Assembly (NCBI GenBank): GCA_963715985.1
Contig: CAVQSP010000011.1
Location: 256,001 to 320,000 of the forward strand
Reading direction: 5' to 3'
Source of the DNA: an uncultured Thermoleophilia bacterium
Lineage (GTDB): Bacteria; Actinomycetota; Thermoleophilia; UBA2241
Length of the DNA: 64,000 nt
Part shown: one piece after another, positions 1 to 64,000 of the stretch
Layout: the number at the start of each line of letters is the position of its first letter
Numbering within the stretch: the first letter of the stretch is position 1
Made by a program: the position numbers and the translations under genes
Notes under the pieces: generated by a model
Told to the model about the DNA's origin: nothing
Seen by the model: only the letters and a program-made list of their open reading frames with translations
The model's database searches: none

Positions 1-1
1 G

Positions 2-1912
2 GTGATGGCCACCGGCTACTCGCCACGCCTCGGGGACAGCGCCGACTACATCTCCGTCTCGCAGGCCCGCCTGGAGGCGCACCCGGCCACCGGCCGCACG
101 CCCGACGAGGGCGTCTTCGCGGCCGGCGACGCGGTGGCGCGCTCGCAGTCGGTCATCCACGCGGTGGCCAGCGGCAAGCGCACGGCGCTGTGCATCGACG
201 CGTGGCTGCGCGGCGAGGACCTCGAGGAGCTGGAGGCCCGGCTCACGCTCTACTCCAGCCTCCCCTACCTCGAGCAGCTCAAGGCCGAGGACGGGCTCGG
301 CGAGCTCGAACTGCGCCTCGCCGAGCGTGACCCGGTGTGGCTCAAGATGGGCGCGACCGCCGACCCCGGGGCCCGCGCCACCATGCCGCGTGTGGGCCGC
401 GAGAAGCGCCTCACGGCCACCGACATCGAGGTCGAGAAGGGCTACAGCCTCGCGGCCGCGCGGGCCGAGGCCATGCGCTGCCTGCAGTGCGAGTGCCCGA
501 GCCTGGGCACCTGCGAGCTGCAGCGCCTCGGCGTGGACTACGGCATCACCGACAACGACCTCGTCGTGAAGGGCTCGCTGGTGCGCCAGGTCGAGCCCCA
601 GTACGAGCACCCGTTCATCCGCCGCGACATGAGCCGCTGCATCGCCTGCGGGCGCTGCGTGCGCGTGTGCCGCGACGTGGCCGGCCCGGCCTGCTACGAC
701 TTCACCGGGCGCGGCTTCATGATGAACGTGGACACACCCTACGGCGAAGCCCTGCAGCTGGCCGACTGCATCTCCTGCGGTCGCTGCGTCACCACCTGCC
801 CCACGGGGGCGCTCACGTTCAACGAGCGTGAGCTCTCATCGTTCCACGTCGACGAGAGCCGCTGCATCATGTGCCGTGAGTGCGTGGGCGCGTGCCCCGT
901 GGATGCCCTCAAGGAGACCAATCACTTCGAGGACGCCCGCCAGAAGTGGCTCGAGCTCGTCGCGCAGGGCAGCAACCTCGCCGGCGGCCACCGCATGTGC
1001 GCCGGCTGCGGTGCGCCCATCGTTGTGCGCCAGGTGCTCATGGGCACCGACGACCCGGTGGTGGTGAGCGCCGCCACCGGCTGCCTCGAGGTGAGTACGA
1101 CGATCTACCCGTACACCTCGTGGAAGGGCAGCTACATCCACACCGCCTTCGAGAACGCCGCCGCCACGCTCTCCGGCGTCGAGACCGCGTTCCGCGCCCT
1201 CAAGAAGAAGGGCCTCATGAAGGAGAACGTCAAGTTCATCGCCTTCGGCGGCGACGGCGGCACCTATGATATCGGCCTGCAGAGCCTCTCCGGCGCCATG
1301 GAGCGCGGTCACGACATGGTGTACGTCTGCTACGACAACGAGGCCTACATGAACACCGGCTTCCAGCGCTCGGGGGCCACGCCGGAGGGCGCCTGGACCA
1401 CCACCACCCCGGTGGGCAAGGACAGCGCCGGCAAACTGCAGAACCGCAAGAACCTCACCGACATCATGATCGCCCACGGCATCCCCTACGTGGCCCAGGC
1501 CTCGCCGCACGACCCGCGCGACCTGGTACGCAAGGCGGCGAAGGCACTGGCCACACCCGGCCCCGCCTTCCTCAACATCCTCGCGCCGTGCCCGCGCGGC
1601 TGGCGCTCGGACGGAGCTGAGACCATCGAGCTGGCGCGGGAGGCCGTCAACGCCTGCTACTGGCCGTTGTTCGAGGCCGTTGAAGGCGAGCTCCGCCTCA
1701 CCTACCGCCCGCGCCACAAGCTGCCGCTCATCCCCTGGCTCAAGCGCCAGGGCCGATTCGCCCACCTGTTCAAGCCGGGCAACGAGGCGACCCTGCTCCA
1801 CCTCGAGGCCTGGACGGACCGCGAGTGGGAGAAGCTGCTGGTACGGTGCGGCGAGCCCAGCGAGGCAGACTGGCAGGACGAACTCCAGGCCAACGGCTGC
1901 CTGCTGCGCTAG
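2..1912 (+). CDS. 5'-truncated fusion: GltD-like FAD oxidoreductase C-terminus + NuoG/FdhA-like Fe-S domains + 2-oxoacid:ferredoxin oxidoreductase beta (PorB) domain
   Basis: GVFAAGD..AVASGKRTA flavoprotein end; EAMRCLQCEC..C; three CxxCxxCxxxC motifs; PorB motifs GHRMCAGCG, ATGCLEV, GGDGG..YDNEAYMNTG, PCPRGW. The frame is open to the window edge. Confidence 0.88.
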   Translation: MMATGYSPRLGDSADYISVSQARLEAHPATGRTPDEGVFAAGDAVARSQSVIHAVASGKRTALCIDAWLRGEDLEELEARLTLYSSLPYLEQLKAEDGLGELELRLAERDPVWLKMGATADPGARATMPRVGREKRLTATDIEVEKGYSLAAARAEAMRCLQCECPSLGTCELQRLGVDYGITDNDLVVKGSLVRQVEPQYEHPFIRRDMSRCIACGRCVRVCRDVAGPACYDFTGRGFMMNVDTPYGEALQLADCISCGRCVTTCPTGALTFNERELSSFHVDESRCIMCRECVGACPVDALKETNHFEDARQKWLELVAQGSNLAGGHRMCAGCGAPIVVRQVLMGTDDPVVVSAATGCLEVSTTIYPYTSWKGSYIHTAFENAAATLSGVETAFRALKKKGLMKENVKFIAFGGDGGTYDIGLQSLSGAMERGHDMVYVCYDNEAYMNTGFQRSGATPEGAWTTTTPVGKDSAGKLQNRKNLTDIMIAHGIPYVAQASPHDPRDLVRKAAKALATPGPAFLNILAPCPRGWRSDGAETIELAREAVNACYWPLFEAVEGELRLTYRPRHKLPLIPWLKRQGRFAHLFKPGNEATLLHLEAWTDREWEKLLVRCGEPSEADWQDELQANGCLLR

Positions 1913-2030
1913 CGGCCGAAGGCACCACAGCGAGTGGGGCGCCAACGAGCTGGGGAACCGGCTCGGATGTCGCAGAGCAGGCACACCGCTCAGTAGACCG
2001 GCAGACGGCTACCAGCAATCAAGACCTCGA

Positions 2031-2061
2031 AGGGCCGGGGCGCCTCAGGCGCCCCGGCCCT
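2031..2061. terminator. GC-rich perfect hairpin between convergent genes
   Basis: AGGGCCGGGGCGCC-TCA-GGCGCCCCGGCCCT; no U-tract. Confidence 0.6.
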
Positions 2062-2080
2062 CGCCGTGAAGGCCCGCGTG

Positions 2081-2192
2081 TGCGCCGGTCATTGTGCAGT
2101 GCCCCGCGGACGCCCGCACGGTGACTCCGCTGCGCCGGTCATTGTGCAGTGCCCCTGCGGCGCACCGCACGGTGACTCCGCTGCGCCGGTCA
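2081..2192. repeat. Tandem 50/51-bp palindromic (REP-like) repeat, two copies plus a partial third
   Basis: TGCGCCGGTCATTGTGCAGTGCCCC..GCACGGTGACTCCGC at 2081-2130 and 2131-2181; a third start TGCGCCGGTCA overlaps the stop codon of the paaK-like gene. Confidence 0.85.
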
Positions 2193-3488
2193 CTCCCCGC
2201 GGCGGTCGAGCACTCGCCCAGACCCGCCGGCGGTGCGCTCGATGGCGCCGGGCTCGACGAGCGTGACCTGTGCGCGCAGGCCGAGCGTGGCCTGCAGCCT
2301 CTCGGCGACCGCCCTCTGGAACGTGACCATGTCGCCCATGACGTCGGAGAAGACGTGCTCGTCGACCTCTATCTGCATCTCCAGGTCGATGTGGCCCTTG
2401 TTGCGGTCCAGCACGATGACGTAGTGGGGCCGTGCGCCTTCGATGCCGGCCAGGAGCTCCTCGATCTGGCTGGGGAAGAAGCTGACGCCGCGGACGATGA
2501 CCATGTCGTCGGTCCGTTCGCGGACTCTGGCCAACCGGGCGAGGGTACGCCCGCACTCGCACCGCGACGTGTCCAGGGAGGTGAGGTCGTGGGTGCGGAA
2601 GCGCAGCAGAGGAAAGGCCTCCTTCGTCAGCGTCGTGATGACGAGCTCGCCGCGCTCGCCGGGCTGGACCGGCTCTCCGCTCTCGGGGTCGACGATCTCC
2701 ACGAGGAGGTGGTCCTCGTTCACGTGCAGACCGCTGACGGCGGCGCACTCCCCGGCGACCCCGGGGCCCATGGCCTCCGCCAGCACGTAGTTGTCAGTGA
2801 CGCGGATGCCGAACGTGCCCTCGATGAGCGCCCGCATGCCGTCTGAGCACGGCTCGCCGCCGAGGATGCCGTGCCGGAGCTTGAGCGAGCCGACGTCCAC
2901 GCCGAGCTTCTCGCCCTCGTCGGCGAGGTCGAGGGCGTAGGAAGGCGTCGAGACGAGCACCGTCGCACCGAAGTCCCTCATCATCGCCAGGTGCCGCTCG
3001 CTCTGCCCCGCACCGGCGGGGACGACTGTGGCGCCGATACGCTCCATGCCGTAGTGCATGCCCCAGCCGCCGGTAGCCATGCCGTAGGGCAGCGCCATCT
3101 GTACGAGGTCCCCGCGCTGAACGCCGGCCGCGGCGGCCACCCGCGCCGTGAGCTCAGTCCACGTGTTGATGTCGCCGCGGGAGTAGCCGACGACCACGGG
3201 CTTGCCCGCGACGCCCGACGACGAGTGCACGCGCAGGATCTCGTCCAGGGGCAGCGCGAACATGCCGAAGGGAAACGCCTCCCTGAGGGTGCTCTCGTCG
3301 GTGAAGGGCAGGCGCCGCACGTCGTCGAGGCTGTGGATGTCGCGCGGGCGCACGCCGTGCCGTTCGAGCTCTGCGCGGTAGTGCGGCACGCGCTCGAAGG
3401 CCCACGAGACGGTCATCTGGAGGCGGCGCAGCTGCAGCACGTGCAGCGCCGCCCGGTCCATGCACTCGTACTCGGGGTTCCAGATCAT
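2190..3488 (-). CDS. Phenylacetate-CoA ligase (PaaK) family protein with degenerate catalytic motifs
   Basis: Overall PaaK pattern (LQLRRLQ, HSSSG..GKP, GPGVAGEC, GLHVNEDH, GELVITTLTKEAFPLLRFRT, RTDDMVIVRGV); start overlaps the livF stop (ATGA). Confidence 0.85.
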   Translation of the reverse strand: MIWNPEYECMDRAALHVLQLRRLQMTVSWAFERVPHYRAELERHGVRPRDIHSLDDVRRLPFTDESTLREAFPFGMFALPLDEILRVHSSSGVAGKPVVVGYSRGDINTWTELTARVAAAAGVQRGDLVQMALPYGMATGGWGMHYGMERIGATVVPAGAGQSERHLAMMRDFGATVLVSTPSYALDLADEGEKLGVDVGSLKLRHGILGGEPCSDGMRALIEGTFGIRVTDNYVLAEAMGPGVAGECAAVSGLHVNEDHLLVEIVDPESGEPVQPGERGELVITTLTKEAFPLLRFRTHDLTSLDTSRCECGRTLARLARVRERTDDMVIVRGVSFFPSQIEELLAGIEGARPHYVIVLDRNKGHIDLEMQIEVDEHVFSDVMGDMVTFQRAVAERLQATLGLRAQVTLVEPGAIERTAGGSGRVLDRRGE

Positions 3489-4249
3489 CGCTCACCCCCA
3501 TCCTCGCCGCGCCAGGCGCCGAGGTAGATGGTCTTCACCGTCTCGTCGGCGAGCAGGTCGGCCGACGTCCCCTTCAGCACCACGCGCCCGGTCTGCAGCA
3601 CGTACCCGCGGTCCGCGTGCTTGAGCGCGAGCCGGGCGTCCTGCTCCACGAGCAGGAGGGTCACGCCGCGCGCCCGCAACTGGTCGAGCACCTTGAAGAT
3701 CTCGCCGATGACCTTGGGCGCCAGGCCCAGCGAGGGCTCGTCGAGCAGCAGCAGGCGCGGCCGCGACATGAGGGCCCGCCCGACCGCCAGCATCTGCTGC
3801 TCGCCGCCGGAGAGCGTCGCAGAGGGCTGGCCGGAGCGTTCCGCGAGGACCGGGAAGAGCGCGTGCACCGTCTCCAGCCCCTCAGCGACGGCGGCTCTGC
3901 GCTGGCGGCCGGCGCCGTAGGCGCCGAGCTCCAGGTTCTCGCGCACGGTCATCGGGCCGAACAGCAGGCGGCCCTCGGGCACGAGCGCGAGCCCGTCCCG
4001 GACCAGCCGCTCCGGCCGCGCCGCCACGATCGGAGACCCGCCGTAGGCGACGGACCCCGAGCGCACGGCCACGAGGCCGACGATGGCCTTGAGCAGCGTC
4101 GACTTGCCGGCGCCGTTGGCGCCGATGACGGTGACGAGCTCGCCGGCACCGACCGAGACGTCCACGCCGTGCAGCACTTCCGCGCGTCCGTAGCCGGCGC
4201 GGAGCCCGCCGATCTCGAGGAGCGCCGGGTTGCCGGCCGCTGCGCTCAC
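3485..4249 (-). CDS. livF: Liv-type ABC transporter ATPase (LivF-like)
   Basis: GANGAGKST, LSGGEQQM, LLLDEPSLGLAP; GTG start overlaps the upstream stop (GTGA). Confidence 0.92.
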   Translation of the reverse strand: MSAAAGNPALLEIGGLRAGYGRAEVLHGVDVSVGAGELVTVIGANGAGKSTLLKAIVGLVAVRSGSVAYGGSPIVAARPERLVRDGLALVPEGRLLFGPMTVRENLELGAYGAGRQRRAAVAEGLETVHALFPVLAERSGQPSATLSGGEQQMLAVGRALMSRPRLLLLDEPSLGLAPKVIGEIFKVLDQLRARGVTLLLVEQDARLALKHADRGYVLQTGRVVLKGTSADLLADETVKTIYLGAWRGEDGGER

Positions 4250-5019
4250 GCCTCGTCCTCGGCGTCCCCGCCCAGGTACGCGGCGATGACGACTGGGTCC
4301 ATCTGGATCATCCGCGGAGGTCCCTCCGCGATCTTGCGGCCGCGGTCGAGCACCACGATCTCGTCCGAGACGTCCATCACCAGGCCCATGTCGTGCTCGA
4401 CGATGACCACGGTCACGCCGGCGTCGCGCACCCGGAAGAGGGTGTGCACGAGCTCCCGCGTCTCGCCGGAGTTGAGCCCGGCGGCCGGCTCGTCGAGCAG
4501 CAGCAGGCGCGGCCCCGTGGCGAGGGCCCGCGCGATCTCGACGAGGCGCCGGATGCCGGCCGGCAGGTCCGCCGCGGGCGAGTCGACCCACTCCTCGATG
4601 CCGATGAGGCGCAGCAGCCTGCCCGCCTCGTCACGAGCGTCGCGGTCCTCGGCCACGGCTGCGGGCAGCCGCAGCATGGCCGCCGAGAAGCCCTTGCCCT
4701 GGTGCGCCTGGCGGCCGACCATGACGTTCTCCCCGGCGGTCAGCTCGTCGAAGAGCTGGGTGTTCTGGAAGGTGCGCGCCAGACCGGCGCGCACGGTATC
4801 GCGAGGGCGGCGCCCGACCAGCTCCCGGCCCTCGAAGAGCACGGACCCGTTGTCCGGCCTGTCGAACCCGGTGAGCGCGTTGAACAGCGTCGACTTGCCG
4901 GCGCCGTTGGGCCCGATGAGCGCCTTGATCGTGCCCTGGAACACGTCGAAAGAGACGTCGTCCACTGCGGTGAGGCCACCGAAGGACTTGGTGACGTTGC
5001 GCACCTGGAGCAGGCTCAG
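4246..5019 (-). CDS. livG: Liv-type ABC transporter ATPase (LivG-like); probable CTG start
   Basis: FGGLTAV, GPNGAGKST, RTFQ, LDEPAAG, VEHDM, AYLG; first canonical start is the GTG at 5004. Confidence 0.9.
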   Translation of the reverse strand: MSLLQVRNVTKSFGGLTAVDDVSFDVFQGTIKALIGPNGAGKSTLFNALTGFDRPDNGSVLFEGRELVGRRPRDTVRAGLARTFQNTQLFDELTAGENVMVGRQAHQGKGFSAAMLRLPAAVAEDRDARDEAGRLLRLIGIEEWVDSPAADLPAGIRRLVEIARALATGPRLLLLDEPAAGLNSGETRELVHTLFRVRDAGVTVVIVEHDMGLVMDVSDEIVVLDRGRKIAEGPPRMIQMDPVVIAAYLGGDAEDEA

Positions 5020-5999
5020 GAGACCTCGCCTCCCCTCTCCCTTCGCCGCCAGAGGCCGCCCAGACCGCGCGGTGCGAAGATCACGACCAGGATGATGGCG
5101 AGGCCGTAGATGTCCTCGCGGTACTCCTGCAGCGCCTGCGCTGTGGACTGGGGGATGCCGGGGATCAGGGCGTCGAAGTACTGCACGAGCGTCAGCAGTA
5201 CCGCGGCCAGAAGCGGCCCGGCGAGCGAGCCGGTGCCGCCCACCACGGCCATGGCGATGAAGGTCACCGACGCCGTCAGCGTGAACACGCTCGGCGAGAC
5301 GAAGCCCACCACGCCGGCGTAGAGCGCCCCGGCCAGGCCGGCGAGCACGGCGCTGATCACGAACGTCCTCACCTTGACGCCCACCACGTCGACGCCCGAC
5401 GCCTGCGCGCCGAGCTCACTGCCGTGCAGCGCCCGCATGGCACGGCCCGGGCGCAGTGACGTCACGTTGTAGGCGATGAGGAGGGCCACGCCGACGATGC
5501 CCCACACGAGCCAGTAGAGGGCGGAGGCGTTGCGGATCTCGAAGGGCCCAAGTGACGGATAGGGGATCCCGCCGAAGCCGTCCACACCGCCCGTGACCGG
5601 CTCCGCCTCCGCGAAGACGAGCGCCATCAGCTCCCCGAAGCCGAGCGTGGCGACCGCGAGGTAGTAGCCCTTGAGCCGAAGGCTCGGCAGCGCCAGCAGA
5701 AGCCCGCCGAGCGCGGCCACGGCGCCGGCCGCCACGAAGCCCAGCGCCCACGGCCAGTGCAGCCGCACGGTGCAGAAGGCGCACGCGTAGGCGCCGAGCC
5801 CCACGAAGGCGGCGTGGCCGAGCGAGACCTGGCCGGCGTACCCGAACAGGAGCGCCAGCCCCACCACCACCAGAGCGTTGACGCCGGCGAAGGTGAAGAT
5901 CTTGAGCAGAAAGCGGTCGGTGACGACCAGCGGCAGCACCGCCACGACGACGGCGATGACGAGCGGTGCGAGCGCCCTCAGAGTGCGCGCGCCCGTCAC
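5016..5999 (-). CDS. livM: Liv-type ABC permease (LivM-like)
   Basis: GYAGQVSLGHAAFVGLGAY, LRLKGYYLAVATL; multiple TM segments; GTGA overlap with livH. Confidence 0.92.
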   Translation of the reverse strand: MTGARTLRALAPLVIAVVVAVLPLVVTDRFLLKIFTFAGVNALVVVGLALLFGYAGQVSLGHAAFVGLGAYACAFCTVRLHWPWALGFVAAGAVAALGGLLLALPSLRLKGYYLAVATLGFGELMALVFAEAEPVTGGVDGFGGIPYPSLGPFEIRNASALYWLVWGIVGVALLIAYNVTSLRPGRAMRALHGSELGAQASGVDVVGVKVRTFVISAVLAGLAGALYAGVVGFVSPSVFTLTASVTFIAMAVVGGTGSLAGPLLAAVLLTLVQYFDALIPGIPQSTAQALQEYREDIYGLAIILVVIFAPRGLGGLWRRRERGGEVS

Positions 6000-6868
6000 A
6001 GCTTCTCCCGGGCGGAGCCGCCGAGGATGCCCTGCGGGCGCAGGAACAGCACCAGGAGCAGGACGATGAAGGCGACGGCGTCCTGGTAGACGGGGTCGAT
6101 GTAGCCCGCCACCAGCGCCTCCAGCAGGCCGAGCAGCAGGCCGCCGCAGACGGCGCCGACGGGGTCGCCGAGGCCGCCGAGCACCGCCGCCGCGAAGCCC
6201 TTGACGCCCATGCCGGCGCCCACAGTGAACGCCGTCTGCGTGAGCGGCGTGACGAGGAGCCCGGCCATGGCGCCCAGCCCCGCCGCGAGCGCGAACGAGG
6301 CCGTCACCATGAGGGCCGTGTTGACGCCCACGAGGCGCGCCGCGTCGCGACGGATGGCGGTGGCGCGCATCGCCCTGCCGAAGGCCGTCTTGCGGTAGAG
6401 CACGGCGAGGACGGCCACGCTCAGTGCCGTGAAGACCCAGATCCACACCGTCTGCCGCTCGATGGCCGCGCCGAGCACCTTGAGCGAGGCCCCGTGCGTG
6501 AAGGGCTCGAGGGCGCGCTCCTGCGGACCGAACACGTGCAGCGCGAGTTGTCGCAGCAGCACCGCGCCGCCGATGGTCACGATGATGATGCGCAGCGGGT
6601 CCCCGCCTTTGATGGGCCGCACGGCGAGCAGCTCGAAGACGGCGCCGACGGCGGCGGTGGCGGCGACCGCCGCCACCGCCGCCAGAGGCAACGGGAGACC
6701 AAGCGTGGCGAACGCCACCCCTATCATGCCCCCGAGCATGAAGAACTCGCCCTGCGCGAAGTTGATGGCGCCGGTCGCCGCGAAGACGATGGTGAACCCG
6801 AGCGCTATCAGCGCGTAGATGGAGCCGTTCTTGAGACCCGCGACGAGGAACTGGAGCAGCTCGTCCAT
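5996..6868 (-). CDS. livH: Liv-type ABC permease (LivH-like)
   Basis: GSIYALIALGFTIVF..INFAQGE, KGFAAAVLGGLG, RPQGILG. Confidence 0.92.
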   Translation of the reverse strand: MDELLQFLVAGLKNGSIYALIALGFTIVFAATGAINFAQGEFFMLGGMIGVAFATLGLPLPLAAVAAVAATAAVGAVFELLAVRPIKGGDPLRIIIVTIGGAVLLRQLALHVFGPQERALEPFTHGASLKVLGAAIERQTVWIWVFTALSVAVLAVLYRKTAFGRAMRATAIRRDAARLVGVNTALMVTASFALAAGLGAMAGLLVTPLTQTAFTVGAGMGVKGFAAAVLGGLGDPVGAVCGGLLLGLLEALVAGYIDPVYQDAVAFIVLLLVLFLRPQGILGGSAREKL

Positions 6869-6895
6869 GACCGGTCGCTGGTCAGGAGCTCCAGA

Positions 6896-8095
6896 TCACT
6901 GAGCCTGCTTCCAGTCTCCGTTCACGATCTCGTACATGGTCAGGTCGTCCGAGGTGAGGCCGTTGTGGTCCTCCGCGGAGAAGGTGAAGGTGCCGCCGGT
7001 GCCCACGAACCCGGAGGTCTTCTCGATCTCGTCGCGGAGCGCCGCGGGGGTCAGGTCCCCCTGGACACGCTTGGCGGCATCGACGGTGAGGTGCAAGGCG
7101 TCGTAGGCATATCCAGCGAACGTGCTGGGGGCCTCGCCGTACGCCTGCTGGTAGCGATCGATGAAGTCGGTGGCCACCGTGTAGGCTTCCGTGTCCTCGC
7201 CGTAGGCCTCGGGGAGCAGGATCTTGCCGGCCGCCAGCTTGATGCCCTCGGCGGCGTCGCCGGCGCCCTCGATGAACTCCCTGCGGGCGATGCCGTGGCT
7301 GGCGTAGATGGGCAGCTCGATGCCCAGGTCCTTGGCGTTCTTGGCGATGGTCGCGGCCTCAGCACCGGCGGTCCACATCACGATGGCCTGGGCATCGGAG
7401 TTCTTGATCTTCGTGAGCTGGGCGGTCATGTCCGTGTCGCCGGGGTTGAACGTCTCGTCGTCGACGATGGTCACACCGTACTCGGGCGCGTCGGCGGTGA
7501 TGACCGCCTGTCCGTCCTTGCCGAACCCGCCGCTGTCGCTGATCAGGCCGATCTTGGTGATGCCCTGGCTCTTCAGGTAGTCGAGGATGAAGGGCACGAC
7601 GATGGTGTTCGACCATGGCGTCGCGAAGACGAGCGGATCCACGGGGTCGGTGATCGCGGTGGCCCCCGCCATGGAGACCTGCGGGATGGCGGCACGCTGG
7701 ACGTCGCCGCGGACGGCCATCGTCTGCCCCGACCCGGTGGCGCCCAGGATGGCCACCACGCCGTCCTGTTCGATGAGCTTGGCGGCCGCGGCCACCGCCT
7801 TGGCCTCGTCCGTCGCGTCGTCCTCCACGATGACTTCGATCGGCCGGCCGTTCACACCGCCGGCCTCGTTGATCTTCGCGACCTCGAGGTCGATCACGTT
7901 CTTCTCGCCCTCGCCGAGCCCGGCGTAGGTGCCGGTCAGCGAGAGGATGGCGCCGATCTTGATCGGCTCCTGGGAGCTCCCCGAGCCGCTGCTTCCGCTG
8001 TCGCTCCCGCCGCACCCGGCGATCATGATCGCCATCGACGCTGCCAGCGCGGCGATGAGGAACGCCGCCGAGAGCCTCAACCTACGTCCACGCAT
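6896..8095 (-). CDS. Liv-type ABC substrate-binding lipoprotein
   Basis: Lipobox IAGC; IKIGAILSLTG, INEAGGVNGRPI; ATG 8095 follows a GGGGG RBS. Confidence 0.9.
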   Translation of the reverse strand: MRGRRLRLSAAFLIAALAASMAIMIAGCGGSDSGSSGSGSSQEPIKIGAILSLTGTYAGLGEGEKNVIDLEVAKINEAGGVNGRPIEVIVEDDATDEAKAVAAAAKLIEQDGVVAILGATGSGQTMAVRGDVQRAAIPQVSMAGATAITDPVDPLVFATPWSNTIVVPFILDYLKSQGITKIGLISDSGGFGKDGQAVITADAPEYGVTIVDDETFNPGDTDMTAQLTKIKNSDAQAIVMWTAGAEAATIAKNAKDLGIELPIYASHGIARREFIEGAGDAAEGIKLAAGKILLPEAYGEDTEAYTVATDFIDRYQQAYGEAPSTFAGYAYDALHLTVDAAKRVQGDLTPAALRDEIEKTSGFVGTGGTFTFSAEDHNGLTSDDLTMYEIVNGDWKQAQ

Positions 8096-8416
8096 GTCAT
8101 CCCCCGTTACGGTATGAGCGCCCGCCGGCGGGCATGCCGACGGCCTTGTCACCCGCGTACCTGCGGGCAGTCTGAGCCGGCCAAGGCCCGGTGATGACCG
8201 GCGGCTCGCCGTCACACGACGTGACGGAGCCGTACCGCGGCACCTGCGGCAACGCAGAGTACCAGCATGTCCCGCCGCGCCCGAACGACCCGCCGCGGGC
8301 GAGCGCCCACCGGTGGGACGCCACGCTCCGAGTCCGGCGGCGGCGGGACGAGCCCCTCGCGACCGCCATGGAACGTCGACCTGCTCATCCCCGGGCCGCT
8401 GCCCGAGGTGCTGCGC

Positions 8417-8447
8417 ATGATAGACGCTGGGGGTGCCCCTTCGTCAA
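8417..8447 (-). promoter_or_regulatory. Putative sigma70-type promoter with 19-bp spacer upstream of the liv operon
   Basis: Minus strand TTGACG-N19-TATCAT; the spacer region contains an imperfect dyad. Confidence 0.4.
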
Positions 8448-8526
8448 GGGGCGGACGGGCGGAGGAGCTTCTGCGGGCACCGGCCGGCACGGGGTGCGCG
8501 AGCACCTCCCGGGCCGGCTGGTGGGC

Positions 8527-9800
8527 TCAGCCGAAGATCGCGCGCAGGTAGTACACCCAGAACGCCGGCACCTCGCGCAGCGCCAGGGCCGGCGTCTGCG
8601 CGATGGGCGTGGACGCGCCCGCCGGCACGGTGAGCACGTCCCACCCGGCACGCTGGTACGCGAGCTTGATGCGCGGCAGGTGGTAGAACTGGCTGACGGC
8701 AAGGATGCGCTGCCAGCCCTTGCCGCCGAAGAAGGGTACGGTGTCGGCCACCGTGGCGGCGGTGTTGACGCCGTTGGAGTCCACCACGATCTCGTCGGCC
8801 GGCACCCCGGCCTTCTTCGCCATGTCGCGCATCACCAGCGCCTCGTTGTAGCCGCTCTCTCCCACACCGCCGGAGACGATGATGTGCTTCACCAGCCCCG
8901 ACTTGTAGAGTTCCTCCGCCGTGGCCATACGATCGCGCAGCGACGTGGACGGGCGCCCGTCCTCATGCACCTGGGCGCCGAACACCACGGCCACGTCGGC
9001 CGGCCGCCGGTAGTCCGTCATGCCGAAGAAGAAGACCTGGGCGAGCGGGAAGAGGAAGACGCACGCCGCAGCCGACGCCACGACGAGGACCACGGCAGGC
9101 CAACGGCTCGGCGGTGGGTCGCGCAGCGCCGCCCAGATGAGGAAGCCCAGCAAGACCGTCACCACCAGTGACAGCGGCAGGGGCACCCCCGGGGCGATGT
9201 CGCCGGCCGACCAGACGCGGTAGAAGTCGAAGGCGTTGTATGCCGTCACCGCGGCGAAGAAGGCGAAGAAGGCGACAGTGAGCCAGCGACGCCAGGCGCG
9301 CATGCGCGGCGCCACCCCGTAGGCGACGAACGCCACTCCGGCGGCGGCCAGAAGCGCGGCCGAGGCCAGACGCGGGACGTACGGCACCGCGACCCACCAG
9401 ATGTTGGCGTCGAAGCCCGTGTCACGCAGGACGCCTACGGTGCTGACCAGTGTGAAGCCGCCGAGGAACAGGGCGATGCCCCGCGCCAGCGCCGCGACCA
9501 GCCAGTTGCGGCGGCGCGGGCCTTGCTCCGCCGGCGGGCTGGGCTGCACCTGCGTCCAGCCGGCTCCCAACGGCCGTGCCGCCGCATCCGCGGGGACCGC
9601 CGCGTCGGGGGCCGCGACAGGAAGCGCCGCAGGAGGTGACTGCGGCGGCGAGGCGGCGGCGAAGCTGCCTGCGGCGTCTGCGCGGGAGCATTCAGCGGCG
9701 GCGTGTACGGCACAGGCTTGTGCTGCCCCGGCCCCCCGGGCGTCCCGGGCGCGCCTCCCGGCGGGACGCTGCGGTCTGCGTCGGTGGGACCCTGGCTCAT
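8527..9800 (-). CDS. YdcF/DUF218 family membrane protein with Pro-rich N-terminus; one frameshift near 9650
   Basis: VVFGA..LRDR, IIVSGG, NEALVM, GVNT, VSQFYHLPR, LREVPA. ATG 9800 lies 7 nt after TGATACAGT (leaderless) but in a different frame from the domain. Confidence 0.8.
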
Positions 9801-9979
9801 GCGGGAGACTGTATCACGGGCCCGATGTGCACTGATCTGAGCGCCTTGCGGGCCAGTCCGCGCAGGCGCCGATCCAGTCGTCCGGGCCCGCGGCGACTGC
9901 GCCGCGGCAAAGCCCGGACGCGCGGGTGGCGGACGCCCCTCCGTCGTATCATTCCCGACGCATGCCGGACGGAGGGGCG

Positions 9980-10819
9980 ATGACAGAAGCGGGCGTCGCG
10001 ATCCCAGCAGACCAGGGCCGCCGCATCAGCGTACGGGCGGTGGTGGCCGCGGCGCTGGGCACGTACCGCCGCCGCTTCTGGCGCGTGGCGCTCGCCGCCG
10101 CCGTGATCGTGCTGCCCCTCGACTTCATCGTCAGTCTCCTCGAGGAACTGGCGAGGCTGCCGCAAGGCGGCTCCGCCTTCGCCTGGGGGACGCATGTCGG
10201 GGCGGCGGCGGCCAACACGGCGGTGGTGACGCTCGGCACCACGTTCTTCGCCGGCTTTCTCGATCGCGTGGTGGCCGCGGACCAGCACGGCGGCGAGGAC
10301 GTGCCTCTGGTCCAGGTGCTGCGCGAGCTCCCCTTCGGGCGCCTGATCATCGCCGACCTGGCGGCAGTGGCGATCATCATCGCCGGGATGCTGGCCCTGC
10401 TGATCCCCGGCTTGATCGCCGCCGTGCTGCTCGGCATCGTCGGCCCGCTCATCGTGATCGAGGACCTGCGTGTGCGGCCCGCCCTGCGCCGCTCCGCCCA
10501 GCTGGTGCGGCCGCACTTCTTCATGGCTTTCCTGCTCGTGCTGGTGCCGACGCTGCTCGAGGAGTCGCTGCTCGGCTGGATGGAGGGCGTGGGCGCGCAC
10601 GCGCACCTGTACCTGCGCCTGCCGGCCGATCTCGCACTCACCGTGGTGGTGGCCTCATTCGTCGGGATGCTGGAGATCACGCTGGCGCACGGGCTCATCG
10701 CCGACCAGAAGTACCGGCGCGCGCAGAAAGCGGCGCGCGCAGAAAGGGCCGCGTCCGCAGGCGACGGCCAAGGAGAAGGAGTCCCGGCGGCGCCGGGAGG
10801 GGGCGGCGCCGCCGGGTGA
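9980..10819 (+). CDS. Hypothetical multi-pass membrane protein
   Basis: GGAGG RBS before ATG 9980; about six hydrophobic segments; ALRRSAQLVR pattern seen in YciC/GDPD-membrane-domain-like proteins. Confidence 0.75.
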   Translation: MTEAGVAIPADQGRRISVRAVVAAALGTYRRRFWRVALAAAVIVLPLDFIVSLLEELARLPQGGSAFAWGTHVGAAAANTAVVTLGTTFFAGFLDRVVAADQHGGEDVPLVQVLRELPFGRLIIADLAAVAIIIAGMLALLIPGLIAAVLLGIVGPLIVIEDLRVRPALRRSAQLVRPHFFMAFLLVLVPTLLEESLLGWMEGVGAHAHLYLRLPADLALTVVVASFVGMLEITLAHGLIADQKYRRAQKAARAERAASAGDGQGEGVPAAPGGGGAAG

Positions 10820-10868
10820 GGCGCCGGCCGGCGGGCGCAAGCGCGCCCGCGTCCGCGGCGCCGTCAGC

Positions 10869-11807
10869 TCAGGACCACGACATCGTCTGCAGGTAGCGCT
10901 CCGCAGCCGCGGCGGCGGTGGAGCCCTCGGCCACGGCCGTCGCGATCATCCTCACCTTGCCGGGGTAGGCGGCATAGTCGCCCACCGCGAACAGGCCCGG
11001 CGTCGACGTTCTCATCGCCGAGTCCACGTCCAGATGGGACCCGTCGAGGCCGAGGTCCCACTTCCTCACGCCGAGAAGATCGGGCACCTGGCCGATGCTG
11101 ATCAGCACGAGGTCGGCGGGGAGCTCGATGGACGAGCCGTCCGGCCTGTCTATCACCACCCGCTCCACCCTGTCGTCGCCACGCAGGCCGACGACCTCAC
11201 CGTTGCTGACGAGGTCGATACCGGCCTCAGCGAACCGGTCCTGCGTGTGCGCGAAGGCGCGGAACTGATCGCGCCGCCGCACCACGGTCACGTGGGCGAC
11301 TTCGCGCAGCGATAGCGCCGTGTCCAGCGCCGAGTCGCCGCCGCCAACCACCACGGCGCGCTTGGCGCGCACCTCGTCCAGCGGCGGCAACCGATAGGCC
11401 AGGCCGCGGCCGAGGTACTTGTCCTCGTCGGGAATGCCGAGGCGACGCGGCATGAAGCGGCCGAGGCCGAGGGCGAGCACGAGCGTTCGTGCCTCGTCCT
11501 CGCGGAAGTCGGTGCGCAGCACGAAGCCGCCCTCGCGCGGACCGGCGTACTCCACCGGCCGCCACTCGCGCAGCTCGGCGCCGAAGCGCTCCGCCTGGTC
11601 CGCGAGACGCATGGCCAGCTCGCGTGACGGCAGCGGCTCCTGCGCGGGGAAATTACTCACAGGCTTGGTGGGGTACATGTTGACCAGCTGCCCGCCGAAG
11701 GCCTCAGCCTCGAGCACGATCGTGCTGAGGCCGCGCAGGCCGGCGTACATGGCCGCCGAGAGCCCTGCGGGCCCTCCGCCGATCACTGCCACGTCGTAGG
11801 TGCTCAT
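10869..11807 (-). CDS. TrxB-type ferredoxin/flavodoxin-NADP+ reductase (YumC-like)
   Basis: GGGPAG, GGQLVNMYP.K, GGGDSALD, RRRDQFRA, GLFAVGD; lacks the CxxC of true thioredoxin reductase. Confidence 0.85.
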   Translation of the reverse strand: MSTYDVAVIGGGPAGLSAAMYAGLRGLSTIVLEAEAFGGQLVNMYPTKPVSNFPAQEPLPSRELAMRLADQAERFGAELREWRPVEYAGPREGGFVLRTDFREDEARTLVLALGLGRFMPRRLGIPDEDKYLGRGLAYRLPPLDEVRAKRAVVVGGGDSALDTALSLREVAHVTVVRRRDQFRAFAHTQDRFAEAGIDLVSNGEVVGLRGDDRVERVVIDRPDGSSIELPADLVLISIGQVPDLLGVRKWDLGLDGSHLDVDSAMRTSTPGLFAVGDYAAYPGKVRMIATAVAEGSTAAAAAERYLQTMSWS

Positions 11808-12008
11808 CTCGTCTCTCCTCGCGCCGGGGAACACGCTCCGAGCGCCTCTTCTTCGCAAAGTGATTATGCACACACTCGAAACCTCCCACGCCCGGCGCCG
11901 GGTCGAGATGTCTACAGCTACGATGGGCCTCGTCCGATAGGTGGTATCAAGGCGTCCGCGACGCACGCGTCGCCACGGCACCCAGGGGACCACATCGCAG
12001 GAGGGAAG

Positions 12009-13691
12009 ATGAGCACACAGGTGGGCGCCGCCGCGCCGCACAAGCCCGCGTCGTCCGGCGCCGCACTCCCTCTCAAGCTCATCCTGATCGCCCTCTGCAT
12101 GGCGCAGTTCGTCAACGCCTACGACACCACGGCGATGAACGTCGCCGTCAGCTCGGTGGTCAAGTCGCTCGACACGACCGTCTCGGGCGTGCAGTCGGCG
12201 CTGGTCCTCTACTCGCTGATCATGGCCTCGTTCATGCTGATCGGCGGCAAGCTCGGCGACGTGTGGGGCCGCCGCGCGACCTTCCTCATCGGCATCTCGA
12301 TGTACGGCATCGGCGCCCTCATCACCGCCTTCAGCGCCGGGCTGCCGATGATGATCGTCGGCTGGTCGCTGCTCGAGGGGCTCGGCTCCGCGCTGATGAT
12401 CCCGGCCATCTTCGCGATCGTCGGCTCCATCTTCCCCGCCGGCAAGGTCCGCGTGTCGGCCTTCGCCGCGGTCGGCGCCGTGGCCGCCATGGGCGCGGCG
12501 CTCGGCCCGCTCGTGTGCGGCTTCCTCACCACCTACTTCACGTGGCGCCTCTCGTTCGGCATGGAGGTGTGCATCGTCGTCGTCACCATCCTTCTCGCCC
12601 TGCGCATCAAGGTGCCCAAGCAGCCGCGCCCGGCCGCGCGCCTCGACTACCTCGGCGCGGCGCTCTCAGCCCTGGGCCTCGCCGTGATCGTGCTCGGCGT
12701 GCTCCAGGCCAGCAGGTACGGCTGGACCGTGGCGCGCGTCCCGTTCGTGGCCTGGGGCAGGACGCTGTCCCCGGAGGGCGGCATCTCCCCCGTCATCCCC
12801 TTCGTCATCGTCGGCGCGCTCATCCTCGTGGGCTTTGGCCTGTGGGAGCGCCACATGCTCCGCGCCGATAAGGACGCCCTGCTGAACGTGGGGATGCTCA
12901 AGAAGCGCGCCGTGCTGTTCGGGCTGCTCGGCATCATCGCCTTCATGTTCATGCAGGCCGGCTTCCTCTTCGTCGGGCCCGTGTTCATGCAGATGGCGCT
13001 GGGCTACACCGCCTTCCACAGCGGCCTGCTGATCCTGCCGATGACCATCACGATCATCCTCGTGGCGACTCGCGTGAGCCGCCTGGCGCAGATCGTCGCC
13101 CCCAAGCTGCTCGTGCAGATCGGCATGCTGACGTTCGTGATCGGCATCCTGCTGGTCGCCATGGAACTCAAGGCCGACGTGGACCAGTGGGCCTTCCTGC
13201 CCGGCATGATCGTCTCCGGCATCGGCATCGGCCTCATCAACGCACCGCTCATGAACATCACCCAGGGCGCCGTGCCGCAGGAGGAGCAGAGCGAGATCTC
13301 CGGCCTCTCCCGCGCGATGAGCAACCTGGGCGGCGCCTTCGGCACGGCCGTAGCCGGCGCGGTGCTGATGAGCACGCTCATCTTCACCTTCTCCTCCGCG
13401 GTGGAGCAGTATTCCGGTATCCCGGCCGGCGAGAAGGCCACCGTGGTGCACGCCCTGCGCAGCGACGCGCAGACGGTGAGCGACTCGCAGATGAGCGCGT
13501 ACCTAAAGAGCAAGAGCGAGCCGGCGCCGCTGGCGACCAGGTTCGTGGAGTTCAACCGCGAAGCGCGCAACAAGGGCCTGCAGAACGCGCTCATCGCGGT
13601 CGGCGTCATCGGCCTGTTCGGCTTCTTCGTCAGCTTCTTCCTGCCCGGCGGGAAGAAGAAGCCGCACCCCGACACGCCGACGGTCGGCTGA
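12009..13691 (+). CDS. MFS transporter, DHA2 (14-TM) family
   Basis: D.TAMNVA, GGKLGDVWGRR, GPLVCG, RLDYLG. Confidence 0.9.
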   Translation: MSTQVGAAAPHKPASSGAALPLKLILIALCMAQFVNAYDTTAMNVAVSSVVKSLDTTVSGVQSALVLYSLIMASFMLIGGKLGDVWGRRATFLIGISMYGIGALITAFSAGLPMMIVGWSLLEGLGSALMIPAIFAIVGSIFPAGKVRVSAFAAVGAVAAMGAALGPLVCGFLTTYFTWRLSFGMEVCIVVVTILLALRIKVPKQPRPAARLDYLGAALSALGLAVIVLGVLQASRYGWTVARVPFVAWGRTLSPEGGISPVIPFVIVGALILVGFGLWERHMLRADKDALLNVGMLKKRAVLFGLLGIIAFMFMQAGFLFVGPVFMQMALGYTAFHSGLLILPMTITIILVATRVSRLAQIVAPKLLVQIGMLTFVIGILLVAMELKADVDQWAFLPGMIVSGIGIGLINAPLMNITQGAVPQEEQSEISGLSRAMSNLGGAFGTAVAGAVLMSTLIFTFSSAVEQYSGIPAGEKATVVHALRSDAQTVSDSQMSAYLKSKSEPAPLATRFVEFNREARNKGLQNALIAVGVIGLFGFFVSFFLPGGKKKPHPDTPTVG

Positions 13692-13767
13692 GCGGCGAGC
13701 CGGCACCGGGCGTGTCGTGGGCGGCGGTCGTATCGTCGGCTGCGGCCGGCTCGCCGTGCTGACCCAC

Positions 13768-14568
13768 TCAGGCCCGGTAACGCTCGGCGAGCTTGCCGGA
13801 CGTGCCGCCGAACAGCGTGGACTTTTGGATGTCGCGCAGGGCCTCGAAGAGCGTGGTGATCTCGAGGCCGGGCACGCAGATGACCTCTTTGAGCTGCAGG
13901 CCCAAGACGATCGCCTGTGCCACGTCGGCGGCGCTCATCATCGTCGCCGGCGTGGGCTGCACGCCGCGCCGCTTCTCGAAGAACTCGGTCTCGACCATGC
14001 CGGGCAAGACGGCCATGGCGTGGACGCCCGTGCCCTCGAGCTCGACGGCGAGCGCCTGCGTGAAGGTGAGCAGGAAGGACTTGGTGGCCGCGTACGTGGC
14101 CTTGCCGGACATCCGCGAGTGCAGCGGGCCGCTGAGCGCCAGCAGCGAGGCGACGTTGACGATGGCGCCGCGGCCGCGCGTGATCATGCCGGGCAGCGCC
14201 GCGTGCGTGAGCCGCATCGGGGCGCGGACGTGCACGTTGATGAGGTCGTCGGCGAACTGCGGTTTGAGCTCGGCGAAGGGGCCGTAGGCGCCGAATCCTG
14301 CGTTGTTGACCAGCAGGTCGACACGCGGATCGCCGGCGATCCGCGTCTCGAGGTCCAGGAGACGCTCGGCGTCGGTGAGGTCGATGCACATGACCTCCAC
14401 GGAGACGCCGGTCTCCGCCTCCAGGCGCTTGGCCAGCGCCTCCAGGCGCTCTTTGCGCCGTGCGACGATGACGAGGTCGCGACCGTCCCTGGCGAGGCGC
14501 TCGGCCAGCGCCGCACCGATCCCCGACGAGGCTCCCGTCACGACGGCCACTCTGCGTTCGCCGTCCAT
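13768..14568 (-). CDS. Short-chain dehydrogenase/reductase
   Basis: TGASSGIG, NNAG, YAATK. Confidence 0.92.
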   Translation of the reverse strand: MDGERRVAVVTGASSGIGAALAERLARDGRDLVIVARRKERLEALAKRLEAETGVSVEVMCIDLTDAERLLDLETRIAGDPRVDLLVNNAGFGAYGPFAELKPQFADDLINVHVRAPMRLTHAALPGMITRGRGAIVNVASLLALSGPLHSRMSGKATYAATKSFLLTFTQALAVELEGTGVHAMAVLPGMVETEFFEKRRGVQPTPATMMSAADVAQAIVLGLQLKEVICVPGLEITTLFEALRDIQKSTLFGGTSGKLAERYRA

Positions 14569-14773
14569 CTCACCCCTTTCGTGCGCACCGCCTGCGCGGC
14601 ACGCAATAGACTGATGCAACGCACTGTACCCCGGCAGGGCGGGCCAGAGACAGCTTCGCCGTGGCGGGCCTGCACGTATTGTGCTTCTTGACGCACGGTA
14701 TATATGATGTTCGTCATAGTTCTTCCGCGCCGGTCGGCGCGATGGCCGTATGCCATTTGATGAGGAGGTCGAG

Positions 14774-15706
14774 ATGTCAGCACGCACGTTGAAGCTCGTA
14801 GCCGTCACCACCTTCGTCCTGCTTGTGATGGGCGTGTCGGCAGCCTCGGCGCTCGCCTGGAACACGTCGGTCACCAAGCCGGTGCTCTCGGGCACACCGA
14901 AGATGAACGAAGCGTTCACGGTCGCGGGCGTCACGACCCCCACCGCCAAGAAGGGCGTGAAGACGGTCGTCAAGATCAAGGTGCTCATGAAGATGGACGA
15001 CGACATGTACATGCCCATGGACGACGTCCCTGCGGTCAAGGCCAAGGTGACCAAGCGCAGCGGAGGCGGCTACAAGTACTCGGCGTCCATCACCATCCCG
15101 ATGAAGGGCGACCACGCGGTGCTGGCCATCCGCTACGCGAACGGCAAGGTCGTCGGCAAGTCCAAGACCACGTACTTCACCGTCGAGGGGGAGATGGAGC
15201 AGATCTCCGTCGATTCAGACTCCCACGCCGACGTGGCGGTGCCCGCCAACACGGCGCTCGACATCGTCTTTCACTCGCCCAGCGGGCGAATGTGCGGCAA
15301 GACCGTGCACTTCACCTCCGGCCCCTTCACCAAGACCTCCTCGGACCCCCTGACGTACCACACTGACGGTCTGGTCGAGGGCACCTACTCGTGGCAGTGC
15401 AACATGGGTCCGACGTGCTGCAGCGGCAAGCTGGTCGTCGGCACACCGCAGCCGTCCGTCCTGCAACTCTCCGTCGATTCCGACGCCCACGCCGACACGA
15501 CGGTCGCGGCGCACACGCCCTTTGACGTCGTCTTCCACTCTCCGAGCGGCAAGATGTGCGGGGCCAAGGTCTACTTCGTGAGCGGGGAGTTCACGAAGAC
15601 GTCCGCCACGCCGCTGACGTATCACACCGAGGGTCTCATGCCGGGTACCTACTCCTGGCGCTGCCCGATGACGGACTGCTGTTACGGAAACCTGATCGTC
15701 CAGTAG
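14774..15706 (+). CDS. Secreted protein: beta-rich domain plus two tandem cupredoxin-like repeats
   Basis: Signal peptide ending ALA; two ~80-aa repeats ending GTYSWxCxM..CCxGxLxV; GAGGAGG RBS. Confidence 0.75.
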   Translation: MSARTLKLVAVTTFVLLVMGVSAASALAWNTSVTKPVLSGTPKMNEAFTVAGVTTPTAKKGVKTVVKIKVLMKMDDDMYMPMDDVPAVKAKVTKRSGGGYKYSASITIPMKGDHAVLAIRYANGKVVGKSKTTYFTVEGEMEQISVDSDSHADVAVPANTALDIVFHSPSGRMCGKTVHFTSGPFTKTSSDPLTYHTDGLVEGTYSWQCNMGPTCCSGKLVVGTPQPSVLQLSVDSDAHADTTVAAHTPFDVVFHSPSGKMCGAKVYFVSGEFTKTSATPLTYHTEGLMPGTYSWRCPMTDCCYGNLIVQ

Positions 15707-15722
15707 CGGGCGGGAGGACGGC

Positions 15723-16136
15723 ATGAACAAGCGCTTCACGAGCATCCTCGCGCTCGTCCTCGGCGTGGCGCTGCTGGCGGGCCTCGGCGCTGCCGCCGAG
15801 GCCCGCGCCGCCTACATCACCAGCACGCCCGTTCTGTCTGCGACCCCACACAAGGACCAGCCGTTCCGCGTCTCGGGCTTCATCACGCCGAAGTCCACAG
15901 CCTCGTCGCGGGCCAAGGTCAAGATCATCCTCTGGATGGAGTACGGCGACGACTACGGCGTCATGGACACGTACTGGGCCAAGCTCGGCAAACGGCCCGG
16001 GGGCAAGGCGGGCAACGCCTACTCGCTGACGATCACCATCCCGATGAAGGGCGCCCACGGCGTGCAGGCGGTGCAGTACCGCAACGGCAAGAAGGTCTCG
16101 TCGTCGCGGACCACCTACTTCGCCGTCCAGCCGTAG
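15723..16136 (+). CDS. Secreted protein paralogous to the N-terminal domain of 14774-15706
   Basis: Shared PVLS.TP, V.G..TP, YS..ITIPMKG.H.V.A..Y.NGK.V..S.TTYF. Confidence 0.8.
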   Translation: MNKRFTSILALVLGVALLAGLGAAAEARAAYITSTPVLSATPHKDQPFRVSGFITPKSTASSRAKVKIILWMEYGDDYGVMDTYWAKLGKRPGGKAGNAYSLTITIPMKGAHGVQAVQYRNGKKVSSSRTTYFAVQP

Positions 16137-16166
16137 GCCGCGGGCATCACCCGATAACAGAGACGC

Positions 16167-16706
16167 ATGGCCAGGCCACGATCACGCCGTTCGGAAGCGC
16201 TGCTGTTCCTGGCGCTGGTGATCGTGGCCGCGGCCGTCATCGTCGGGGTCTCGCTGGCGCTTCGCTCCTCCGGCGACACCTCGTCGGCGCAGACCGCCGG
16301 AGCGACGGCCGCACCCGATGCGGAGACCTCTTCCGTCACCCCGATGGCGGTGGCGAGCGCGAACGCGAAACCGCAGATCTGCGCGAGCTGCTGGGGCGAC
16401 GGGGGGCCGGACCCCACGGTCCGCGGCGACGCGGAGGTGGTGGACGGCGTCCAGGTGGTCCGGATCGGGGTCGAGGGCGGCTACTACGTGCCCAACGAGT
16501 TCACCGTCCAGGCGGGCGTACCCGTGACCGTCGAGTTCAGCGGGAGCGCCGAGGGCTGCCTCGCCGAGCCGGAGTTCCCGGACCTCGGCGTCAAGGCCGA
16601 CTTCTCCGGCGGCAGCGCGACCATGGAGCTGGGCGTGCTCGACCCGGGGACCTACGTGTTCACGTGCAGCATGGGCGTGAACGAAGGCCACATCACCGTG
16701 GAATGA
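16167..16706 (+). CDS. Membrane-anchored cupredoxin-domain protein (CupA-like)
   Basis: N-terminal TM; CASC; YVPNEFTVQAGVPV, GC, GTYVFTCSMG. Confidence 0.85.
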   Translation: MARPRSRRSEALLFLALVIVAAAVIVGVSLALRSSGDTSSAQTAGATAAPDAETSSVTPMAVASANAKPQICASCWGDGGPDPTVRGDAEVVDGVQVVRIGVEGGYYVPNEFTVQAGVPVTVEFSGSAEGCLAEPEFPDLGVKADFSGGSATMELGVLDPGTYVFTCSMGVNEGHITVE

Positions 16707-16779
16707 CCCTGACCCGCGTTGACGGTGTCGCCGCCATCGGCGAACCAAGGATGCCCCCAGGACCCCCGAGGAGAACGCC

Positions 16780-17280
16780 GTGAAAGTGCTCGCCATGCTG
16801 CTGGTCATCGCCGGCCTCGTCATCGCCATTGCGCCGCAGTTCACCAACTGCGAGGCGCAGGGCGGCACCATGCCCATGGCCAGCACCATCGTGGCGAGCA
16901 CGGCGCCCGCGACCGTGTTCGCGAGCGTGCAGACGACGGCGGCAGACACGATCGTGCCCAAGATGAAGTGCCTCTGGAGCGCCCGAGGCGCGCTGGCCGT
17001 GGGCATCTCGCTCGTCGTGGCCGGCGGCCTGCTCTACTTCGCGCGGCGCAAGGAGACGAGGCGCGCGCTCGGCATCGTCAGTGCGCTGCTCGGACTGTTC
17101 ACGGTGCTGCTGCCCACGACGCTGATCGGCACGTGCGGGTCGAGTGCCGCCGTGTGCAACACCACCATGAAGCCGATCATGCTGGCCGCCGGCGGCTTGG
17201 CGCTCGTCGTAAGCGTCATCCTCCTGGTGGTCAATGAGCTCGGGCGGGACGAGACCGCGATCGCGGAAGCCGGAGCCTGA
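16780..17280 (+). CDS. DUF4418-like membrane protein
   Basis: MKCLWSARG, LIGTC....VC..TMKP; four TM segments. Confidence 0.75.
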   Translation: MKVLAMLLVIAGLVIAIAPQFTNCEAQGGTMPMASTIVASTAPATVFASVQTTAADTIVPKMKCLWSARGALAVGISLVVAGGLLYFARRKETRRALGIVSALLGLFTVLLPTTLIGTCGSSAAVCNTTMKPIMLAAGGLALVVSVILLVVNELGRDETAIAEAGA

Positions 17281-17313
17281 CAAAGCGACCCGGCAGGCGC
17301 CCGAGGCGGAGCC

Positions 17314-18171
17314 TCAGCGGGCGCCCGCGGCTGAGCCCGACCCCCGGCCGGCCCGCGTCAGCTCACAGCGGCGTACGCGGAGCACAGGCGGGCAGCTCGC
17401 AGTCCAGCGGCCGTCACGCAGCACGATGGTCCTGTCGAAGTAGGGCTGGATCTCCGGGTTGTGCGTCACCATCACGATCGTGTTGCCCTCCTCGTGCAGG
17501 CGTGCGAAGAGGTCCATGATCTCGACGGTCGTCTCGGTGTCCAAGGCGCCAGTGGGCTCGTCGGCGAGGATCAGCGGCGGCTCGTTGACGAGCGCGCGGG
17601 CGATGGCCACGCGCTCCTGCTCGCCTCCGGACAGCTTGCCGGGCAGGTGCCCTCCGCGGTCGCCCAGCCCCACTCGCTCCAGGACCTCGAGGGCGCGGGC
17701 GCGCTTCTCCGAGGACGGCATGCGCTTCACCGCCAAGGGTAGGGTGACGTTCTCGAGAGCCGTGAGGTACGGGATGAGGTTGAAGGCCTGAAAGACAAAG
17801 CCGAGATACTCGCGGCGGAAGTCGGCGAGACGCTCGCCGGGCAGTGCATACAGGTCGATGCCGTCCACGCTGATGCTGCCGGCCGACGGATGTGTGAGGC
17901 CGCCGAGCATGGCGAGGAACGTGCTCTTGCCCGAGCCTGACTGGCCCATCACGCCCAGAAAGGTGCCCTCGGCGACGGTGAGTTCCAGGCCGCGCACGGC
18001 CTGGACGGGGGCGCCGTCGCCGCTGAACGTCTTCTCCAGGCCGCGCACCTCGATGAAGCGCGCGGCGCGCTCATCCTGCGCGGCTTGAGTCTGGGCGGCG
18101 GCGTCAGCGCCGGCTTCGCCGGCGTGTCCCGCCGCCTCCGTTGCCTCGTACTCGATCACCGTGCTCGTCAT
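17314..18171 (-). CDS. LolD/MacB-type ABC ATPase
   Basis: GQSGSGKST, GFVFQAFNL, LSGGEQERVAIARAL, ADEPTGALD; C-terminal tail possibly frameshifted near 17408. Confidence 0.92.
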   Translation of the reverse strand: MTSTVIEYEATEAAGHAGEAGADAAAQTQAAQDERAARFIEVRGLEKTFSGDGAPVQAVRGLELTVAEGTFLGVMGQSGSGKSTFLAMLGGLTHPSAGSISVDGIDLYALPGERLADFRREYLGFVFQAFNLIPYLTALENVTLPLAVKRMPSSEKRARALEVLERVGLGDRGGHLPGKLSGGEQERVAIARALVNEPPLILADEPTGALDTETTVEIMDLFARLHEEGNTIVMVTHNPEIQPYFDRTIVLRDGRWTASCPPVLRVRRCELTRAGRGSGSAAGAR

Positions 18172-18199
18172 TCTTCCTCGCAGTCGCTCGCGGCACGCA

Positions 18200-19360
18200 T
18201 CAGAGCGCGCGCAGGGCCTCGGTCGGGTCGAGCTTGCCGGCGCGCAGCGCCGGATACAGGGACGCCAGGGCGCCGATGGCCACGGCCAGGACGACGGCGC
18301 TCACGCCGAGGAGCGGCGTCCAGGCCACCTCGGCGCCGGCGGCCACGAGTGGCAGTGCGGCGTACGTGATGCCCATGCCGGCGACGTAGCCGAGAACGCC
18401 GGCGATGACGCTCGCGGCCAGCGCCTCCAGCAGCACGAGGCGCGTGATGTGCACGCGGCGGAAGCCCAGGGCGCGGAACACGCCGATCTCCTGCGTGCGC
18501 TCGCTCACGGCGCCCATCATCGTGATGAACACCACCAGCGCCTCGATGGCGATGACCACGCCGGCGATGGCGTAGCTGAAGCTGCGGAACTGGTCCACCG
18601 CGTGAGCGCGACTGCGCACCGCCTCCTGCACGGCTGTGACCTTGGCGGCCGGAACAGCGGCGGAGAGCTGCGCAGCGATGCGGTCCACGGAGGCGGTGTT
18701 TCCGTCCCGCGCCGCGATCTCCACGAGCGTCAGCTCGCCGGGGCGATGCAGGATCGCCTGCACGGCGCCCAGGTCGGCGATCAGCAGCCCGTCGTCCTGC
18801 GAGCCGGTCGGACGCAGGATGCCGGTCACAGTGAAGCGCCGCCCGCCGATGCGCACGTAGTCGCCCATGGTCAGAGCGAGCTTGTGCGCCGCCGAGGAGC
18901 CGGCCACGAGCTCGTGGTCGTTCTGCGGGGCCCGGCCGCTGTCCACGGACCACCAGCGCTTGAGCTCGAACTCGTCGTGCGGGCGCACGCCCATGAGCAG
19001 CACGCGCTGCCCCTTGACCTCGGCCGGACCGACCAGCTCGGGCGCGACGACCGCGATCTCCGCGCGCGCCGGGATCGCCTCCAGGCGCTCCAGGTCGGCC
19101 TGTGACAGCGACTTGGCGCCCACGGCGACACCGCCGATGGAGATGCCGCCGTAGCTGAGGGCGACGTCCTTGCTACGCGGGGTCACGACGATGTTGGCAC
19201 CGTAGCTCTTCAGGCTGGTCTTCGTCTGGCCGCCCAGCGACGCTGTCAGTGAGAGCAGGGCGACGACGGTGCCGATGCCGATGAGCAGACCGGCGATGAG
19301 AAAGGCGGCGCGCGCCTTGCGGCGGCGCAGGCTCGTGATGGCGATGGTGCTCAGCTTCAT
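18200..19360 (-). CDS. FtsX/MacB-type ABC permease
   Basis: LRRRKAR, YGANIVV, ERTQEIGVFRALG, LDPTEALR. Confidence 0.9.
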   Translation of the reverse strand: MKLSTIAITSLRRRKARAAFLIAGLLIGIGTVVALLSLTASLGGQTKTSLKSYGANIVVTPRSKDVALSYGGISIGGVAVGAKSLSQADLERLEAIPARAEIAVVAPELVGPAEVKGQRVLLMGVRPHDEFELKRWWSVDSGRAPQNDHELVAGSSAAHKLALTMGDYVRIGGRRFTVTGILRPTGSQDDGLLIADLGAVQAILHRPGELTLVEIAARDGNTASVDRIAAQLSAAVPAAKVTAVQEAVRSRAHAVDQFRSFSYAIAGVVIAIEALVVFITMMGAVSERTQEIGVFRALGFRRVHITRLVLLEALAASVIAGVLGYVAGMGITYAALPLVAAGAEVAWTPLLGVSAVVLAVAIGALASLYPALRAGKLDPTEALRAL

Positions 19361-19373
19361 GCCCCGCCCCCGC

Positions 19374-20531
19374 TCACAGCGCCCGGAGGGCGACGGTCGG
19401 GTCCAGGCGGCTGGCGTGAAGCGCCGGGTACAGGGAGGCGGCGGCGCCGACCAGCACGGCCGCCGCCACTGCCGCCGCGGCCAGCAACGGCGTCCAGCTC
19501 ACGCTCACGCCGCCGCCGGAGAAGAACGGTAGCAGCACGTAGCTCACGCCCATGCCGGCGAGGTAGCCGAGCACGCCGGCGAGCAGGCTCGCGACAGTCG
19601 CCTCGATCAGGATCAATCGGGTCACGTGCCCGCGGCGAAACCCGAGGGCGCGAAACACGCCGATCTCGCGGGTGCGGGCGTTGACCGAGCCCATCATGGT
19701 CACGAACACCACCAGACCCTCGATGACGACGATCACCCCGGCGACGATCCAGGCGAACGTGCGGAACTGGTGGATGGCCTCCATGCGATTCTTGACGACC
19801 TGCTGCATGGGCGTGACCCGGGTGCCCGGGAGCACGGTGCCGATCTGGCTGGCGATGTCACCCACGGGGCAGTTGCTGCACAGGGCCGCGACCTCGACCA
19901 TGGTGACCTTGCCGGGCTTGCCGAGGATGTCCTGGGCCGTGGTCAGGTCGCTGATCAGCAGGTTGTCGTCCTGCGAGCCGGTGGGTTGCAGTACGCCCGT
20001 GACCAGCAGCGTGCGGTCGCCGAGGCGCACGTGGCTGCCGGGGCGAAGCTTGAGCGCCGTGGCCACGGTCGCGCCGGCCACGACTTCGTCGCCGGCGCGC
20101 GGCGGACGCCCGTCCACGCGCCACCACTGCTTGAGCTTGAACTCGTCGGCCGGCCGCACGCCCATGAGCAGGCTCTGGCGCCCGCCGGCCTCCACCGCGC
20201 CCAGCAGCTCCGGGGCCACGACGGCGATGTTGCGGCTGTTGGGGATGGTGGAGATGCGCGCGAGCTCCGCCTCGCGGATCTCGCGCGCCCCCGTGGACAC
20301 GCCCCCGAGAGGCACGCCGCCGTAGGTGAGCGAGAACCCGTCGTCGCGAGGCGCCACCACGATGTTGGCGCCGTACGTCTCGAGGTTGTTCTGCGCCTCC
20401 ACCGTGAGCGCCGTGCTCAGGGTGAGCAGGGCCACGACGGTCCCCACGCCGACGAGGAGTCCGGCGACCAGGAAGGCGGCCCTCGCCTTGCGCCGGCGCA
20501 GATTGCTCAGGGCTACGTCCCTCAGCCGCAC
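19374..20531 (-). CDS. FtsX/MacB-type ABC permease with extracytoplasmic CxxC
   Basis: Paralog of the adjacent permease; EVAALCSNCP. Confidence 0.9.
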   Translation of the reverse strand: MRLRDVALSNLRRRKARAAFLVAGLLVGVGTVVALLTLSTALTVEAQNNLETYGANIVVAPRDDGFSLTYGGVPLGGVSTGAREIREAELARISTIPNSRNIAVVAPELLGAVEAGGRQSLLMGVRPADEFKLKQWWRVDGRPPRAGDEVVAGATVATALKLRPGSHVRLGDRTLLVTGVLQPTGSQDDNLLISDLTTAQDILGKPGKVTMVEVAALCSNCPVGDIASQIGTVLPGTRVTPMQQVVKNRMEAIHQFRTFAWIVAGVIVVIEGLVVFVTMMGSVNARTREIGVFRALGFRRGHVTRLILIEATVASLLAGVLGYLAGMGVSYVLLPFFSGGGVSVSWTPLLAAAAVAAAVLVGAAASLYPALHASRLDPTVALRAL

Positions 20532-20587
20532 GTCAGGTCCCGATCGAGCCCGGTGAGATCGGTGTCAGCGATCGCCGTCCGCCGGCC

Positions 20588-21166
20588 TCACTGGAAGTAC
20601 GTCTGGCCGGCCTGCAGGCTGCCGGTGGTGATCGTGAGATCGTCGCCCGAGATGCTGCGCTTGAGCGGGATCGGGTTGCAGCCGCCGGTGACGACGTTGA
20701 TCTGGTCGCTGGGGAAGACCTTGCCGCAGTTGTTGCACTGCATGGCGTCTCCCTGCTGCTGGTAGCCCTTCTTCTGCGGGTAGCACACCTCGCAGGCGTC
20801 CAGCGCCGCGCGGATCTTGCCGTCCTTGCTGGCCAGCACGAAGTACTTCACCGTGGTGCCGTTGACGTCGTACGTGTAGAAGTGCGCCTTGCCGTCGCTG
20901 ACCTCGGCGACGGGGATGGTCACATCACCGCCGGCCGGAGCGGTGGTCGCCGTCGCAGTCTCGGCGCCGACGCGCCCGTTGATGACGACGACGGCCACGA
21001 TCGCAACGACGGCGAGGGCCGCCACGGCGAGAGCGATGTGCAGACCGGTGCGCCGCTTAGGCGTCTCGAACTGGGCCCGCTTCTCCTGGCGCCTCTGCTC
21101 GGCGCCGGCCTGCGCGCGGGCCTGGGTCTTGGTCGCCTGCCTGCGCTGCTGCCTCGACTTGCTCAC
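20588..21166 (-). CDS. DUF2318 (predicted Fe-S) membrane-anchored protein
   Basis: ALDACEVC..GY..MQCNNCG..GGCNPIPL; GTG 21166 follows an AGGAGG RBS. Confidence 0.88.
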   Translation of the reverse strand: MSKSRQQRRQATKTQARAQAGAEQRRQEKRAQFETPKRRTGLHIALAVAALAVVAIVAVVVINGRVGAETATATTAPAGGDVTIPVAEVSDGKAHFYTYDVNGTTVKYFVLASKDGKIRAALDACEVCYPQKKGYQQQGDAMQCNNCGKVFPSDQINVVTGGCNPIPLKRSISGDDLTITTGSLQAGQTYFQ

Positions 21167-21241
21167 CTGCCGTACCTCCTTCTCCCGTCCGGGCGTGCCC
21201 GGCCGCTGTGACCATCGGTGCGAACGATGGTAGAAGGCCGA

Positions 21242-21259
21242 GATGAAGAAGCTGTGTAG
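21242..21259 (-). promoter_or_regulatory. Putative OmpR-family tandem binding site upstream of the DUF2318-ABC operon
   Basis: Minus strand CTACACA-N4-CTTCATC followed by TACCAT; matches the site at 26772-26789. Confidence 0.5.
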
Positions 21260-21357
21260 ACGGCCGGGGCAAGCTGGCGCCGTGCTCGTCGAGCGTCGAT
21301 ACTGGGGCCTGGCGCAGGCCTGTGGAAGGCGTCTGCGGGGACGACCGGGAGACGACG

Positions 21358-22320
21358 ATGGCACGAGTGGCGGTGGAGATCCTGCACACGCCCGGCTGTG
21401 GCAGCCGGCAGGCCGCGCGCGACCGCGTCGAGGCCGTGGCGCGGCGGGAGGGCGTGCCAATCGCGCTCACCGAGCGCGAGATCAGCACGCCCGAGGAGGC
21501 GCGCGAGCAGAGCTTCCCCGGCTCGCCGACCATCCGCGTCGAGGGCCGGGATGTGGAGCCCGGCGCCGAGGGTCAGGAAGACTTCGGTCTGGGCTGACGG
21601 CGCTACTCCGGCCCCGGTGGATCCGGCGGCGTACCTGCCGAAGACCTCGTGCGCGACGCGCTGTTGGCAGCGACCCGCGTCGCCCGCCAACCGGAGCAGT
21701 GGGCGGCGGCGTTCGCTGCCCGTGCCGACCGCTACGGCCGCGAGCCGAGCGCGCCGGCGCTCGCGGCCGCCGAGGCGTTTCGCAGCGCCGGCGTCCGGGA
21801 CGTCCTGGAGCTGGGCGCCGGGCAGGGGCGCGACACGATGTATTTCGCGCGCTCCGGCTTCAGCGTCCACGCCCTCGACTTCGCGGCCGAGGGCGTCGCG
21901 GCCATCCGCGCGAGGGCCGCGCGGGAAGGGCTCTCCGGCCGGGTGACGGCCGCGCGACACGACTGTCGTGACCGCCTGCCGCTGGCGGACGGGAGCGTCG
22001 ACGCCTGCTTCTCCCACATGCTCCTGTGCATGGCGCTCTCGACGTCCCAGCTCGAGGTGCTGAGCGCCGAGGTGCGCCGGGTGCTGCGTCCCGGCGGCCT
22101 TCACGTGTACACGGCGCGCTCGACCGCCGACCCCGACTACGGCGAAGGGGCTGCGTGCGGCGACGACAGGTACGAGTCCAGCGGGTTCGTGGTGCACTTC
22201 TTCAGCCGCGAGCTCGTGGACCGGCTGGCTCGCGGCTTCGACCTCGTCGACGTCACCGAGCTCGAGGAGGGCGACCTGCCGCGACGGCTGTACCGCGTAA
22301 CGATGCGGCGAGGCGCATGA
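21358..22320 (+). CDS. Putative selenoprotein: thioredoxin-like (DF/DUF2703-like) domain with Sec80 fused to a class I SAM methyltransferase, 320 aa
   Basis: EILHTPGC..FPGSPTIRVEGRD..FGLG[TGA 21595-21597]RRY continues with no other stop into VLELGAGQGRD. Confidence 0.78.
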
Positions 22321-22336
22321 CGGCGGGAGCGAGCGC

Positions 22337-23120
22337 CTACAGGCTCGTCAGCTGCTCCGCCGCGCGCTTGCCGGAGTCCGTGGCGGGATCGATGTCCACC
22401 GCCTGCTGGAACGCGACCTTGGCCTGGCTCAGCAGGTCGGCGCTCTTCGCGGCGTCGCCACTGTCCTTCGCGTCGCTCGCCGCCGTCTTGAGGAAGATGC
22501 CCCTGTTCAGATGCGCCGTCTGGAAGTCGGGGCTCTTCTCGAGGACGGCATCGATCTGCTTGAGCGCCTTGCCCGTCTGCCCGGAGTAGAAGAGCGCGAC
22601 CGAGTAGTCGGTGCCCACGTTGGGGTCGCCGGGCTGCTTCTTCCAGGCGGCCCCGTACACCTTCGCCGCGGCCGTGAAGGCCTCCGTCCCGCCGGCGTTG
22701 TCGTTCTTGTCGAACGCGGCGCTGCCCTGATCGTAGAGACCGTTGGCGCGGGCGACGAGTGCCGTGTAGCTGCCGGACGTGTCGGCCGTGATGGGCACGG
22801 CGGCCGGCGTCGCGGTACCGCCAGCGGGACTGCCGCCGCCACTGCCGACGACGACGATCACGAGCACCACCACGACGGCGAGCGCGGCGAAGCCCAGCCA
22901 GATCCAGAGCAGGGAGCGCGACCCGCCGGATGTCGCCGGCTCTCCGCGCCTCTCGGCCGCGCGCCGGGCCGTGCGCGGCCGCTGCTGCCTGGACGGGCGC
23001 CGGCGCAGCCGCCTTCGCGGTGCGGCCACGACCGGCGTTCTTCACCGCGGTCAGGTCGCTCCCGCACTCGGGACAGTACTTCGCGTCGGCGGCGTCGTGG
23101 CCGCACTCGGGACAGTACAC
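22337..23120 (-). CDS. Zinc-ribbon + TM + TPR protein; one frameshift near 23000
   Basis: MYCPECG..AKYCPECG in one frame; TM and TPR (PGDPNVGTDYSVALFYSG, AHLNRGIFL) in the +1 frame. Confidence 0.78.
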
Positions 23121-23391
23121 GGGCTAGCCCCCTGCTGGATCGCACTCTCGTCTTCGTCGCCGTTCGGGTCGGCCGAACCGGCAGCCGAGGAGGCAAACCG
23201 GACATCGTCTATAGACTTCCCCATGATAGAGACGCCTCTCCGGCGGTCAAACCGGGCCCGCGCCGGGCACACGGGAGTCCGGCTCTGCAGCTCGCACTCC
23301 CTCGCCGTCGGTCCGCCGTCCCGATGACAGCGCCGAGAATCGGCGGGCCGAGGCCGCGACGCAGCGCCGAGAGAGCGCCCGAGGGCGGCCC

Positions 23392-23892
23392 TCAGAGTAT
23401 GGTCTTGAGCTTCTCCTCGAACTGGTCTCGAGTGGCGGCGCCGACGATGGATGGGGCCGTCCTGCCCTGGTCGTCGAGGAAGAACGTGGCCGGGATGCCG
23501 TTCACCCCCCAGGCGTCGGCGTTGACGCTCTTCGGGTCCAGGACGATGGTGTACGGGAGGCGGTAGTCGTAGACGAAGCGCTCCACGTCCGCCCGTTTGT
23601 CGTTGATCGCCACGCCGACCACGTTCACCTCGGGATGCGCCTCGGCGAAGGCGGCGACGTCCGCCGCCTCCGAGGCGCAGGCCGGGCACCACGAGGCGAA
23701 GAAGCTGACCACGGTCGGCTTGCCGCGATCCAGTGCGAGGTCGAAGTCCTGGCGCTGAATCGTGGTGCCGGTGAGGGGCGGCGCGGGCGTGGCAGACGCG
23801 GCAGGCGTGCCGGCGCGAGCCACGACGGCGACGGCGACCACCACGACGAGCGCGATGAGCGCCAACACTGTGACGAGCGCACGGCGGTTCAT
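23392..23892 (-). CDS. TlpA/ResA-family thiol-disulfide oxidoreductase
   Basis: N-terminal TM; FFASWCPAC; GIPATFFLD. Confidence 0.9.
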   Translation of the reverse strand: MNRRALVTVLALIALVVVVAVAVVARAGTPAASATPAPPLTGTTIQRQDFDLALDRGKPTVVSFFASWCPACASEAADVAAFAEAHPEVNVVGVAINDKRADVERFVYDYRLPYTIVLDPKSVNADAWGVNGIPATFFLDDQGRTAPSIVGAATRDQFEEKLKTIL

Positions 23893-23893
23893 C

Positions 23894-24241
23894 TCATCCT
23901 TCTGTTCGCTGAGCGCCGGAGCGCACCGTGCCGTTGGCGCGAGGGGTCTGGAGGTCGCCCAGCTTCTGCAGGTACTCCTCGCGGTCGATCTCGCCGCCGG
24001 CGTAGCGGCGCTGCACGATGTCGCGGGCGCTCTCGACCGGCGGCCGCGCGGAGACCGCTGGGGGTGCCGCGTAAAACGCCGGGGCAGTGGCGCGCGCCTG
24101 GTGCGCGGTCGAGTCGCGTACCAGGTAGACGATGAGCAACACGACGGCGACCACGATCACGATCATCCCGATGCCCACGAGCCAACCTCCCACTCCCCAG
24201 GCGCCGCCGTGGCCCCAAGGTCCGTTTCCATCCCACATCAT
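23894..24241 (-). CDS. SHOCT-domain membrane protein
   Basis: MMW..G-rich N-terminus, one TM, DIVQRRYAGGEIDREEY. Confidence 0.85.
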   Translation of the reverse strand: MMWDGNGPWGHGGAWGVGGWLVGIGMIVIVVAVVLLIVYLVRDSTAHQARATAPAFYAAPPAVSARPPVESARDIVQRRYAGGEIDREEYLQKLGDLQTPRANGTVRSGAQRTEG

Positions 24242-24278
24242 CGTGAGTCACCTCGTTCGTGCGGCCCCTGCGGGGCCA

Positions 24279-25833
24279 TCAGTCGATCTCCCAGACGCCG
24301 AGCATGCCGATGTCTTCGTGCTCGACGATGTGGCAGTGGAACATGGCCGTGCCACGCCAGTCGCTCACCTTGACGAGCTGGGTGACGCTCCCGCCGCGCG
24401 GCACGATCACGGTGTCCTTCCAGGCCGGGGCCTGCGTGTACAGCGCCGCGTAGCCGGCATGGCCGCCGCCGATCGACAGCACCTGGGCATGATTGGTGTG
24501 CTGGTGCCAGGGGTGGTCCATGCCGGTCGGGTTGTCGATGGTCCACACCTCCCAGACATCGCCGGAGGCGGGCAACTGAGAGCGCACGACCAGCGGGTCG
24601 ACGTCAAAATCGCGACCGTTGATGGAGCCGCGCCCCATCATGCCCATGCCGAGCACGAAGCGGCGGCTCACGGCGGCGTCCAAGCCAGGCTTGGCGCGCT
24701 GCGCCGCGGGGTCGATAGACGAGGGCAGCGCCTGGACCGTCTTGCGTCCCGTGACGCGGAGCGTCATGCAGGGTCGCCTGCGGCGTCGTGCCGCCGCCCA
24801 TCATCCCGCCCATCATCCCGCCCATCATGCCACCGCGTGAGTAGGGCAGGGTGCGAAGGCGGTAGGCGCCCGGCGACGTCGACACCTTGACGAGGAGGTC
24901 GGCGCGCTCGCCCGGAGCCAGCAGGAGCTCGGCGACCCGATAGGGTCTGTCGAGGAGTCCGCCGTCGCTGCCGATCACGGCGAGCGAGTGCCCGTCCAGT
25001 GCAACGCGATAGAAGCGCGCGGTGCTCGCGTTGAGCAGGCGCCAGCGCTGGACGGCGCCGGGCCGTGCGGCGAGCTCGGGCGCGACCTGGCCGTTGAGCG
25101 TGACCAGGGCGCCCTCCTTGCCCAGCAAGTAGTCCATGGCCGAGGTGTAGGGTGCGGGGCGGCCGTCGACGATCGTGAAGTCCTTGCAGGACGAGCACGT
25201 GCGTCTCGAAGCTGCTCAGCGCGTCCGTTGGGTCCTCGACCACCAGCGGCCCGGCAAGACCGCCCCAGAGCTGCTCGGCGACGAGGCCGTGCACGTGCGG
25301 GTGATACCACCCCAAGGGCCGGCGGGCTGCCGGCCGAGGTCGTAGGTGTAGGTCCAGCTCTCGCCGGGGTCCAGGCGCCGCATCACGTTGTCTGCTGGGT
25401 CAGCCGGCGAGACGTGCCAGCCGTGCGTATGGAGGTTGGTGGCTCCCCGCTGCTCTCCGAGCGGGTTGACGCCGCCGCCGGTGAGCCCGTTGCGCACGTG
25501 GAGGCGCAGCGTCTCGCCGCTGCGTACGCGCACCAACGGGCCGGGCACCTGGCCGTTGTAGGCGAGCATCCGCGCCGTCGAACCGCCGAGACGCACATCG
25601 GTCTCGGCCACGGCGAGGCTTCCCTCGCGCGTGCCGGCCACCGTGGTCAGCACCAGCTCGTCGAAGTCGGCCAAGGGCGCGCCGCGAGGCACCGCGCCCA
25701 GCGCCGCCTCTGCCTGCGCCGCGTCCGCGGCGTTCTTCGCGAGCCCCGAGATGGTCAGCGCACCGCCGACCGCGCCCAGAGCACCGATCTTCAGCAGGTC
25801 ACGCCTGGTGATGCCGTGTGCGCCAGCCCTCAT
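24279..25833 (-). CDS. Tat-exported multicopper oxidase (CueO/laccase-like), split by three frameshifts
   Basis: TRRDLLK Tat motif; HTHG, WYHPHVHG, HPWHQH, HCHIVEHEDIGM all intact; Met-rich loop GGMMGGMMGGMMG; shifts near 25315, 25186 and 24768. Confidence 0.88.
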
Positions 25834-25837
25834 CTCG

Positions 25838-26698
25838 TCACCAGCCGAAGCCGCCCCACATGCCGCCGAGGCCCATCCAGCCGCCGGTCGCGGCACGCAT
25901 CATGGAGGCGCTCGCGGGCAGGTGGTGGTGCTGGTAGAAGTGCTTGACCTGGCTGCGCTGGTGCGCAGTCAGGGTCTTCAGCGCGGCCTGCGCCGCAGCG
26001 GTGTTGGGGCTGGGACCGTACCGCTGCATCCAGCCGTTCGCGGCACTCACTTGGCGGCTGCGCAGGGCGAGCCACTGGCCCATGCCGGCGCGGTGACTCG
26101 TCATCCAGGAGGCGCCGAAGCCCGAGCCCCACATGTGACTGGCGTCCCAGAAGCCGCCGTTCATCATGTCGCCCATCTGCCAGCCGTGCCACATCCCCAT
26201 CGCGGGGACGGTCCAGTCGGTGCCGCCCGCATACTGTCCCATGAAGCTCTGCATGTCGTTCCAGTGCTCAGTCCAGAGGTCGTGCAAGGCCTGCTGCGCC
26301 TGCGCCGAGGTGAGATCGACCTTGTGGGTGTCGTACCAGGTGTGCATCGCCACCAGGTGCTCGGTGCGCAGCTGCAGCCATGCCTGCATGGCCGACGGAT
26401 GGTCGGCGAGCCAGGTCATGCCGGAGTCCGTCATGCCCCACATACCGGTGCCGCCCCAGGGGCCGGTGCCGTCCCAGGTACCGCCCATCATGGTGCCGGG
26501 GCCCATCATCGTGCCGGGGTCGGTGGTGCCGGGCGTGGCGCCGCCCATCATGGTGCTGGGATCGGCCTGCATGCCGGGGACGGGGGCCCCGCCGCCCATC
26601 ATGGTGCCGGAGTCGGCGGCGGCGATCGGGACCATCAGGGCCGTGGAGAACGCGGCGACCGCGAGGGTGGTGAGGAGGACCTTCGGCCTCAGCTTCAT
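25838..26698 (-). CDS. Secreted Met/His/Trp/Gly-rich protein
   Basis: Signal peptide; four TMMG repeats; duplicated MWG..W...H...M..WL.LR unit; HHH near the C-terminus. Confidence 0.8.
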   Translation of the reverse strand: MKLRPKVLLTTLAVAAFSTALMVPIAAADSGTMMGGGAPVPGMQADPSTMMGGATPGTTDPGTMMGPGTMMGGTWDGTGPWGGTGMWGMTDSGMTWLADHPSAMQAWLQLRTEHLVAMHTWYDTHKVDLTSAQAQQALHDLWTEHWNDMQSFMGQYAGGTDWTVPAMGMWHGWQMGDMMNGGFWDASHMWGSGFGASWMTSHRAGMGQWLALRSRQVSAANGWMQRYGPSPNTAAAQAALKTLTAHQRSQVKHFYQHHHLPASASMMRAATGGWMGLGGMWGGFGW

Positions 26699-26771
26699 GG
26701 TGACCGTTCCTTGTCTCGTTTGCGTGTGACTCGTTCCTGCGAGCTACACCTCTTGGAGCATCCCCCCTTGA

Positions 26772-26789
26772 TGTGAAGGCGGTGTGTAG
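26772..26789 (-). promoter_or_regulatory. Putative OmpR-family tandem binding site upstream of the Met-rich protein/multicopper oxidase operon
   Basis: Minus strand CTACACA-N4-CTTCACA (11-bp period); divergent from the regulator gene. Confidence 0.5.
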
Positions 26790-27011
26790 GTCGCTGGCTG
26801 AGTGCAGCGAGGTCGCTCGGTGTCGCGTCGCTGCCGCATGACGCAAGACACCTTCGGGGCCCGTTTCTTACAGTCGCAGGCCGGGCGTCGCCGGCCCGCA
26901 CCTGAGCGGTGGGGCGGGCGGCGGCGGCCGGCCCCGCCCCGCCGCCCTTTTTCACGCCGCCCGCATCCGGGTATGTAGCGGCGTGGAGCGATCAGACGCG
27001 GAGATGAGCCC

Positions 27012-27711
27012 TTGAGCGACGTGCAGAAGATCGTGGTCATCGACGACGAGGAGTCGGTGCGCGAGGTGGTGCGCGCGTACCTCGAGAAGGACGGCTTTCG
27101 CGTGTTCACCGCCGCGGACGGCAGCGAAGGGCTGGCCCTCGCCGAGAAGCATCAGCCGGACCTCATCGTGCTCGACCTGATGCTGCCCGACATCTCCGGC
27201 GAGCAGATCTGCGAGGAGGTCCGCAGCCGCTCGGACGTACCGATCGTCATGCTCACCGCCAAGGTGAGCGAGGACGAGCGCATCGCGGGGCTGGTGGCGG
27301 GCGCCGACGACTACCTTGTCAAGCCCTTCAGCCCGCGGGAGCTGGTCGCGCGCGTGCGCGCCGTGCTGCGCCGCACGCAGGGTGTGGAGACCCCACTGGT
27401 GCGAGGTCCTCCGCTTCGACGACGGGCGCCTCGAGATCGACACCGTGAAGCACGAGGTGCGGCACGACGGCGAGACGATCGACCTCACGCCCAACGAGTA
27501 CAAGCTGCTGCTGGCGCTGGCCCGGTACCCCGGCCGCGCCTACTCCCGCTACGAGCTCATCGACCGCGTGCAGGGCTACGACTTCGACGGCTTCGAGCGC
27601 ACCATCGACGTGCACGTGCGCAACCTGCGCAAGAAGCTCGAGCCCGACCCGGCAAAGCCGCGCTACGTGGAGACCGTCACCGGGATCGGCTACCGGCTCG
27701 CCAAGCTGTGA
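27012..27711 (+). CDS. OmpR-family response regulator; +1 frameshift at about 27402
   Basis: [24 protein letters not shown], then [31 protein letters not shown] in the next frame. Confidence 0.9.
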
Positions 27712-29051
27712 GCGGCCGCGTGCGCTGGGGACTGCGGCCCAAGCTGGTCATCGCCTTCGTGGCCGTCGCTCTGCTCGGCGCCGTGGTCACGACCGCCTGG
27801 GTCAGCCTCAGCCTCACGTCGCACCTGGAGGCGTCGGCCCGGGCCCGCATCCAGAACTCCGCCACCCACTTCGGCGACGTGGCGGCCGTTGTGTCCACGG
27901 ACGGGCGCTGGGACCAGCAGAGCATCGAGACCCTGCACCACCTGGCGCAGATCGACTTTCTCGCCGTGCAGCTCTACGACGCAGCAGGCCGTGAGGTGTT
28001 CTCGCATCCATCCTCGGCGCCGGTGGAGCCCGGGGCGGCGGCCTCGGCGCCGGTCATGGCCGGCGACCGTCAGATAGGCCGGGTCACCGTGAGCCGCGAC
28101 GACGGCCGCCTCTTCACGGAGGAGGAGGTGCAGCTGCGCAGCCAGCTGATCGGCGCCACCGTGCTGGCCGGGGTGGCGTCGGCGGCCATCGCCCTTGGCG
28201 TGGCGCTGTACCTCGCGCTCACGCTGTCGCGCCCGCTGCGGCGCATCCGCGCCGGCGCCGAGGCCATGGGCGCCGGCGACCTGGACGTGCGCGTGCCGGA
28301 GAGCGGCGACGCCGAGATCAGTGCCGTGGCCGAGGCGCTGAACCGCCTCGCCGAGACGCTGCAGCAGGAGGAGGGCCTGCGCAAGGAGAGCGTCGCCGAC
28401 CTGGCGCACGAGCTGCGCACGCCGGTGATGGGTCTGCTCGGCCGCATCGAGGCCGCCCAGGACGGCGTGCTCGCCGACGAGGCGGCCAACCTGGCGGCCA
28501 TGCACGATGAGGCCTTGCGCCTCACGCACCTGCTCGACGACATCTCGGCCCTGGCCGACGCGCAGCGACCCGGCCTGCTGCTCGAGCTCGAGCCGGTCGA
28601 CCTCGCCGAGGTGGCCCGCACCCAGGTCGACGCCTTCAGCGCGGCGTTCGCCGACAAGGACATCGCGTTCGCCGCCGCCCTGGAGCGCGCCGTCGTCGAC
28701 GGCGAGCCCCGGCGGCTCGAGCAGATCGTCGTGAACCTGCTGTCCAATGCGCTGCGCTACACCGACGCAGGCGGGCGCGTGGACGTGAGCGTGCGCCCAC
28801 AGCACGACCTCGCCCTGCTCGAGGTGCGCGACACGGGCATCGGCATCTCTGCCGAGGACCTGCCCAACGTCTTCACGAGGTTCTGGCGCGGCGAGAAGTC
28901 GCGCTCTCGAGCCACAGGCGGTGCGGGCATCGGGCTCTCCATCGTCCGCGAGCTGGTCCGCGCGCACGAGGGCGACGTGACCGTGGAGAGCGTGCCGGGC
29001 GAGGGTTCCACGTTCCGCGTGACGCTGCCGCTCTCCACGCAGGACGAGTGA
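27708..29051 (+). CDS. BaeS-like sensor histidine kinase
   Basis: GTGA overlap with the regulator; two TMs, HAMP, AHELRTP, NLLSNA, DTGIG, GAGIGL. Confidence 0.92.
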
Positions 29052-29108
29052 GGGCGGCGGCGGGAACGACGGCACGACGGACGCGCCCGCGGCGGCGAGA
29101 GCGGCGCC

Positions 29109-30107
29109 TCAACCTCCGGAGCCGGGCAGCAGCCTGACGGTCCAGCCCGTGAGGGCCCGCTGCCACTTGACGGCGCCGGGCCGGACCAGGTGGCTGATGT
29201 CGAAGAAGTCGGTGCTGGTGAGGTCCGGAGCCAGCTGGAAGTCGAGGAACCTCACGTGGAGCTTGCCGGCCACGCGCCTGCAGCCGCGCGAGAGCGCCGC
29301 CCGCTCTGCGGCCAGCTGGTGGCCCACGACGGCCCGGTTGAGCGGCAGCTGCACGAGCACCGGCCGCAGCCCCCGTTCGCGACAGGCCACGACGAGCTTC
29401 GCCAGAGCGCGGAGGTTGGCCGCCTTGAAACGGCGGAACCGGCCCGTGCGCGACAGCTCCCAGTGGACGACCCGGGCCGCCTTGGACGCCGACGACCTGG
29501 CCGGCCGCGTGTCGTAGTAGTGACGGACCCAGTGGCTCAGCCTGGGCCGATGCCCCGGCTTGAACGCCGCCGGTCGTCCGAACGGGCCGCGCACCGGCGG
29601 CCCCACGAAGCGGCTCAGACTCACACCGATGAGCGCGAGCCCGCGCAGCGACGGCAGCTCCTCGATGAACCGGCGGTCGGTGCGGAAGGTCTGATCGTGG
29701 CTCGCCAGCGTGAAGGCGCGCACCGGGACGCCGCGGCGACGGAGCTCGCGCGTCCAGTCCGCGTCGCTGACCACAGACTCGCGCGCCGTGGAGTCACCCA
29801 GGTAGAGGACCACGGGGTCGCGAGGCGGCCGCGCGCGCAACAGGCCGACCACCTGCCAGGCGTGGCGCCACTCCCCCACCTTGAGCTTCGGGTCGACCAG
29901 CGGGCCCGGCTTGGGCGTCGGGGCGCCCGTGCGGTCCGGCGAAGCCGCGGGTGAGGGCGATCGCTCAAGCGCGGACACGTCCGGCCCAGAGGGGGACGGC
30001 GTGCCGCACCCGGACAGGACGCCGGGCACCAAGAGGCACACAGCGACAAGGCCGGCGACGCGGCTGGACAGGCGCAGCCGGCGCTTGCGAGGGGACGCGA
30101 GGGGCAT
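29109..30107 (-). CDS. SGNH/DltD-like lipoprotein
   Basis: Lipobox LSGC; LGDST; FFDISHL; leaderless (TATCAT 6 nt before the ATG). Confidence 0.7.
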   Translation of the reverse strand: MPLASPRKRRLRLSSRVAGLVAVCLLVPGVLSGCGTPSPSGPDVSALERSPSPAASPDRTGAPTPKPGPLVDPKLKVGEWRHAWQVVGLLRARPPRDPVVLYLGDSTARESVVSDADWTRELRRRGVPVRAFTLASHDQTFRTDRRFIEELPSLRGLALIGVSLSRFVGPPVRGPFGRPAAFKPGHRPRLSHWVRHYYDTRPARSSASKAARVVHWELSRTGRFRRFKAANLRALAKLVVACRERGLRPVLVQLPLNRAVVGHQLAAERAALSRGCRRVAGKLHVRFLDFQLAPDLTSTDFFDISHLVRPGAVKWQRALTGWTVRLLPGSGG

Positions 30108-30195
30108 GCGAGCATGATAGGCGGCGAAGTGGCCGCCGTCACTCCGGCCCCGACCGCGTTGGACCGCCCCCGGCCCCGCTGATACCGTGCTCCGA

Positions 30196-32859
30196 GTGAG
30201 CACCGTGGAGGACGCCATCACCGCTCCGCTGCCCGGCCTGACGGACGAGGAGGCCGCGCGCCGCCGCGCCGCCGGCCAGGGCAACGACGTGGAGGTCCGC
30301 GCCGGCCGCAGCTACGGGCGCATCGTCCGCGACAACGTCTTCAACTTCATCAACAACCTCTTCTACTTCCTCGGCATCCTGCTGCTGATCCTGGGCAAGC
30401 CGCTGGACGCCTTCGCCGTGGTCTTCGTGATCGGCGCCAACACCGTCATCAGCCTCTTCCAGGAGATCCGCGCCAAGCGCGTGATGGACAAGATGGCGAT
30501 CCTCCTGCGTCCCAAGGCCGACGTGGTGCGCAACGGCCTCGTGGTGGAGCTCGACCCTTCGCTCGTCGTGCTGGGAGACGTGCTGCGCGTGCAGCCCGGC
30601 GACCAGGTGGTGGTGGACGGCCCCATGGTCGGCGAGGGCCGCATGGAGGTCGACGAGTCGCTGCTCACCGGCGAGTCGGACCTCGTCACCAAGCACCCTG
30701 GTGACGAGCTTATGTCGGGCAGCTTCTGCATGACGGGCGGCGGCTACTACGAGGCACAGCGCGTCGGTCTGGACAGCTTCGCCAACAAGCTCACCGCCAA
30801 GGCCACCGCCTACAAGCGCGAGCTCACTCCGCTGCAGAGGCAGGTCCTGCAGATCGTCCGCGTGCTGCTGATCGTCGTGATCGTGTTCGAGATCCTCGTC
30901 TGGGTGCGCAACGTGGCCGGCGGCGTTCCTTTCGTGGAGAGCGTGCGCATGTCCACCGTCATCCTGGCGCTGATCCCCAACGGGCTGGTGCTCTCGATCG
31001 CGCTCACCTACGCCCTGGGCGCCGTGAGGCTGCTGGGCAAGGACATGCTGGTGCAGCAGTTCAACGCCGTGGAGAGCCTGAGCAACGTGGACGTGCTGTG
31101 CACCGACAAGACGGGCACGCTGACGTCCGGCGTCATCGCCTTCGAGGAACTGCAGCCGCTGGGCGCCGAGGAGGCGCGCGTAGCGACCCTCCTCGGCGCC
31201 TTCGCGGCCAGCACCACGGACGCCAACCGGACCATCGAGGCACTGCGTACGGCCTACCCGGCGGAGCGCGTGCCGGCCGCGTACGAGGCCTTCTTCTCCT
31301 CCGAGCGCAAGTGGAGCGGCCTGGCCTTCGCCGACGGCGAGGCGCGCGGCACGTACGTGCTCGGTGCGCCCGAGATGCTGGCCCCGGCGCTGCGCGCCGG
31401 GGCCGACTGGCGCGGGCGCGCCGACGAGTGGGCCGCGCGCGGCCTGCGCGTCGTGATGTTCGCCGGGCGGGGCGAGGCGCTCGCCTTCAGCGAGCCGGAC
31501 GCCCCGCCCAACCTGCCGGCGGAGCTCGACGCGCTCGCCCTGATCTGCTTCAGCGACGAGCTTCGCCCGGGCGTGCGCCAGACGCTGCAGGAGTTCTCGG
31601 AGGCGGGCATCGACGTCAAGATCATCTCCGGCGACAACGCCCGCACGGTCACGGCGCTGGCTACTCAGGCGGGCCTGCAGACGCTGGCCCGCCCCGAGGG
31701 CGTGGACGCCTACTGCGACCTGTTGCACGCGCGCTGGGCGGCCGAGGAGGCGGCCGGCGACACGGCCGGTCCGGCGGCAACGGCCGCCGCCGCGGACTCG
31801 GCGGCGCAGCCGGGTGTAGCCCGCGAGCTCGTCTCCGTCTCGGGACAGGAGCTCGAGGCACTGGCGCCCGAGCAGTTCGCGGCCACGGCCGACGAGGCCA
31901 GCGTGTTCGGCCGCGTCACGCCCGAGCAGAAGCAGGACCTCGTTGAAGCCCTGCGCGGCCGCGGGCGCTACGTGGCCATGATCGGCGACGGCGTCAACGA
32001 CGTGATCGCCCTCAAGCAGGCCAACGTGGCCGTGGCGATGCAGGGCGGCAGCCAGGCGGCGCGCAGCGTCGGCGACCTCATCCTCATGAAGGACACCTTC
32101 GCGCCGCTCCCCTTCGCCTTCCGGGAGGGCCAGCGCATCATCAACGGGATGAACGACATCCTGCGCATCTTCATGGTGCGCATCTTCTTCAAGGCCGCGA
32201 TGATCGCCATCGTCATGTCGATCGGAGGGTTCCCCTTCGCCCCGCGACAGTCCGCCCTGCTCTCGTTCTTCGGTGCCACCGTGCCGGCCATCGCCTTCGC
32301 GCTCTGGGCGCAGCCGGGGCCGACGCCCAAGGTCGGACTCTTCAAGCTCCTGGCGCGCTTCGTCCTGCCCACGGTCGTGTTCATGGCGGGGATCGGGACG
32401 GCCGTGTACATGGTCTGGGCCATCCCGGCCGAGCACGTCGTCACGACCGTGGCCGGGACCACGGAGAAGGAACTGGCCGAGAGCGGCTACCCGCCGGCGA
32501 TGACGGCGCTCACCATCTTCGCCTGCTTCGCCGCCATCTTCCTGATCATGCTCATCGTGCCCCCCAACAAGTGGTGGGCCGGCGGCGCGCCCGTGGTGCG
32601 GCGCGACATGCGCATCGTCGGCGTCGTGATCTTCCTGTTCGCCTGCATGGCCGTGGTGCTGGCCGTGCCGCTGGGACGCACCCTGTTCGAGCTGCAGACG
32701 CTGCCCGCGTGGCAGTACTTCGTGCTGCTGGGGCTCGCATTCGCGTGGAGCCAGCTGTGCCGGCTGGTGTGGTGGTCGCGCATCCTGGACCGCTGGCTGG
32801 GGACCGCCGAGGACCCGGGCAACCTGTGCGCCAAGGCGCTCGCGGCGAAGCGGGGGTGA
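30196..32859 (+). CDS. P-type ATPase (CtpE-like)
   Basis: DESLLTGES, DKTGTLT, SGDN, GDGVND; leaderless GTG after TGATACCGT. Confidence 0.92.
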   Translation: MSTVEDAITAPLPGLTDEEAARRRAAGQGNDVEVRAGRSYGRIVRDNVFNFINNLFYFLGILLLILGKPLDAFAVVFVIGANTVISLFQEIRAKRVMDKMAILLRPKADVVRNGLVVELDPSLVVLGDVLRVQPGDQVVVDGPMVGEGRMEVDESLLTGESDLVTKHPGDELMSGSFCMTGGGYYEAQRVGLDSFANKLTAKATAYKRELTPLQRQVLQIVRVLLIVVIVFEILVWVRNVAGGVPFVESVRMSTVILALIPNGLVLSIALTYALGAVRLLGKDMLVQQFNAVESLSNVDVLCTDKTGTLTSGVIAFEELQPLGAEEARVATLLGAFAASTTDANRTIEALRTAYPAERVPAAYEAFFSSERKWSGLAFADGEARGTYVLGAPEMLAPALRAGADWRGRADEWAARGLRVVMFAGRGEALAFSEPDAPPNLPAELDALALICFSDELRPGVRQTLQEFSEAGIDVKIISGDNARTVTALATQAGLQTLARPEGVDAYCDLLHARWAAEEAAGDTAGPAATAAAADSAAQPGVARELVSVSGQELEALAPEQFAATADEASVFGRVTPEQKQDLVEALRGRGRYVAMIGDGVNDVIALKQANVAVAMQGGSQAARSVGDLILMKDTFAPLPFAFREGQRIINGMNDILRIFMVRIFFKAAMIAIVMSIGGFPFAPRQSALLSFFGATVPAIAFALWAQPGPTPKVGLFKLLARFVLPTVVFMAGIGTAVYMVWAIPAEHVVTTVAGTTEKELAESGYPPAMTALTIFACFAAIFLIMLIVPPNKWWAGGAPVVRRDMRIVGVVIFLFACMAVVLAVPLGRTLFELQTLPAWQYFVLLGLAFAWSQLCRLVWWSRILDRWLGTAEDPGNLCAKALAAKRG

Positions 32860-32887
32860 CGAGGGCCGGCCGGATCTGACGACGCGT

Positions 32888-33310
32888 CTACTCAGACGCC
32901 GCGACGATCGACGCGAGCAGCTCGTGCGGGTCGACCACAGGGACGGTGGCGTTTGCGAAGCCGGCACCGTCGCGGGTGACGATCGCCGCGGCCCCGGCAC
33001 TGCGCGCGGCTTCGTGGAGCACTGCGTCCTCGAAGTCCTCGAACTCGAGGTCGAGCGCCCGGTCGAGCACGTCCCGGTCGACGGGAGCGATCGCGAAGAG
33101 CGCCAGCACTCCGTGGACCTGCCTGTGAGCGCGGGTGCGCCCGAAACTCTTTGCCGCGATGCAGAAGATGGTCGTCACCGTCGTGGCGCAGATCATGCCG
33201 TCGACGCGCTCGTTGTCCACGAGCGCGAACAGCTTCGCGGCGACGCCGACATGAGGCGCTCTGTCCAGGAGTACGTCGAGGACGACGTTGGTGTCGAACA
33301 CCACCTTCAC
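32888..33310 (-). CDS. PIN-domain (VapC-like) toxin
   Basis: VFDTNVVLD, DFEDA, IVTRD. Confidence 0.9.
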   Translation of the reverse strand: MKVVFDTNVVLDVLLDRAPHVGVAAKLFALVDNERVDGMICATTVTTIFCIAAKSFGRTRAHRQVHGVLALFAIAPVDRDVLDRALDLEFEDFEDAVLHEAARSAGAAAIVTRDGAGFANATVPVVDPHELLASIVAASE

Positions 33311-33549
33311 CGGTACTTCTCCTCGAGGTGGCGGCGATAGTCGGCCTCCGTGACCGTGGCCCCCTTCAGGGAGCCGATGAGGTCGCGGACCCGCGGGGTG
33401 ATCTCCGTACCGGGGATCTCCTCATCCGCGTCGATGAGCGCGAAGTAGTCGGCGACGAGTTGCGAGACCGACTTGCCCGACCTGCGGGAGTGGCGCTTGG
33501 CGATGCTGATGAGCCGCTCGTCGAGTCGCAGTGTCAGTTTGACGTTCAC
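33307..33549 (-). CDS. DUF6364-like RHH antitoxin
   Basis: KLTLRLD..AK....GKSVSQLV.DY..HLEEKY; GTGA overlap with the toxin. Confidence 0.85.
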   Translation of the reverse strand: MNVKLTLRLDERLISIAKRHSRRSGKSVSQLVADYFALIDADEEIPGTEITPRVRDLIGSLKGATVTEADYRRHLEEKYR

Positions 33550-33559
33550 GCGAGCCTCC

Positions 33560-33592
33560 TGACGTATGAATCGTACCTCATAGTATACGTCA
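33560..33592. promoter_or_regulatory. Inverted-repeat operator in the toxin-antitoxin promoter
   Basis: TGACGTAT-N17-ATACGTCA with an inner TATGA/TCATA pair, immediately upstream of the RBS. Confidence 0.6.
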
Positions 33593-33677
33593 TGAGGCCT
33601 CGACAGAAACGTGCGATCTCAACGAGGGGCGACCCGGCGAGGGCCGAACGGAAGCCGAGAGGGCGGCCTGACGCCAG

Positions 33678-34355
33678 TCAGGCGACGCCGGCCGCCGGGC
33701 AGATGCTCGCCAGCGGGCACTCGCCGCAGGCGGGCCGCCGCGCGTGGCAGATGCGGCGGCCGTGCCTCACGAAGTCCACGTGCACGGCGTAGATCTGCGG
33801 CGCGTCGCCGGCGCCCGCCAGCTCGGTGAGCAGCGGGTGCGCCTGCTCGGCGGTGACCTTGTCACCGATGACGCCCAGCCGCCGGGCCACCCGGTGCACG
33901 TGCGTGTCCACCGGCATCACCGGCCGCTCCAGCGAGAACAGCAGCACGCAGGCGGCCGTCTTGGGGCCCACGCCGGGGAGGCCCGTCAGGTACGCCTGGG
34001 CCTCCTCGTCGCTCATTTCATCCAGCACGTCCAGGTCGGGCGCCCCGGAGGGCGCACTGATGGCCTCGAGGATGCGCTTGATGCGCGGCGCCTTGGTGTG
34101 CGCGAGGCCGCCCAGAGCGATGGCCTCCTCGATCTGCTCCGCCGAGGCGTCGCGCGCCGCGACCCAGTCGGGGAAGCGCGCCTTGAGCGCGGCGAAGGTG
34201 CGCTCGGTGTTCACATCGGCGGTGTTCTGCGAGAGCACCGTGAAAACGAGCTCGTCCACCGGCGGGTACCTGGGCGAGAGCACCGGACGACCGTAGAAGT
34301 CGTCCAGGAGGGCGGTAGCCCGGGCGAGCTGTTCTCCGGGTGACGGCGCGTTCAC
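33678..34355 (-). CDS. Endonuclease III (HhH-GPD) family DNA glycosylase
   Basis: LSQNT, LPGVGPKTA, VDTHVHRV, C-x6-C-x2-C-x5-C; leaderless GTG after TGATAGGCT. Confidence 0.92.
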   Translation of the reverse strand: MNAPSPGEQLARATALLDDFYGRPVLSPRYPPVDELVFTVLSQNTADVNTERTFAALKARFPDWVAARDASAEQIEEAIALGGLAHTKAPRIKRILEAISAPSGAPDLDVLDEMSDEEAQAYLTGLPGVGPKTAACVLLFSLERPVMPVDTHVHRVARRLGVIGDKVTAEQAHPLLTELAGAGDAPQIYAVHVDFVRHGRRICHARRPACGECPLASICPAAGVA

Positions 34356-34439
34356 GGCGCCAGCCTATCATCGTGGTTCTGCCACGCGCAGGCGGGGAAC
34401 CACAACGGTGAGGAGTGTCCACGCGAGGGGGTGATCACC

Positions 34440-34754
34440 ATGAAAGGTATCCTCGTCTTCGGCGGTTCGGGACCGCTCATCATCCTCAGCTCGTATCCCT
34501 CGATCGACGACCCCGACCTCATCGCCAAGCTGCGCGCCAAGGGCCTGCAGAAGTTCCTCGCCTACGAGATCCCCATCGACCGCTGCCGCGACCTGTACGG
34601 CTACACGTATCGCGACATCGTGGAGGACCTCCAGGAGCACGACGACATGCGCGTGCTGGACTTCGACGGCCACCGCATCTTCCTCAACGTCTCGCTACGC
34701 GGGCTGGGCCGGGGGATCGTGTTCGAGGACGAGAGCGTGACGGAGGCCGCTTGA
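34440..34754 (+). CDS. Small hypothetical cytosolic protein
   Basis: Strong GC3 bias and an RBS; GSGPLIILSSY..RVLDFDGHRIF. Confidence 0.75.
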   Translation: MKGILVFGGSGPLIILSSYPSIDDPDLIAKLRAKGLQKFLAYEIPIDRCRDLYGYTYRDIVEDLQEHDDMRVLDFDGHRIFLNVSLRGLGRGIVFEDESVTEAA

Positions 34755-34864
34755 CGGCAGGGGGTCAAGCTCTGCCCGGAGAACGAGAGCCCCAGGCCGG
34801 GCCGGATGCCGGGCCGAGATGGTAGCCTGACGGGCATGCGTGCGATCTTCGCGTGCGAAGCGCC

Positions 34865-37800
34865 ATGCTGAGCAGCTGGCGCTTCTGGATAGACCGCGGC
34901 GGCACCTTCACGGACGTGGTCGCCCGCCGCCCCGACGGCCGCCTCGTGGTACGCAAACTGTTGTCTGCAGACCCTCGCTACGCGGACGCGGCCGTGCAGG
35001 GCGTCCGCGACCTGCTCGGATTGGGCGCCGGCGACGAGCTCCCGGCCGGCGCCGTGGCCGAGGTCCGCATGGGCACCACCGTGGCCACCAACGCGCTGCT
35101 GGAGCGGCGCGGCGAGCCCACGGTGCTCGTCACAACGCGCGGGTTCGGCGACGCGCTGCGCATCGGCTACCAGGACAGGCCGGACATCTTCGCCCTGGAC
35201 ATCCGCCTGCCTGAACCGACCTACGAGCGTGTGATCGAGGTGGACGAACGCCTGGGCGCGGACGGGAGCACCGTGCGCCCGCTCGACGAGGAGGCGGCGC
35301 AGCTGGACCTGGAGGCGGCCCGCGCCGCCGGTTACGACGCCGTGGCCGTGGTCTTCATGCACGGCTACCGGTACCCGCAGCACGAGCGGCGCGTGGCGGA
35401 GCTGGCCCGCGTCGCCGGCTTCTCGCAGGTATCCGCGTCTCACGAGACGGTGCCCCTGATGAAGCTCGTGAGCCGCGGCGAGACCACGGCGGTGGACGCG
35501 TACCTCTCCCCCATCCTGCGCCGCTACGTGGACGGCGTGGCGGCGGAGCTGGGGGCGACGGAGCCGGACGGCGCCCGCGGGTCGCGAGGCGTGCGCCTGC
35601 GCTTCATGCAGTCCCACGGCGGCCTCACAGACGCGCACCTGTTCCGCGGCAAGGACAGCATCCTTTCCGGGCCGGCCGGCGGCATCGTCGGGGCCGTGCA
35701 CACTGCCCGCGCCGCGGGCTTCGAGCGGCTCGTGACCTTCGACATGGGCGGCACGTCCACCGACGTGGCCTACTACGCCGGCGAGTACGAGCGCAGCCTG
35801 GAGACCGTTGTCGGCGGGGTCCGCCTCCGCGCGCCCATGCTGCGCATCAACACGGTGGCAGCCGGCGGCGGCTCGGTGTGCGCCTTCGAGGACGGCCGCT
35901 ACCGGGTGGGCCCGCGCAGCGCCGGCGCCGACCCCGGGCCGGCGTGCTACGGCAGGGGCGGCCCCCTCGCCGTGACCGACTGCAACGTCATCCTCGGCAA
36001 GCTCCAGCCGTCCTTCTTCCCGCACGTGTTCGGCGCGGATGGCGAGGGCCCGGTGGACGCGGAGGCGGCGCGCCGGGCGCTCGCAGTCGTGGCCGCGGGC
36101 ATGCGCGCCGACGGCATCGAGCCGCCGGCGCCGGAGCAGCTCGCCGACGACTTCATCCGCGTGGCCTGCGGCACCGTGGCCCGTGCCATCAAGCGCATCT
36201 CCACGCAGCGCGGGCACGACATCAGCGGCGCCGTGCTGTGCTGCTTCGGCGGCGCCGCCGGCCAGCACGCCTGCCTCGTCGCCGACGCCCTCGGCGTGAC
36301 CAGCATCCTGCTGCACCCGCTCGCAGGCGTGCTCAGCGCCTACGGGATGGGGCTCGCCGACGTGCGCACCCTGCGCGAGCGCACCGTGGAGGCGCCGTTG
36401 GCGGACGGAGGGCGAGACGAGGCCGGCGGCGAGCTCGATGAGACCCTCGCCGCCCTCGAAGCGGAGGCCGTCGCCGAGTTGGCGCTGCAGGGATTCGACG
36501 GTGCGGACGTGCTCGTGCGCCGCCGAGCCCACGTCAAGTACGCCGGCACCGACGTGTCGCTGGCGGTGCCCTGGGGGGCGCCGGCGGCGATGGCGGAGGC
36601 GTTCACGGCCCTGCACAGGGACCGCTATGGGTTCCTCATGCCCGGCCGCGGCCTGGTGATCGAGGCACTCGCCGTGGAGGCCGTGGGGCCGGGCGGAAGA
36701 GGCGATGCCGGGGGGCCGGACGAGGTGCCGGATGCGCTCACGACGCCCGCACCGGCCGTCTCCGGCGAGCCGCGCGAGCGTGTGCCCGTGTTCACGGCCG
36801 GCGCGTGGCACGAGGCGCCGGTGTTCGAGCGCGCCGTGCTGGCGCGCGGCGCGCGGCTCGAAGGCCCGGCGATCGTCTGCGAGCCGACCAGCACGACAGT
36901 GGTGGAGCCGGGATGGCACGCGGAGGTGCTGGGCGGCGGCGAGCTGGTGCTGCGCCGCACCTCGCCGCCGCCGCCTCCCTCCGCCGACCTCTCGCAGCGC
37001 TCCCCGCTCCTGCTGGAGGTGTTCAACAACCTCTTCATGTCCATTGCCGAGCAGATGGGAGCGACGCTGCAGAACACCGCCTGCTCGGTGAACATCAAGG
37101 AGCGCCTTGACTTCAGTTGCGCGCTCTTCGACGGGGACGGCGGACTCGTGGCCAACGCGCCACACCTGCCGGTGCATCTGGGGTCGATGGGCGCCTCGGT
37201 GCAGGCCGTGCTCGCCCGCCATCGCGGCGAGCTGTGCCCGGGTGACGCCTACCTGCTCAACTCCCCCTATGCGGGCGGCACACACCTGCCCGACCTCACG
37301 GTGGTCACGCCCGTCTTCGCCGCCGAGGGCTGCGAGCCGCTCTTCTTCGTCGCCTCGCGCGCTCACCACGCCGACATCGGCGGCATCACGCCTGGGTCCA
37401 TGCCGCCCGGCAGCCGGCACATCGCCGAGGAAGGCGTGCTCATCGAGGACTTCCGCCTCGTGGAGGGCGGCGCGCTGCGCGACGCCGAAGCCGCCGCCCT
37501 GCTCGCGTCCGGTCCGCACCCCGTGCGCGACCTTGCGCAGAACCTCGCCGACCTGCGCGCCCAGGTGGCCGCGAACGCGCGCGGCGTCGCCGAGCTCGAA
37601 CGCATGGTGCACGAGTTCGGCCTCCCGGTGGTGCTCGCCTACATGCAGCACGTGCAGGACAACGCCGAGGAGGCAGTGCGCCGGGTGATCGGACGCCTGG
37701 GTGACGGCACGTTCTGCCAGGAGATGGACGACGGCAGCGTGGTGGCGGTGACGGTCACCGTCGACCGCGGAGCGCGCACCGCCACCGTGGACTTCACCGG

Positions 37801-38566
37801 CACGTCGCCGCAGCGGGCGGACAACTTCAACGCCCCGGCGGCAGTGTGCACGGCCGCCGTGCTCTACGTCTTCCGCACGCTGGTGGACGCGGACATCCCG
37901 CTGAACGCCGGCTGCCTGAAGCCGCTGCGCATCGTGGTACCGCCTGGGTCCATGCTGGACCCCACCTTTCCCGCGGCGGTGGCCGCCGGCAACGTGGAGA
38001 CCTCACAGGCGATCACGGCCGCGCTCTTGGGGGCACTGGGCGTGGTGGCGGCCTCCCAGGGCACGATGAACAACGTGACGTTCGGTGACGAGCGGTACCA
38101 GTACTACGAGACGGTCTGCGGGGGAGCCGGCGCCGGGCCGGGTTTTGACGGCTGCAGCGCCGTGCACACGCACATGACCAACTCGCGCCTCACCGACCCG
38201 GAGGTCCTCGAGTGGCGCTTCCCCGTGCGCGTGGAGGACTTCGCCGTGCGACGCGGCAGCGGCGGCGGCGGCACACGCCGGGGCGGCGACGGCGTGGTGC
38301 GCCGCCTGCGCTTCCTGGAATCGCTCACGGCGGCCATCGTCTCGAGCAGCCGCCGGGTGCCGCCCTATGGGCTCGCCGGCGGCCTCCCGGGCGCACCGGG
38401 GCGCAACGCCGTGGAACGGGCCGACGGAGCGATCGAGGAGATGCCCGGCGTCGCGCAGACGGCGATGGGCGCCGGCGACGTGCTGGTCGTTGAGACGCCG
38501 GGCGGCGGCGGGTACGGCGCGCCGCCGAAAGAGACGGGCGGCGCGGAGCCGCCCGTCCGCCTCTGA
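34865..38566 (+). CDS. ATP-dependent 5-oxoprolinase / fused hydantoinase A+B
   Basis: [55 protein letters not shown]. Confidence 0.93.
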
Positions 38567-38572
38567 CTCAGG

Positions 38573-38866
38573 TCACATGTTCCTCGCCTGGCGACGCATC
38601 TCTCTCTTCTTGCGCTGCCTCAGGATCGCGCTCAGCACGAAACCGATCGCGAACCCGGCGACGAGCAGCACGATCAGCATGAGCCAGGCGGGGAGGGACA
38701 GCCACCAGAAGAAGAAGTGGAAGCGCCAGCTCTCCTTGGTGTTCTGCAGGATCAGGATGAGGATGACTACACCGATCACGCCGGCGACGATGAGCTTGCC
38801 GTAGCCTCCGCCGCTCGGCCGGCGGTCCCTCTGAGTCTGAACCTGTACCTCCGGGTTGGTGCTCAT
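38573..38866 (-). CDS. LapA/DUF1049 family small membrane protein
   Basis: TM-QNT-TM followed by a basic tail; GAGGGGG RBS. Confidence 0.8.
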   Translation of the reverse strand: MSTNPEVQVQTQRDRRPSGGGYGKLIVAGVIGVVILILILQNTKESWRFHFFFWWLSLPAWLMLIVLLVAGFAIGFVLSAILRQRKKREMRRQARNM

Positions 38867-38970
38867 GCATACCCCCTCGTGTCCGTCCGGACTAGGTTCG
38901 CCATTCTGTCCATCTACCCTTGGCGGGCCGCGGGCACGCCCCCCGCCCGCCCCGAGCAGGAGTTGAAGGA

Positions 38971-39002
38971 AGGGGCGGGGAGCCGCGCGGCTCCCCGCCC
39001 CT
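38971..39002 (-). terminator. GC-rich hairpin after the aminotransferase gene
   Basis: AGGGGCGGGGAGCC-GCGC-GGCTCCCCGCCCCT. Confidence 0.6.
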
Positions 39003-39042
39003 CGCGGTCGCTGTTCTGCGCCGGCGAGACCGCCGCGGCGCG

Positions 39043-40329
39043 TCACTTCTTTGCGAAGGCCTCCAGCGCGCGCGTGATCGTCGCGAACACGCTGTCCAGC
39101 TGCTCGTCGCTGATGACCAGCGGCGGCTGCACGCGCAGCACGTTGCCGAAGTTGCCGCCCACGCCGATGAGCACGTTGTGCTCGAGGCAGTACTGGCGCG
39201 TGAAGGCGGCCGCCTCGGTGCCGTAGGCCTTGGTCGTGGGGTCGCTGACCAGCTCCACGCCGACCATGAGGCCGCGGCCGCGCACGTCGCCGATGAGCGG
39301 CTGGCTGCCCTGCAGCTCGCGCAGCATGCCCCTGAGGCGCTCGCCCTTGCGGGCGCTCTGCTCGGCGAGCTTCTCGGCCTTGTGGAACTCGATGTTCGCG
39401 ATGCCCGCCGCGCAGCTCACCGGGTTGCCGCCGAAGGTGCTGAGGTGGTCGCCGACCTGGAAGGCGTCGGCGATCTCGGGGCGGGCCGTGAAGGCGCCCA
39501 GCGGCCAGCCGTTGGCGATGCCCTTGGCCATGCAGATGATGTCGGGGTCGACGCCGTAGTGCTCGATGGCGAACATCCGCCCGGTGCGCCCGAAGCCGCT
39601 CTGCACCTCGTCGCAGATGAAGAGCACGCCCTCGGCGTCCATCCACTCCTTGACGACGCGGAAGTAGTCGTCCGGCGGGACGATGATGCCGCCCTCGCCC
39701 ATCACCGGCTCGGCGATGAAAGCACAGACGTCGCCGCTGAGGCTGAGGCGAGCGGTCTCGGCCACACGCTTGGCGCAGGCCATGTCGCACGTCTCGACCT
39801 CGAGGTTGAGCGGGCAGCGGTAGCAGTACGGGGTGGGGGCGAAGGCGACGCCGGCCATGTAGGGGCCGCCGCCCTTCTTGCGGCCCGAGTTACCGGTGAT
39901 GGACAGCGTGGCGTAGGTGCGGCCGTGGAAGCTGGACTCGAGGGCGACGAACTCGCGCTTGCCTGAATAGCGCTTGGCGAGGCGCATGGCGCCCTCGATG
40001 GCCTCGGCGCCGGAGTTGGCGAAGAAGGTCTTCTGCAGCGTGCCGGGCGTGATCTCGGCGAGCAGCTCGGCGAGGTCGGCGGCGCTCTCCACGTGGTACA
40101 CGTAGGTGCAGGCGTGCACGAGCTTGTCGGCCTGCGCCTTGGCCGCCTCGATGATGGCGCGGTTGCCGTGGCCGGCGTTGGTCACGCTGATGCCGGCGAA
40201 GCAGTCGATGTACTCGGTGCCGTCGGCGTCGTAGAGCAGGGCGCCGTCGCCGTGGTCGGCGACGACGGGCTCGACGCGTTTGACGAACCCGGTCATGACG
40301 TAGTCGCGGTACTTCTCTTCCACACCCAT
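39043..40329 (-). CDS. Class III PLP aminotransferase (GabT/ArgD-like)
   Basis: NSGAEA, FHGRT, EPVMGEGG, DEVQSGFGRTG, MAKGIANG, STFGGNP. Confidence 0.93.
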   Translation of the reverse strand: MGVEEKYRDYVMTGFVKRVEPVVADHGDGALLYDADGTEYIDCFAGISVTNAGHGNRAIIEAAKAQADKLVHACTYVYHVESAADLAELLAEITPGTLQKTFFANSGAEAIEGAMRLAKRYSGKREFVALESSFHGRTYATLSITGNSGRKKGGGPYMAGVAFAPTPYCYRCPLNLEVETCDMACAKRVAETARLSLSGDVCAFIAEPVMGEGGIIVPPDDYFRVVKEWMDAEGVLFICDEVQSGFGRTGRMFAIEHYGVDPDIICMAKGIANGWPLGAFTARPEIADAFQVGDHLSTFGGNPVSCAAGIANIEFHKAEKLAEQSARKGERLRGMLRELQGSQPLIGDVRGRGLMVGVELVSDPTTKAYGTEAAAFTRQYCLEHNVLIGVGGNFGNVLRVQPPLVISDEQLDSVFATITRALEAFAKK

Positions 40330-40648
40330 GGTATCGACCACCCTTCGGCGAACGCTCGCATAGACAACGGACAACGGGGTGCGACGCCAGAGGGTATCAG
40401 ATGGGCACGGCCGCGGGCGGGCGGCGGGGCCGCCGCGTGGGCCAGTGCGGCGGCGGCCGCTGGCCCACACGGACACCCGCGCCATCATGCCGCTCGCGGC
40501 ACAGCAGGCCTTTCTGAGGTGCGCCAGGCCGTCACCAGCCGGCCGGCCGTCGAACGTCTTCAGGGCCGGGCACTGCGCCGGCAGGGCGCCGATGTCTGAC
40601 GTGACGACGAGGGCGCCGGCGCGCGGCCGGCGCAGGCGCGCCGCGCCC

Positions 40649-42511
40649 TCAGACCTCTTCTTCGGCGCGACCGCCTGAGCGCCGCCGCAGCACCCACCAC
40701 ACGAGCACGCCGGCCACGATGACCACGGCGATGGAGACACCGGCGATCGTTCCGGTGCCGCCCCCGCCGCCCCCCGCCGCATCTGCGGCGGTCTTGGGCG
40801 CGATGTTGATGTAGCTCTGGATCATGCCGTTGTAGAAGACCGGCCCACCCTCGCCGTAGTACGGCGTCCAGCCCTCCCACTTGTCCACGTTGACGGCCTG
40901 CAGATAGTCGAAGTACGTGAGCACGTTCTGGGGGTTCTCGGCGTACATCACCTGCTGCATGCGCCAGATCTGCTCGGCACGGGTCTGCGGATCGAGATTC
41001 TGCCCCTGCTGCTCGCAGAGCTTGTCGTACTCGGCGTTCGACCAGTAGACCTCGTTCCACCAGCCGATCTGGCTCGTGGTGAAGCACTGCAGGGTCGAGC
41101 CGGGGTCGTAGTAGCCGTCCCAGAACCAGAGGATCATGTCGTAGTCGGGCGCCGGGTTGTCGCCCTTCCACGCGTACATCGCGTCGCTGGCCACGCCGTT
41201 GTCCACGACTTCGAAGCGGATCTTGAGGCCCAGGTCCTCGAACCACCCGGCGAGCAGCTTGCCCTCGCCCTGGGTGGAGGTCGACTCCGCGAGCGCCCAG
41301 AGGCGCAACGAGATGGGCTTGCCCTTCTTGTCCTCGCGGAGCCCGTCGCCGTTGGTGTCGGTGTAGCCGGCGGCGTCCAGGAGCTCCTTGGCCTTGGCGG
41401 GGTCGAACGGACGCATGACGTCGGCCGGAGGCTGCCAGTGGAAGTCCGGGTCGCGCCACGTGTCGGCGTTGATCATCGTGTACCCGGCCTCGGCGCGGCC
41501 GTTGTACACGAGCTGCACGATGCGCTCGCGGTCGATGGCGTAGTCGAGGGCGACGCGGAAGGCCGGGTCGCGGAGCACCGGGTTGCCGCCGGACGCCGGG
41601 CTGTCGTAGCAGTTGTAGTCCACGTAGTCCCAGTTGAAGTAGTTGTAGGCGATCGCCTTGAGTCGCGAGTCGCCCTGCAGCCCGGGGAACTGGGCGGAGG
41701 GCACGCCCTGGGCCGCGTCCACGGTGCCGTTGCCCAGGTCCTGCGTCATCGTGTCGGGGTTCGTGTAGGCCTGGAAGATGATCTGGTCGACCTTGGGGCG
41801 TCCCCAGCCGGACACGTCGTTGCCCCAGTACGCGGGATTGCGGACCAGCTTGGTGTAGTCGCCGCGCTTGTAGTACGTCACCTGGAAGGGCCCGCTGCCT
41901 ACGATGGGGGTGCGGTTCGCGTAGCTGCGCTCGAGCGCGGAGGGCTTCACCGTGCCCCAGATGTGTTCGGGGATGATGTACACGATGACGTACAGCATGT
42001 CGGCCTTGGGCGCCGTCATCGTGAACTTCACGGTGGTGTCGTCGACGGCCTCGACGTGCTTGATGTCCTTGACGGCTTGAAGGTAGGACGTCAGCTGGTT
42101 GTCGATGATCAGGTTGTAGCTGAAGGCGACATCTGCGGCGGTCAGCGGCTCACCGTCCTGCCACGTCACGCCCGGCCGGATGTGCACCGTCCACGTGAGA
42201 CCGTCGGCCGAGATGCCCCCGTTCTCCTGCGTCGGCAGCTCGGCGGCGAGCTGCGGGATGGGCTTGCCTTCGAGTCCGAAGCCGAAGAGCCTGTCGTAGG
42301 TGAGGTAGAGGACCTCGGACGCAGCCGTCTCGACGCCGATGAACGGGCTCAGGTTGTCCGGGTCGGCGGTCCAGCCGATGCGCAGGGTGACGTCGCCGGA
42401 GCCCGGCGACGGAGAGCTCGACGAGGCGGATGGGGCCGCCGGGACCCACACGAGGATGGCGGCCAGCGCCAGCGCCGCCGCGACCACAAGAGCCCCTTTG
42501 CGTGCGTTCAT
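40649..42511 (-). CDS. Family 5 (Opp/Dpp) solute-binding protein with C-terminal membrane anchor
   Basis: WQDGEPLTAADVAFS, GSGPF, R.AL.YAIDR; C-terminal TM followed by RRR. Confidence 0.9.
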   Translation of the reverse strand: MNARKGALVVAAALALAAILVWVPAAPSASSSSPSPGSGDVTLRIGWTADPDNLSPFIGVETAASEVLYLTYDRLFGFGLEGKPIPQLAAELPTQENGGISADGLTWTVHIRPGVTWQDGEPLTAADVAFSYNLIIDNQLTSYLQAVKDIKHVEAVDDTTVKFTMTAPKADMLYVIVYIIPEHIWGTVKPSALERSYANRTPIVGSGPFQVTYYKRGDYTKLVRNPAYWGNDVSGWGRPKVDQIIFQAYTNPDTMTQDLGNGTVDAAQGVPSAQFPGLQGDSRLKAIAYNYFNWDYVDYNCYDSPASGGNPVLRDPAFRVALDYAIDRERIVQLVYNGRAEAGYTMINADTWRDPDFHWQPPADVMRPFDPAKAKELLDAAGYTDTNGDGLREDKKGKPISLRLWALAESTSTQGEGKLLAGWFEDLGLKIRFEVVDNGVASDAMYAWKGDNPAPDYDMILWFWDGYYDPGSTLQCFTTSQIGWWNEVYWSNAEYDKLCEQQGQNLDPQTRAEQIWRMQQVMYAENPQNVLTYFDYLQAVNVDKWEGWTPYYGEGGPVFYNGMIQSYINIAPKTAADAAGGGGGGTGTIAGVSIAVVIVAGVLVWWVLRRRSGGRAEEEV

Positions 42512-42563
42512 CGTCTCTCCCCGTGAGTGGTGCGCCACCGGTGCCCTGTCGTCGGACCGCTTA

Positions 42564-42577
42564 CCAAAACGATTTGG
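42564..42577. promoter_or_regulatory. LacI-type operator
   Basis: CCAAAACGATTTGG between the divergent SBP and lacI genes. Confidence 0.7.
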
Positions 42578-42639
42578 GCGCGGACGTGGTCATGCTATAG
42601 ACTCGGCGCGCACTCGGCAAGCACAGGAGCCGCCCCTTC

Positions 42640-43644
42640 ATGCCCCGCACCGTGACCATCAAGGACGTCGCCAAGCTGGCCGGGGTCTCGCCGACCACCG
42701 TGAGCCACGCGCTCGGCGGGCAGCGTCCCGTATCGGCGGCCACGTGTACCCGCGTGCGCGAGGCGGCCGAACGCCTCGGCTACCGGCCGCATCCCGGGGC
42801 GCGCAGCCTCAAGGCCGCCGGCACCGGCGTCCTCGCCCTCTGTGTCACCAATGTGACCGGCGGCGAGCTGCCGTTCGGCGAGATGGAGTACTACATCCGC
42901 GTCATCAACGCCGCCACGCAGGCGGCGGTGGACGAGCGCTTCGCCCTCGTCGTGGTGCCCGAGGGCGACGCCGGCCTGTACTGGGACAGGCTTCTGCTGG
43001 ACGGTGCCATCGTCGTCGACCCCGTGGCCGGAGACCCGTCGGTGAGGGCGATGCGAGAGCGCGGCCTGCCGTGCGTCACCGTGGGGCGCCCGCCCGACGC
43101 GCCCGACGAGAGCTGCTGGGTGGACAACGACCCGGTCGCCGCCACGAGGATGTGCCTCGACCACCTCGAGGCGCGAGGCGCGCAGGCCGTGGCGGCGGTC
43201 ACCTGGATGACCACCGACCACTGGACGCAGACGAGCGCGCAGGCCTACTACGCCTGGTGCGAGGAGCGCGGCCGTGGGCCGCGGCTGGAGGTCGTCACCC
43301 GCGACGACGACGCGGCGTTGCGTGCGGCCGCGGAGCGGCTCCTCACATCCGGCCCGAGGCCCGACGCCGTGTACGGCCTGTCGGAGCTGCCCGCGCTGTG
43401 GGTGCTGCGCGTGGCCGCAGAGCGCGGCCTGCGTGTTCCGGCCGACCTCATGGTCGCCGGCACGGCCGACTACGGTCTGGGCGCGACGAGCGCGCCGCCT
43501 CTCACGTCACTCGACTACCAGGCCGCGGAGCTCGGCCGTGAGGCGGCGCACCTGCTGATCGAGCTGGTGCGCGGCGGCGCGCCGCAGGAGCCCCGCCGCA
43601 TCGTCCCCGCCACGCTCATCGCGCGCGAGTCCACGGCGCGATAG
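42640..43644 (+). CDS. LacI-family transcriptional regulator
   Basis: TIKDVAKLAGVSPTTVS, LGYRP..ARSL, LIARES. Confidence 0.93.
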   Translation: MPRTVTIKDVAKLAGVSPTTVSHALGGQRPVSAATCTRVREAAERLGYRPHPGARSLKAAGTGVLALCVTNVTGGELPFGEMEYYIRVINAATQAAVDERFALVVVPEGDAGLYWDRLLLDGAIVVDPVAGDPSVRAMRERGLPCVTVGRPPDAPDESCWVDNDPVAATRMCLDHLEARGAQAVAAVTWMTTDHWTQTSAQAYYAWCEERGRGPRLEVVTRDDDAALRAAAERLLTSGPRPDAVYGLSELPALWVLRVAAERGLRVPADLMVAGTADYGLGATSAPPLTSLDYQAAELGREAAHLLIELVRGGAPQEPRRIVPATLIARESTAR

Positions 43645-43696
43645 AGCCGCGCGCGCCGGGCCTGCGCCTCCGGCCGTCACGAGCCCTCCGCGCCGT

Positions 43697-45346
43697 TCAC
43701 TCCAGCCCGCGGTACTCCTCTGCCGCGAACACCGGCGCCCCGCGGAAGAGGGTGAGCCGCACCTCGGCCTCGTGGATGTGCTCCGGCGGCAGCGCCAGGA
43801 TGTCATCGCTGAGGACGAGCAGATCGGCCGACTTGCCCGGCTCCAGTGAGCCGGTCTCATGCTCGAGGAAGTTGGCCCGGGCGCCGTTGATGGTGAACGC
43901 GGCGACGAGCTGCTCGACGCTCACGGCCTCCTCCCGCCACAGCTCGGAGCTCGTCTCCGGCAGTTGCGGGTCGCGGCGCAGGGCGCCACGCTGGATCGCC
44001 AGCAGCGGGTCCGGCGGCGGCGAGACCGGGTAGTCGCTCGCTCCCGCGACCAGGACGCCGTGCTCGAAGAAGGCGCGCATGGGGTACTGGTGCGCGGCGC
44101 GCTCGTCACCCAGAAACGGGCGGTAGATCTCGCCGTCGTACTGTGCATCCCTGGCGAACCAGTACGGCTGCGTGGCGGCCGTGACCCCCAAGGCGGCGAG
44201 GCGCGCGTAGTCCGCAGGGTCCACCAGCTGCAGGTGGGTGACGACGTCGCGAGCGTCGTCCCTGCGGCCTCCGGGCCGCGCCGCGGCGATGGCGTCCAGA
44301 CCGAGAGAGAGGGCGGCGTCGCCGATGGTGTGGTAGTGCAGCTGGAAGCCGGCGTGCGCGGCGGCCACCGACGCCTCCACCAGCAGCTCCGGCTCCCACA
44401 CCGGGGCGCTGCTGAAGCCGGGCCGGTCGCGGTACGGCTGCTTGAGGAAGCCGGTGTGGGACTCGATGACGCCGTCCACGAACAGCTTGACGGCGGCGGT
44501 GCGGACCAGCGGGCCCGCGTCGCGGGCCCGCTCCTCCACCGCCGCCGCCACCAGCTCGGCCGCCGGCCGCCCCGGATCCATCTCCACGGAGACCCGGTAC
44601 CGGGCCGTGAGCTCGCCGCGCGCCTCGAGCGCCCGGTACACGCCGAACATCGCTTCGCCGGGCTGCAGCGAGGCCTCGTGCATCAGCGTGAGGCCGTAGC
44701 GCGCCGCGATCTCGCGCTGGAAGTGGTGGAACGCGAGGGTCGTGGCGGCGGCGTCATACTGCGGCAGCGCCGCCTCCACCCACGGCCACGCCTCGCGCAG
44801 CAGGCCCGACGGCGAGCCGTCGGGCAGCCGCTCGACGACGGCGCCGTCCCACGGCGGGTCGTCGCGGCCGATTCCCAGCCGCCGGAGCGTCAAGCTGTTG
44901 ACCCACTGCGAGTGCTGGCTGTCGTCGAACAGGGAGACGGGCCGGTCCGCGACCACTGAGTCCAGCGCCGCCGCCGTCATCTGATCCTCCGGCAGTTGCG
45001 TCGGGTACCAACCATAGCCGCGGATCACCGGCAGTTCCGGGTGCGCCGCGGCAAAGCGCGTCACCTCCTCCAGAGCGTGAACCAGCGACACGCACGCCGA
45101 GAGGTCGACCTCGAAGAGGTCGCAGGTGCAGTACCGGGGATGCAGGTGCGCGTCCGTGAACCCCGGGAGCACCAGACGGCCGCCGAGATCCAAGGTACGA
45201 GTGCGGGAGCCCCGCAGCAGGCCCACATCGGCGGCGGCCCCCACCGCCAGCACGCGCCCGTCCCCCACCGCGATGGCCTCGCAGCTGGAGCGGGCCGCGT
45301 CGACCGTGTACACGCGTCCGTTGGTGAGGATGAGATCGGCGCCCAT
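43697..45346 (-). CDS. Amidohydrolase 3 (YtcJ-like)
   Basis: LPGFTDAHLH, KLFVDG, HTIGD, ASDYPV, GSLEPGKSAD. Confidence 0.9.
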   Translation of the reverse strand: MGADLILTNGRVYTVDAARSSCEAIAVGDGRVLAVGAAADVGLLRGSRTRTLDLGGRLVLPGFTDAHLHPRYCTCDLFEVDLSACVSLVHALEEVTRFAAAHPELPVIRGYGWYPTQLPEDQMTAAALDSVVADRPVSLFDDSQHSQWVNSLTLRRLGIGRDDPPWDGAVVERLPDGSPSGLLREAWPWVEAALPQYDAAATTLAFHHFQREIAARYGLTLMHEASLQPGEAMFGVYRALEARGELTARYRVSVEMDPGRPAAELVAAAVEERARDAGPLVRTAAVKLFVDGVIESHTGFLKQPYRDRPGFSSAPVWEPELLVEASVAAAHAGFQLHYHTIGDAALSLGLDAIAAARPGGRRDDARDVVTHLQLVDPADYARLAALGVTAATQPYWFARDAQYDGEIYRPFLGDERAAHQYPMRAFFEHGVLVAGASDYPVSPPPDPLLAIQRGALRRDPQLPETSSELWREEAVSVEQLVAAFTINGARANFLEHETGSLEPGKSADLLVLSDDILALPPEHIHEAEVRLTLFRGAPVFAAEEYRGLE

Positions 45347-45363
45347 GCTGCCCCTTCCATGGC

Positions 45364-45377
45364 ACAAATCGTTTTGT
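45364..45377. promoter_or_regulatory. LacI-type operator, second copy
   Basis: ACAAATCGTTTTGT has the same 12-bp core as 42564; on the minus strand it lies just downstream of TGATAGTGT. Confidence 0.7.
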
Positions 45378-45634
45378 ACGCGGGACACTATCACGGACCG
45401 TGAGGGTCGGACGGCTCGCCGGGAGCGAGGCCCACGCACACCGGCGTCGCTCCGCGTCCAACGCGCAGGCCTGAGGAAGGACGTTGTGGATAGTATGTAC
45501 GCGCGACTTTGGCCCTTCTGGACAAGACCAGCCCACCCGAGAAGCAGACCGGCCTCACATGACCGCCTCCCGCGTGCGTCACTGGCCAACAGAATGCGCC
45601 CTGTCGTGACGAAATGGCGTGCTCGCGCGCCTAC

Positions 45635-45667
45635 GTGTGGACGCGTGCACAAGCGGGCCGCTATACT
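45635..45667 (+). promoter_or_regulatory. Rex-like operator overlapping the promoter of the hdrA-metVF operon
   Basis: GTGTGGA-CGCG-TGCACAA over TGGACG-N18-TATACT. Confidence 0.55.
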
Positions 45668-45744
45668 TGCGAGACCCAAGTCAGGGTTCTGACTGTGGTT
45701 GCCAACTTTTCTGTCGGACCTGCCGCGTGTGCAAAGGAGTGCGT

Positions 45745-48700
45745 ATGTCGGGTTCACCACCCAAGTCCACCGGAGCTGCGCTCGTCGTGGGCGGCGGCAT
45801 CGCGGGCATGCAGTGCTCGCTTGACCTCGCCGAAGGGGGGTACAAGGTCTACCTCGTTGAGAGAGCGCCCGCTCTGGGTGGGCACATGGCGCAACTCGAC
45901 AAGACCTTCCCCACGAACGACTGCTCCATGTGCACCATGGCGCCTAAGCTGGTCGAGGCGGGCCGGCATCTCAACATCGAGATGGTGACCAACTCCGAGC
46001 TCATCGGCCTCGAGGGCGAGCCGGGCAACTTCAACGCCAGGGTCTACCACCACGCGCGTTTCGTCGACCCTGACAAGTGCACGAGCTGCGGCGAGTGCTC
46101 ACCCAAGTGCCCGGTGACTGTCCCCAACCAGTACAACGAGGACCTCGACGAGCGCAGGGCGATCTACAAGCTGTACCCGCAGGCCATCCCCAACACCTAC
46201 GCGGTGACCAAGAACGGCCACAGCCCGTGCAAGCGCGCCTGCGCCGTGCACACCAGCGCCCAGGGCTACGTAGCGCTCATCGCCGACGGCCGTTTCGCCG
46301 AGGCGTACACGGTGGCCAGTGAGCCCAACCCCTTCCCCGCCGTCTGCGGCCGCGTCTGCACGCACAAGTGCGAGACCGACTGTACGCGCGGGCAGATAGA
46401 GGCGCCCATCGCCATCGCCGGCCTCAAGCGCTTCATCAGCGACCACGCCTTCGACAACGTGCCGCTGCCCGACAAGGCCGAGGTCACGTTCAAGGAGAAG
46501 GTAGCCGTGGTGGGCGCGGGCCCCAGCGGCCTCACCGCCGCCCGTGACCTAGCGCTGCTCGGCTATGAAGTCACCGTGCTCGAGAGCAAGCCCGAGCCCG
46601 GCGGCATGCTGCGCTTCGGCATCCCCGAATACCGCCTGCCCAAAGCCGCCCTGCAGCAGGACATCGACCGCATCACCGCGCTCGGGGTCGACCTGCAGTG
46701 CAACAAGGCCGCCGGCAAGGACTTCACCATCGACGGCCTCATGAAGAAGGACGGCGGCGGTTACAAGGCCGTCTACCTCGCCGTGGGTCTGCAGGGCGGC
46801 CGCACGCTGCCCATCCCCGGCGCGGACGCCAAAGGCGTGCTCGACGCGGTCAGCCTTCTCAAGGCGGCCACGCTCGGCGAGAAGGTCGACATGGGCAAGA
46901 ACGTCGTCGTCATCGGCGGCGGAGACGTGGCCTTCGACGCCGGCCGCACAGCTCTGCGCCTGGGCGCCGAGAAGGTCACCATCAACTGCATCGAGGACGA
47001 CCAGAGCGTGCCGGCCTCGGACGACGAGCTCACCGAGGGTCTGGACGAGAGCATCGCCTTCAACTGCTCATGCATGCCTTCGCAGATCCTCACCGACGCC
47101 GACGGCCGCGCCAACAAGGTCGAGTTCCTCGCCTGCTCGCTGGGCGCGCCGGACGAGCGCGGCTGGCGCCCGCCGGTGGCCATCACCGGCTCTGAGCACG
47201 AGCTCGCGTGCGACACCGTCATCTTCGCCATCGGCCAGAGCATGGTCGACGACTTCCTCGAGGGGACCAAGGGCATCACCGTCGAGAAGGGCCAGATACT
47301 CACGGACAAGGCCACGCTCGGCACCGGCAAGAAGGGCGTGTTCGCCGGCGGCGACGCCGCGGCGAGCGCCCCGTGGACGGCCATCGAGGCCGTCGCCGCG
47401 GGCCGCCGCGCGGCGCGCAGCATCCACAACTTCCTGCGCGGCGAGGACCTCCTGCCCATCGAGGACGACATGATGGACGAGGCCAAGCCCGAGGACGCCA
47501 TCATGGAGCAGACCGCGGTCATGGCGCGCATGCCCATGCCGCACCTTCCCGGCGCGGCCCGCAAGATCACCTGGGACGAGGTCAATACCGGCTTCTCGCA
47601 GGAGCAGGCCGTGGCCGAGGCCAAGCGCTGCCTGAACTGCGCCGTCTGCTCCGAGTGCATGGAGTGCGTGCGCGCCTGCGGTCCGGGCGCCCTGCTACAC
47701 GGCGAGCGCGACAAGGAACTGGAGTTCGAGGTCGGCGCCGTCGTCATGGCGACCGGCTTCGACCTCTACGACCCCGGCAAGAACAGCGAGTACGGGTACA
47801 GGCGCTACCCCAACATCCTTTCGTCGCTCGAGTACGAGCGCACGCTGAGCGCCAGCGGCCCCACCGTGGGCGAGGTCAAGCGCCCGTCCGACGGCACGCA
47901 CCCCAAGAAGATCGCCTTCATCCAGTGCGTCGGCTCGCGCGACCAGGAGCACGAGTACTGCTCGAGCGTCTGCTGCATGTACGCCAACAAGCAGGCCATG
48001 CTCACCATCGACCACGAGCCCGACTGCGAGCCCACCGTCTTCCTCATGGACATGCGCGCCCAGGGCAAGGGCTTCGACGCCTTCTACCAGCGCGCCCTGG
48101 ACAAGGGCGTCAAGTTCGTGCGCTCGCGCCCGTCGTACATCAAGGAGGACCCGCTCAGCGACGACCTCCTCATCAGCTGGGAGGACGAAGCCGGCAAGCT
48201 CCACGAGACGCGCTACGATATGGTGGTGCTCTCTGCCGGCCTCGAGCCTGCGCGCAAGGCGCAGGAGGCGGCCGGCCACTTGGGCGTGGCTCTCAACCGC
48301 CACGGCTTCTGCCAGCTGCACGAGTTCAACCCCATGCAGACCAGCCGCGAGGGCGTCTTCGTGGTGGGCCCGTTCGGCGAGCCCAAGGACATCCCCGACA
48401 GCGTGGCGCAGGCCTCGGCCGCCGCGGCCCAGGTCATGACGGGCCTCGCCGACTCGCGAGGTACGCTCACCGTGGACAAGGAGTACCCGGCCGAGCGCAA
48501 CGTCGTGGGCGAGGAGCCGCGGGTGGGCGTCTTCGTCTGCCACTGCGGCAGCAACATCGCCGGCGTGATCGGCGTGGAGAGCGTGGCCGAGTACGCCATG
48601 CAGCTGCCCGGCGTGGAGTACGCCACCGACACCATGTACACGTGCTCCAGCGACAGCCTGGGGCTCATCCGCGAGAAGATCGCGGAGCACAACCTCAACC

Positions 48701-50190
48701 GGGTCGTGGTCGCGAGCTGCACGCCGCGCACGCACGAGCCCATCTTCCAGGACACCCTCCGCGAGGCCGGGCTCAACCCGTTCCTCTTTGAGATGGCCAA
48801 CATCCGCGACCAGGCGAGCTGGGTGCACGCCAAGGAGCCGGAGAAGGCCACGCAGAAGGCCAAGGAACTGGTACAGATGAGCGTGGCCCGCGCCCGGCTC
48901 CTCGAGCCGCTCTTCAAGGTCGACGTGCCGCTCACACACTCCGCCGTGGTCATCGGCGGCGGCGTGGCCGGCATGACCAGCGCCCTCGCCCTCGGCGACA
49001 TGGGCCACGAAGTGCACCTCGTGGAGCGCACCGGCAAGCTCGGCGGCTACGTCCTCGAGCTCGGCAAGACCATCAAGGGCAACGACCCCGCCGAGCTCGT
49101 CAAGGAGCTCGAGCAGCGCCTCGTGGACAACCCCAACGTCAAGATCCACCTCGACGCCGAGCTCGCCGACTTCCACGGTTTCATCGGCAACTTCTCCAGC
49201 ACCATCGCGGAGAAGGACGGCAAGCGCACGGCCGTGGACCACGGCGTCGTCATCGTCGCCACGGGCGCCAAGGAGGAAAGGCCGGAACTGTACGGCCTGG
49301 GCTCCGGCCAGAAGGTCATCACCGGCATGGACCTCGAGCACATGCTCAAGGAGGACGACCCGGCCCTCGCCGACATCAAGTCGGTGGGCTTCATCCTCTG
49401 TGCCGGTTCACTGGACGAGAACAAGCCCTACTGCTCGCGCACCTGCTGCCAGCAGAGCATCAAGAACGCCATCGCGCTCAAGGAGAAGGACCCCAGGCGC
49501 CCCGTGTACGTCTGGTTCAAGGAGATCCGCACCTTCGGCCTCCTCGAGGAGTACTACACCAAGGCGCGCGAGCTGGGCGTCATCTTCACGCGCTACGACA
49601 ACGACACGCTCCCCGACGTGAGCGCCAACGGCAGCGTCAGGATCAAGGCGCGCGACCCGTACCTGGGCCGCGACGTCGACATGCCGCTGGACTGTCTCGT
49701 GCTGGCCACGCCCACGATCCCGTCCGAGGGCGGCTCCGAGCTCAGCAAGATGCTCAAGGTGCCGCTCACCGCCGACGGGTTCTACCTCGAGGCGCACGTC
49801 AAGCTGCGCCCGGTGGACTTCGCCTCCGAGGGCATCTTCCTCTGCGGCTCGGCCCACTACCCCAAGAGCATCGAAGAGACGATCAACCAGGCCTACGCCG
49901 CGGCCGGTCGTGCCGCCGCCATCCTCGCCAAGCCGGTCATCAAGGCGGGCGGCGTGGTGGCCGAGGTCGACCAGGAGAAGTGCGCGGCCTGCCTCACCTG
50001 CGTGCGCGTCTGCCCCTACGAGGTGCCGATCATCGACCCCGTCGAGAAGAAGGCCCTTATCGAGGCGGCCGCCTGCCAGGGCTGCGGCATCTGCGTGAGC
50101 GAGTGCCCGGTGAAGGCCATCACCCTGCACCACTACACCGACGCGCAGATCTTCGCCAAGGAAGAGGCGCTCTTCATGGAGGTGAGCTGA
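45745..50190 (+). CDS. hdrA: Large HdrA (HdrL-type) with an inserted GltD/NfnB-like NAD(P)H module, 1481 aa
   Basis: GGGIAG, LDKTFPTNDC; insert with CGRVC..C, GAGPSG, GGGDVA; QCVGSRD..YCSSVCC, CHCGSNI, ANIRDQ; second GGGVAG/YCSRTCC; terminal 2x[4Fe-4S]; AAGGAG RBS. Confidence 0.93.
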   Translation: MSGSPPKSTGAALVVGGGIAGMQCSLDLAEGGYKVYLVERAPALGGHMAQLDKTFPTNDCSMCTMAPKLVEAGRHLNIEMVTNSELIGLEGEPGNFNARVYHHARFVDPDKCTSCGECSPKCPVTVPNQYNEDLDERRAIYKLYPQAIPNTYAVTKNGHSPCKRACAVHTSAQGYVALIADGRFAEAYTVASEPNPFPAVCGRVCTHKCETDCTRGQIEAPIAIAGLKRFISDHAFDNVPLPDKAEVTFKEKVAVVGAGPSGLTAARDLALLGYEVTVLESKPEPGGMLRFGIPEYRLPKAALQQDIDRITALGVDLQCNKAAGKDFTIDGLMKKDGGGYKAVYLAVGLQGGRTLPIPGADAKGVLDAVSLLKAATLGEKVDMGKNVVVIGGGDVAFDAGRTALRLGAEKVTINCIEDDQSVPASDDELTEGLDESIAFNCSCMPSQILTDADGRANKVEFLACSLGAPDERGWRPPVAITGSEHELACDTVIFAIGQSMVDDFLEGTKGITVEKGQILTDKATLGTGKKGVFAGGDAAASAPWTAIEAVAAGRRAARSIHNFLRGEDLLPIEDDMMDEAKPEDAIMEQTAVMARMPMPHLPGAARKITWDEVNTGFSQEQAVAEAKRCLNCAVCSECMECVRACGPGALLHGERDKELEFEVGAVVMATGFDLYDPGKNSEYGYRRYPNILSSLEYERTLSASGPTVGEVKRPSDGTHPKKIAFIQCVGSRDQEHEYCSSVCCMYANKQAMLTIDHEPDCEPTVFLMDMRAQGKGFDAFYQRALDKGVKFVRSRPSYIKEDPLSDDLLISWEDEAGKLHETRYDMVVLSAGLEPARKAQEAAGHLGVALNRHGFCQLHEFNPMQTSREGVFVVGPFGEPKDIPDSVAQASAAAAQVMTGLADSRGTLTVDKEYPAERNVVGEEPRVGVFVCHCGSNIAGVIGVESVAEYAMQLPGVEYATDTMYTCSSDSLGLIREKIAEHNLNRVVVASCTPRTHEPIFQDTLREAGLNPFLFEMANIRDQASWVHAKEPEKATQKAKELVQMSVARARLLEPLFKVDVPLTHSAVVIGGGVAGMTSALALGDMGHEVHLVERTGKLGGYVLELGKTIKGNDPAELVKELEQRLVDNPNVKIHLDAELADFHGFIGNFSSTIAEKDGKRTAVDHGVVIVATGAKEERPELYGLGSGQKVITGMDLEHMLKEDDPALADIKSVGFILCAGSLDENKPYCSRTCCQQSIKNAIALKEKDPRRPVYVWFKEIRTFGLLEEYYTKARELGVIFTRYDNDTLPDVSANGSVRIKARDPYLGRDVDMPLDCLVLATPTIPSEGGSELSKMLKVPLTADGFYLEAHVKLRPVDFASEGIFLCGSAHYPKSIEETINQAYAAAGRAAAILAKPVIKAGGVVAEVDQEKCAACLTCVRVCPYEVPIIDPVEKKALIEAAACQGCGICVSECPVKAITLHHYTDAQIFAKEEALFMEVS

Positions 50191-50191
50191 G

Positions 50192-50773
50192 ATGGCCGAG
50201 GCTGAAGCCACCGCCGTCGAGACGCCCGTGGACGAGGTCCCCAGGAAGCCCGTGGACCCGGACTTCGAGCCCGAGATCATCGTGTTCGCGTGCCACTACT
50301 GCGCATACGCCGCGGCCGACCTGGCCGGCAGCATGCGCCTGCAATACCCGTCGAACATCCGCATGATCAAGCTGCCCTGCACGGGCAAGCTCGAGGTCAT
50401 CCACCTGCTCAAGGCCGTCGAGGCCGGCGCGGACGGCGTGTACGCCGCCGGCTGCCTCGAGGGTGAGTGCCACTACCTCAAGGGCAACCTGTGGGCGCGC
50501 AAGCGCATCACCCACGTGAAAGACCTGCTCAGCGAGCTCGGCATCGAGCCGGAGCGCGTGGAGATGTACAACATGTCGTCGGCCGAGGGCGCCAAGTTCG
50601 CGGCCGCGGCCACCGAGTTCACCGAGCGCATCAAGCAGCTCGGCCCCAGCCCCATCCGCCGTCACGGCGTGGACGCGCACGCCGCCGCGCGCGAAGCGCT
50701 CGGCGGCGTGGCCATGCCTGATGAACCCCATCCGTCTGCCGCGGCAACCGTCGAGGAAGGACACGCAGAATGA
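50192..50773 (+). CDS. mvhD: MvhD/FlpD [2Fe-2S] subunit
   Basis: FACHYCAYAAADLAG, PCTGK, GADGV...GC..GECHY..GN. Confidence 0.93.
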   Translation: MAEAEATAVETPVDEVPRKPVDPDFEPEIIVFACHYCAYAAADLAGSMRLQYPSNIRMIKLPCTGKLEVIHLLKAVEAGADGVYAAGCLEGECHYLKGNLWARKRITHVKDLLSELGIEPERVEMYNMSSAEGAKFAAAATEFTERIKQLGPSPIRRHGVDAHAAAREALGGVAMPDEPHPSAAATVEEGHAE

Positions 50774-51453
50774 TCACCGCCGAACGCAAACCCTTCGACG
50801 AGATCGTCGGACTCGTCGGCGACAAGAAGAAGGTCCTCGTCGCCGGCTGCGACACGTGCGTCGCGATCTGCCTCACGGGTGGCGAGAAGGAGGCCGAGAT
50901 CCTGGCCAGCGAGCTGCGCATCAAGGCTGAGCAGGACGGCCGCGACGTCGCCATCGAGCACACCGCCGCCATCCGCCAGTGCGAGTGGGAGTACCTCGAC
51001 ATGATCGCCGCCAAGGTGGACGAGGCCGACATCGTGCTCAGCATGGCCTGCGGCATCGGCATCCAGAGCATGGCCGAGAAGTTCGCGCCCAAGCTCATCG
51101 TGCCGGCCGTCAACACCAACATGCTGGGCATGCCGCAGGAGCACGCCGTATGGCTCGAGCGCTGCGGCGCCTGCGGCGACTGCGTCATCGGCGAGACCGC
51201 CGGCATCTGCCCGGTGGTGCGCTGCAGCAAGAGCCTCATGAACGGCCCGTGCGGCGGCTCGCACGACGGCAAGTGCGAGGTCACGACGCCGGAGAAAGAA
51301 GAGCTCGACTGCGCCTGGGCGCTCATCTGGGACCGCCTCAAGGCGCAGGGTCGCGAAGAGATGATGTACGTCAACCGGCCGCCGAAGAACTGGAGCAAGA
51401 GCAGCTCCGGCGGCCCACGGAAGATGGTGCGTGAGGAGGCGAAGCCGGTATGA
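50770..51453 (+). CDS. metV: Methylene-THF reductase small subunit MetV
   Basis: GCDTC..C.TGG, RQCE, ACGIG, CGACGDC, CPVVRCSKSLMNGPCGG, CAW. Confidence 0.92.
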   Translation: MITAERKPFDEIVGLVGDKKKVLVAGCDTCVAICLTGGEKEAEILASELRIKAEQDGRDVAIEHTAAIRQCEWEYLDMIAAKVDEADIVLSMACGIGIQSMAEKFAPKLIVPAVNTNMLGMPQEHAVWLERCGACGDCVIGETAGICPVVRCSKSLMNGPCGGSHDGKCEVTTPEKEELDCAWALIWDRLKAQGREEMMYVNRPPKNWSKSSSGGPRKMVREEAKPV

Positions 51454-52394
51454 CCGCCACCGAGTACAAGGCTGGCAGCAACCTCGAGAAGGTCCTGAGC
51501 GCGGGCAAGTTCGCGGTCACCGGCGAGTGCGGCCCGCCGAAGAGCGCCGACGTGAGCGTCATCGAGGAGAAGGCCAAGATCCTCAAGGGCTACGTGGACG
51601 CCGTCAACATCACCGACAACCAGACCGCCGTGGTGCGCGTGTGCTCCATGGCCTCCGGCTACACTGCCCAGCAGAACGGCCTCGAGGCCATCATGCAGAT
51701 GACCTGCCGCGACCGGAACCGCCTGGCGATGCAGGCCGACATCCTCGGCGCCTACACCCTGGGCATCAAGAACATCCTCTGCCTCACCGGCGACCACATG
51801 AGCTTCGGCAACCACACTGAGGCCAAGGGCGTCCACGACCTCGACTCGCTCAACCTCATCAAGATGTACAAGGACATGCGCGACGAGAAGAAGTTCCAGT
51901 GCGGCGAGGAGATGCCGGTGGCTCCCGAGCTCTACATCGGCTGCGCCGAGAACCCCTTCGCCGACCCCTTCGAGTTCCGCGCCCTGCGCCTGCAGAAGAA
52001 GATCCAGGCCGGCGCCGACTTCATCCAGACCCAGTGCATCTTCAACGTCCCCAAGTTCAAGAAGTGGATGGAAGAGGTCCGTGCTCTCGGTCTGCACAAG
52101 GAGATCAAGATCCTCGCCGGCATCACGCCGCTCAAGGGCGTCGGCGGCGCCCGCTACATGCAGAACTTCGTCCCCGGCATCGACGTGCCCCAGGAGATCG
52201 TCGACCGTATGGCCGCCTGCGAGAAGGGCGCCCCGTCGCAGGCCGAGGGCAAGAAGATCGCCGTCGAGATGATCAAGGAGTTCGCCGAGATCGAGGGCGT
52301 GGCCGGCGTGCACATCATGGCCATCGAGTGGGAGATCGCCGTGCCCGAGATCGTGGAGGCCGCCGGCCTCATGCCGCGGCCCGCGGTAGCGTAG
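51450..52394 (+). CDS. metF: Methylene-THF reductase MetF
   Basis: NITDN, TCRDRNR, LTGDH, KKIQAGADFIQTQ, GVHIM. Confidence 0.94.
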   Translation: MTATEYKAGSNLEKVLSAGKFAVTGECGPPKSADVSVIEEKAKILKGYVDAVNITDNQTAVVRVCSMASGYTAQQNGLEAIMQMTCRDRNRLAMQADILGAYTLGIKNILCLTGDHMSFGNHTEAKGVHDLDSLNLIKMYKDMRDEKKFQCGEEMPVAPELYIGCAENPFADPFEFRALRLQKKIQAGADFIQTQCIFNVPKFKKWMEEVRALGLHKEIKILAGITPLKGVGGARYMQNFVPGIDVPQEIVDRMAACEKGAPSQAEGKKIAVEMIKEFAEIEGVAGVHIMAIEWEIAVPEIVEAAGLMPRPAVA

Positions 52395-52404
52395 GAGGTC
52401 TGGA

Positions 52405-52986
52405 ATGACCACCTGCACAGTGAGCCCGCTCCTGGCCGAGAACATCGGCACAGGCTGCGGAGAGAACGCCTTCAAGTGCTACCAGTGCAAGCGCTGCACC
52501 AGCGGCTGCCCGGTGGCGCGCTACTCCGACATGCACCCGGCGATGATCATGCGCGCCGTGCAGCTCGGCCAGCTGGACATGGTGTTCGACGACCGTTTCA
52601 TCTGGCTGTGCACCGGCTGCGAGACCTGCACCACGCGCTGCCCGCAGGGCATCGACATCGCCGCCGTCATGGACGAGCTGAAGATCATCGCCCGGCGTGA
52701 CGGCCGCATCCCGGACGGCACGCCGTCCGCGCAGATGCTCAAACTGAACTACGACTCGTTCGTGCGCTGGGGTCGCATGTGGGAGGTCGAGCTGATCACC
52801 CGCGACGTGCTCAAGCGGCCGAGCAGCGCCAAGAACTGGTTCACGCTCGGCCCCAAGATGATGCTCAAGGGCAAGATCAACCCCACGCTCAAGCGCGGCG
52901 ACACGCTGGCCATGAAGCGCATGGTCCAGACCGCCGACAGCATCACCAAGGCGAAGATGCGGCGGCAGAAGGAGGGTCTGTCATGA
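52405..52986 (+). CDS. hdrC: HdrC 2x[4Fe-4S] subunit
   Basis: CYQCKRCTSGCP, IWLCTGCETCTTRCP. Confidence 0.92.
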   Translation: MTTCTVSPLLAENIGTGCGENAFKCYQCKRCTSGCPVARYSDMHPAMIMRAVQLGQLDMVFDDRFIWLCTGCETCTTRCPQGIDIAAVMDELKIIARRDGRIPDGTPSAQMLKLNYDSFVRWGRMWEVELITRDVLKRPSSAKNWFTLGPKMMLKGKINPTLKRGDTLAMKRMVQTADSITKAKMRRQKEGLS

Positions 52987-53849
52987 GCGCGACCCTCGCC
53001 TACTACCCCGGCTGCTCGCTGCACGGCACGTCCGGCGAGTTCGACGCCAGCTTCAAGGCCACGGCCAGGGCGCTGGGCCTCACCCTGCTCGAGATCCCCG
53101 GCTGGGAGTGCTGCGGCAACACGGCGGCGCACTCCATCAACCGCCTGCTCTCCACGGCCCTGCCGGTCAACGAGCTGGCCAAGGTGGAGCAGGACATGAA
53201 GCTCGACGCCGTGGCCGTGCCCTGCGCGGCCTGCTACAGCCGCTTCAAGACCGGCGCCCACGAGGTGGCCGAGGACGCGGAGACGGCGGCCGACGTGCGT
53301 GCCGTGGTCGGCCGCCCGTACAACGGCGGGGTCGAGGTCCACAACCTCATCGACGTCTACCACGACGCCGTGGGCCTCGACGCCCTGGAGTCCAGGGTCA
53401 CGCGCCCGTTCCGCGGCCTCAAGGTGGCCTGCTACTACGGCTGCCTGCTCACCAGGCCGCCCAAGGTCACCCTGGCCGACGACCCCGAGTACCCCATGCA
53501 CATGGACGAGGTCGTCAAGGCGCTGGGCTGCGAGCCGGTGCAGTGGAACTACAAGACCGACTGCTGCGGCGCCGCGCTGGCGCTCACCGAGCAGGGCATC
53601 GTCGACGACCTCGTCGGTCGCATCCTCAATGACGCGCGCGCCTGCGGCGCGGAAGCCGTTGCCGTGGCCTGCCCGCTCTGCCAGGTCAACCTCGACGGCC
53701 GCCAGGTCGAGATCACCAAGAAGCAGGGCGACTGGCGCAGCGTGCCGGTCATCTTCCTCAGCCAGCTGGTGGGCCGCGCGATCGGCATCGACGACAAGAC
53801 GCTGGGCTTGAGCAAGCACCTCGTCGACATCGCCGCCGTGATGGCGTAA
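52983..53849 (+). CDS. hdrB: HdrB (CCG domains)
   Basis: YYPGCSL, WECCG, CAACY, YYGC, CCGA, CPLCQVNLD. Confidence 0.93.
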   Translation: MSATLAYYPGCSLHGTSGEFDASFKATARALGLTLLEIPGWECCGNTAAHSINRLLSTALPVNELAKVEQDMKLDAVAVPCAACYSRFKTGAHEVAEDAETAADVRAVVGRPYNGGVEVHNLIDVYHDAVGLDALESRVTRPFRGLKVACYYGCLLTRPPKVTLADDPEYPMHMDEVVKALGCEPVQWNYKTDCCGAALALTEQGIVDDLVGRILNDARACGAEAVAVACPLCQVNLDGRQVEITKKQGDWRSVPVIFLSQLVGRAIGIDDKTLGLSKHLVDIAAVMA

Positions 53850-53874
53850 GCGGCGCGGCGAGAACGAAGCCCAC

Positions 53875-53910
53875 AGAGGGGCGGCGGGCCGGAAGGCCCG
53901 CCGCCCCTCT
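53875..53910 (+). terminator. Hairpin terminator after hdrB
   Basis: AGAGGGGCGGCGGGCC-GGAA-GGCCCGCCGCCCCTCT followed by a pyrimidine-rich tail. Confidence 0.7.
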
Positions 53911-54009
53911 ACGTCTTTCTGGAGGCGCGACCGCCCGCCCCAGCCTCTCGGCAAGCTTGCCGCGACGCGGTAGAGTGCGGGAGTAAGAGTGCGCGAAGAG
54001 GGAGCTACC

Positions 54010-54645
54010 ATGACTGAGGTCGTGCAGCCGGGGGCCGGGGGCCGCGTGCTCCTGGTGTACGCGACGCGGCACGGGTCCACGCGGGAGGTCGCCGAGGCGG
54101 TCGCCGAGGAGCTGCGTGCGGCCGGCGCCGAGGTGGAGTTGTGCGAGGCCTCGTCGGCGCCGGCGCCCGGCGGCTACGACGCGGTCGTGGTCGGCGCCCC
54201 GATGATCATGGGCTGGCATCGCGACGCCGAGAAATACGTCAAACGGCATCGCCAGGCACTGGCTCAAGTGCCGACGGCCTTCTTCGTGATGGCAGCGTCG
54301 CTCACCGACACCGGCGAGGGCGACGTGCGTGGCGTGCCCATCGTCAAGGACCCGTGGCTCGCCAAGAAGCCGCGCGAGGCCGGCAAGCTGCGCCGCAAGG
54401 AGCGCTACGCGCTGCCGGCGCACTACCTGGGCGACATCCTCGATGCCTGCGCCCCGGCGTGGCCGCGCACGGTGGCCTTCTTCGCGGGATCGCTCGACCT
54501 CACGACCATGAACGTCCTGGAGAAGCTCTTCGTGCTCCTCGTCATCGGCGCCACGCCCGGCGACGGGCGCAACTTCAAGGCCGTGCGCGAGTGGGCCGCC
54601 GAGCTGCCGGAGCGGCTGCGCCCGCCGGCCCCTCCGTCCGCCTGA
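54010..54645 (+). CDS. Flavodoxin-domain protein (HemG-like)
   Basis: VYATRHGSTREVA, YDAVVVGAP, FFAG.LD, D.RNF..VREWA. Confidence 0.85.
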   Translation: MTEVVQPGAGGRVLLVYATRHGSTREVAEAVAEELRAAGAEVELCEASSAPAPGGYDAVVVGAPMIMGWHRDAEKYVKRHRQALAQVPTAFFVMAASLTDTGEGDVRGVPIVKDPWLAKKPREAGKLRRKERYALPAHYLGDILDACAPAWPRTVAFFAGSLDLTTMNVLEKLFVLLVIGATPGDGRNFKAVREWAAELPERLRPPAPPSA

Positions 54646-54804
54646 CCGCCACGCAGCACGGCGGACCACGGCTGCCACGGCGGCGCAGATACTGTCCAGC
54701 GTACCGCACTCGGCGCGCTGCCTGGCGGCACGCGGACGCGACGCCTCATATGATGCCCGCAGCGCTTCTGCACACTCACGCTACCGAGAGGAGAGGGTCG
54801 GTCG

Positions 54805-55464
54805 ATGAGCACCGTTGACGAACTCGTCAAGGCGGTCCAAGAGGGCAACGCCCCCCAGGCCGCCGACCTTGCCGCACGCGCGCTCGAGGAGGGCGCCGAC
54901 GCCGCCGGGCTGGTGGACTCGCTGTCCGCCGCCATGCGCGCCGTGGGCGACCGCTTCGGCACCGGCGAGATCTTTCTGCCGGAGCTGATGCTGGCGGCAC
55001 GCGCCATGCAGAAGGCCATGGACGTGCTGCAGCCCGCGCTGCTGGCGTCCGCCACCGCCAAGGGCAATCTGGGCGTCATCGTCCTCGGCACCGTGAAGGG
55101 CGACGTCCACGAGATCGGCAAGGACATCGCCATCACCATGCTTCGCGCCACCGGCTTCGAGGTGTACGACCTCGGCCGCGACGTGGACCCGCTGGACTTC
55201 GTCAAGCGCGCCGAGGAGCTGCACGCCGACATCATCGGCGCCTCCGCTCTGATGACCACCACCATGCCGGCTCAGCGGGAGCTCGTGGACATCCTCGTGG
55301 CCAAGGGCCTGCGCGACAAGTATCACGTGATCCTGGGAGGTGCCCCCGTGACGGCCGAGTGGGTGGCCGAGACGGGCGCCGACAGCTGGGGCGAGGACGC
55401 CGCCAAGGCGGCCAAAACGCTCGAGGAGTTCATGGCCGGCAAACGCGCGGGCGCGGGAGAGTGA
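54805..55464 (+). CDS. Methyltransferase cognate corrinoid protein (MtmC/MttC-like)
   Basis: VGDRF..GEIFLPEL, GTVKGDVHEIGK (DxHxxG), SALMTTT, GGAP. Confidence 0.93.
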   Translation: MSTVDELVKAVQEGNAPQAADLAARALEEGADAAGLVDSLSAAMRAVGDRFGTGEIFLPELMLAARAMQKAMDVLQPALLASATAKGNLGVIVLGTVKGDVHEIGKDIAITMLRATGFEVYDLGRDVDPLDFVKRAEELHADIIGASALMTTTMPAQRELVDILVAKGLRDKYHVILGGAPVTAEWVAETGADSWGEDAAKAAKTLEEFMAGKRAGAGE

Positions 55465-55468
55465 CGGC

Positions 55469-56848
55469 ATGTCGCACCTGAAGATGTGGGAGATCATGGA
55501 GCGGGCCGCCGAGGGCCCGTACTGCGAGGACGACGAGTTCCTCTACGACGTCTTCCTGCCGACGATGCAGGACGTGCTGCAGAAGTACGAGATCAAGTTC
55601 GACCCGGCCACGCCGGTGCCCGCCGACGACGACCTCGCCGACCGCGTGTGGAAGGCGGCAGTGGAGCTCTTCCTCAAGGTCGGCGTGCACAACGTGGACA
55701 CGCACCGCCGCATCCTCATCACCGAGGACGAGCTCAACGAGGCGCTCTTCCTGGCGCCGCAGGTGCACCAGGTCGGCGCCGGTCACGAGACGCGCTGGTG
55801 GATGCCGCGCAAGATCGAGGACCCGCGCGGCCCGTTCTGCATCTTCAGCCCGGACATCACGTACGACGAGGACATCTTCCTGCAGGCCTCCATGGCCTAC
55901 GTGCAGGAGCCGCTCGCCGACGGCGTCTGCGGCCCTATCCTCGAGGAGTCCATCGGCCGCACCATCCACTCGGGCACGCCCACCGAGATGGCCGGCGTCA
56001 TGGAGCACGCCATGCTCCTGCGCAACGCCGCCAAGCTCGTCGGCCGCCCGGGCCTCTTCCTCGTGGCTGTGGGCACGGCGCAGTCGGACGTCGGCCAGGT
56101 GGCCGTGAGCAACAACGAGTGGGGCGTGCGCAGCAGCGACGGGCGTCTCATCGGCGTGCTCACCGAGATGAAGACCGACAACGAGCTGCTCAACAAGGTG
56201 GCGCACTGCAAGCAGTTCGGCTGCGCCATCGGCTGCCTCACCGGCGCGATCTACGGCGGCTACGCCGGCGGCGCCGAGGGCACGGCGGTGCTCGAGGTGG
56301 CACACCACCTCGTGGGCCTCACCGTGTACCAGCACAACTTCAACAACAGCTTCCCGTTCCACATGCAGCACACGTCCAACAGCGGCCGCGAGATGCTGTG
56401 GCTGGTGAGCATGGTGCACCAGGCGCTGGCCCGCAACAGCCGCATCCTCAGCACGAGCAACGGCTTCTTCAACGCCGGCCCCGGCACGGAGATGATCTTC
56501 CGCGAGGCCGCCGCGCACGCCATCGCCAGCGTGGTGAGCGGCGGCGACCTGTGGACGGCGGCGCCGCGCCACAACAAATACCGCAACTACGCCACGCCGC
56601 TGGAGGCGCGCCTCGCCTGCGAGGCCGGCCACGCCGTGGCGCTGCAGGGCATGACCCGCGAAAAGGCCTGTGAGGTCGTCGACACGCTCCTCAAGAAGTA
56701 CGAGGGCGAGATCGCCACGGCCCCCGAGGGCAAGCCCTTCCAGGAGTGCTACGAGGTCATGAAGGTCAAGCCGCAGGGCTGGTACCTGGACATGTACAAG
56801 GCCGCCAGGGAGGAGCTCGCGGGACTGGGCGTCGAGTTCCCGTATTGA
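55469..56848 (+). CDS. mtmB: MtmB-family corrinoid methyltransferase without pyrrolysine
   Basis: P.DDDLADR, GRPG, E.K.D, GGYAGG.EG, AGPGTEM, EAR, P.GK.FQECY; no in-frame TAG. Confidence 0.88.
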   Translation: MSHLKMWEIMERAAEGPYCEDDEFLYDVFLPTMQDVLQKYEIKFDPATPVPADDDLADRVWKAAVELFLKVGVHNVDTHRRILITEDELNEALFLAPQVHQVGAGHETRWWMPRKIEDPRGPFCIFSPDITYDEDIFLQASMAYVQEPLADGVCGPILEESIGRTIHSGTPTEMAGVMEHAMLLRNAAKLVGRPGLFLVAVGTAQSDVGQVAVSNNEWGVRSSDGRLIGVLTEMKTDNELLNKVAHCKQFGCAIGCLTGAIYGGYAGGAEGTAVLEVAHHLVGLTVYQHNFNNSFPFHMQHTSNSGREMLWLVSMVHQALARNSRILSTSNGFFNAGPGTEMIFREAAAHAIASVVSGGDLWTAAPRHNKYRNYATPLEARLACEAGHAVALQGMTREKACEVVDTLLKKYEGEIATAPEGKPFQECYEVMKVKPQGWYLDMYKAAREELAGLGVEFPY

Positions 56849-56883
56849 GAGACTGAAGCGGTCCGACGCCGCGAGCCGCGCAG

Positions 56884-57144
56884 ACGCGAGAGGGGCGCCC
56901 GGTCGGCGCCCCTCTCGCGTGCCGGGCGACGAGTCCCAAAGCCGAAGGCTTGTCGCCTCCAAACGCATGATCGCGAAGGCGATTTCAAGCAAGAGCACGT
57001 TCGGACGTGCGTCTGCTTGAAACCGCCGATCGGATGGTCGGGGCCGGCGGCGCGAGGCAGCGGCGGGCCGGTGGCGCGAGGCAGCGGCGGGCCGGCGGCA
57101 CCTGCAGGTCGCAAGAGGGGCGCCCCATGGGCGCCCCTCTTGCG
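56884..57144. repeat. Structured intergenic block: two related palindromes flanking a long hairpin and a 24-bp tandem repeat
   Basis: Palindromes at 56884-56920 and 57110-57144; hairpin at 56983-57022; GGGCCGGYGGCGCGAGGCAGCGGC x2.5 at 57041-57100. Confidence 0.75.
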
Positions 57145-57216
57145 TCTCGTCATCAGCCGGCCTTCACGGCCCGGCCGGGCTTCCCGGCTGCGCGCCGTCA
57201 CGCGGCGCGAGTGGCG

Positions 57217-57465
57217 TCAGCTCCCGTCTTCCTGCTCGGCCAGCACTTCCGCGTAGACGCGGTCCAGGCCTCGCTCCAGGATCTTGCGGCGCCACACCAC
57301 AGCTCAGCGGCAGACCTGCCCGTCGCTGTGGTTGGGGAAGCACACCTCCCGTTCGGCCGGCGTCATCGCCGCGACACGGGCCGCGAACGCGGCGCCGTCC
57401 TCCGGCGCCTCCTGCAGACCGGCCGGCCGATCGGCGCCGCCCTCACCATGTCGTGCGTCCTGCAT
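57217..57465 (-). CDS. Putative novel small selenoprotein with a CxU motif, 82 aa
   Basis: AGGAG-N9-ATG; ..EVCFPNHSDGQVCR[TGA 57304-57306]AVVWRRKILERGLDRVYAEVLAEQEDGS*; codon usage stays coding-like after the TGA. Confidence 0.62.
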
Positions 57466-57485
57466 GCGTCACGTCTCCTGATCGC

Positions 57486-57914
57486 TCACGGGAGCGGGTC
57501 CTGGTCCCACTCCGACGGTGTGTAGGCGCACCCCGGCTCGCCGCCCACGGCGAGGAGCGCGGTGCCGGGCGCTGTGGCCACCGCGCCGCGCCGGCTCTTG
57601 GGGTCGCGCACGTAGACGAAGGTCCCGGCCGGGGCGTCGAACTCCTCGCCGTCCACCTTGAAGCGGGCGCTGCCCGTCACCACGAGGTAGAGCTCCTCGT
57701 GGCGCGTGCCCGACTCGGGGTCCTCGGTGTGGTCCTCGGTGAGCACGTCACCGGCCTTGGGAGCGCGGAAGAGGTTGGTGCCGAACGAGCCGATGCCGAA
57801 GAAGCGGCGCAGCGGCTTCCACTCCGTCTCCGGGGCCCACTCGTACGGGATCGTGGGGATGTCGTCGATGCTCGCGGCCGTGTACTTCGCCGCGCCCTGC
57901 CGCTCGTCGCTCAT
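57486..57914 (-). CDS. Cupin-domain protein
   Basis: H.E....HEELYLVVTG.A.F.VDGE; GAGGAGG RBS. Confidence 0.85.
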   Translation of the reverse strand: MSDERQGAAKYTAASIDDIPTIPYEWAPETEWKPLRRFFGIGSFGTNLFRAPKAGDVLTEDHTEDPESGTRHEELYLVVTGSARFKVDGEEFDAPAGTFVYVRDPKSRRGAVATAPGTALLAVGGEPGCAYTPSEWDQDPLP

Positions 57915-57965
57915 GCCGGGCCCTCCTCAGCTCGCCTTGCTGCAGCTTACCCGCGCCTGCGGCGC

Positions 57966-58703
57966 TCAATCGGCAGCCGGCATGCACCCGCAGCCGCAGG
58001 CCTCGCAGCCCACAGGGTTCGGCGCGGTCTCGGGCGCCGGCTCCGTGTCGCCGAGCTCCCAGAAGATCTCCTCGCCCAGCACCTGCCCGGGCTCCACGAC
58101 GATGAACTCGTCGTCGTGCGGCCCGCGGATGAGCTTCTCGAGCAGCCGCAGCGAGCCGTCGAGCTGGATGACGGGCAGGCTGTAGAACTCCGAGACGGTC
58201 TCCACGTACTCGTGCGCCTTGTCGAGGTCGTAGGTGCCGGTGTCGATGACGGCCACGCGCGTGTACGACTCCATGATCATGTGCGCGACCATGCGGGCCT
58301 TCTCCTCACCCATGCGCGGGATCATCTTGAGGTACTCGCGGTACGGGTCCTCGAGCTCCTCGATCCAGCCGCGGGTGTAGTAGTACGTGCCGGGGTGCTC
58401 GCCAAACTCACGCAGGTAGGCGCGCCGGGAGCCCAGGAGGATGGCGATGCAGTCGTCGCAGGCGGGCAGGATCAACCGGTGCGAGCCCGCCACCAGCTCA
58501 GCCGTACCGTTGGAGCAGCGGCCGTAGCCGAGCAGGATGGTGCAGTCGTCCGGGGTGGCGGCGATCGCCTCGTTGATCTTCGCGCGGAGCACGTCCGGAG
58601 TGTCGTGCAGGAAGCCCTCGAGGTACTCCACCGGGATGTCCCCGCGGAGCGCCTCGACCTCGTCGCGGATGGTGCTGCAGGCGATGATCTTGTAGTCGGC
58701 CAT
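57966..58703 (-). CDS. DUF1638 family protein with Cys-rich tail
   Basis: IIAC, LHDTP, LGYGRCSNG, DDCIAILLGS, GTYYYTRGW; tail CEACGCGC; promoter CTGACA-N17-TACAAT. Confidence 0.85.
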   Translation of the reverse strand: MADYKIIACSTIRDEVEALRGDIPVEYLEGFLHDTPDVLRAKINEAIAATPDDCTILLGYGRCSNGTAELVAGSHRLILPACDDCIAILLGSRRAYLREFGEHPGTYYYTRGWIEELEDPYREYLKMIPRMGEEKARMVAHMIMESYTRVAVIDTGTYDLDKAHEYVETVSEFYSLPVIQLDGSLRLLEKLIRGPHDDEFIVVEPGQVLGEEIFWELGDTEPAPETAPNPVGCEACGCGCMPAAD

Positions 58704-58869
58704 GGGAAGTGATGCCTTTCGGTCGGGCACAGGTCACTGAGGCCCATTGTAGGCTTCCGCGCGGGGAATGTCAGGTCGTTTCCGTCCTGATTAGGCGGCG
58801 TTGCGGCTACGCCGACCGGCCGGCGGGGTCGGGCCCAGCCGGCGCATCAAGCCCCGCGCCGTACGTAGC

Positions 58870-58904
58870 GGGGGCGGGGCGCCCGTCCCGGGCGCCCCGC
58901 CCCC
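58870..58904 (-). terminator. GC-rich hairpin after the IPT/TIG gene
   Basis: GGGGGCGGGGCGCCCG-TCC-CGGGCGCCCCGCCCCC. Confidence 0.6.
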
Positions 58905-58957
58905 ACCTTCTCACAGCCGCCTCGGGCGGCCATGGTCAGCTCTTGGCGGACTTCACC

Positions 58958-60508
58958 TTACTTGGTCACCTGGAAGGAGTCGGTATCCATGGCGGACTGC
59001 GCGTTGCCGGCGGCGTCCGTCGCGAAGACCTTCACCTTGTACTTGCCCGGCGACAGCTTGCAGGTGAACGAGATGCTGTACTTCTGGTTGGAGGTCTTGG
59101 TGCCGCCGTTGACGCTCTTCTTCACGGCGCCGTTCGAGTTGTAGATCTTGATCGAGATACTGCTGCACTGCGGCGTGATGCTGTTGCAGATGTAGCTGAT
59201 CTTGCAGGTCTTGCCCTTCTTCACACTGGAGGGTGCGAAGGCCTCGGTCTGCGGACCGGTGGTGCAGATGTTGACGGTCGCCTGGGCCGTCTGGCTCTGC
59301 GCGCCGGTGTTGTCGAGCGCGTAGACCTGGACCGAGTTCACGCCGTTCGTGATGCCGCCCTGCGGGCCCGGCACGGTGATGGTGGTGCCGCTCAGCGTCG
59401 TGAAGGGCATGCTGCCGATCAGGTACATGACCTTCTGGATGCCGCTCTGGCTGTCGCTGGCATTGACCGTCAACGTGACCGGCTGGTTGTGCCACAGGTC
59501 GTCCGCGCCGCTGATGGTGACGACCGGGATCGTGGTCTCAGCGTTCACCGTGAACGGCAGCGACGCCGTTGGCGTGCCGGACGCGCCGTTACGCACCGCG
59601 AAGTTCAGGGTCCCCGCGTTGGCGATGTCGGCGGCGGTGAGTTGGCAGGTCATCTGCGTGGCGCTCACGTAGGTCGCGGCGTGCACGGCGCCATTCACGA
59701 GCACCTGCGTGTTGCCGCTCTGGAAGTTGGTGCCGCTGAGCGTCACGGACGGCGGACTGATGAGCTTGGCCCAGGTCTGCGCCGGGTTCAGCCCGATCAG
59801 TGTAGGGACCGGGGCGGTGACGACGAACGGTACCGGGTTGGAGGTCAGCGCGCCGGCCATGACCGTGAGCTGCGCGGCGCCCGGGTTGGCGATGAGCGCG
59901 GCGGGCACGATGGCCGTGCACGTTGCGGTCGGGTTGGGGAGCCCGCCGGGCGAGGTGACGAGCGCAGTCGAGTTCCAGTAGACGGTGGGAGAGGTGCCGA
60001 AGTTGGCGCCGTTCACCGTCAACGTGAAGGCCGCCCCGCCCGCGACGGCGGTCTGGGGCCGGACCGACGCGATGGTCGGACTCGTGGCAGGAGGCGTACC
60101 CGTGATGGTGAACGCGCCGGCGCGGAAGATCTCGTCGGGGACGATCTGACCGAAGCCGGTGTAGTAATCGACGACGACGTCGTAGGTACCGGCGCTCTCG
60201 AGGTAGGTGTTGATGCTACAGGCGATGTAGTCGCCGCCCAACATGGTCACGACGTAGGGATTGGAGGCGTGGACGACGTCATAGGGCCAGACCGTCTGCT
60301 GCAGCGTCACCTGGTCTATGTCCAGGATCTGCGAGAAGTTCTGGCCGAAGATCTTGAGCTGATACGTGTTGTAGTTGGTGTTCGACCCCGAGGTCGGGTC
60401 CACGCCCGTAATGTACGGGGCCGCGGCGAAGGCGCTCGCGGCATACACGAAGCTCAAGACGAGCACCACCGTAAGGACCAACATGACACCCAGACTGCGT
60501 TTCTTCAT
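58958..60508 (-). CDS. Secreted IPT/TIG and Ig-like repeat surface protein
   Basis: Signal peptide ending AFA; repeated P.I.S..P..L..G.NF units; C-terminal G.YKVKVFATDAAGN. Confidence 0.82.
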   Translation of the reverse strand: MKKRSLGVMLVLTVVLVLSFVYAASAFAAAPYITGVDPTSGSNTNYNTYQLKIFGQNFSQILDIDQVTLQQTVWPYDVVHASNPYVVTMLGGDYIACSINTYLESAGTYDVVVDYYTGFGQIVPDEIFRAGAFTITGTPPATSPTIASVRPQTAVAGGAAFTLTVNGANFGTSPTVYWNSTALVTSPGGLPNPTATCTAIVPAALIANPGAAQLTVMAGALTSNPVPFVVTAPVPTLIGLNPAQTWAKLISPPSVTLSGTNFQSGNTQVLVNGAVHAATYVSATQMTCQLTAADIANAGTLNFAVRNGASGTPTASLPFTVNAETTIPVVTISGADDLWHNQPVTLTVNASDSQSGIQKVMYLIGSMPFTTLSGTTITVPGPQGGITNGVNSVQVYALDNTGAQSQTAQATVNICTTGPQTEAFAPSSVKKGKTCKISYICNSITPQCSSISIKIYNSNGAVKKSVNGGTKTSNQKYSISFTCKLSPGKYKVKVFATDAAGNAQSAMDTDSFQVTK

Positions 60509-60807
60509 TGTCACCCTCCTCTTTGCTTACCAAGACGTCGTGCGCAGAACCGAAAAAAGTGCGTAGCTGGTGCTCCTCTCCCCCACACTACAGGCATGTT
60601 CGACCCCGACCACTTCTTACCTACTATCGGCATCCTTCTCCGGGTCTGAAGTTCTGACGCACGTCGGAGAGCCACGGACCGACTGCCGTTTCGCTGGGCT
60701 TACCCGTCTTGCGCGGCGTGTATGCAGATCTGGCAACAGGGGCGGACCGGGAACCTCGCGCTGCGCAAGGAACCGGCGAACGGCCGACTCGCAGAGCGGC
60801 CCACAAA

Positions 60808-60843
60808 GAGGACGCGGGGCGCCACACCGCGCCCCGCATCCTC
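60808..60843 (-). terminator. Hairpin terminator between the two paralogs
   Basis: Minus strand GAGGATGCGGGGCGC-N6-GCGCCCCGCGTCCTC-TTT. Confidence 0.6.
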
Positions 60844-60895
60844 AGTCTCGCAGCCGCTCGCCCGGCCCGTTGTCCTGGGTCTCGCGAGCGTCAGG

Positions 60896-62470
60896 TCACC
60901 TGGTCACCTTGAAGGAATCCCCATCCATCGAGGTCTGGTCGTTGCCCGCGGCGTCGGCGGCGTAGACCCTGTACCTGTAGTTCCCCGGCGCCAGCTTGCA
61001 CGTGAAGGACTTGTTTCCCCGGGTGTTCGAAGGCCGCTGGCCGACGTTGATCGTCTTGGCGAGCGAGCCGTTCGACTTGAAGATCTTGAGCTTGATGGTG
61101 CAGGTCGGGGTGATGCTGTCGGCGCGGTAGCCGAGCTTCAGCGTCTTGCCCTTCTTGACTCTGCTCGGCGCGAACGCCTGGGTCTCGGGACCCACCGTGC
61201 AGATGTTCACGGTCACCGTCTTGGGCGGCGACTCGACGTTGTTGCAGTCGTCCGTCGAGAACACCGAGACGACCTGGGCGCCGTCGCCGCTGCCGCCGGC
61301 CGGCGCCGGGACGGTGATGGTGGTGCCCGAAAGCGTGAGCCATGCGGGCGTCACGCCGGAAGAGCCGATGCCGTACTGCGTCATCTGCACGCCGGCGCCG
61401 CCGGGGTCACTGGCGCTGACCGTGAGGACGACCGGCGCGTTGTGCCAGGCGGTGTCGGCGCCCGAGATGGTCGTGACCGGCGCCGTGGCATCGGCGCTCA
61501 GGGTGAGCGACTGGGTCGCAGAGATGCCGCCGCCCGGCTCGGGGTTCTGCACCGCGAAGCTGATCGTGCCCGGGGTGGCGATGTCGGCCGCGGTCAGCGC
61601 CAGGCTGAGCTGGGTGGGGCCGACAAGCGTCGCCGACCGGGCCGCACCGTTCATGAGGACCTTCGACCCACTCACGAAGTTCGTGCCGGTCAGCAGGACC
61701 GTGTACGGCTGGTAGTACTTCGCCCAGCCCGTGGTCGGACTGATGCTCGTCAAGGTCGGGGCGGGAGTCACGACGTCGATGGTGATGATGTTGGACTGCC
61801 CTCCCCCGGGAGCCGGGTTGACGACCTTGATGCTCGCCGTTGTCGGCGTGGCGATCAAGGCGGCGGGCACCGCAGCTCTGAGCGAGGTCGTGGGGTTGGG
61901 CAGCATGCCGGTGGTCGTGAGAGCAGTCGAGTTCCAGTAGACGACGGCCGGGAAGAGCCCGCCGGCAGCGAAGTTCGCCCCTGCGACGATGAGGTCGAAC
62001 CCGGCTCCGCCGACGACGACCTTGGACGGGGTCAGCGAGTTGATGGTGGGCCCCATCAGGCCGGGCTGGGACACGGTGAAGACGCCGTACAGCGTGCTCT
62101 TGTCCGGAATGACCTGGCCCAGCCCCGTGTAGTACTCGATGACCACGTTGTACGTCCCGGCATGCTGACCATAGGTGTTGAGCGTGCACGTGATGGTGGG
62201 CGGAAGCAGGGAGTTGACCTGCTCAGCGCTCGCGTAGATCACGTCGAACGGCGGACCGTTCTGCTCCAGGCGCACGTTGAGGCCGCCGGTGATCTCGCTG
62301 AAGTTGGAGCCCAGGATGTACAGCGTGAAGTCCGCCGCGTTCGTGTTGAGGCGGGTGTTCGGGTTCACGCTCGTGAACGTCGGGGCCGCCAGCGCGGTGG
62401 TGGCGAGCCCGAGGCCCAGAATCACGACAAGGATCACCCCTGCCAGGAACCCCACGGTTCGTCTGTTCAT
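60896..62470 (-). CDS. Secreted IPT/TIG and Ig-like repeat surface protein, tandem paralog
   Basis: Collinear with 58958-60508 (YYTG.GQ.IPD, VYWNSTAL, TVNICT.GP.T.AFAPS, SMD.DSF.VT). Confidence 0.82.
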   Translation of the reverse strand: MNRRTVGFLAGVILVVILGLGLATTALAAPTFTSVNPNTRLNTNAADFTLYILGSNFSEITGGLNVRLEQNGPPFDVIYASAEQVNSLLPPTITCTLNTYGQHAGTYNVVIEYYTGLGQVIPDKSTLYGVFTVSQPGLMGPTINSLTPSKVVVGGAGFDLIVAGANFAAGGLFPAVVYWNSTALTTTGMLPNPTTSLRAAVPAALIATPTTASIKVVNPAPGGGQSNIITIDVVTPAPTLTSISPTTGWAKYYQPYTVLLTGTNFVSGSKVLMNGAARSATLVGPTQLSLALTAADIATPGTISFAVQNPEPGGGISATQSLTLSADATAPVTTISGADTAWHNAPVVLTVSASDPGGAGVQMTQYGIGSSGVTPAWLTLSGTTITVPAPAGGSGDGAQVVSVFSTDDCNNVESPPKTVTVNICTVGPETQAFAPSRVKKGKTLKLGYRADSITPTCTIKLKIFKSNGSLAKTINVGQRPSNTRGNKSFTCKLAPGNYRYRVYAADAAGNDQTSMDGDSFKVTR

Positions 62471-62739
62471 CGCCCTCCTCCTCCTCTTGCCGATACGGTC
62501 CTTCGCCACCCTCGTGGATCGCGCCGGACGCACGCCTCTGGCGCACGCCACACGCCCTCGTCGGACAAGAGCCCGGCAGAGCTGACGGTGTCGCGCCCGG
62601 GTCTTCGGCCCCGGCGCGGGTGGCATGGCTCCCCTTCTTCTCGGCTTTACCCTTCTGGCACGGGCTTTACGCCGATAGGACGGGGGTAATCGTGGGCAGG
62701 ACCGCGGCGGAGCGGCGATGGAGGCCCGACATCGGGTGA

Positions 62740-62780
62740 GGGGAGGGCGGGGCGGGCCTGCGGCCCGCCCCGCCCTCCCC
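62740..62780 (-). terminator. GC-rich hairpin after the VOC gene
   Basis: GGGGAGGGCGGGGCGGGCC-TGC-GGCCCGCCCCGCCCTCCCC. Confidence 0.6.
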
Positions 62781-62783
62781 GGC

Positions 62784-63158
62784 TCAGCTCTGCGGAGGCT
62801 TGTGCACGCCGAGGCGGTTGCCCTCGGAGTCGAGGAAGAAGCCGATGAAGCCCACCACCGGCCCCATGTCCGACACCGGCATCACCAGCTTCCCACCGGC
62901 GGCGACAGCCCGCTCGATCATGCCCTCGGGATCGCCGCCGCTATCGAGATAGACGGTACAGCCGGTGGCTCCAGGCTGGTTGTTCTCACTGCGGACGAGA
63001 TCTCCGCTGACGGCGCCGTCCTCTCCGGGCAGCAGCGCGACGTCGCCGCCGGCGCCGTCCATCAGAGGGACCTCCGCCTGCAGCACAGCCGCGTAGAAGG
63101 CGCGCGCCCGGTCCATGTCGGTGACCGGGATGTCCGCCCAGACGATCGTGTTCGCCAT
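62784..63158 (-). CDS. VOC/glyoxalase family protein
   Basis: WADIPVTDMDRARAFY, AGGKLV.P, F.DSEGNRLG. Confidence 0.9.
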   Translation of the reverse strand: MANTIVWADIPVTDMDRARAFYAAVLQAEVPLMDGAGGDVALLPGEDGAVSGDLVRSENNQPGATGCTVYLDSGGDPEGMIERAVAAGGKLVMPVSDMGPVVGFIGFFLDSEGNRLGVHKPPQS

Positions 63159-63267
63159 GATGTGCCTCACTCTCGGTGTGTTGCGACCATGACCACAGGG
63201 TCGCCCCCGGCGGGCGCGACCAAACCACCGGGATGAGAACCGGCGGGGTCGCGCGAGCGCGGCGCGC

Positions 63268-64000
63268 TCAGTGCCGACGCCGTTCGCGCACGAAGGCGAG
63301 CAACACCAGAGAGACGGCGGCGGAGGCGGCCATCGTCCACCACGCAGAGGAGTAGCTCCCCGTGCGGTCGACGATGAGGCCGAACAACGGCGGCCCGAAG
63401 AAGATGCCCACGTTGAAGAACGCGGCGGAGACGCCGGCGGCGGCGCCCGCGGCGCTCGCGCCGCCGGTCTCCCCGGCCAGCGTGCCCATCAGGCCGCCCC
63501 ACCCCACGGCGCCGAAGCCGAGCACGAACAGCACCACCCACAGCAGCCAGGTGTGACCGGGGTCGATAAGCGCCAGGGCCACGCACGAGATGCCGGCGAG
63601 GGTGCCCATGCCGAGGAGCGCCGGCACGCGCCGGCGCTGCAGCAGGCGGTCGCTCACGAGGCCGCTGAGCGGCTTGCCGAGCGCCCCGGCGAACTGGCAG
63701 AAGGCGAGCAGGCCGGCGGCCGCGGCCACGGAGTAGCCCCAGGCCGAGTGCAGGAACAGCACGAGATGCGCGAGCGCGGCGAACTCCACCATGCCGAGGA
63801 ACAGCGCCGCGAGCCCCATGAGCAGGATGTCGCGCGACCTGATCACGGCGAGAAAGCCCGGCGTGAGCGCGGCGCGATCGGTGCGTTCGTCCCCGGTCAC
63901 GGACGGCAACCCCTGGTCGATCTCCACGACGGCGAAGGGCGCGTGAGGCTCGGAGGCGGGGCCGGCCGGCTGCCGGTCCGGTAGACCGTCCGCCGCGGCG
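63268..64000 (-). CDS. MFS transporter, C-terminal half (start lies outside the window)
   Basis: Six TM segments, GLVSDRL..RR, GPPLFGLIVD.TGSY; frame open to the window edge. Confidence 0.85.
   Translation of the reverse strand, partial: AAADGLPDRQPAGPASEPHAPFAVVEIDQGLPSVTGDERTDRAALTPGFLAVIRSRDILLMGLAALFLGMVEFAALAHLVLFLHSAWGYSVAAAAGLLAFCQFAGALGKPLSGLVSDRLLQRRRVPALLGMGTLAGISCVALALIDPGHTWLLWVVLFVLGFGAVGWGGLMGTLAGETGGASAAGAAAGVSAAFFNVGIFFGPPLFGLIVDRTGSYSSAWWTMAASAAVSLVLLAFVRERRRH

Follow-up and report, generated by a model that had tools for sequence, protein, structure and literature searches.

How should a stretch of DNA be read in which a folate reductase operon, a corrinoid methyltransferase pair and a small operon with a selenoprotein gene lie side by side: as one pathway, or as neighbours with separate histories? 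The stretch belongs to an uncultured wetland actinobacterium of the class Thermoleophilia and was analysed within a window of 64 kb (contig C11, positions 256001-320000). The host had been taken for a probable actinobacterium, and its closest relatives are indeed Thermoleophilia / Actinomycetota. Its metagenome-assembled genome (MAG) has 88.8% completeness and 7.3% contamination. The eleven genes named in the initial annotation are found by Pfam where they had been placed, with the content and order described. Their interpretation as one compact, co-conserved module fares less well. The locus probably consists of three juxtaposed units that are separately inherited, rather than one pathway operon, and all three probably have a part in methyl-group metabolism that depends on corrinoids and folate, in a bacterium of methylotrophic, Wood-Ljungdahl type. 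Comparisons of gene order draw on MAGs of one genus and a few metagenome contigs, so that the relatives are not independent of each other.

The first unit is the reductase operon, with the signals and the flavodoxin-like gene that flank it:

45638..45667, + strand: sigma-70-like promoter match upstream of hdrL (9 of 12 matches; a consensus match only)
45742..50190, + strand: hdrL, HdrA-type flavoprotein of 1482 amino acids carrying an NfnB/GltD-like NAD(P)H module as an insert (Pfam, NCBIfam, PDB)
50192..50773, + strand: mvhD, FlpD family (PF02662, 167 bits)
50770..51453, + strand: metV (PF12225, 110.9 bits)
51450..52394, + strand: metF, methylene-THF reductase (PF02219, 149 bits)
52405..52986, + strand: hdrC-like 4Fe-4S dicluster subunit (Pfam Fer4_8/17; TIGR03290 at 70.6 bits, below cut-off)
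52983..53849, + strand: hdrB-like subunit with two CCG domains (PF02754 in two stretches; TIGR03288 at 157.6 bits, below cut-off)
53875..53910, + strand: terminator-like hairpin after hdrB with 16 pairs, 14 of them G-C, and a T-rich tail (one of 12 GAGGGGCG..CGCCCCTC hairpins in the genome)
53989..54645, + strand: flavodoxin-like gene (Flavodoxin_5, with weak HemG likeness; Pfam, NCBIfam)

The six hdr and met genes form the tightly coupled operon that had been proposed. They share 4-nt overlaps, as between the adjacent metV and metF, or are separated by gaps of 1-10 nt; mvhD starts 2 nt past the hdrL stop. HdrA-, HdrB-, HdrC- and MvhD-type genes all lie in the metVF operon. The ATG of hdrL is 3 nt ahead of the start first given, 45745. 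Its product carries a Fer4_20 and Pyr_redox_2 insert at residues 160-554 (Pfam), and NfnA/NfnI/StnC-type chains in the PDB match residues 160-642. The same product matches HdrA (PDB 5ODC) with an E value of 2e-194 in four stretches. Among the NCBIfam models, NF009410 scores 516.2 bits against a cut-off of 516, and HdrA2 scores 978 bits, under its cut-off of 1100. An HdrL is recognised by HdrA domains that share one chain with a GltD/NfnB-like module for NAD(P)H binding, and by mvhD as the next gene; the present gene shows both features.

By tblastn, metV and metF were each found once in the genome, with no second copy of metF. MetV is present in 45 of the 54 genomes of the genus, including all 21 of high quality. 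The full gene order from hdrL to hdrB recurs in seven relatives (G006, G020, G056, G050, G021, G053 and G064) and in part in G063. No other methylene-THF reductase was found in the genome, and the operon is near-universal across the genus, which makes it the housekeeping reductase of the methyl branch. The encoded enzyme would be a methylene-THF/methyl-THF oxidoreductase of the Moorella MetFV-HdrCBA-MvhD type with an HdrL-type large subunit. It may link NAD(P)H to the methylene/methyl-THF pair and to a carrier of low potential. A candidate for this carrier is the product of the flavodoxin-like gene that usually follows hdrB; in nine of ten related genomes examined, the gene adjoins hdrB or is part of the locus, and none was found in G050. 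With methyl donors as growth substrates, the enzyme would operate in the direction of methylene-THF.

The second unit follows on the same strand:

54805..55464, + strand: corrinoid protein of the MtmC/MtbC/MtgC type (PF02607, B12-binding_2, and PF02310, B12-binding)
55469..56848, + strand: pyrrolysine-free MtmB homologue, MT1 candidate (PF05369, 310 bits against a cut-off of 25, model positions 2-449 of 450)

The corrinoid protein scores 204.5 bits against TIGR02370, whose cut-off is 215.3, and contains the residues D-V-H-E-I-G, which we take to be the DxHxxG His-on motif. Four nucleotides separate its gene from the MtmB-like one. The open reading frame of the latter (55469-56848) has no in-frame stop and no TAG. 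Its description as a non-Pyl protein is borne out by an alignment with M. barkeri MtmB (1L2Q, E value 2e-56), in which the pyrrolysine position (X) corresponds to Val. The protein is only distantly related to its counterparts in the same genome, with 31% identity to the TAG-type MtmB and 29-35% to the other full-length pyrrolysine-free paralogues. Its orthologues elsewhere are 85-92% identical and always follow a corrinoid gene, which is directly upstream in all 11 loci that include upstream DNA.

The surroundings of this pair vary. Among 13 carriers, it lies beside hdr in five (the present genome, G006, G020, G056 and L048) and among unrelated genes in eight (L047, L049-L053, L057 and L058). 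In G064 it is about 1.6 Mb from that genome's own hdr locus. The corrinoid/MtmB-like pair is a mobile two-gene cassette. As a portable MT1 module, it would move a methyl group from its substrate to the Co(I) of the corrinoid protein. Onward transfer to THF (MT2) and reductive reactivation (RACo) would then be provided by genes elsewhere in the genome.

Genes or candidates for both steps are present. Inside the 64-kb window there is no URO-D, pterin-binding or RACo match, in keeping with the earlier remark that MT2 and RACo are missing from it. At 143-152 kb on the same contig lie AcsB/CdhC, two CdhD-type subunits, a RACo gene and a pterin-binding AcsE-like gene. FTHFS is encoded on contig C13, with FolD adjoining. 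RACo occurs in two copies (C11:149598 and C7:11066; RACo_C_ter), and the candidates for MT2 are the pterin-binding gene and seven URO-D-family matches. With acs genes, fhs, folD, RACo and MT2 candidates all encoded outside the window, the methylotrophic or Wood-Ljungdahl setting that the initial annotation had suggested is supported. The genome also holds two TAG-containing (true) mtmB genes, tRNA-Pyl, pylBCD/pylS-like genes, 89 MTTB matches and 19 corrinoid paralogues.

This inventory bears on the idea that the whole stretch is one dedicated, co-regulated module. According to that idea, methyl groups from an unknown donor pass to the corrinoid protein, to methyl-THF and on to methylene-THF, while the flavodoxin, DUF1638 and the selenoprotein form a private reactivation system that replaces RACo. 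All parts do lie within 13 kb in the present genome, G006, G020 and G056, and every family suits methyl-group metabolism. However, the cassette sits apart from hdr in most of its carriers, and the reductase is the sole and near-universal one of the genus. A terminator-like hairpin stands between hdrB and the genes downstream, the window is without an MT2, and two RACo genes exist elsewhere. Furthermore, the DUF1638-cupin-CxU operon is conserved independently of the corrinoid/MtmB-like pair. A single module is thus unlikely, and the arrangement in three units is preferred.

The third unit lies on the opposite strand and converges on the other two:

56890..56914, no strand assigned: G+C-rich palindromic hairpin between the convergent operons
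57115..57139, no strand assigned: second G+C-rich palindromic hairpin between the convergent operons
57219..57465, - strand: CxU, small selenoprotein gene of 82 codons with the motif V-C-R-U-A-V-V-W-R (Sec codon TGA at 57306-57304; AGGAG 8 nt before the ATG)
57486..57914, - strand: cupin-fold protein of 142 amino acids (Cupin_2, E value 2e-4, below the curated cut-off)
57966..58703 (or 58730), - strand: DUF1638 protein, 245 amino acids from the ATG used in database gene calls (PF07796, 141 bits against a cut-off of 27)
58746..58774, - strand: sigma-70-like promoter match upstream of DUF1638 (10 of 12 matches; a consensus match only)

In alignments, His62, His72 and Glu73/74 of the cupin are invariant, as are C9, H33, C63, D83, D84 and C85 of DUF1638. 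Cupin orthologues of at least 79% identity occur in ten genomes; with a split copy in G018 (71-72%), the cupin accompanies CxU in 11 of 12 CxU genomes. DUF1638, cupin and CxU are adjacent in eight genomes. The cupin-CxU pair is also found inside clusters of Pyl-type mtmB, mtbB and mttB genes (G015 and G018) and beside a TAG-type mttB (G011). Homologues with Cys in place of Sec, the Cys forms, adjoin DUF1638 without a cupin in L081, L082 and L085, and in L083 and L087 they have corrinoid genes no more than 3 kb away. The present genome has four DUF1638 genes, three of them within 4 kb of a corrinoid gene.

These neighbourhoods suggest an accessory operon that travels with corrinoid systems. It may act in the redox upkeep or the handling of corrinoid proteins, with DUF1638 perhaps docking on the corrinoid protein and the cupin/selenoprotein pair providing a thiol-selenol redox site or a metal site. 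Co-folding of the corrinoid protein of the window with DUF1638 gave a score of 0.40 (0.40, 0.40 and 0.41 in three runs), while the best of three controls reached 0.00. At least 88% of contacts agree between the runs, and the partner has a pLDDT of at least 81. Of the solved complexes, 51 of 78 reach the mark applied, as do 2 of 108 mismatched pairs. Scores up to 0.60 comprise only five of the 78 solved complexes, but all four mismatches that passed. The predicted contact falls in the weak range, which according to the calibration of the method itself is more often wrong than right unless there is a strong prior. The DUF1638 model itself (pLDDT 92) has no Foldseek relative at E values up to 0.001, and its best VIA-align Z of 6.6 is within the noise range. 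As the model has no informative structural relative, the chemistry of DUF1638 is not readable from its predicted fold.

The flavodoxin, DUF1638 and the selenoprotein might reactivate corrinoid proteins, as had been proposed. Since the canonical RACo route is available in the genome, a second route of reactivation is not required. A bolder and rather doubtful version sees in the HSDGxVC-x-[U/C] proteins a redox shuttle of a new kind that serves corrinoid enzymes. They would cooperate with DUF1638, whose invariant residues include three Cys, a His and an Asp-Asp pair, and also with the flavodoxin beside Hdr-MetVF, as thiol-selenol carriers that take electrons from the Hdr/flavodoxin system to re-reduce or protect Co(II) corrinoid proteins. 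If true, there would be a direct link from the folate reductase to the reactivation of corrinoids, whether in place of the ATP-dependent RACo or in addition to it. In a variant of this proposal, they would be the missing disulfide-type partner of bacterial HdrB. CxU occurs in 12 of the 54 genus genomes, compared with 45 for MetV; therefore, most relatives run the reductase and the corrinoid systems without it.

Alternatively, the cupin and CxU may be a metal- or small-molecule-handling pair for methylamine (MtmB-type) metabolism, concerned with a reactive product or a metal, for instance, instead of corrinoid upkeep. CxU occurs in five of the six sampled genus genomes with TAG-type mtmB (G000, G006, G015, G018, G019 and G020) and in two of 19 others, although these are close relatives whose counts are not independent. 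Genes of the MtmB family adjoin the pair in G000, G006, G020 and G056 and are about 5 kb away at most in G015 and G018. The invariant His and Glu residues of the cupin would suit such a function. On the other hand, the trio is next to hdr in G050, G064, G021 and G063, where the 16-20 kb of sequence covered contain no MtmB gene, and the three Cys forms L081, L082 and L085 occur without a cupin. This account has a small chance of being correct.

In a further proposal, the C-x-U protein would be what the CCG subunit HdrB reduces in the cell, a substrate of the disulfide type (selenenylsulfide). Disulfides are reduced by CCG domains of the HdrB type, and an HdrD-like enzyme takes the protein DsrC as its substrate. 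In eight genomes the CxU operon is convergent with hdrB or the flavodoxin gene, in G050 with nothing between, and that flavodoxin gene is also the one on which the Cys forms of L081 and L082 converge. The proposal would also supply the second redox partner of the MetVF-Hdr complex, unknown in Moorella, where the second acceptor is tabulated as '?' in the summary of PMC5861303. However, the scarcity of CxU relative to MetV speaks against it. The cupin-CxU genes of G015, G018 and G011 sit in methylamine methyltransferase clusters with no hdr within the 20-kb loci, and the Cys forms L083, L084, L086 and L087 adjoin DUF1847, not hdr. It is quite improbable, and a role in corrinoid upkeep is kept as the working interpretation of the third unit.

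The CxU open reading frame is a real, conserved Sec/Cys gene, as its first description implied. In a search of 54 genus genomes, all 12 homologues have an in-frame TGA in the same motif, VC-x-U-AV-x-WR, and share this column down to 41% identity. Codon-position entropy is 0.68/0.58/0.89 after the TGA, compared with 0.69/0.41/0.95 before it. The homologues differ by synonymous changes and by an in-frame 3-nt indel past the TGA. A profile search of 1.84 billion representatives returned 24 matches: 18 full-length proteins with Cys at the U position, five gene calls that end exactly before the TGA (P0007, P0013, P0019, P0024 and P0025) and one probably spurious repeat protein. The 18 Cys forms are distant homologues, and beyond the Cys all of them share the AVxWRRxxLxRGL stretch. 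In L068, the first ATG, GTG or TTG past the TGA comes only after the conserved stretch. The genome encodes Sec machinery, namely tRNA-Sec, SelA (442 bits) and SelB (299 bits, over the cut-off).

The proteins are 65-110 residues long, with a core of about 26 residues, HSDGxVCx[U/C]AVxWRxxxLxRGL, behind a variable N-terminus. No consensus SECIS was found downstream of the UGA (z = 0.86 for the single-sequence fold, -4.5 kcal/mol in RNAalifold, with differing per-sequence folds); some subgroups have hairpins of their own near the UGA, such as an 8-bp stem from 14 nt past it in L068-L070. That the TGA is an ordinary stop, leaving a 53-residue peptide or non-coding DNA with an RNA or DNA function downstream, can hardly be right: public gene calls stop there and no convincing SECIS turned up, but the fixed column, the Cys forms that read on, the third-position bias and indel past the TGA, the order of codons in L068 and the Sec machinery all contradict it. 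CxU is a small, previously undescribed selenoprotein family whose genes keep company with helper genes of B12 enzymes.

One general class comprises small redox selenoproteins that have a Cys-x(n)-Sec motif and for which Cys-containing homologues exist. CxU resembles them in its small size, in the Cys two residues before Sec and in its Cys homologues in other organisms. It differs in having no thioredoxin-like domain and no match to any Pfam or NCBIfam model.

The closest parallel to the first unit is the MetFV-HdrCBA-MvhD complex of Moorella thermoacetica, described by Mock et al. in 2014 and summarised in PMC5861303. Enzymes of this type are marked by NADH-dependent methylene-THF reduction, for which electron bifurcation was proposed. 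Both operons combine the six families MetF, MetV, HdrA-type flavoprotein, HdrB, HdrC and MvhD. Moorella is also a Wood-Ljungdahl organism, and acs, fhs and folD were found in the present genome. In contrast, the gene order here is hdrL-mvhD-metVF-hdrCB, and a flavodoxin-like gene usually follows hdrB. The comparison covers gene families and gene order; in the present operon, the large subunit has 1482 amino acids, NfnB/GltD-like insert included.

A second parallel is HdrL of Desulfobacterium autotrophicum HRM2. As presented in PMC2702500, this is likewise a large fusion of HdrA and glutamate-synthase type with a predicted NAD(P)H site and mvhD directly after it. The copies described there are neighbours of dsr or fdh genes, and Sec is present in two of them, whereas the present hdrL, part of a metVF operon, lacks an in-frame TGA.

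For the second unit, the counterpart is MtqB/MtqC of Methanococcoides methylutens Q3c, in which a pyrrolysine-free MtmB-family gene also lies beside its own corrinoid gene (PMC13044021). In that source's account, MtqB is the first non-Pyl MtmB to be characterised, and the only one; it removes methyl groups from tetramethylammonium and choline, working with a corrinoid protein of its own. The likeness is one of family membership, missing pyrrolysine and gene neighbourhood, as distinct from sequence comparison. The present host differs in being bacterial, and its methyl acceptor is probably THF, not CoM.

Finally, DUF1638 proteins of the same Pfam family are found near corrinoid proteins in Phaeobacter inhibens (PMC5764234) and in the glycine betaine demethylation of Ruegeria pomeroyi (PMC12478193), and RACo/RamA homologues are present in the genome studied here. 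According to the Phaeobacter report, DUF1638 and a RamA-like protein are both required for a split methionine synthase. Here, as far as genes tell, DUF1638 shares its operon with a cupin and a selenoprotein, and this operon converges on that of the methylene-THF reductase.

The locus consists of three units: a reductase operon (hdrL-mvhD-metV-metF-hdrC-hdrB), a corrinoid protein paired with a pyrrolysine-free MtmB homologue, and a set of three genes for DUF1638, a cupin and CxU, a small ORF with an in-frame TGA. Genes in the window were called by GC3 bias, and the called genes were then scanned with Pfam. The initial annotation had taken the locus for one compact methyl-conversion module; its coordinates and gene list are borne out by the gene calls and the Pfam matches. 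The genome is a MAG of 4.35 Mb and 70% G+C, with 88.8% completeness and 7.3% contamination, and the window occupies C11:256001-320000 in it. Comparative evidence throughout comes from related MAGs of the same genus (G numbers) and from short metagenome contigs, fetched loci being given L numbers.

Features of the locus (window coordinates; identities from Pfam, except for CxU and the hairpins)
45742-50190, plus strand, hdrL: 1482-aa HdrA-type protein with an inserted Fer4_20/Pyr_redox_2 module
50192-50773, plus strand, MvhD
50770-51453, plus strand, MetV
51450-52394, plus strand, MetF
52405-52986, plus strand, HdrC
52983-53849, plus strand, HdrB with two CCG stretches
53989-54645, plus strand, Flavodoxin_5 protein
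54805-55464, plus strand, corrinoid protein
55469-56848, plus strand, full-length MtmB-family protein
58703-57966, minus strand, DUF1638, converging on the plus-strand genes
57914-57486, minus strand, cupin, converging
57465-57219, minus strand, CxU: 82-codon ORF with a single in-frame TGA, converging
about 53876-53909, 56890-56914 and 57115-57139, three GAGGGGCG...CGCCCCTC hairpins

The flanks of the locus are unrelated to it. Upstream are an amidohydrolase, a LacI-type regulator, a solute-binding protein, an aminotransferase and an oxoprolinase; downstream are IPT/TIG proteins. Elsewhere in the window (32888-33549, minus strand) a PIN_3 domain gene is preceded by a DUF6364 gene, and the two are likely a toxin-antitoxin pair. 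Palindromic hairpins of the type tabulated here occur 12 times in the genome, three of them at the ends of the locus's three transcription units. The convergent intergenic region carries a tandem 24-nt repeat (about 57040-57100), and one wetland metagenome contig is one unit short of it (24 nt left out at 57049). Rfam gave 0 matches over the whole window at gathering thresholds, and thus neither a cobalamin riboswitch nor a known SECIS family is present in it. A run guessed to be RNA contained 0.06 of the sampled words of the stretch; its contigs are mostly 90-95% alike and therefore probably come from relatives.

In the reductase operon, the six genes are separated by gaps of 1-10 nt or share 4-nt overlaps. 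A promoter-like site lies upstream of hdrL; on its 3' side, hdrB is followed by a G+C-rich hairpin of 16 bp whose tail is rich in T. The large subunit matches the solved HdrA 5ODC in four stretches (E 2e-194), while its residues 160-642 match chains of the NfnI/NfnA/StnC type. By tblastn, the genome has one copy each of metV and metF. MetV is found in 45 of the 54 genomes searched in the genus and in all 21 high-quality ones, and the order hdrL to hdrB recurs in eight relatives (in G063 in part). Because of this single copy, near-universal presence and conserved order, the operon appears to be the housekeeping methylene-THF reductase of the lineage and not a substrate-specific add-on.

A flavodoxin-like gene adjoins hdrB, or stands elsewhere in the locus, in nine of ten related genomes. 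For this reason its product is a candidate redox partner of the reductase, as judged from position only. A second such locus was considered on contig C10 of the genome studied, which carries hdrL, flavodoxin and cupin paralogues; it was rejected, the paralogues being scattered among unrelated genes.

Over its full length, the MtmB homologue of the second unit can be aligned with the solved enzyme of M. barkeri (E 2e-56), and it has Val at the position of the M. barkeri pyrrolysine. Orthologues with 85-92% identity were found in 13 genomes or contigs; in each of the 11 loci with upstream DNA, the gene immediately before the MtmB homologue encodes a corrinoid protein. The hdr operon precedes the pair only in the genome studied, in G006, G020 and G056, and in the locus L048. 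Elsewhere the pair is flanked by an EamA transporter, a MarR regulator, ABC exporters and a nitroreductase, or it has purine genes, PEPCK, urocanase or an ABC importer of the polar-amino-acid type for neighbours. G064 carries the pair at a distance of about 1.6 Mb from its own hdr locus. Since the two genes stay together but their surroundings differ, the pair is probably a portable MT1 (methyl donor:corrinoid methyltransferase) cassette.

In two loci (L050 and L051) a nitroreductase-family flavoprotein directly follows the pair, where the genome studied has other genes. In one relative (L047:1054-2796) urocanase (hutU) lies directly upstream.

The function of pyrrolysine-free MtmB homologues first became known in 2026. 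MtqB, which demethylates tetramethylammonium and choline, is the only characterised one (PMC13044021). The portable pair, from abundant wetland Thermoleophilia, may act on a new methyl donor.

The third unit contains CxU, whose ATG lies 20 nt after the cupin stop and is preceded at 8 nt by AGGAG. It is found in 12 of the 54 genomes, with exactly one in-frame TGA in every match, at the same column of the motif (H)SDGxVC-x-U-AVxWRxxxLxRGL. Between G000 and G006, most of the differences near and beyond the TGA are synonymous, and the one indel is of 3 nt. Among 11 sequences the third codon position is the most variable after the TGA too (0.68/0.58/0.89 for the three positions, as against 0.69/0.41/0.95 before it). 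One locus (L068) has the conserved stretch after the TGA with no start codon before it. Of the 24 proteins that a profile matched among 1.84 billion representatives, 18 are full-length and read C-R-C at this site, five end exactly before the TGA and one is a probable false match. The conserved column, the coding signal beyond the TGA, the startless locus and the Cys-form homologues show, at the level of sequence, that CxU is a selenocysteine (Sec) gene.

Contigs of three DNA runs span the gene, and none of the differences listed for them falls at 57304-57306. The genome encodes tRNA-Sec, SelA and SelB. No SECIS common to the CxU genes emerged from a single fold, RNAalifold or per-sequence folds, and the profile had 0 matches in 400 other Actinomycetota genomes (13 candidates scored per genome). 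Neither Pfam nor NCBIfam has a model for the family, whose members, where named at all, are called "hypothetical". Gene callers miss this selenoprotein, and five database entries stop at its TGA.

The third unit is associated with corrinoid systems. DUF1638, cupin and Sec gene are adjacent in eight genomes, and the unit converges on the hdr/flavodoxin end with or without the MtmB-like pair between. The Sec gene has the cupin orthologue as its neighbour in 11 of its 12 genomes (ten at 79% identity or more; a split copy in G018 at 71-72%). In G015 and G018 the cupin and the Sec gene are embedded in pyrrolysine-type mtmB-mtbB-mttB clusters, and in G011 they stand beside a TAG-type mttB. On metagenome contigs, Cys forms adjoin DUF1638 and a flavodoxin gene without a cupin (L081, L082, L085), or in all four of the other loci (L083, L084, L086, L087) a DUF1847 gene, with a corrinoid gene less than 3 kb from the Cys form in L083 and L087. 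A literature search found no mention of DUF1847. Of the four DUF1638 genes in the genome studied, three have a corrinoid gene within 4 kb. One operon (L091, C11:8000-16000) encodes a CCG-domain protein, an alpha/beta hydrolase, two URO-D-type (MT2-like) proteins, a corrinoid protein and, at its close, a short DUF1638. It ties corrinoid proteins and DUF1638 to HdrB-like CCG domains a second time.

Genetics shows that some B12 enzymes need DUF1638. For the split methionine synthase of Phaeobacter it is required together with a RamA-like protein (PMC5764234), and in Ruegeria it is induced on N-osmolytes (PMC12478193). Among the literature matches listed for DUF1638, none links it to selenoproteins. 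Its AF2 model is confident (pLDDT 92.2, pTM 0.87), and three Cys, a His and Asp-Asp are among the invariant residues. Searches by sequence and by model give no functional lead: the sequence has nothing in the PDB at E <= 1, Foldseek against the PDB has nothing at E <= 0.001, and the best match of a wide VIA-align search (8uoo_A; Z 6.6, rmsd 3.5, 119 aligned) is in the noise range. For the cupin sequence, the PDB offers only DddQ and an uncharacterised cupin, at E 0.16-0.29. When the window's corrinoid protein was co-folded with DUF1638, the score was 0.40 (best of three controls 0.00); in calibration, passes at 0.60 or under comprised 5 of 78 solved pairs and all four passing mismatches. At least 88% of contacts are shared between runs, with a partner pLDDT of at least 81, and the co-fold weakly suggests that the two proteins pair. 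The company that DUF1638 keeps here, a cupin and a Sec/Cys mini-protein as conserved neighbours, points to redox or metal chemistry and offers experimental handles.

Further C1 genes lie elsewhere in the genome. An acs cluster 150 kb upstream, on the contig of the window, includes CdhC, two CdhD-type subunits, the corrinoid activator RACo and a pterin-binding gene. A second RACo, an FTHFS gene with adjoining FolD gene, and seven URO-D family matches are found elsewhere. On contig C13 (551-560 kb; L001) tRNA-Pyl with a CTA anticodon directly follows pylB-, pylC- and pylD-like genes, with a PylS-like class II synthetase gene 4 kb away; the pyrrolysine system is thus complete in a 70% G+C actinobacterium. 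A nitroreductase gene precedes pylB (L001:5149-5811). A literature search on Thermoleophilia together with pyrrolysine gave nothing related. Over all contigs, the MtmB family has eight matches; two mtmB genes have an in-frame TAG, and five paralogues, one of them split, are pyrrolysine-free. With 89 MttB family matches, several with one in-frame TAG, and 19 corrinoid-protein paralogues, the methyltransferase repertoire is unusually large for a 4.35-Mb genome. Recoding was ruled out for an EF-Tu-like match, whose TAG is an ordinary stop, and for an MTTB match, whose TGA is an upstream stop.

Together, the units may work as follows. Many MT1/corrinoid pairs, including the one in the window, would take up methyl groups, and MT2 enzymes encoded elsewhere in the genome would pass these on to THF. 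The HdrL-MetVF complex would interconvert methyl- and methylene-THF with NAD(P)H and a low-potential carrier, which may be the flavodoxin. The third unit would help to hold the corrinoid proteins in a working redox state. As CxU occurs in 12 of the 54 genomes compared with 45 for MetV, the selenoprotein would be an accessory, neither a core subunit nor an obligatory substrate of the reductase.

A known protein with the same architecture as the large subunit is HdrL of Desulfobacterium autotrophicum, a fusion of HdrA and glutamate synthase followed by mvhD (PMC2702500). The closest known relative of the reductase is the MetFV-HdrABC-MvhD complex of Moorella. A literature search found no mention of Moth_1194 together with HdrA. 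The version in this lineage contains an NAD(P)H module of its own and has a flavodoxin-like gene conserved beside it, which makes the physiological second redox partner of this type of methylene-THF reductase testable.

Follow-up and report, generated by a model that had tools for sequence, protein, structure and literature searches.

Gene organisation at the locus

The window, a 64,000-nucleotide stretch of the genome of an uncultured Thermoleophilia bacterium, contains two convergent operons whose ends carry the following features.

53974..56848, plus strand: end of the convergent operon, made up of the next three genes
53974..54642, plus strand: flavodoxin_5 gene
54805..55464, plus strand: corrinoid protein gene
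55469..56848, plus strand: MtmB-family methyltransferase gene of the non-pyrrolysine type (PF05369, E = 2.7e-92, profile positions 2–449 of 450)
57106..57153, no strand assigned: perfect G+C-rich palindromic hairpin between the two operons
57217..57465, minus strand: small putative selenoprotein gene, 82 codons (M1 to S82, including U54) plus a TGA stop
57304..57306, minus strand: in-frame TGA at codon 54, read here as selenocysteine (U54); the aligned codon in relatives is TGA or TGT
57475..57479, minus strand: Shine-Dalgarno sequence AGGAG, 9-nt spacer to the ATG at 57465
57486..57914, minus strand: cupin-like gene, 142 aa (weak Cupin_2 match, E = 2e-4, below the Pfam cut-off)
57966..58730, minus strand: DUF1638 gene, whose likely true start gives 245 aa (PF07796, E = 3.7e-41, 141 bits against a cut-off of 27)

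DUF1638 is the first gene of the minus-strand operon, the cupin the second and the small gene the last cistron. The palindromic hairpin is probably a bidirectional terminator. The MtmB-family reading frame is uninterrupted and hence has no in-frame TAG. Beyond the convergent operon lie genes for an HdrA-like protein, MvhD/FlpD, a MetV-like protein, MetF/MTHFR, an Fe-S dicluster protein and a CCG-domain protein.

The cupin stop codon (57488..57486) is separated by 20 nt from the small gene, which opens with the ATG at 57465, reaches a TGA at codon 54 (57306..57304) and continues for 28 sense codons to a second TGA, its stop, at 57219..57217. This arrangement had been described in the initial annotation, and each of its elements (the minus-strand frame, AGGAG-N9-ATG, the 20-nt gap, the TGA, the 28 codons and the stop) was confirmed, with a translation identical letter for letter. 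GGAG-type sites are also present 6–10 nt 5′ of the ATG in orthologues. The GC contents at codon positions 1, 2 and 3 are 0.83, 0.57 and 0.85 before the TGA, and 0.82, 0.39 and 0.86 after it, so that the frame is coding-like on either side. The third-position GC content of the small reading frame (0.85) is below that of the neighbouring genes (0.92–0.97), which counts against the selenoprotein reading developed below, and at 72% GC an open frame of 28 codons means nothing by itself.

Conservation across the in-frame TGA

The gene was found in 12 of 89 genomes of the taxonomic family, all of them in a single genus (12 of its 54 genomes). Every carrier has exactly one in-frame TGA, in the same alignment column, with the protein conserved on both sides, and the invariant residues of a 13-sequence alignment flank that column in both directions. 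Two sister genera (G233 and G216) have TGT, encoding cysteine, in this column, and their reading frames stop at TAG and TAA. Among 23 matches to a profile searched against 1.84 billion cluster representatives, 18 have cysteine in the TGA column, in full-length proteins of 65–111 aa with the motif VCRC; seven metagenome loci likewise have cysteine (C-x-C) at this position. Four further profile matches, together with eight of nine word-search matches, are gene calls of only 43–60 aa, and the four were found on inspection to end exactly at the TGA. Gene calls cut short at the TGA are what databases usually show for a missed selenoprotein. That 12 genomes conserve both the TGA column and its two flanks, and that cysteine homologues exist as well, is more than chance.

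Close pairs of sequences differ, over the 19 codons past the TGA, by 4–6.5 synonymous as against 0–3.5 non-synonymous changes (dN/dS 0–0.15); the region downstream of the TGA is under purifying selection. Contigs from four runs of four independent studies cover positions 57304–57306, and all of them keep the TGA without variants. The profile matches exclude P0029, a repeat protein of 250 aa, and matches in G059 and G087 and a second match in G011 were dropped after translation as low-complexity and off-frame. In G053 (locus L038) the copy has neither the N-terminal part nor a neighbouring cupin gene and seems to be degenerate. In a sample of 401 genomes of the class, real matches were confined to the window's own family, and in a sample of 401 genomes of the phylum the window's genome was the sole match. 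So far the gene is known from a single family of genomes labelled Thermoleophilia and from related metagenome contigs.

The conserved core spans approximately residues 44–70 and reads P-x-HSDG-x-V-C-x-U-A-V-x-W-R-R-x-x-L-x-R-G-L. Across 28 sequences the only invariant residues are G49, V51, C52, U/C54, A55, R59 and G66. The motif initially proposed, C-x9-C-x-U with a histidine, is therefore retained in part: the C52/U54 pair belongs to the family as a whole, but the first cysteine (C42) and the histidine do not.

If the TGA were an ordinary stop codon, the locus would encode only a 53-residue N-terminal peptide, and the conservation downstream would reflect an RNA or a second, tiny reading frame. 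Public gene callers do terminate the protein at the TGA, a canonical SECIS was not found, and nucleotide conservation in the locus peaks in a non-coding stretch (the hairpin H2, described below). The cysteine homologues, however, run continuously across the site, with their most conserved residues on both sides of it, and the downstream substitutions show an in-frame synonymous bias. The N-terminal 40 residues, variable and poorly predicted, would alone make almost no conserved protein. Nor does any conserved start codon follow the TGA (orthologues vary between GUG and GUC), and for this reason a split into two genes at the TGA was also ruled out. We consider an ordinary stop highly improbable. 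The hidden 82-residue gene very likely encodes a genuine selenocysteine protein, whose undescribed family is associated with genes for vitamin-B12-type methyl transfer.

Selenocysteine machinery and the search for a local recoding signal

The genome encodes selD, selA and selB in one cluster, as well as tRNA-Sec, and selD itself contains a selenocysteine TGA. FdhA-type and redoxin-type selenoproteins with canonical SECIS hairpins are also present. Of the genus's 54 genomes, 46 have SelA above the cut-off, among them 10 of the 12 carriers of the TGA form; in two TGA-form genomes, G011 (66% complete) and G021 (90% complete), neither SelA nor SelB was found. A search for GrdA and GrdB gave no match, and its control likewise matched nowhere.

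The initial annotation had proposed a selenoprotein, and had named as refuting observations homologues ending at the TGA without downstream conservation, a genome lacking selenocysteine machinery, and reads with TGC or TGG. None of these was met: the downstream region is conserved and under purifying selection, the machinery is complete, and the contigs of the four runs show TGA. The cysteine-containing orthologues that it had called for exist and align at the TGA column. The proposal is thus supported.

The RNA elements discussed from here on lie on the minus strand.

57290..57295, minus strand: 5′ strand of helix H1, GUGGCG, at +11 to +16 after the U of the selenocysteine codon, within codons W58-R59
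57211..57216, minus strand: 3′ strand of H1, CGCCAC, which begins at the first base past the stop codon and is exactly the reverse complement of 57295..57290
57191..57209, minus strand: hairpin H2 in the 3′ UTR, with a 7-bp G+C stem and a pentaloop CGUGA (57202..57198), 1 nt past H1
57259..57300, minus strand: best local hairpin past the selenocysteine codon, +6 to +48, -15.6 kcal/mol, 11-nt loop

Hairpins past the selenocysteine codon were scanned with our own implementation of the bSECIS consensus model from PMC13188914, in which the loop has 3–9 nt with a G in its first two positions, the upper stem at least 4 bp, the spacing is 16–37 nt and the energy is -7.5 kcal/mol or lower. No hairpin past the selenocysteine codon satisfied the model in the window, or in three of the four closest orthologues, and it was passed by six of 12 selenocysteine forms and one of two cysteine forms. 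The native FdhA, SelD and redoxin genes all passed (3/3), indicating that the scan works. A subset of accepted selenoprotein genes also fails the model, according to the part of PMC13188914 that was available. The stem CCU-GGAGCG-AGG, previously suggested as the SECIS, exists within the best local hairpin, but it has only 3 bp, is not conserved and is no better than shuffled sequence. Folding of the 52 nt after the UGA was also no better than that of dinucleotide shuffles (z = 0.12); folding-energy z-scores were all near 0, for this region as for H2, and have no power in RNA of 72% G+C. In an Rfam search no family came near threshold, and weak matches were confined to the terminator-like hairpin. 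Recoding in the window's clade does not rely on a textbook SECIS directly 3′ of the UGA.

A possible bipartite SECIS

H2 is present in nine of the 12 selenocysteine loci and in none of the nine cysteine loci. This raises the possibility, which we hold only tentatively, that SelB binds the 3′-UTR hairpin H2 in both the window's clade and the sister clade, with H1 docking H2 near the selenocysteine codon. H1 would pair bases +11 to +18, in the codons for W58-R59, with the stop codon plus the next six bases, a pairing that is itself uncertain. Such an arrangement would refine the recoding step of the preferred explanation without replacing that explanation.

Several observations favour it. H2 is nearly invariant in the nine loci, although the proteins are only about 41% identical, and the three selenocysteine loci without H2 have instead a strong local hairpin of 7–8 bp from +14. 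The H2 loop has G-U at positions 2–3, like all three native SECIS loops (GGUCU, CGUGC and AGUU), a feature missing from the hairpins directly past the selenocysteine codon. Counted through the junction, the loop lies 16–20 nt from that codon, the ordinary SECIS spacing of this genome, and H1 begins at +11 or +13 where native SECIS stems begin at +14. In a nine-sequence alignment 91.1% of H1 and H2 cells are paired, as against 21–65% when the partners are slid, and the observed pairing was reached by 23 of 500 shuffles. Two pairs have changed on both sides in G056, U-A to C-G and G-C to U-A, accompanied by replacement of Trp58 by Leu. The register of H1 is shifted by 2 nt in the sister clade and takes in the G-A of the stop codon; R59 is CGU in all four members of that clade, although CGU makes up 6.3% of the genome's arginine codons. 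The stop codon is TGA in 12 of 12 selenocysteine forms, compared with a genome background of 77%.

These observations are limited, however. Both compensatory changes are those of G056 alone, the sequences are related, and 23 of 500 is a weak shuffle control. When the post-UGA region was tested more broadly for pairing with the 3′ tail, the real tail did no better than shuffled ones (3 to 54 of 60 at least equalled the observed value), many alternative pairings are possible in G+C-rich RNA, and the folding energy of H2 is not better than that of shuffles (z = -0.41). H2 could instead be an mRNA-stabilising or protein-binding hairpin unrelated to selenocysteine. We know of no natural bacterial SECIS that acts via a long-range helix, and the accessible part of PMC13188914 places bacterial SECIS elements immediately 3′ of the UGA. 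It is thus no more than possible that in two of three clades the SelB-binding hairpin has moved from the coding region into the 3′ UTR, some 100 nt from the selenocysteine codon, with the 6-bp H1 holding the canonical distance.

Other readings of this region were rejected. A first RNAalifold fold paired post-UGA bases with the strands of H2 itself; it destroyed H2 and had no pair changed on both sides in the helix so formed, and H1 with H2 fits better. The stop TGA at 57219..57217 is not supported as a second selenocysteine codon: the frame beyond it lacks GC3 bias and runs for 9 to 301 codons to the next stop (locus L033 ends before any stop), conservation does not extend past the hairpin, and the H2 loop lies 14 nt from this TGA, below the bSECIS minimum of 16. 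H2 is also not a genome-wide repeat, since its 15-mer has only two further copies in the genome, both in unrelated, apparently coding contexts.

Canonical bacterial SECIS elements of the E. coli fdhF type are represented in this genome by its own FdhA, SelD and redoxin genes, and one clade of the small gene, with its strong hairpin from +14, resembles FdhA. In the window, by contrast, a consensus-type loop is found only in a 3′-UTR hairpin 101 nt downstream, which the long-range helix may bring close. A putative recoding hairpin after the stop codon recalls the 3′-UTR SECIS of archaea and eukaryotes, but the loop here is of the bacterial type rather than a GAA_A or kink-turn motif, and proximity would be achieved by RNA-RNA pairing, not by a bridging protein. 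In bacterial selenoproteins with selenocysteine near the C-terminus the SECIS falls after the stop codon. The small gene differs from such families, of which PMC13188914 names the ‘UXX-star’ type, in that its selenocysteine lies 28 codons before the stop.

If the bipartite arrangement is real, it is an architecture undescribed for bacteria, and gene finders that look only beside the UGA will miss such selenoprotein genes; a clamp of this kind would change the definition of the bacterial SECIS and the way selenoproteomes are searched. The locus is a natural experiment, in which selenocysteine occurs with a local hairpin or with a 3′-UTR hairpin and clamp helix, and cysteine with neither.

Family identity and predicted structure

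The read-through protein, with cysteine in place of selenocysteine, matched no NCBIfam family (E ≤ 1) and no Pfam family (E ≤ 0.01), and PDB sequence and Foldseek searches gave no match. ESM Atlas gave no usable match, and the HMMs of known CxU families (NF041203, NF041198, NF041072 and PF13192) did not match the small protein. That its family was unrecognised, as first annotated, therefore holds against Pfam, NCBIfam and PDB. Literature searches found no paper linking DUF1638 with a selenoprotein and no papers on DUF1847, and papers on selenoproteins and Thermoleophilia were irrelevant by title or abstract. On sequence comparison alone, the selenoprotein family appears to be previously uncatalogued; this rests on the HMM libraries and on those table passages of PMC13188914 that were available, and the candidate lists of a groundwater-MAG selenoproteome study cited there, and those of further surveys, may hold it. 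It would add to the HMM libraries and to the available table passages of this 2026 catalogue a family absent from both.

The AlphaFold2 model has a mean pLDDT of 73 and places helices at residues 53–65 and 67–81, with block-mean pLDDT of 85–94 over residues 51–80. The N-terminal half is poorly predicted and also poorly conserved across the family. The model puts C52 in a loop and has U54 capping the N-terminus of a conserved amphipathic helix; a predicted helix N-cap position of this kind is the usual setting of a reactive thiol or selenol. A thioredoxin-like beta-alpha-beta fold was not seen, as the model has helices and no strands at a moderate pLDDT of 73, and Foldseek gave no match.

The gene resembles the bacterial selenoproteins known from Sec/Cys pairs (119 families or subfamilies in the part of PMC13188914 available) in having an in-frame UGA, conserved flanks and cysteine homologues. 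Like them it has selenocysteine near cysteine in a short redox-type motif, truncated database calls and a host with selABCD. The CxU families in the available part of the same table (rhodanese-like form 3, UshA-like, ferredoxin-thioredoxin reductase and Trx-like Sec.1) have different, larger folds, whereas the small protein has a conserved core of approximately 30 residues on a helical hairpin.

Gene neighbourhood and possible function

The association with DUF1638 is recurrent. Identity of the cupin among orthologous loci is 78–87%; in 12 of 14 loci the cupin gene immediately precedes the small gene, and no locus that reaches far enough lacks DUF1638. Cysteine forms lie directly after DUF1638 (L057 and L058) or directly before it (L056), and four others (L052, L053, L054 and L060) have a corrinoid-protein gene 1–3 kb away; some adjoin DUF1847/DUF427 and not DUF1638. 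The genome has about five DUF1638 loci, only one of which carries the small gene, and two RamA-like genes. DUF1638 is reported to be required for methionine synthesis by split MetH and to co-occur with a RamA-like activase, and its predicted contribution has been given as enabling cobalamin to be reductively recharged; genetics in other bacteria ties it to the upkeep of active corrinoid cofactors. These statements come from the portions of the literature available to us.

Taken as a whole, the explanation that we consider probable is an unannotated selenoprotein gene, decoded by the host's own SelA, SelB, SelD and tRNA-Sec, whose product is accessory to the corrinoid system; its function is inferred, and there are no expression, selenium-labelling or proteomic data. 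The UGA at 57306..57304 would be read as selenocysteine by this machinery, giving C-x-U where relatives without selenocysteine have C-x-C. The small protein would be a redox (selenenylsulfide/selenol) or metal-ligating accessory subunit, and together with DUF1638 may keep the corrinoid protein of this methyltransferase system in its active Co(I) form or restore it to that form; neither role has been shown. The connection to DUF1638 and corrinoid methyl transfer suggested in the initial annotation stands on the recurrent gene neighbourhood and the DUF1638 literature only, with no direct evidence, and the role of the small protein is inferred from neighbourhood alone. A complex prediction for DUF1638 with the cysteine-form core scored 0.02 (mark 0.32), which counts neither for nor against an interaction.

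Ferredoxin-thioredoxin reductase has C-x-C motifs that both ligate a cluster and act in redox. The C-x-U or C-x-C of the small protein might be a metal ligand and not a redox couple, completing an Fe-S or other metal site on DUF1638 or the cupin, or coordinating the corrinoid cobalt. DUF1638 offers three invariant cysteines (C9, C63 and C85) together with invariant H33, H75, D34, D83 and D84 over 38 sequences, and the cupin is a typical metal-binding fold. In the available part of PMC13188914, ferredoxin-thioredoxin reductase is among the tabulated CxU selenoproteins and the corrinoid protein HgcA is listed as a CU selenoprotein (see also bioRxiv 10.1101/2022.07.06.499078, likewise available in part). 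The histidine and aspartate of HSDG are replaced in one selenocysteine clade, however, so that the small protein supplies only two conserved ligands, and most DUF1638 proteins, including those of the four other loci in this genome, lack such a partner. A purely metal-ligating role seems unlikely.

HgcA, the corrinoid protein of mercury methylation, resembles the small protein in placing selenocysteine within corrinoid-dependent methyl-transfer chemistry. In HgcA, however, the selenocysteine is in the corrinoid protein itself, in a CU dipeptide, whereas here it is in a separate small protein with C-x-U, and no sequence relation between the two was found. For DUF1638 itself, a PDB sequence search gave only a chance-level match, and its model gave only generic Rossmann-like matches by Foldseek and VIA-align (Z ≤ 6.7). 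Relative to corrinoid reactivation by DUF1638 and RamA-type activases, the new element is a small gene co-operonic with or adjacent to DUF1638, in selenocysteine and cysteine forms. The DUF1638 literature available to us in part comprises genetics and prediction only, and mentions no small Cys/Sec partner. DUF1638 thus gains a small, reactive Cys/Sec partner to test, and since it is genetically needed for B12-dependent methyl transfer while its biochemistry is unknown, this makes corrinoid reactivation experimentally more tractable. The hosts of the family are poorly studied high-G+C Actinomycetota from wetlands and soils.

The small gene and its TGA-form orthologues

The last cistron of the DUF1638-cupin-selenoprotein operon has an open frame interrupted by one in-frame TGA:

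57488..57486, minus strand: stop of the cupin gene, 20 bases 5′ of the small-gene ATG
57465, minus strand: start ATG of the small gene, with AGGAG upstream across a 9-nt spacer
57306..57304, minus strand: in-frame TGA, codon 54
57219..57217, minus strand: stop TGA, 28 codons past the internal TGA

Our translation was identical to that of the initial annotation. The frame resembles coding sequence both ahead of the internal TGA and past it, judged by GC at the three codon positions (0.83/0.57/0.85 before and 0.82/0.39/0.86 after), with third-position GC below that of neighbouring genes (0.92–0.97). At 72% G+C an open frame proves nothing by itself, and the selenoprotein case therefore depends on comparison. 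The accuracy of the sequence at the TGA, which the initial annotation had wanted checked, was upheld: 57304–57306 was invariant in contigs of four runs from four studies, the sole variant positions within 57100–57560 being 57248, 57331, 57351, 57404 and 57468.

A six-frame search with the read-through protein gave significant matches in 7 of 41 related genomes (the window's own counted), each covering both flanks of one single in-frame TGA. Profile searches found the TGA form in 12 of the 54 genomes that make up the genus, and in the same 12 and no others among the 89 genomes of the family. Matches in G059 (genus) and G087 (class level) and a second match in G011 were dropped, their translations being low-complexity and off-frame. 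The core HSDG-x-V-C-x-U-A-V-x-W-R-R-x-x-L-x-R-G-L is common to all 12 orthologues, with HSDG replaced by R-S/N-x-N-G in one clade. An ATG or GTG start with a Shine-Dalgarno site was present in all but G056 and G053, whose N-termini are unclear. Between close pairs, the 19 codons past the TGA showed 4–6.5 synonymous and 0–3.5 non-synonymous differences (dN/dS 0–0.15), indicating that this region is translated and under selection. Homologues conserved on both flanks, for which the initial annotation had proposed a search, occur in 12 TGA-form genomes. We consider it very likely that the TGA is decoded as selenocysteine and that this is a real selenoprotein gene; the whole statement, including a general role, is likely, with somewhat less assurance.

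One copy of the gene, at locus L038 (G053, contig C12, approximately 33688–33795), retains the TGA and the C-terminal half, along with a mismatched form of H2, a 3′-UTR hairpin described below. It is without the N-terminal part, the start and ribosome-binding site and a cupin neighbour, and has the look of a copy that is decaying or was displaced.

Cysteine homologues and the protein family

The initial annotation had also proposed a search for Cys-containing orthologues, and these exist. In G233 and G216, from two other genera of the same family, TGT stands at the TGA column and the proteins are continuous, ending at TAG or TAA stops. Searched with a profile, 1.84 billion representatives contained 23 matches: 18 full-length C-x-C proteins of 65–111 residues with V-C-R-C-A-V at the site, four calls of 43–60 residues whose last residue is exactly the one before the TGA, and a repeat protein, which was disregarded. 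A word-based search returned eight truncated calls (48–53 residues) and one Cys form. Cys forms were present at seven metagenome loci and two genome loci. Residues G49, V51, C52, U/C54, A55, R59 and G66 are invariant over 28 aligned sequences. The family is narrow among the genomes searched, with real matches only in the window's family in a class sample of 401 genomes, and only in the window's genome in a phylum sample of 401. In their records the relatives are given as Thermoleophilia or uncultured Actinomycetes.

With Cys at the Sec position, the small protein had no match in Pfam (E ≤ 0.01) or NCBIfam (E ≤ 1); a Cys-form profile matched no PDB sequence, Foldseek with the small-protein model gave no match, and the ESM Atlas held nothing usable for it. 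This agrees with the initial annotation, which had not recognised the family. In the part of a 2026 review of prokaryotic selenoproteomes available to us (PMC13188914), 119 selenoprotein families are tabulated. The CxU families in that table (rhodanese-like form 3, UshA-like, ferredoxin-thioredoxin reductase and Trx-like Sec.1) all have HMM identifiers from the libraries in which the small protein had no match. Within the limits of the HMM libraries and this table, which leave out the supplementary candidate lists of MAG surveys, the family is uncatalogued. A literature search found no paper joining DUF1638 with a selenoprotein. The small protein is a new family inside a well-known kind of system.

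An AlphaFold2 model built with the 28-row alignment had a mean pLDDT of 73. The first ~20 residues were poorly predicted (block means 42 and 51), and predicted helices 24–33 and 36–42 lie within a segment without family-wide conservation. A loop at 43–52 holds HSDG and C52, and helices follow at 53–65 and 67–81, with block-mean pLDDT of 85–94 over residues 51–80. The model thus places U54 at a helix N-cap, two residues past C52. Reactive thiols and selenols that can form a selenenylsulfide are usually placed in this way. The predicted arrangement would fit a reactive selenol of this kind, an inference from a model of moderate confidence.

Selenocysteine machinery

The Sec machinery whose absence, according to the initial annotation, would have refuted its proposal is present in the window's genome, as a tRNA-Sec and one gene cluster:

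contig C13, 101879–106959: selD, selA and selB

SelD is itself a selenoprotein with a classic Sec-TGA (K-S-G-U-A-A-K), and the genome has an FdhA-type gene with a canonical U-H-x-P site and a redoxin-type gene with a U-P-F-C site. SelA scored above the cut-off in 46 of the 54 genus genomes, 10 of the 12 TGA-form genomes and both Cys-form genomes. G011 (66% complete) and G021 (90% complete) have the TGA form, yet neither a SelA nor a SelB match was found in them; this may reflect an absent contig or real loss. SelA matches in adjacent pieces, seen in several genomes of the genus (G064, C4:295548–296649; also G024, G014 and G065), are frameshifts or assembly errors.

The redoxin/peroxiredoxin-type gene (N-R-T-F-R-U-P-F-C), on contig C5 with its TGA at 33105 on the minus strand, came from a scan for in-frame TGA codons. 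Its SECIS hairpin is canonical, with an 8-bp stem, the loop AGUU and a spacing of 25, and it is probably a selenoprotein gene of that type, with no family search behind the assignment.

Recoding signal

The recoding signal is the weak point of the selenoprotein case, and the SECIS question its most interesting part. The bacterial SECIS model, as far as the available part of the review gives it (PMC13188914), calls for a loop of 3–9 nt with G in the first two loop positions, an upper stem of at least 4 bp, a spacing of 16–37 nt and an energy of −7.5 kcal/mol or below. All three native selenoprotein genes of the window's genome passed, and positions 2–3 of their loops (GGUCU, CGUGC and AGUU) are G-U in every case. 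For the small gene in the window no hairpin passed the model as implemented, which was satisfied by 6 of 12 Sec forms and one of two Cys forms. The stem put forward initially as a SECIS (CCU-GGAGCG-AGG) has only 3 bp where at least 4 are needed, and is not supported. The best local hairpin past the Sec codon in the window (+6..+48, −15.6 kcal/mol, 11-nt loop) folded no better than shuffles. In the clade of G021, G064 and G063 a strong 7–8 bp hairpin begins at +14, where the stem of the FdhA SECIS also starts; unlike the native loops, those of this hairpin are without G-U.

Two other clades, accounting for 9 of the 12 Sec loci and including the window, have a nearly invariant element after the stop, made up of the stop TGA, CGCC, a short variable stretch and a 7-bp G+C stem with the loop CGUGA (CGUGU in one). 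This hairpin, H2, lies at 57209..57191 in the window. The proteins of the two clades are only ~41% identical. The element was found at none of nine Cys loci and not in the clade with the strong local hairpin. A genome search ruled out a genomic repeat, and a coding frame past the stop was rejected.

In the window, the six bases 3′ of the stop (57216..57211) and those at +11..+16 past the Sec codon (57295..57290, codons W58–R59) are exact reverse complements of each other, forming a potential long-range helix, H1. In G056 two base changes turn Trp58 into Leu, and the two bases opposite them, 3′ of the stop, have changed as well, each to the exact complement. The sister clade has H1 shifted by 2 nt and taking in G-A of the stop codon; R59 is encoded in all four members by the rare CGU, its U pairing with the stop-codon A. 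For H1 and H2 together, 91.1% of cells were paired over nine sequences, against 21–65% for slid partners, and two pairs were changed on both sides, a result reached by 23 of 500 shuffles. Counted through the junction, the H2 loop lies 16–20 nt from the Sec codon, compared with 16–25 nt in native elements.

Because of this pairing and compensation, and the native-like distance of the H2 loop, we tentatively propose a bipartite SECIS, in which H1 would clamp H2, as a SelB-binding hairpin of the 3′-UTR, at the canonical distance from the Sec codon. The proposal is possible but doubtful: a single genome supplies both compensatory changes, a wider test of pairing with shuffled tails as control fell short of significance, many alternative pairings are possible in G+C-rich RNA, and H2 may instead serve mRNA stability or bind something else.

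A second 3′-UTR hairpin was seen by eye, in the window only, at 57156–57175 (minus strand; GUGAA loop, ~7-bp G+C stem with one bulge).

Gene neighbourhood and possible role

The surroundings of the operon include the following features:

45610–53849, plus strand: HdrA-like 1526-aa flavoprotein/Fe-S protein, MvhD/FlpD, MetV-like (DUF5981), MetF (MTHFR), 4Fe-4S dicluster and CCG-domain proteins
55469–56848, plus strand: MtmB-family methyltransferase, full-length Pfam match, no internal stop
57106–57153: palindromic hairpin, perfect over 12 bp and rich in G+C, separating the convergent operons
58958–60514 and 60896–62626, minus strand: genes of two large proteins (IPT/TIG and bacterial Ig-like domains), located 5′ of the DUF1638 operon

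The convergent operon carries genes for flavodoxin_5, a corrinoid protein and the MtmB-family methyltransferase; the last, lacking an internal stop, is a non-pyrrolysine member. Directly upstream of these genes is the row from HdrA-like to CCG-domain, which we take to resemble the Hdr-MvhD-MetVF methylene-THF reductase complex of acetogens. The IPT/TIG–Ig-like proteins have no obvious relation to the DUF1638 operon.

In 12 of 14 loci the gene immediately 5′ of the small gene encodes the cupin. Among Cys forms, L057 and L058 directly follow DUF1638, with a convergent flavodoxin_5, and L056 directly precedes it; L053, L054 and L060 are flanked by DUF427 and DUF1847 genes on the other strand, and a corrinoid-protein gene lies 1–3 kb off. 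No paper found in a literature search mentions DUF1847. In Phaeobacter inhibens, according to the part of the published study available to us, methionine synthesis by a split B12-dependent synthase requires a DUF1638 gene, and DUF1638 distribution mirrors that of a RamA-like activase; in that part its authors give no mechanism. The best reading is an accessory role beside DUF1638, inferred from neighbourhood alone: the small protein would be a redox or metal-ligating accessory that keeps the corrinoid protein active. A confident DUF1638 model (pLDDT 90.8) had no structural neighbours beyond generic Rossmann-like ones. Three Cys of DUF1638 are invariant, as are His and Asp residues, and a shared metal site therefore stays possible.

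The window's genome has about five DUF1638 loci, and the small gene stands at only one, with no detectable copy at the others. At two of these loci (C11:10641–11136 and C17:73595–74030) the DUF1638 match falls in two adjacent pieces, and they may be frameshifted. The sole Rfam matches, weak ones to unrelated sRNA and miRNA models, came from the hairpin at 57106–57153, which is probably a bidirectional terminator.
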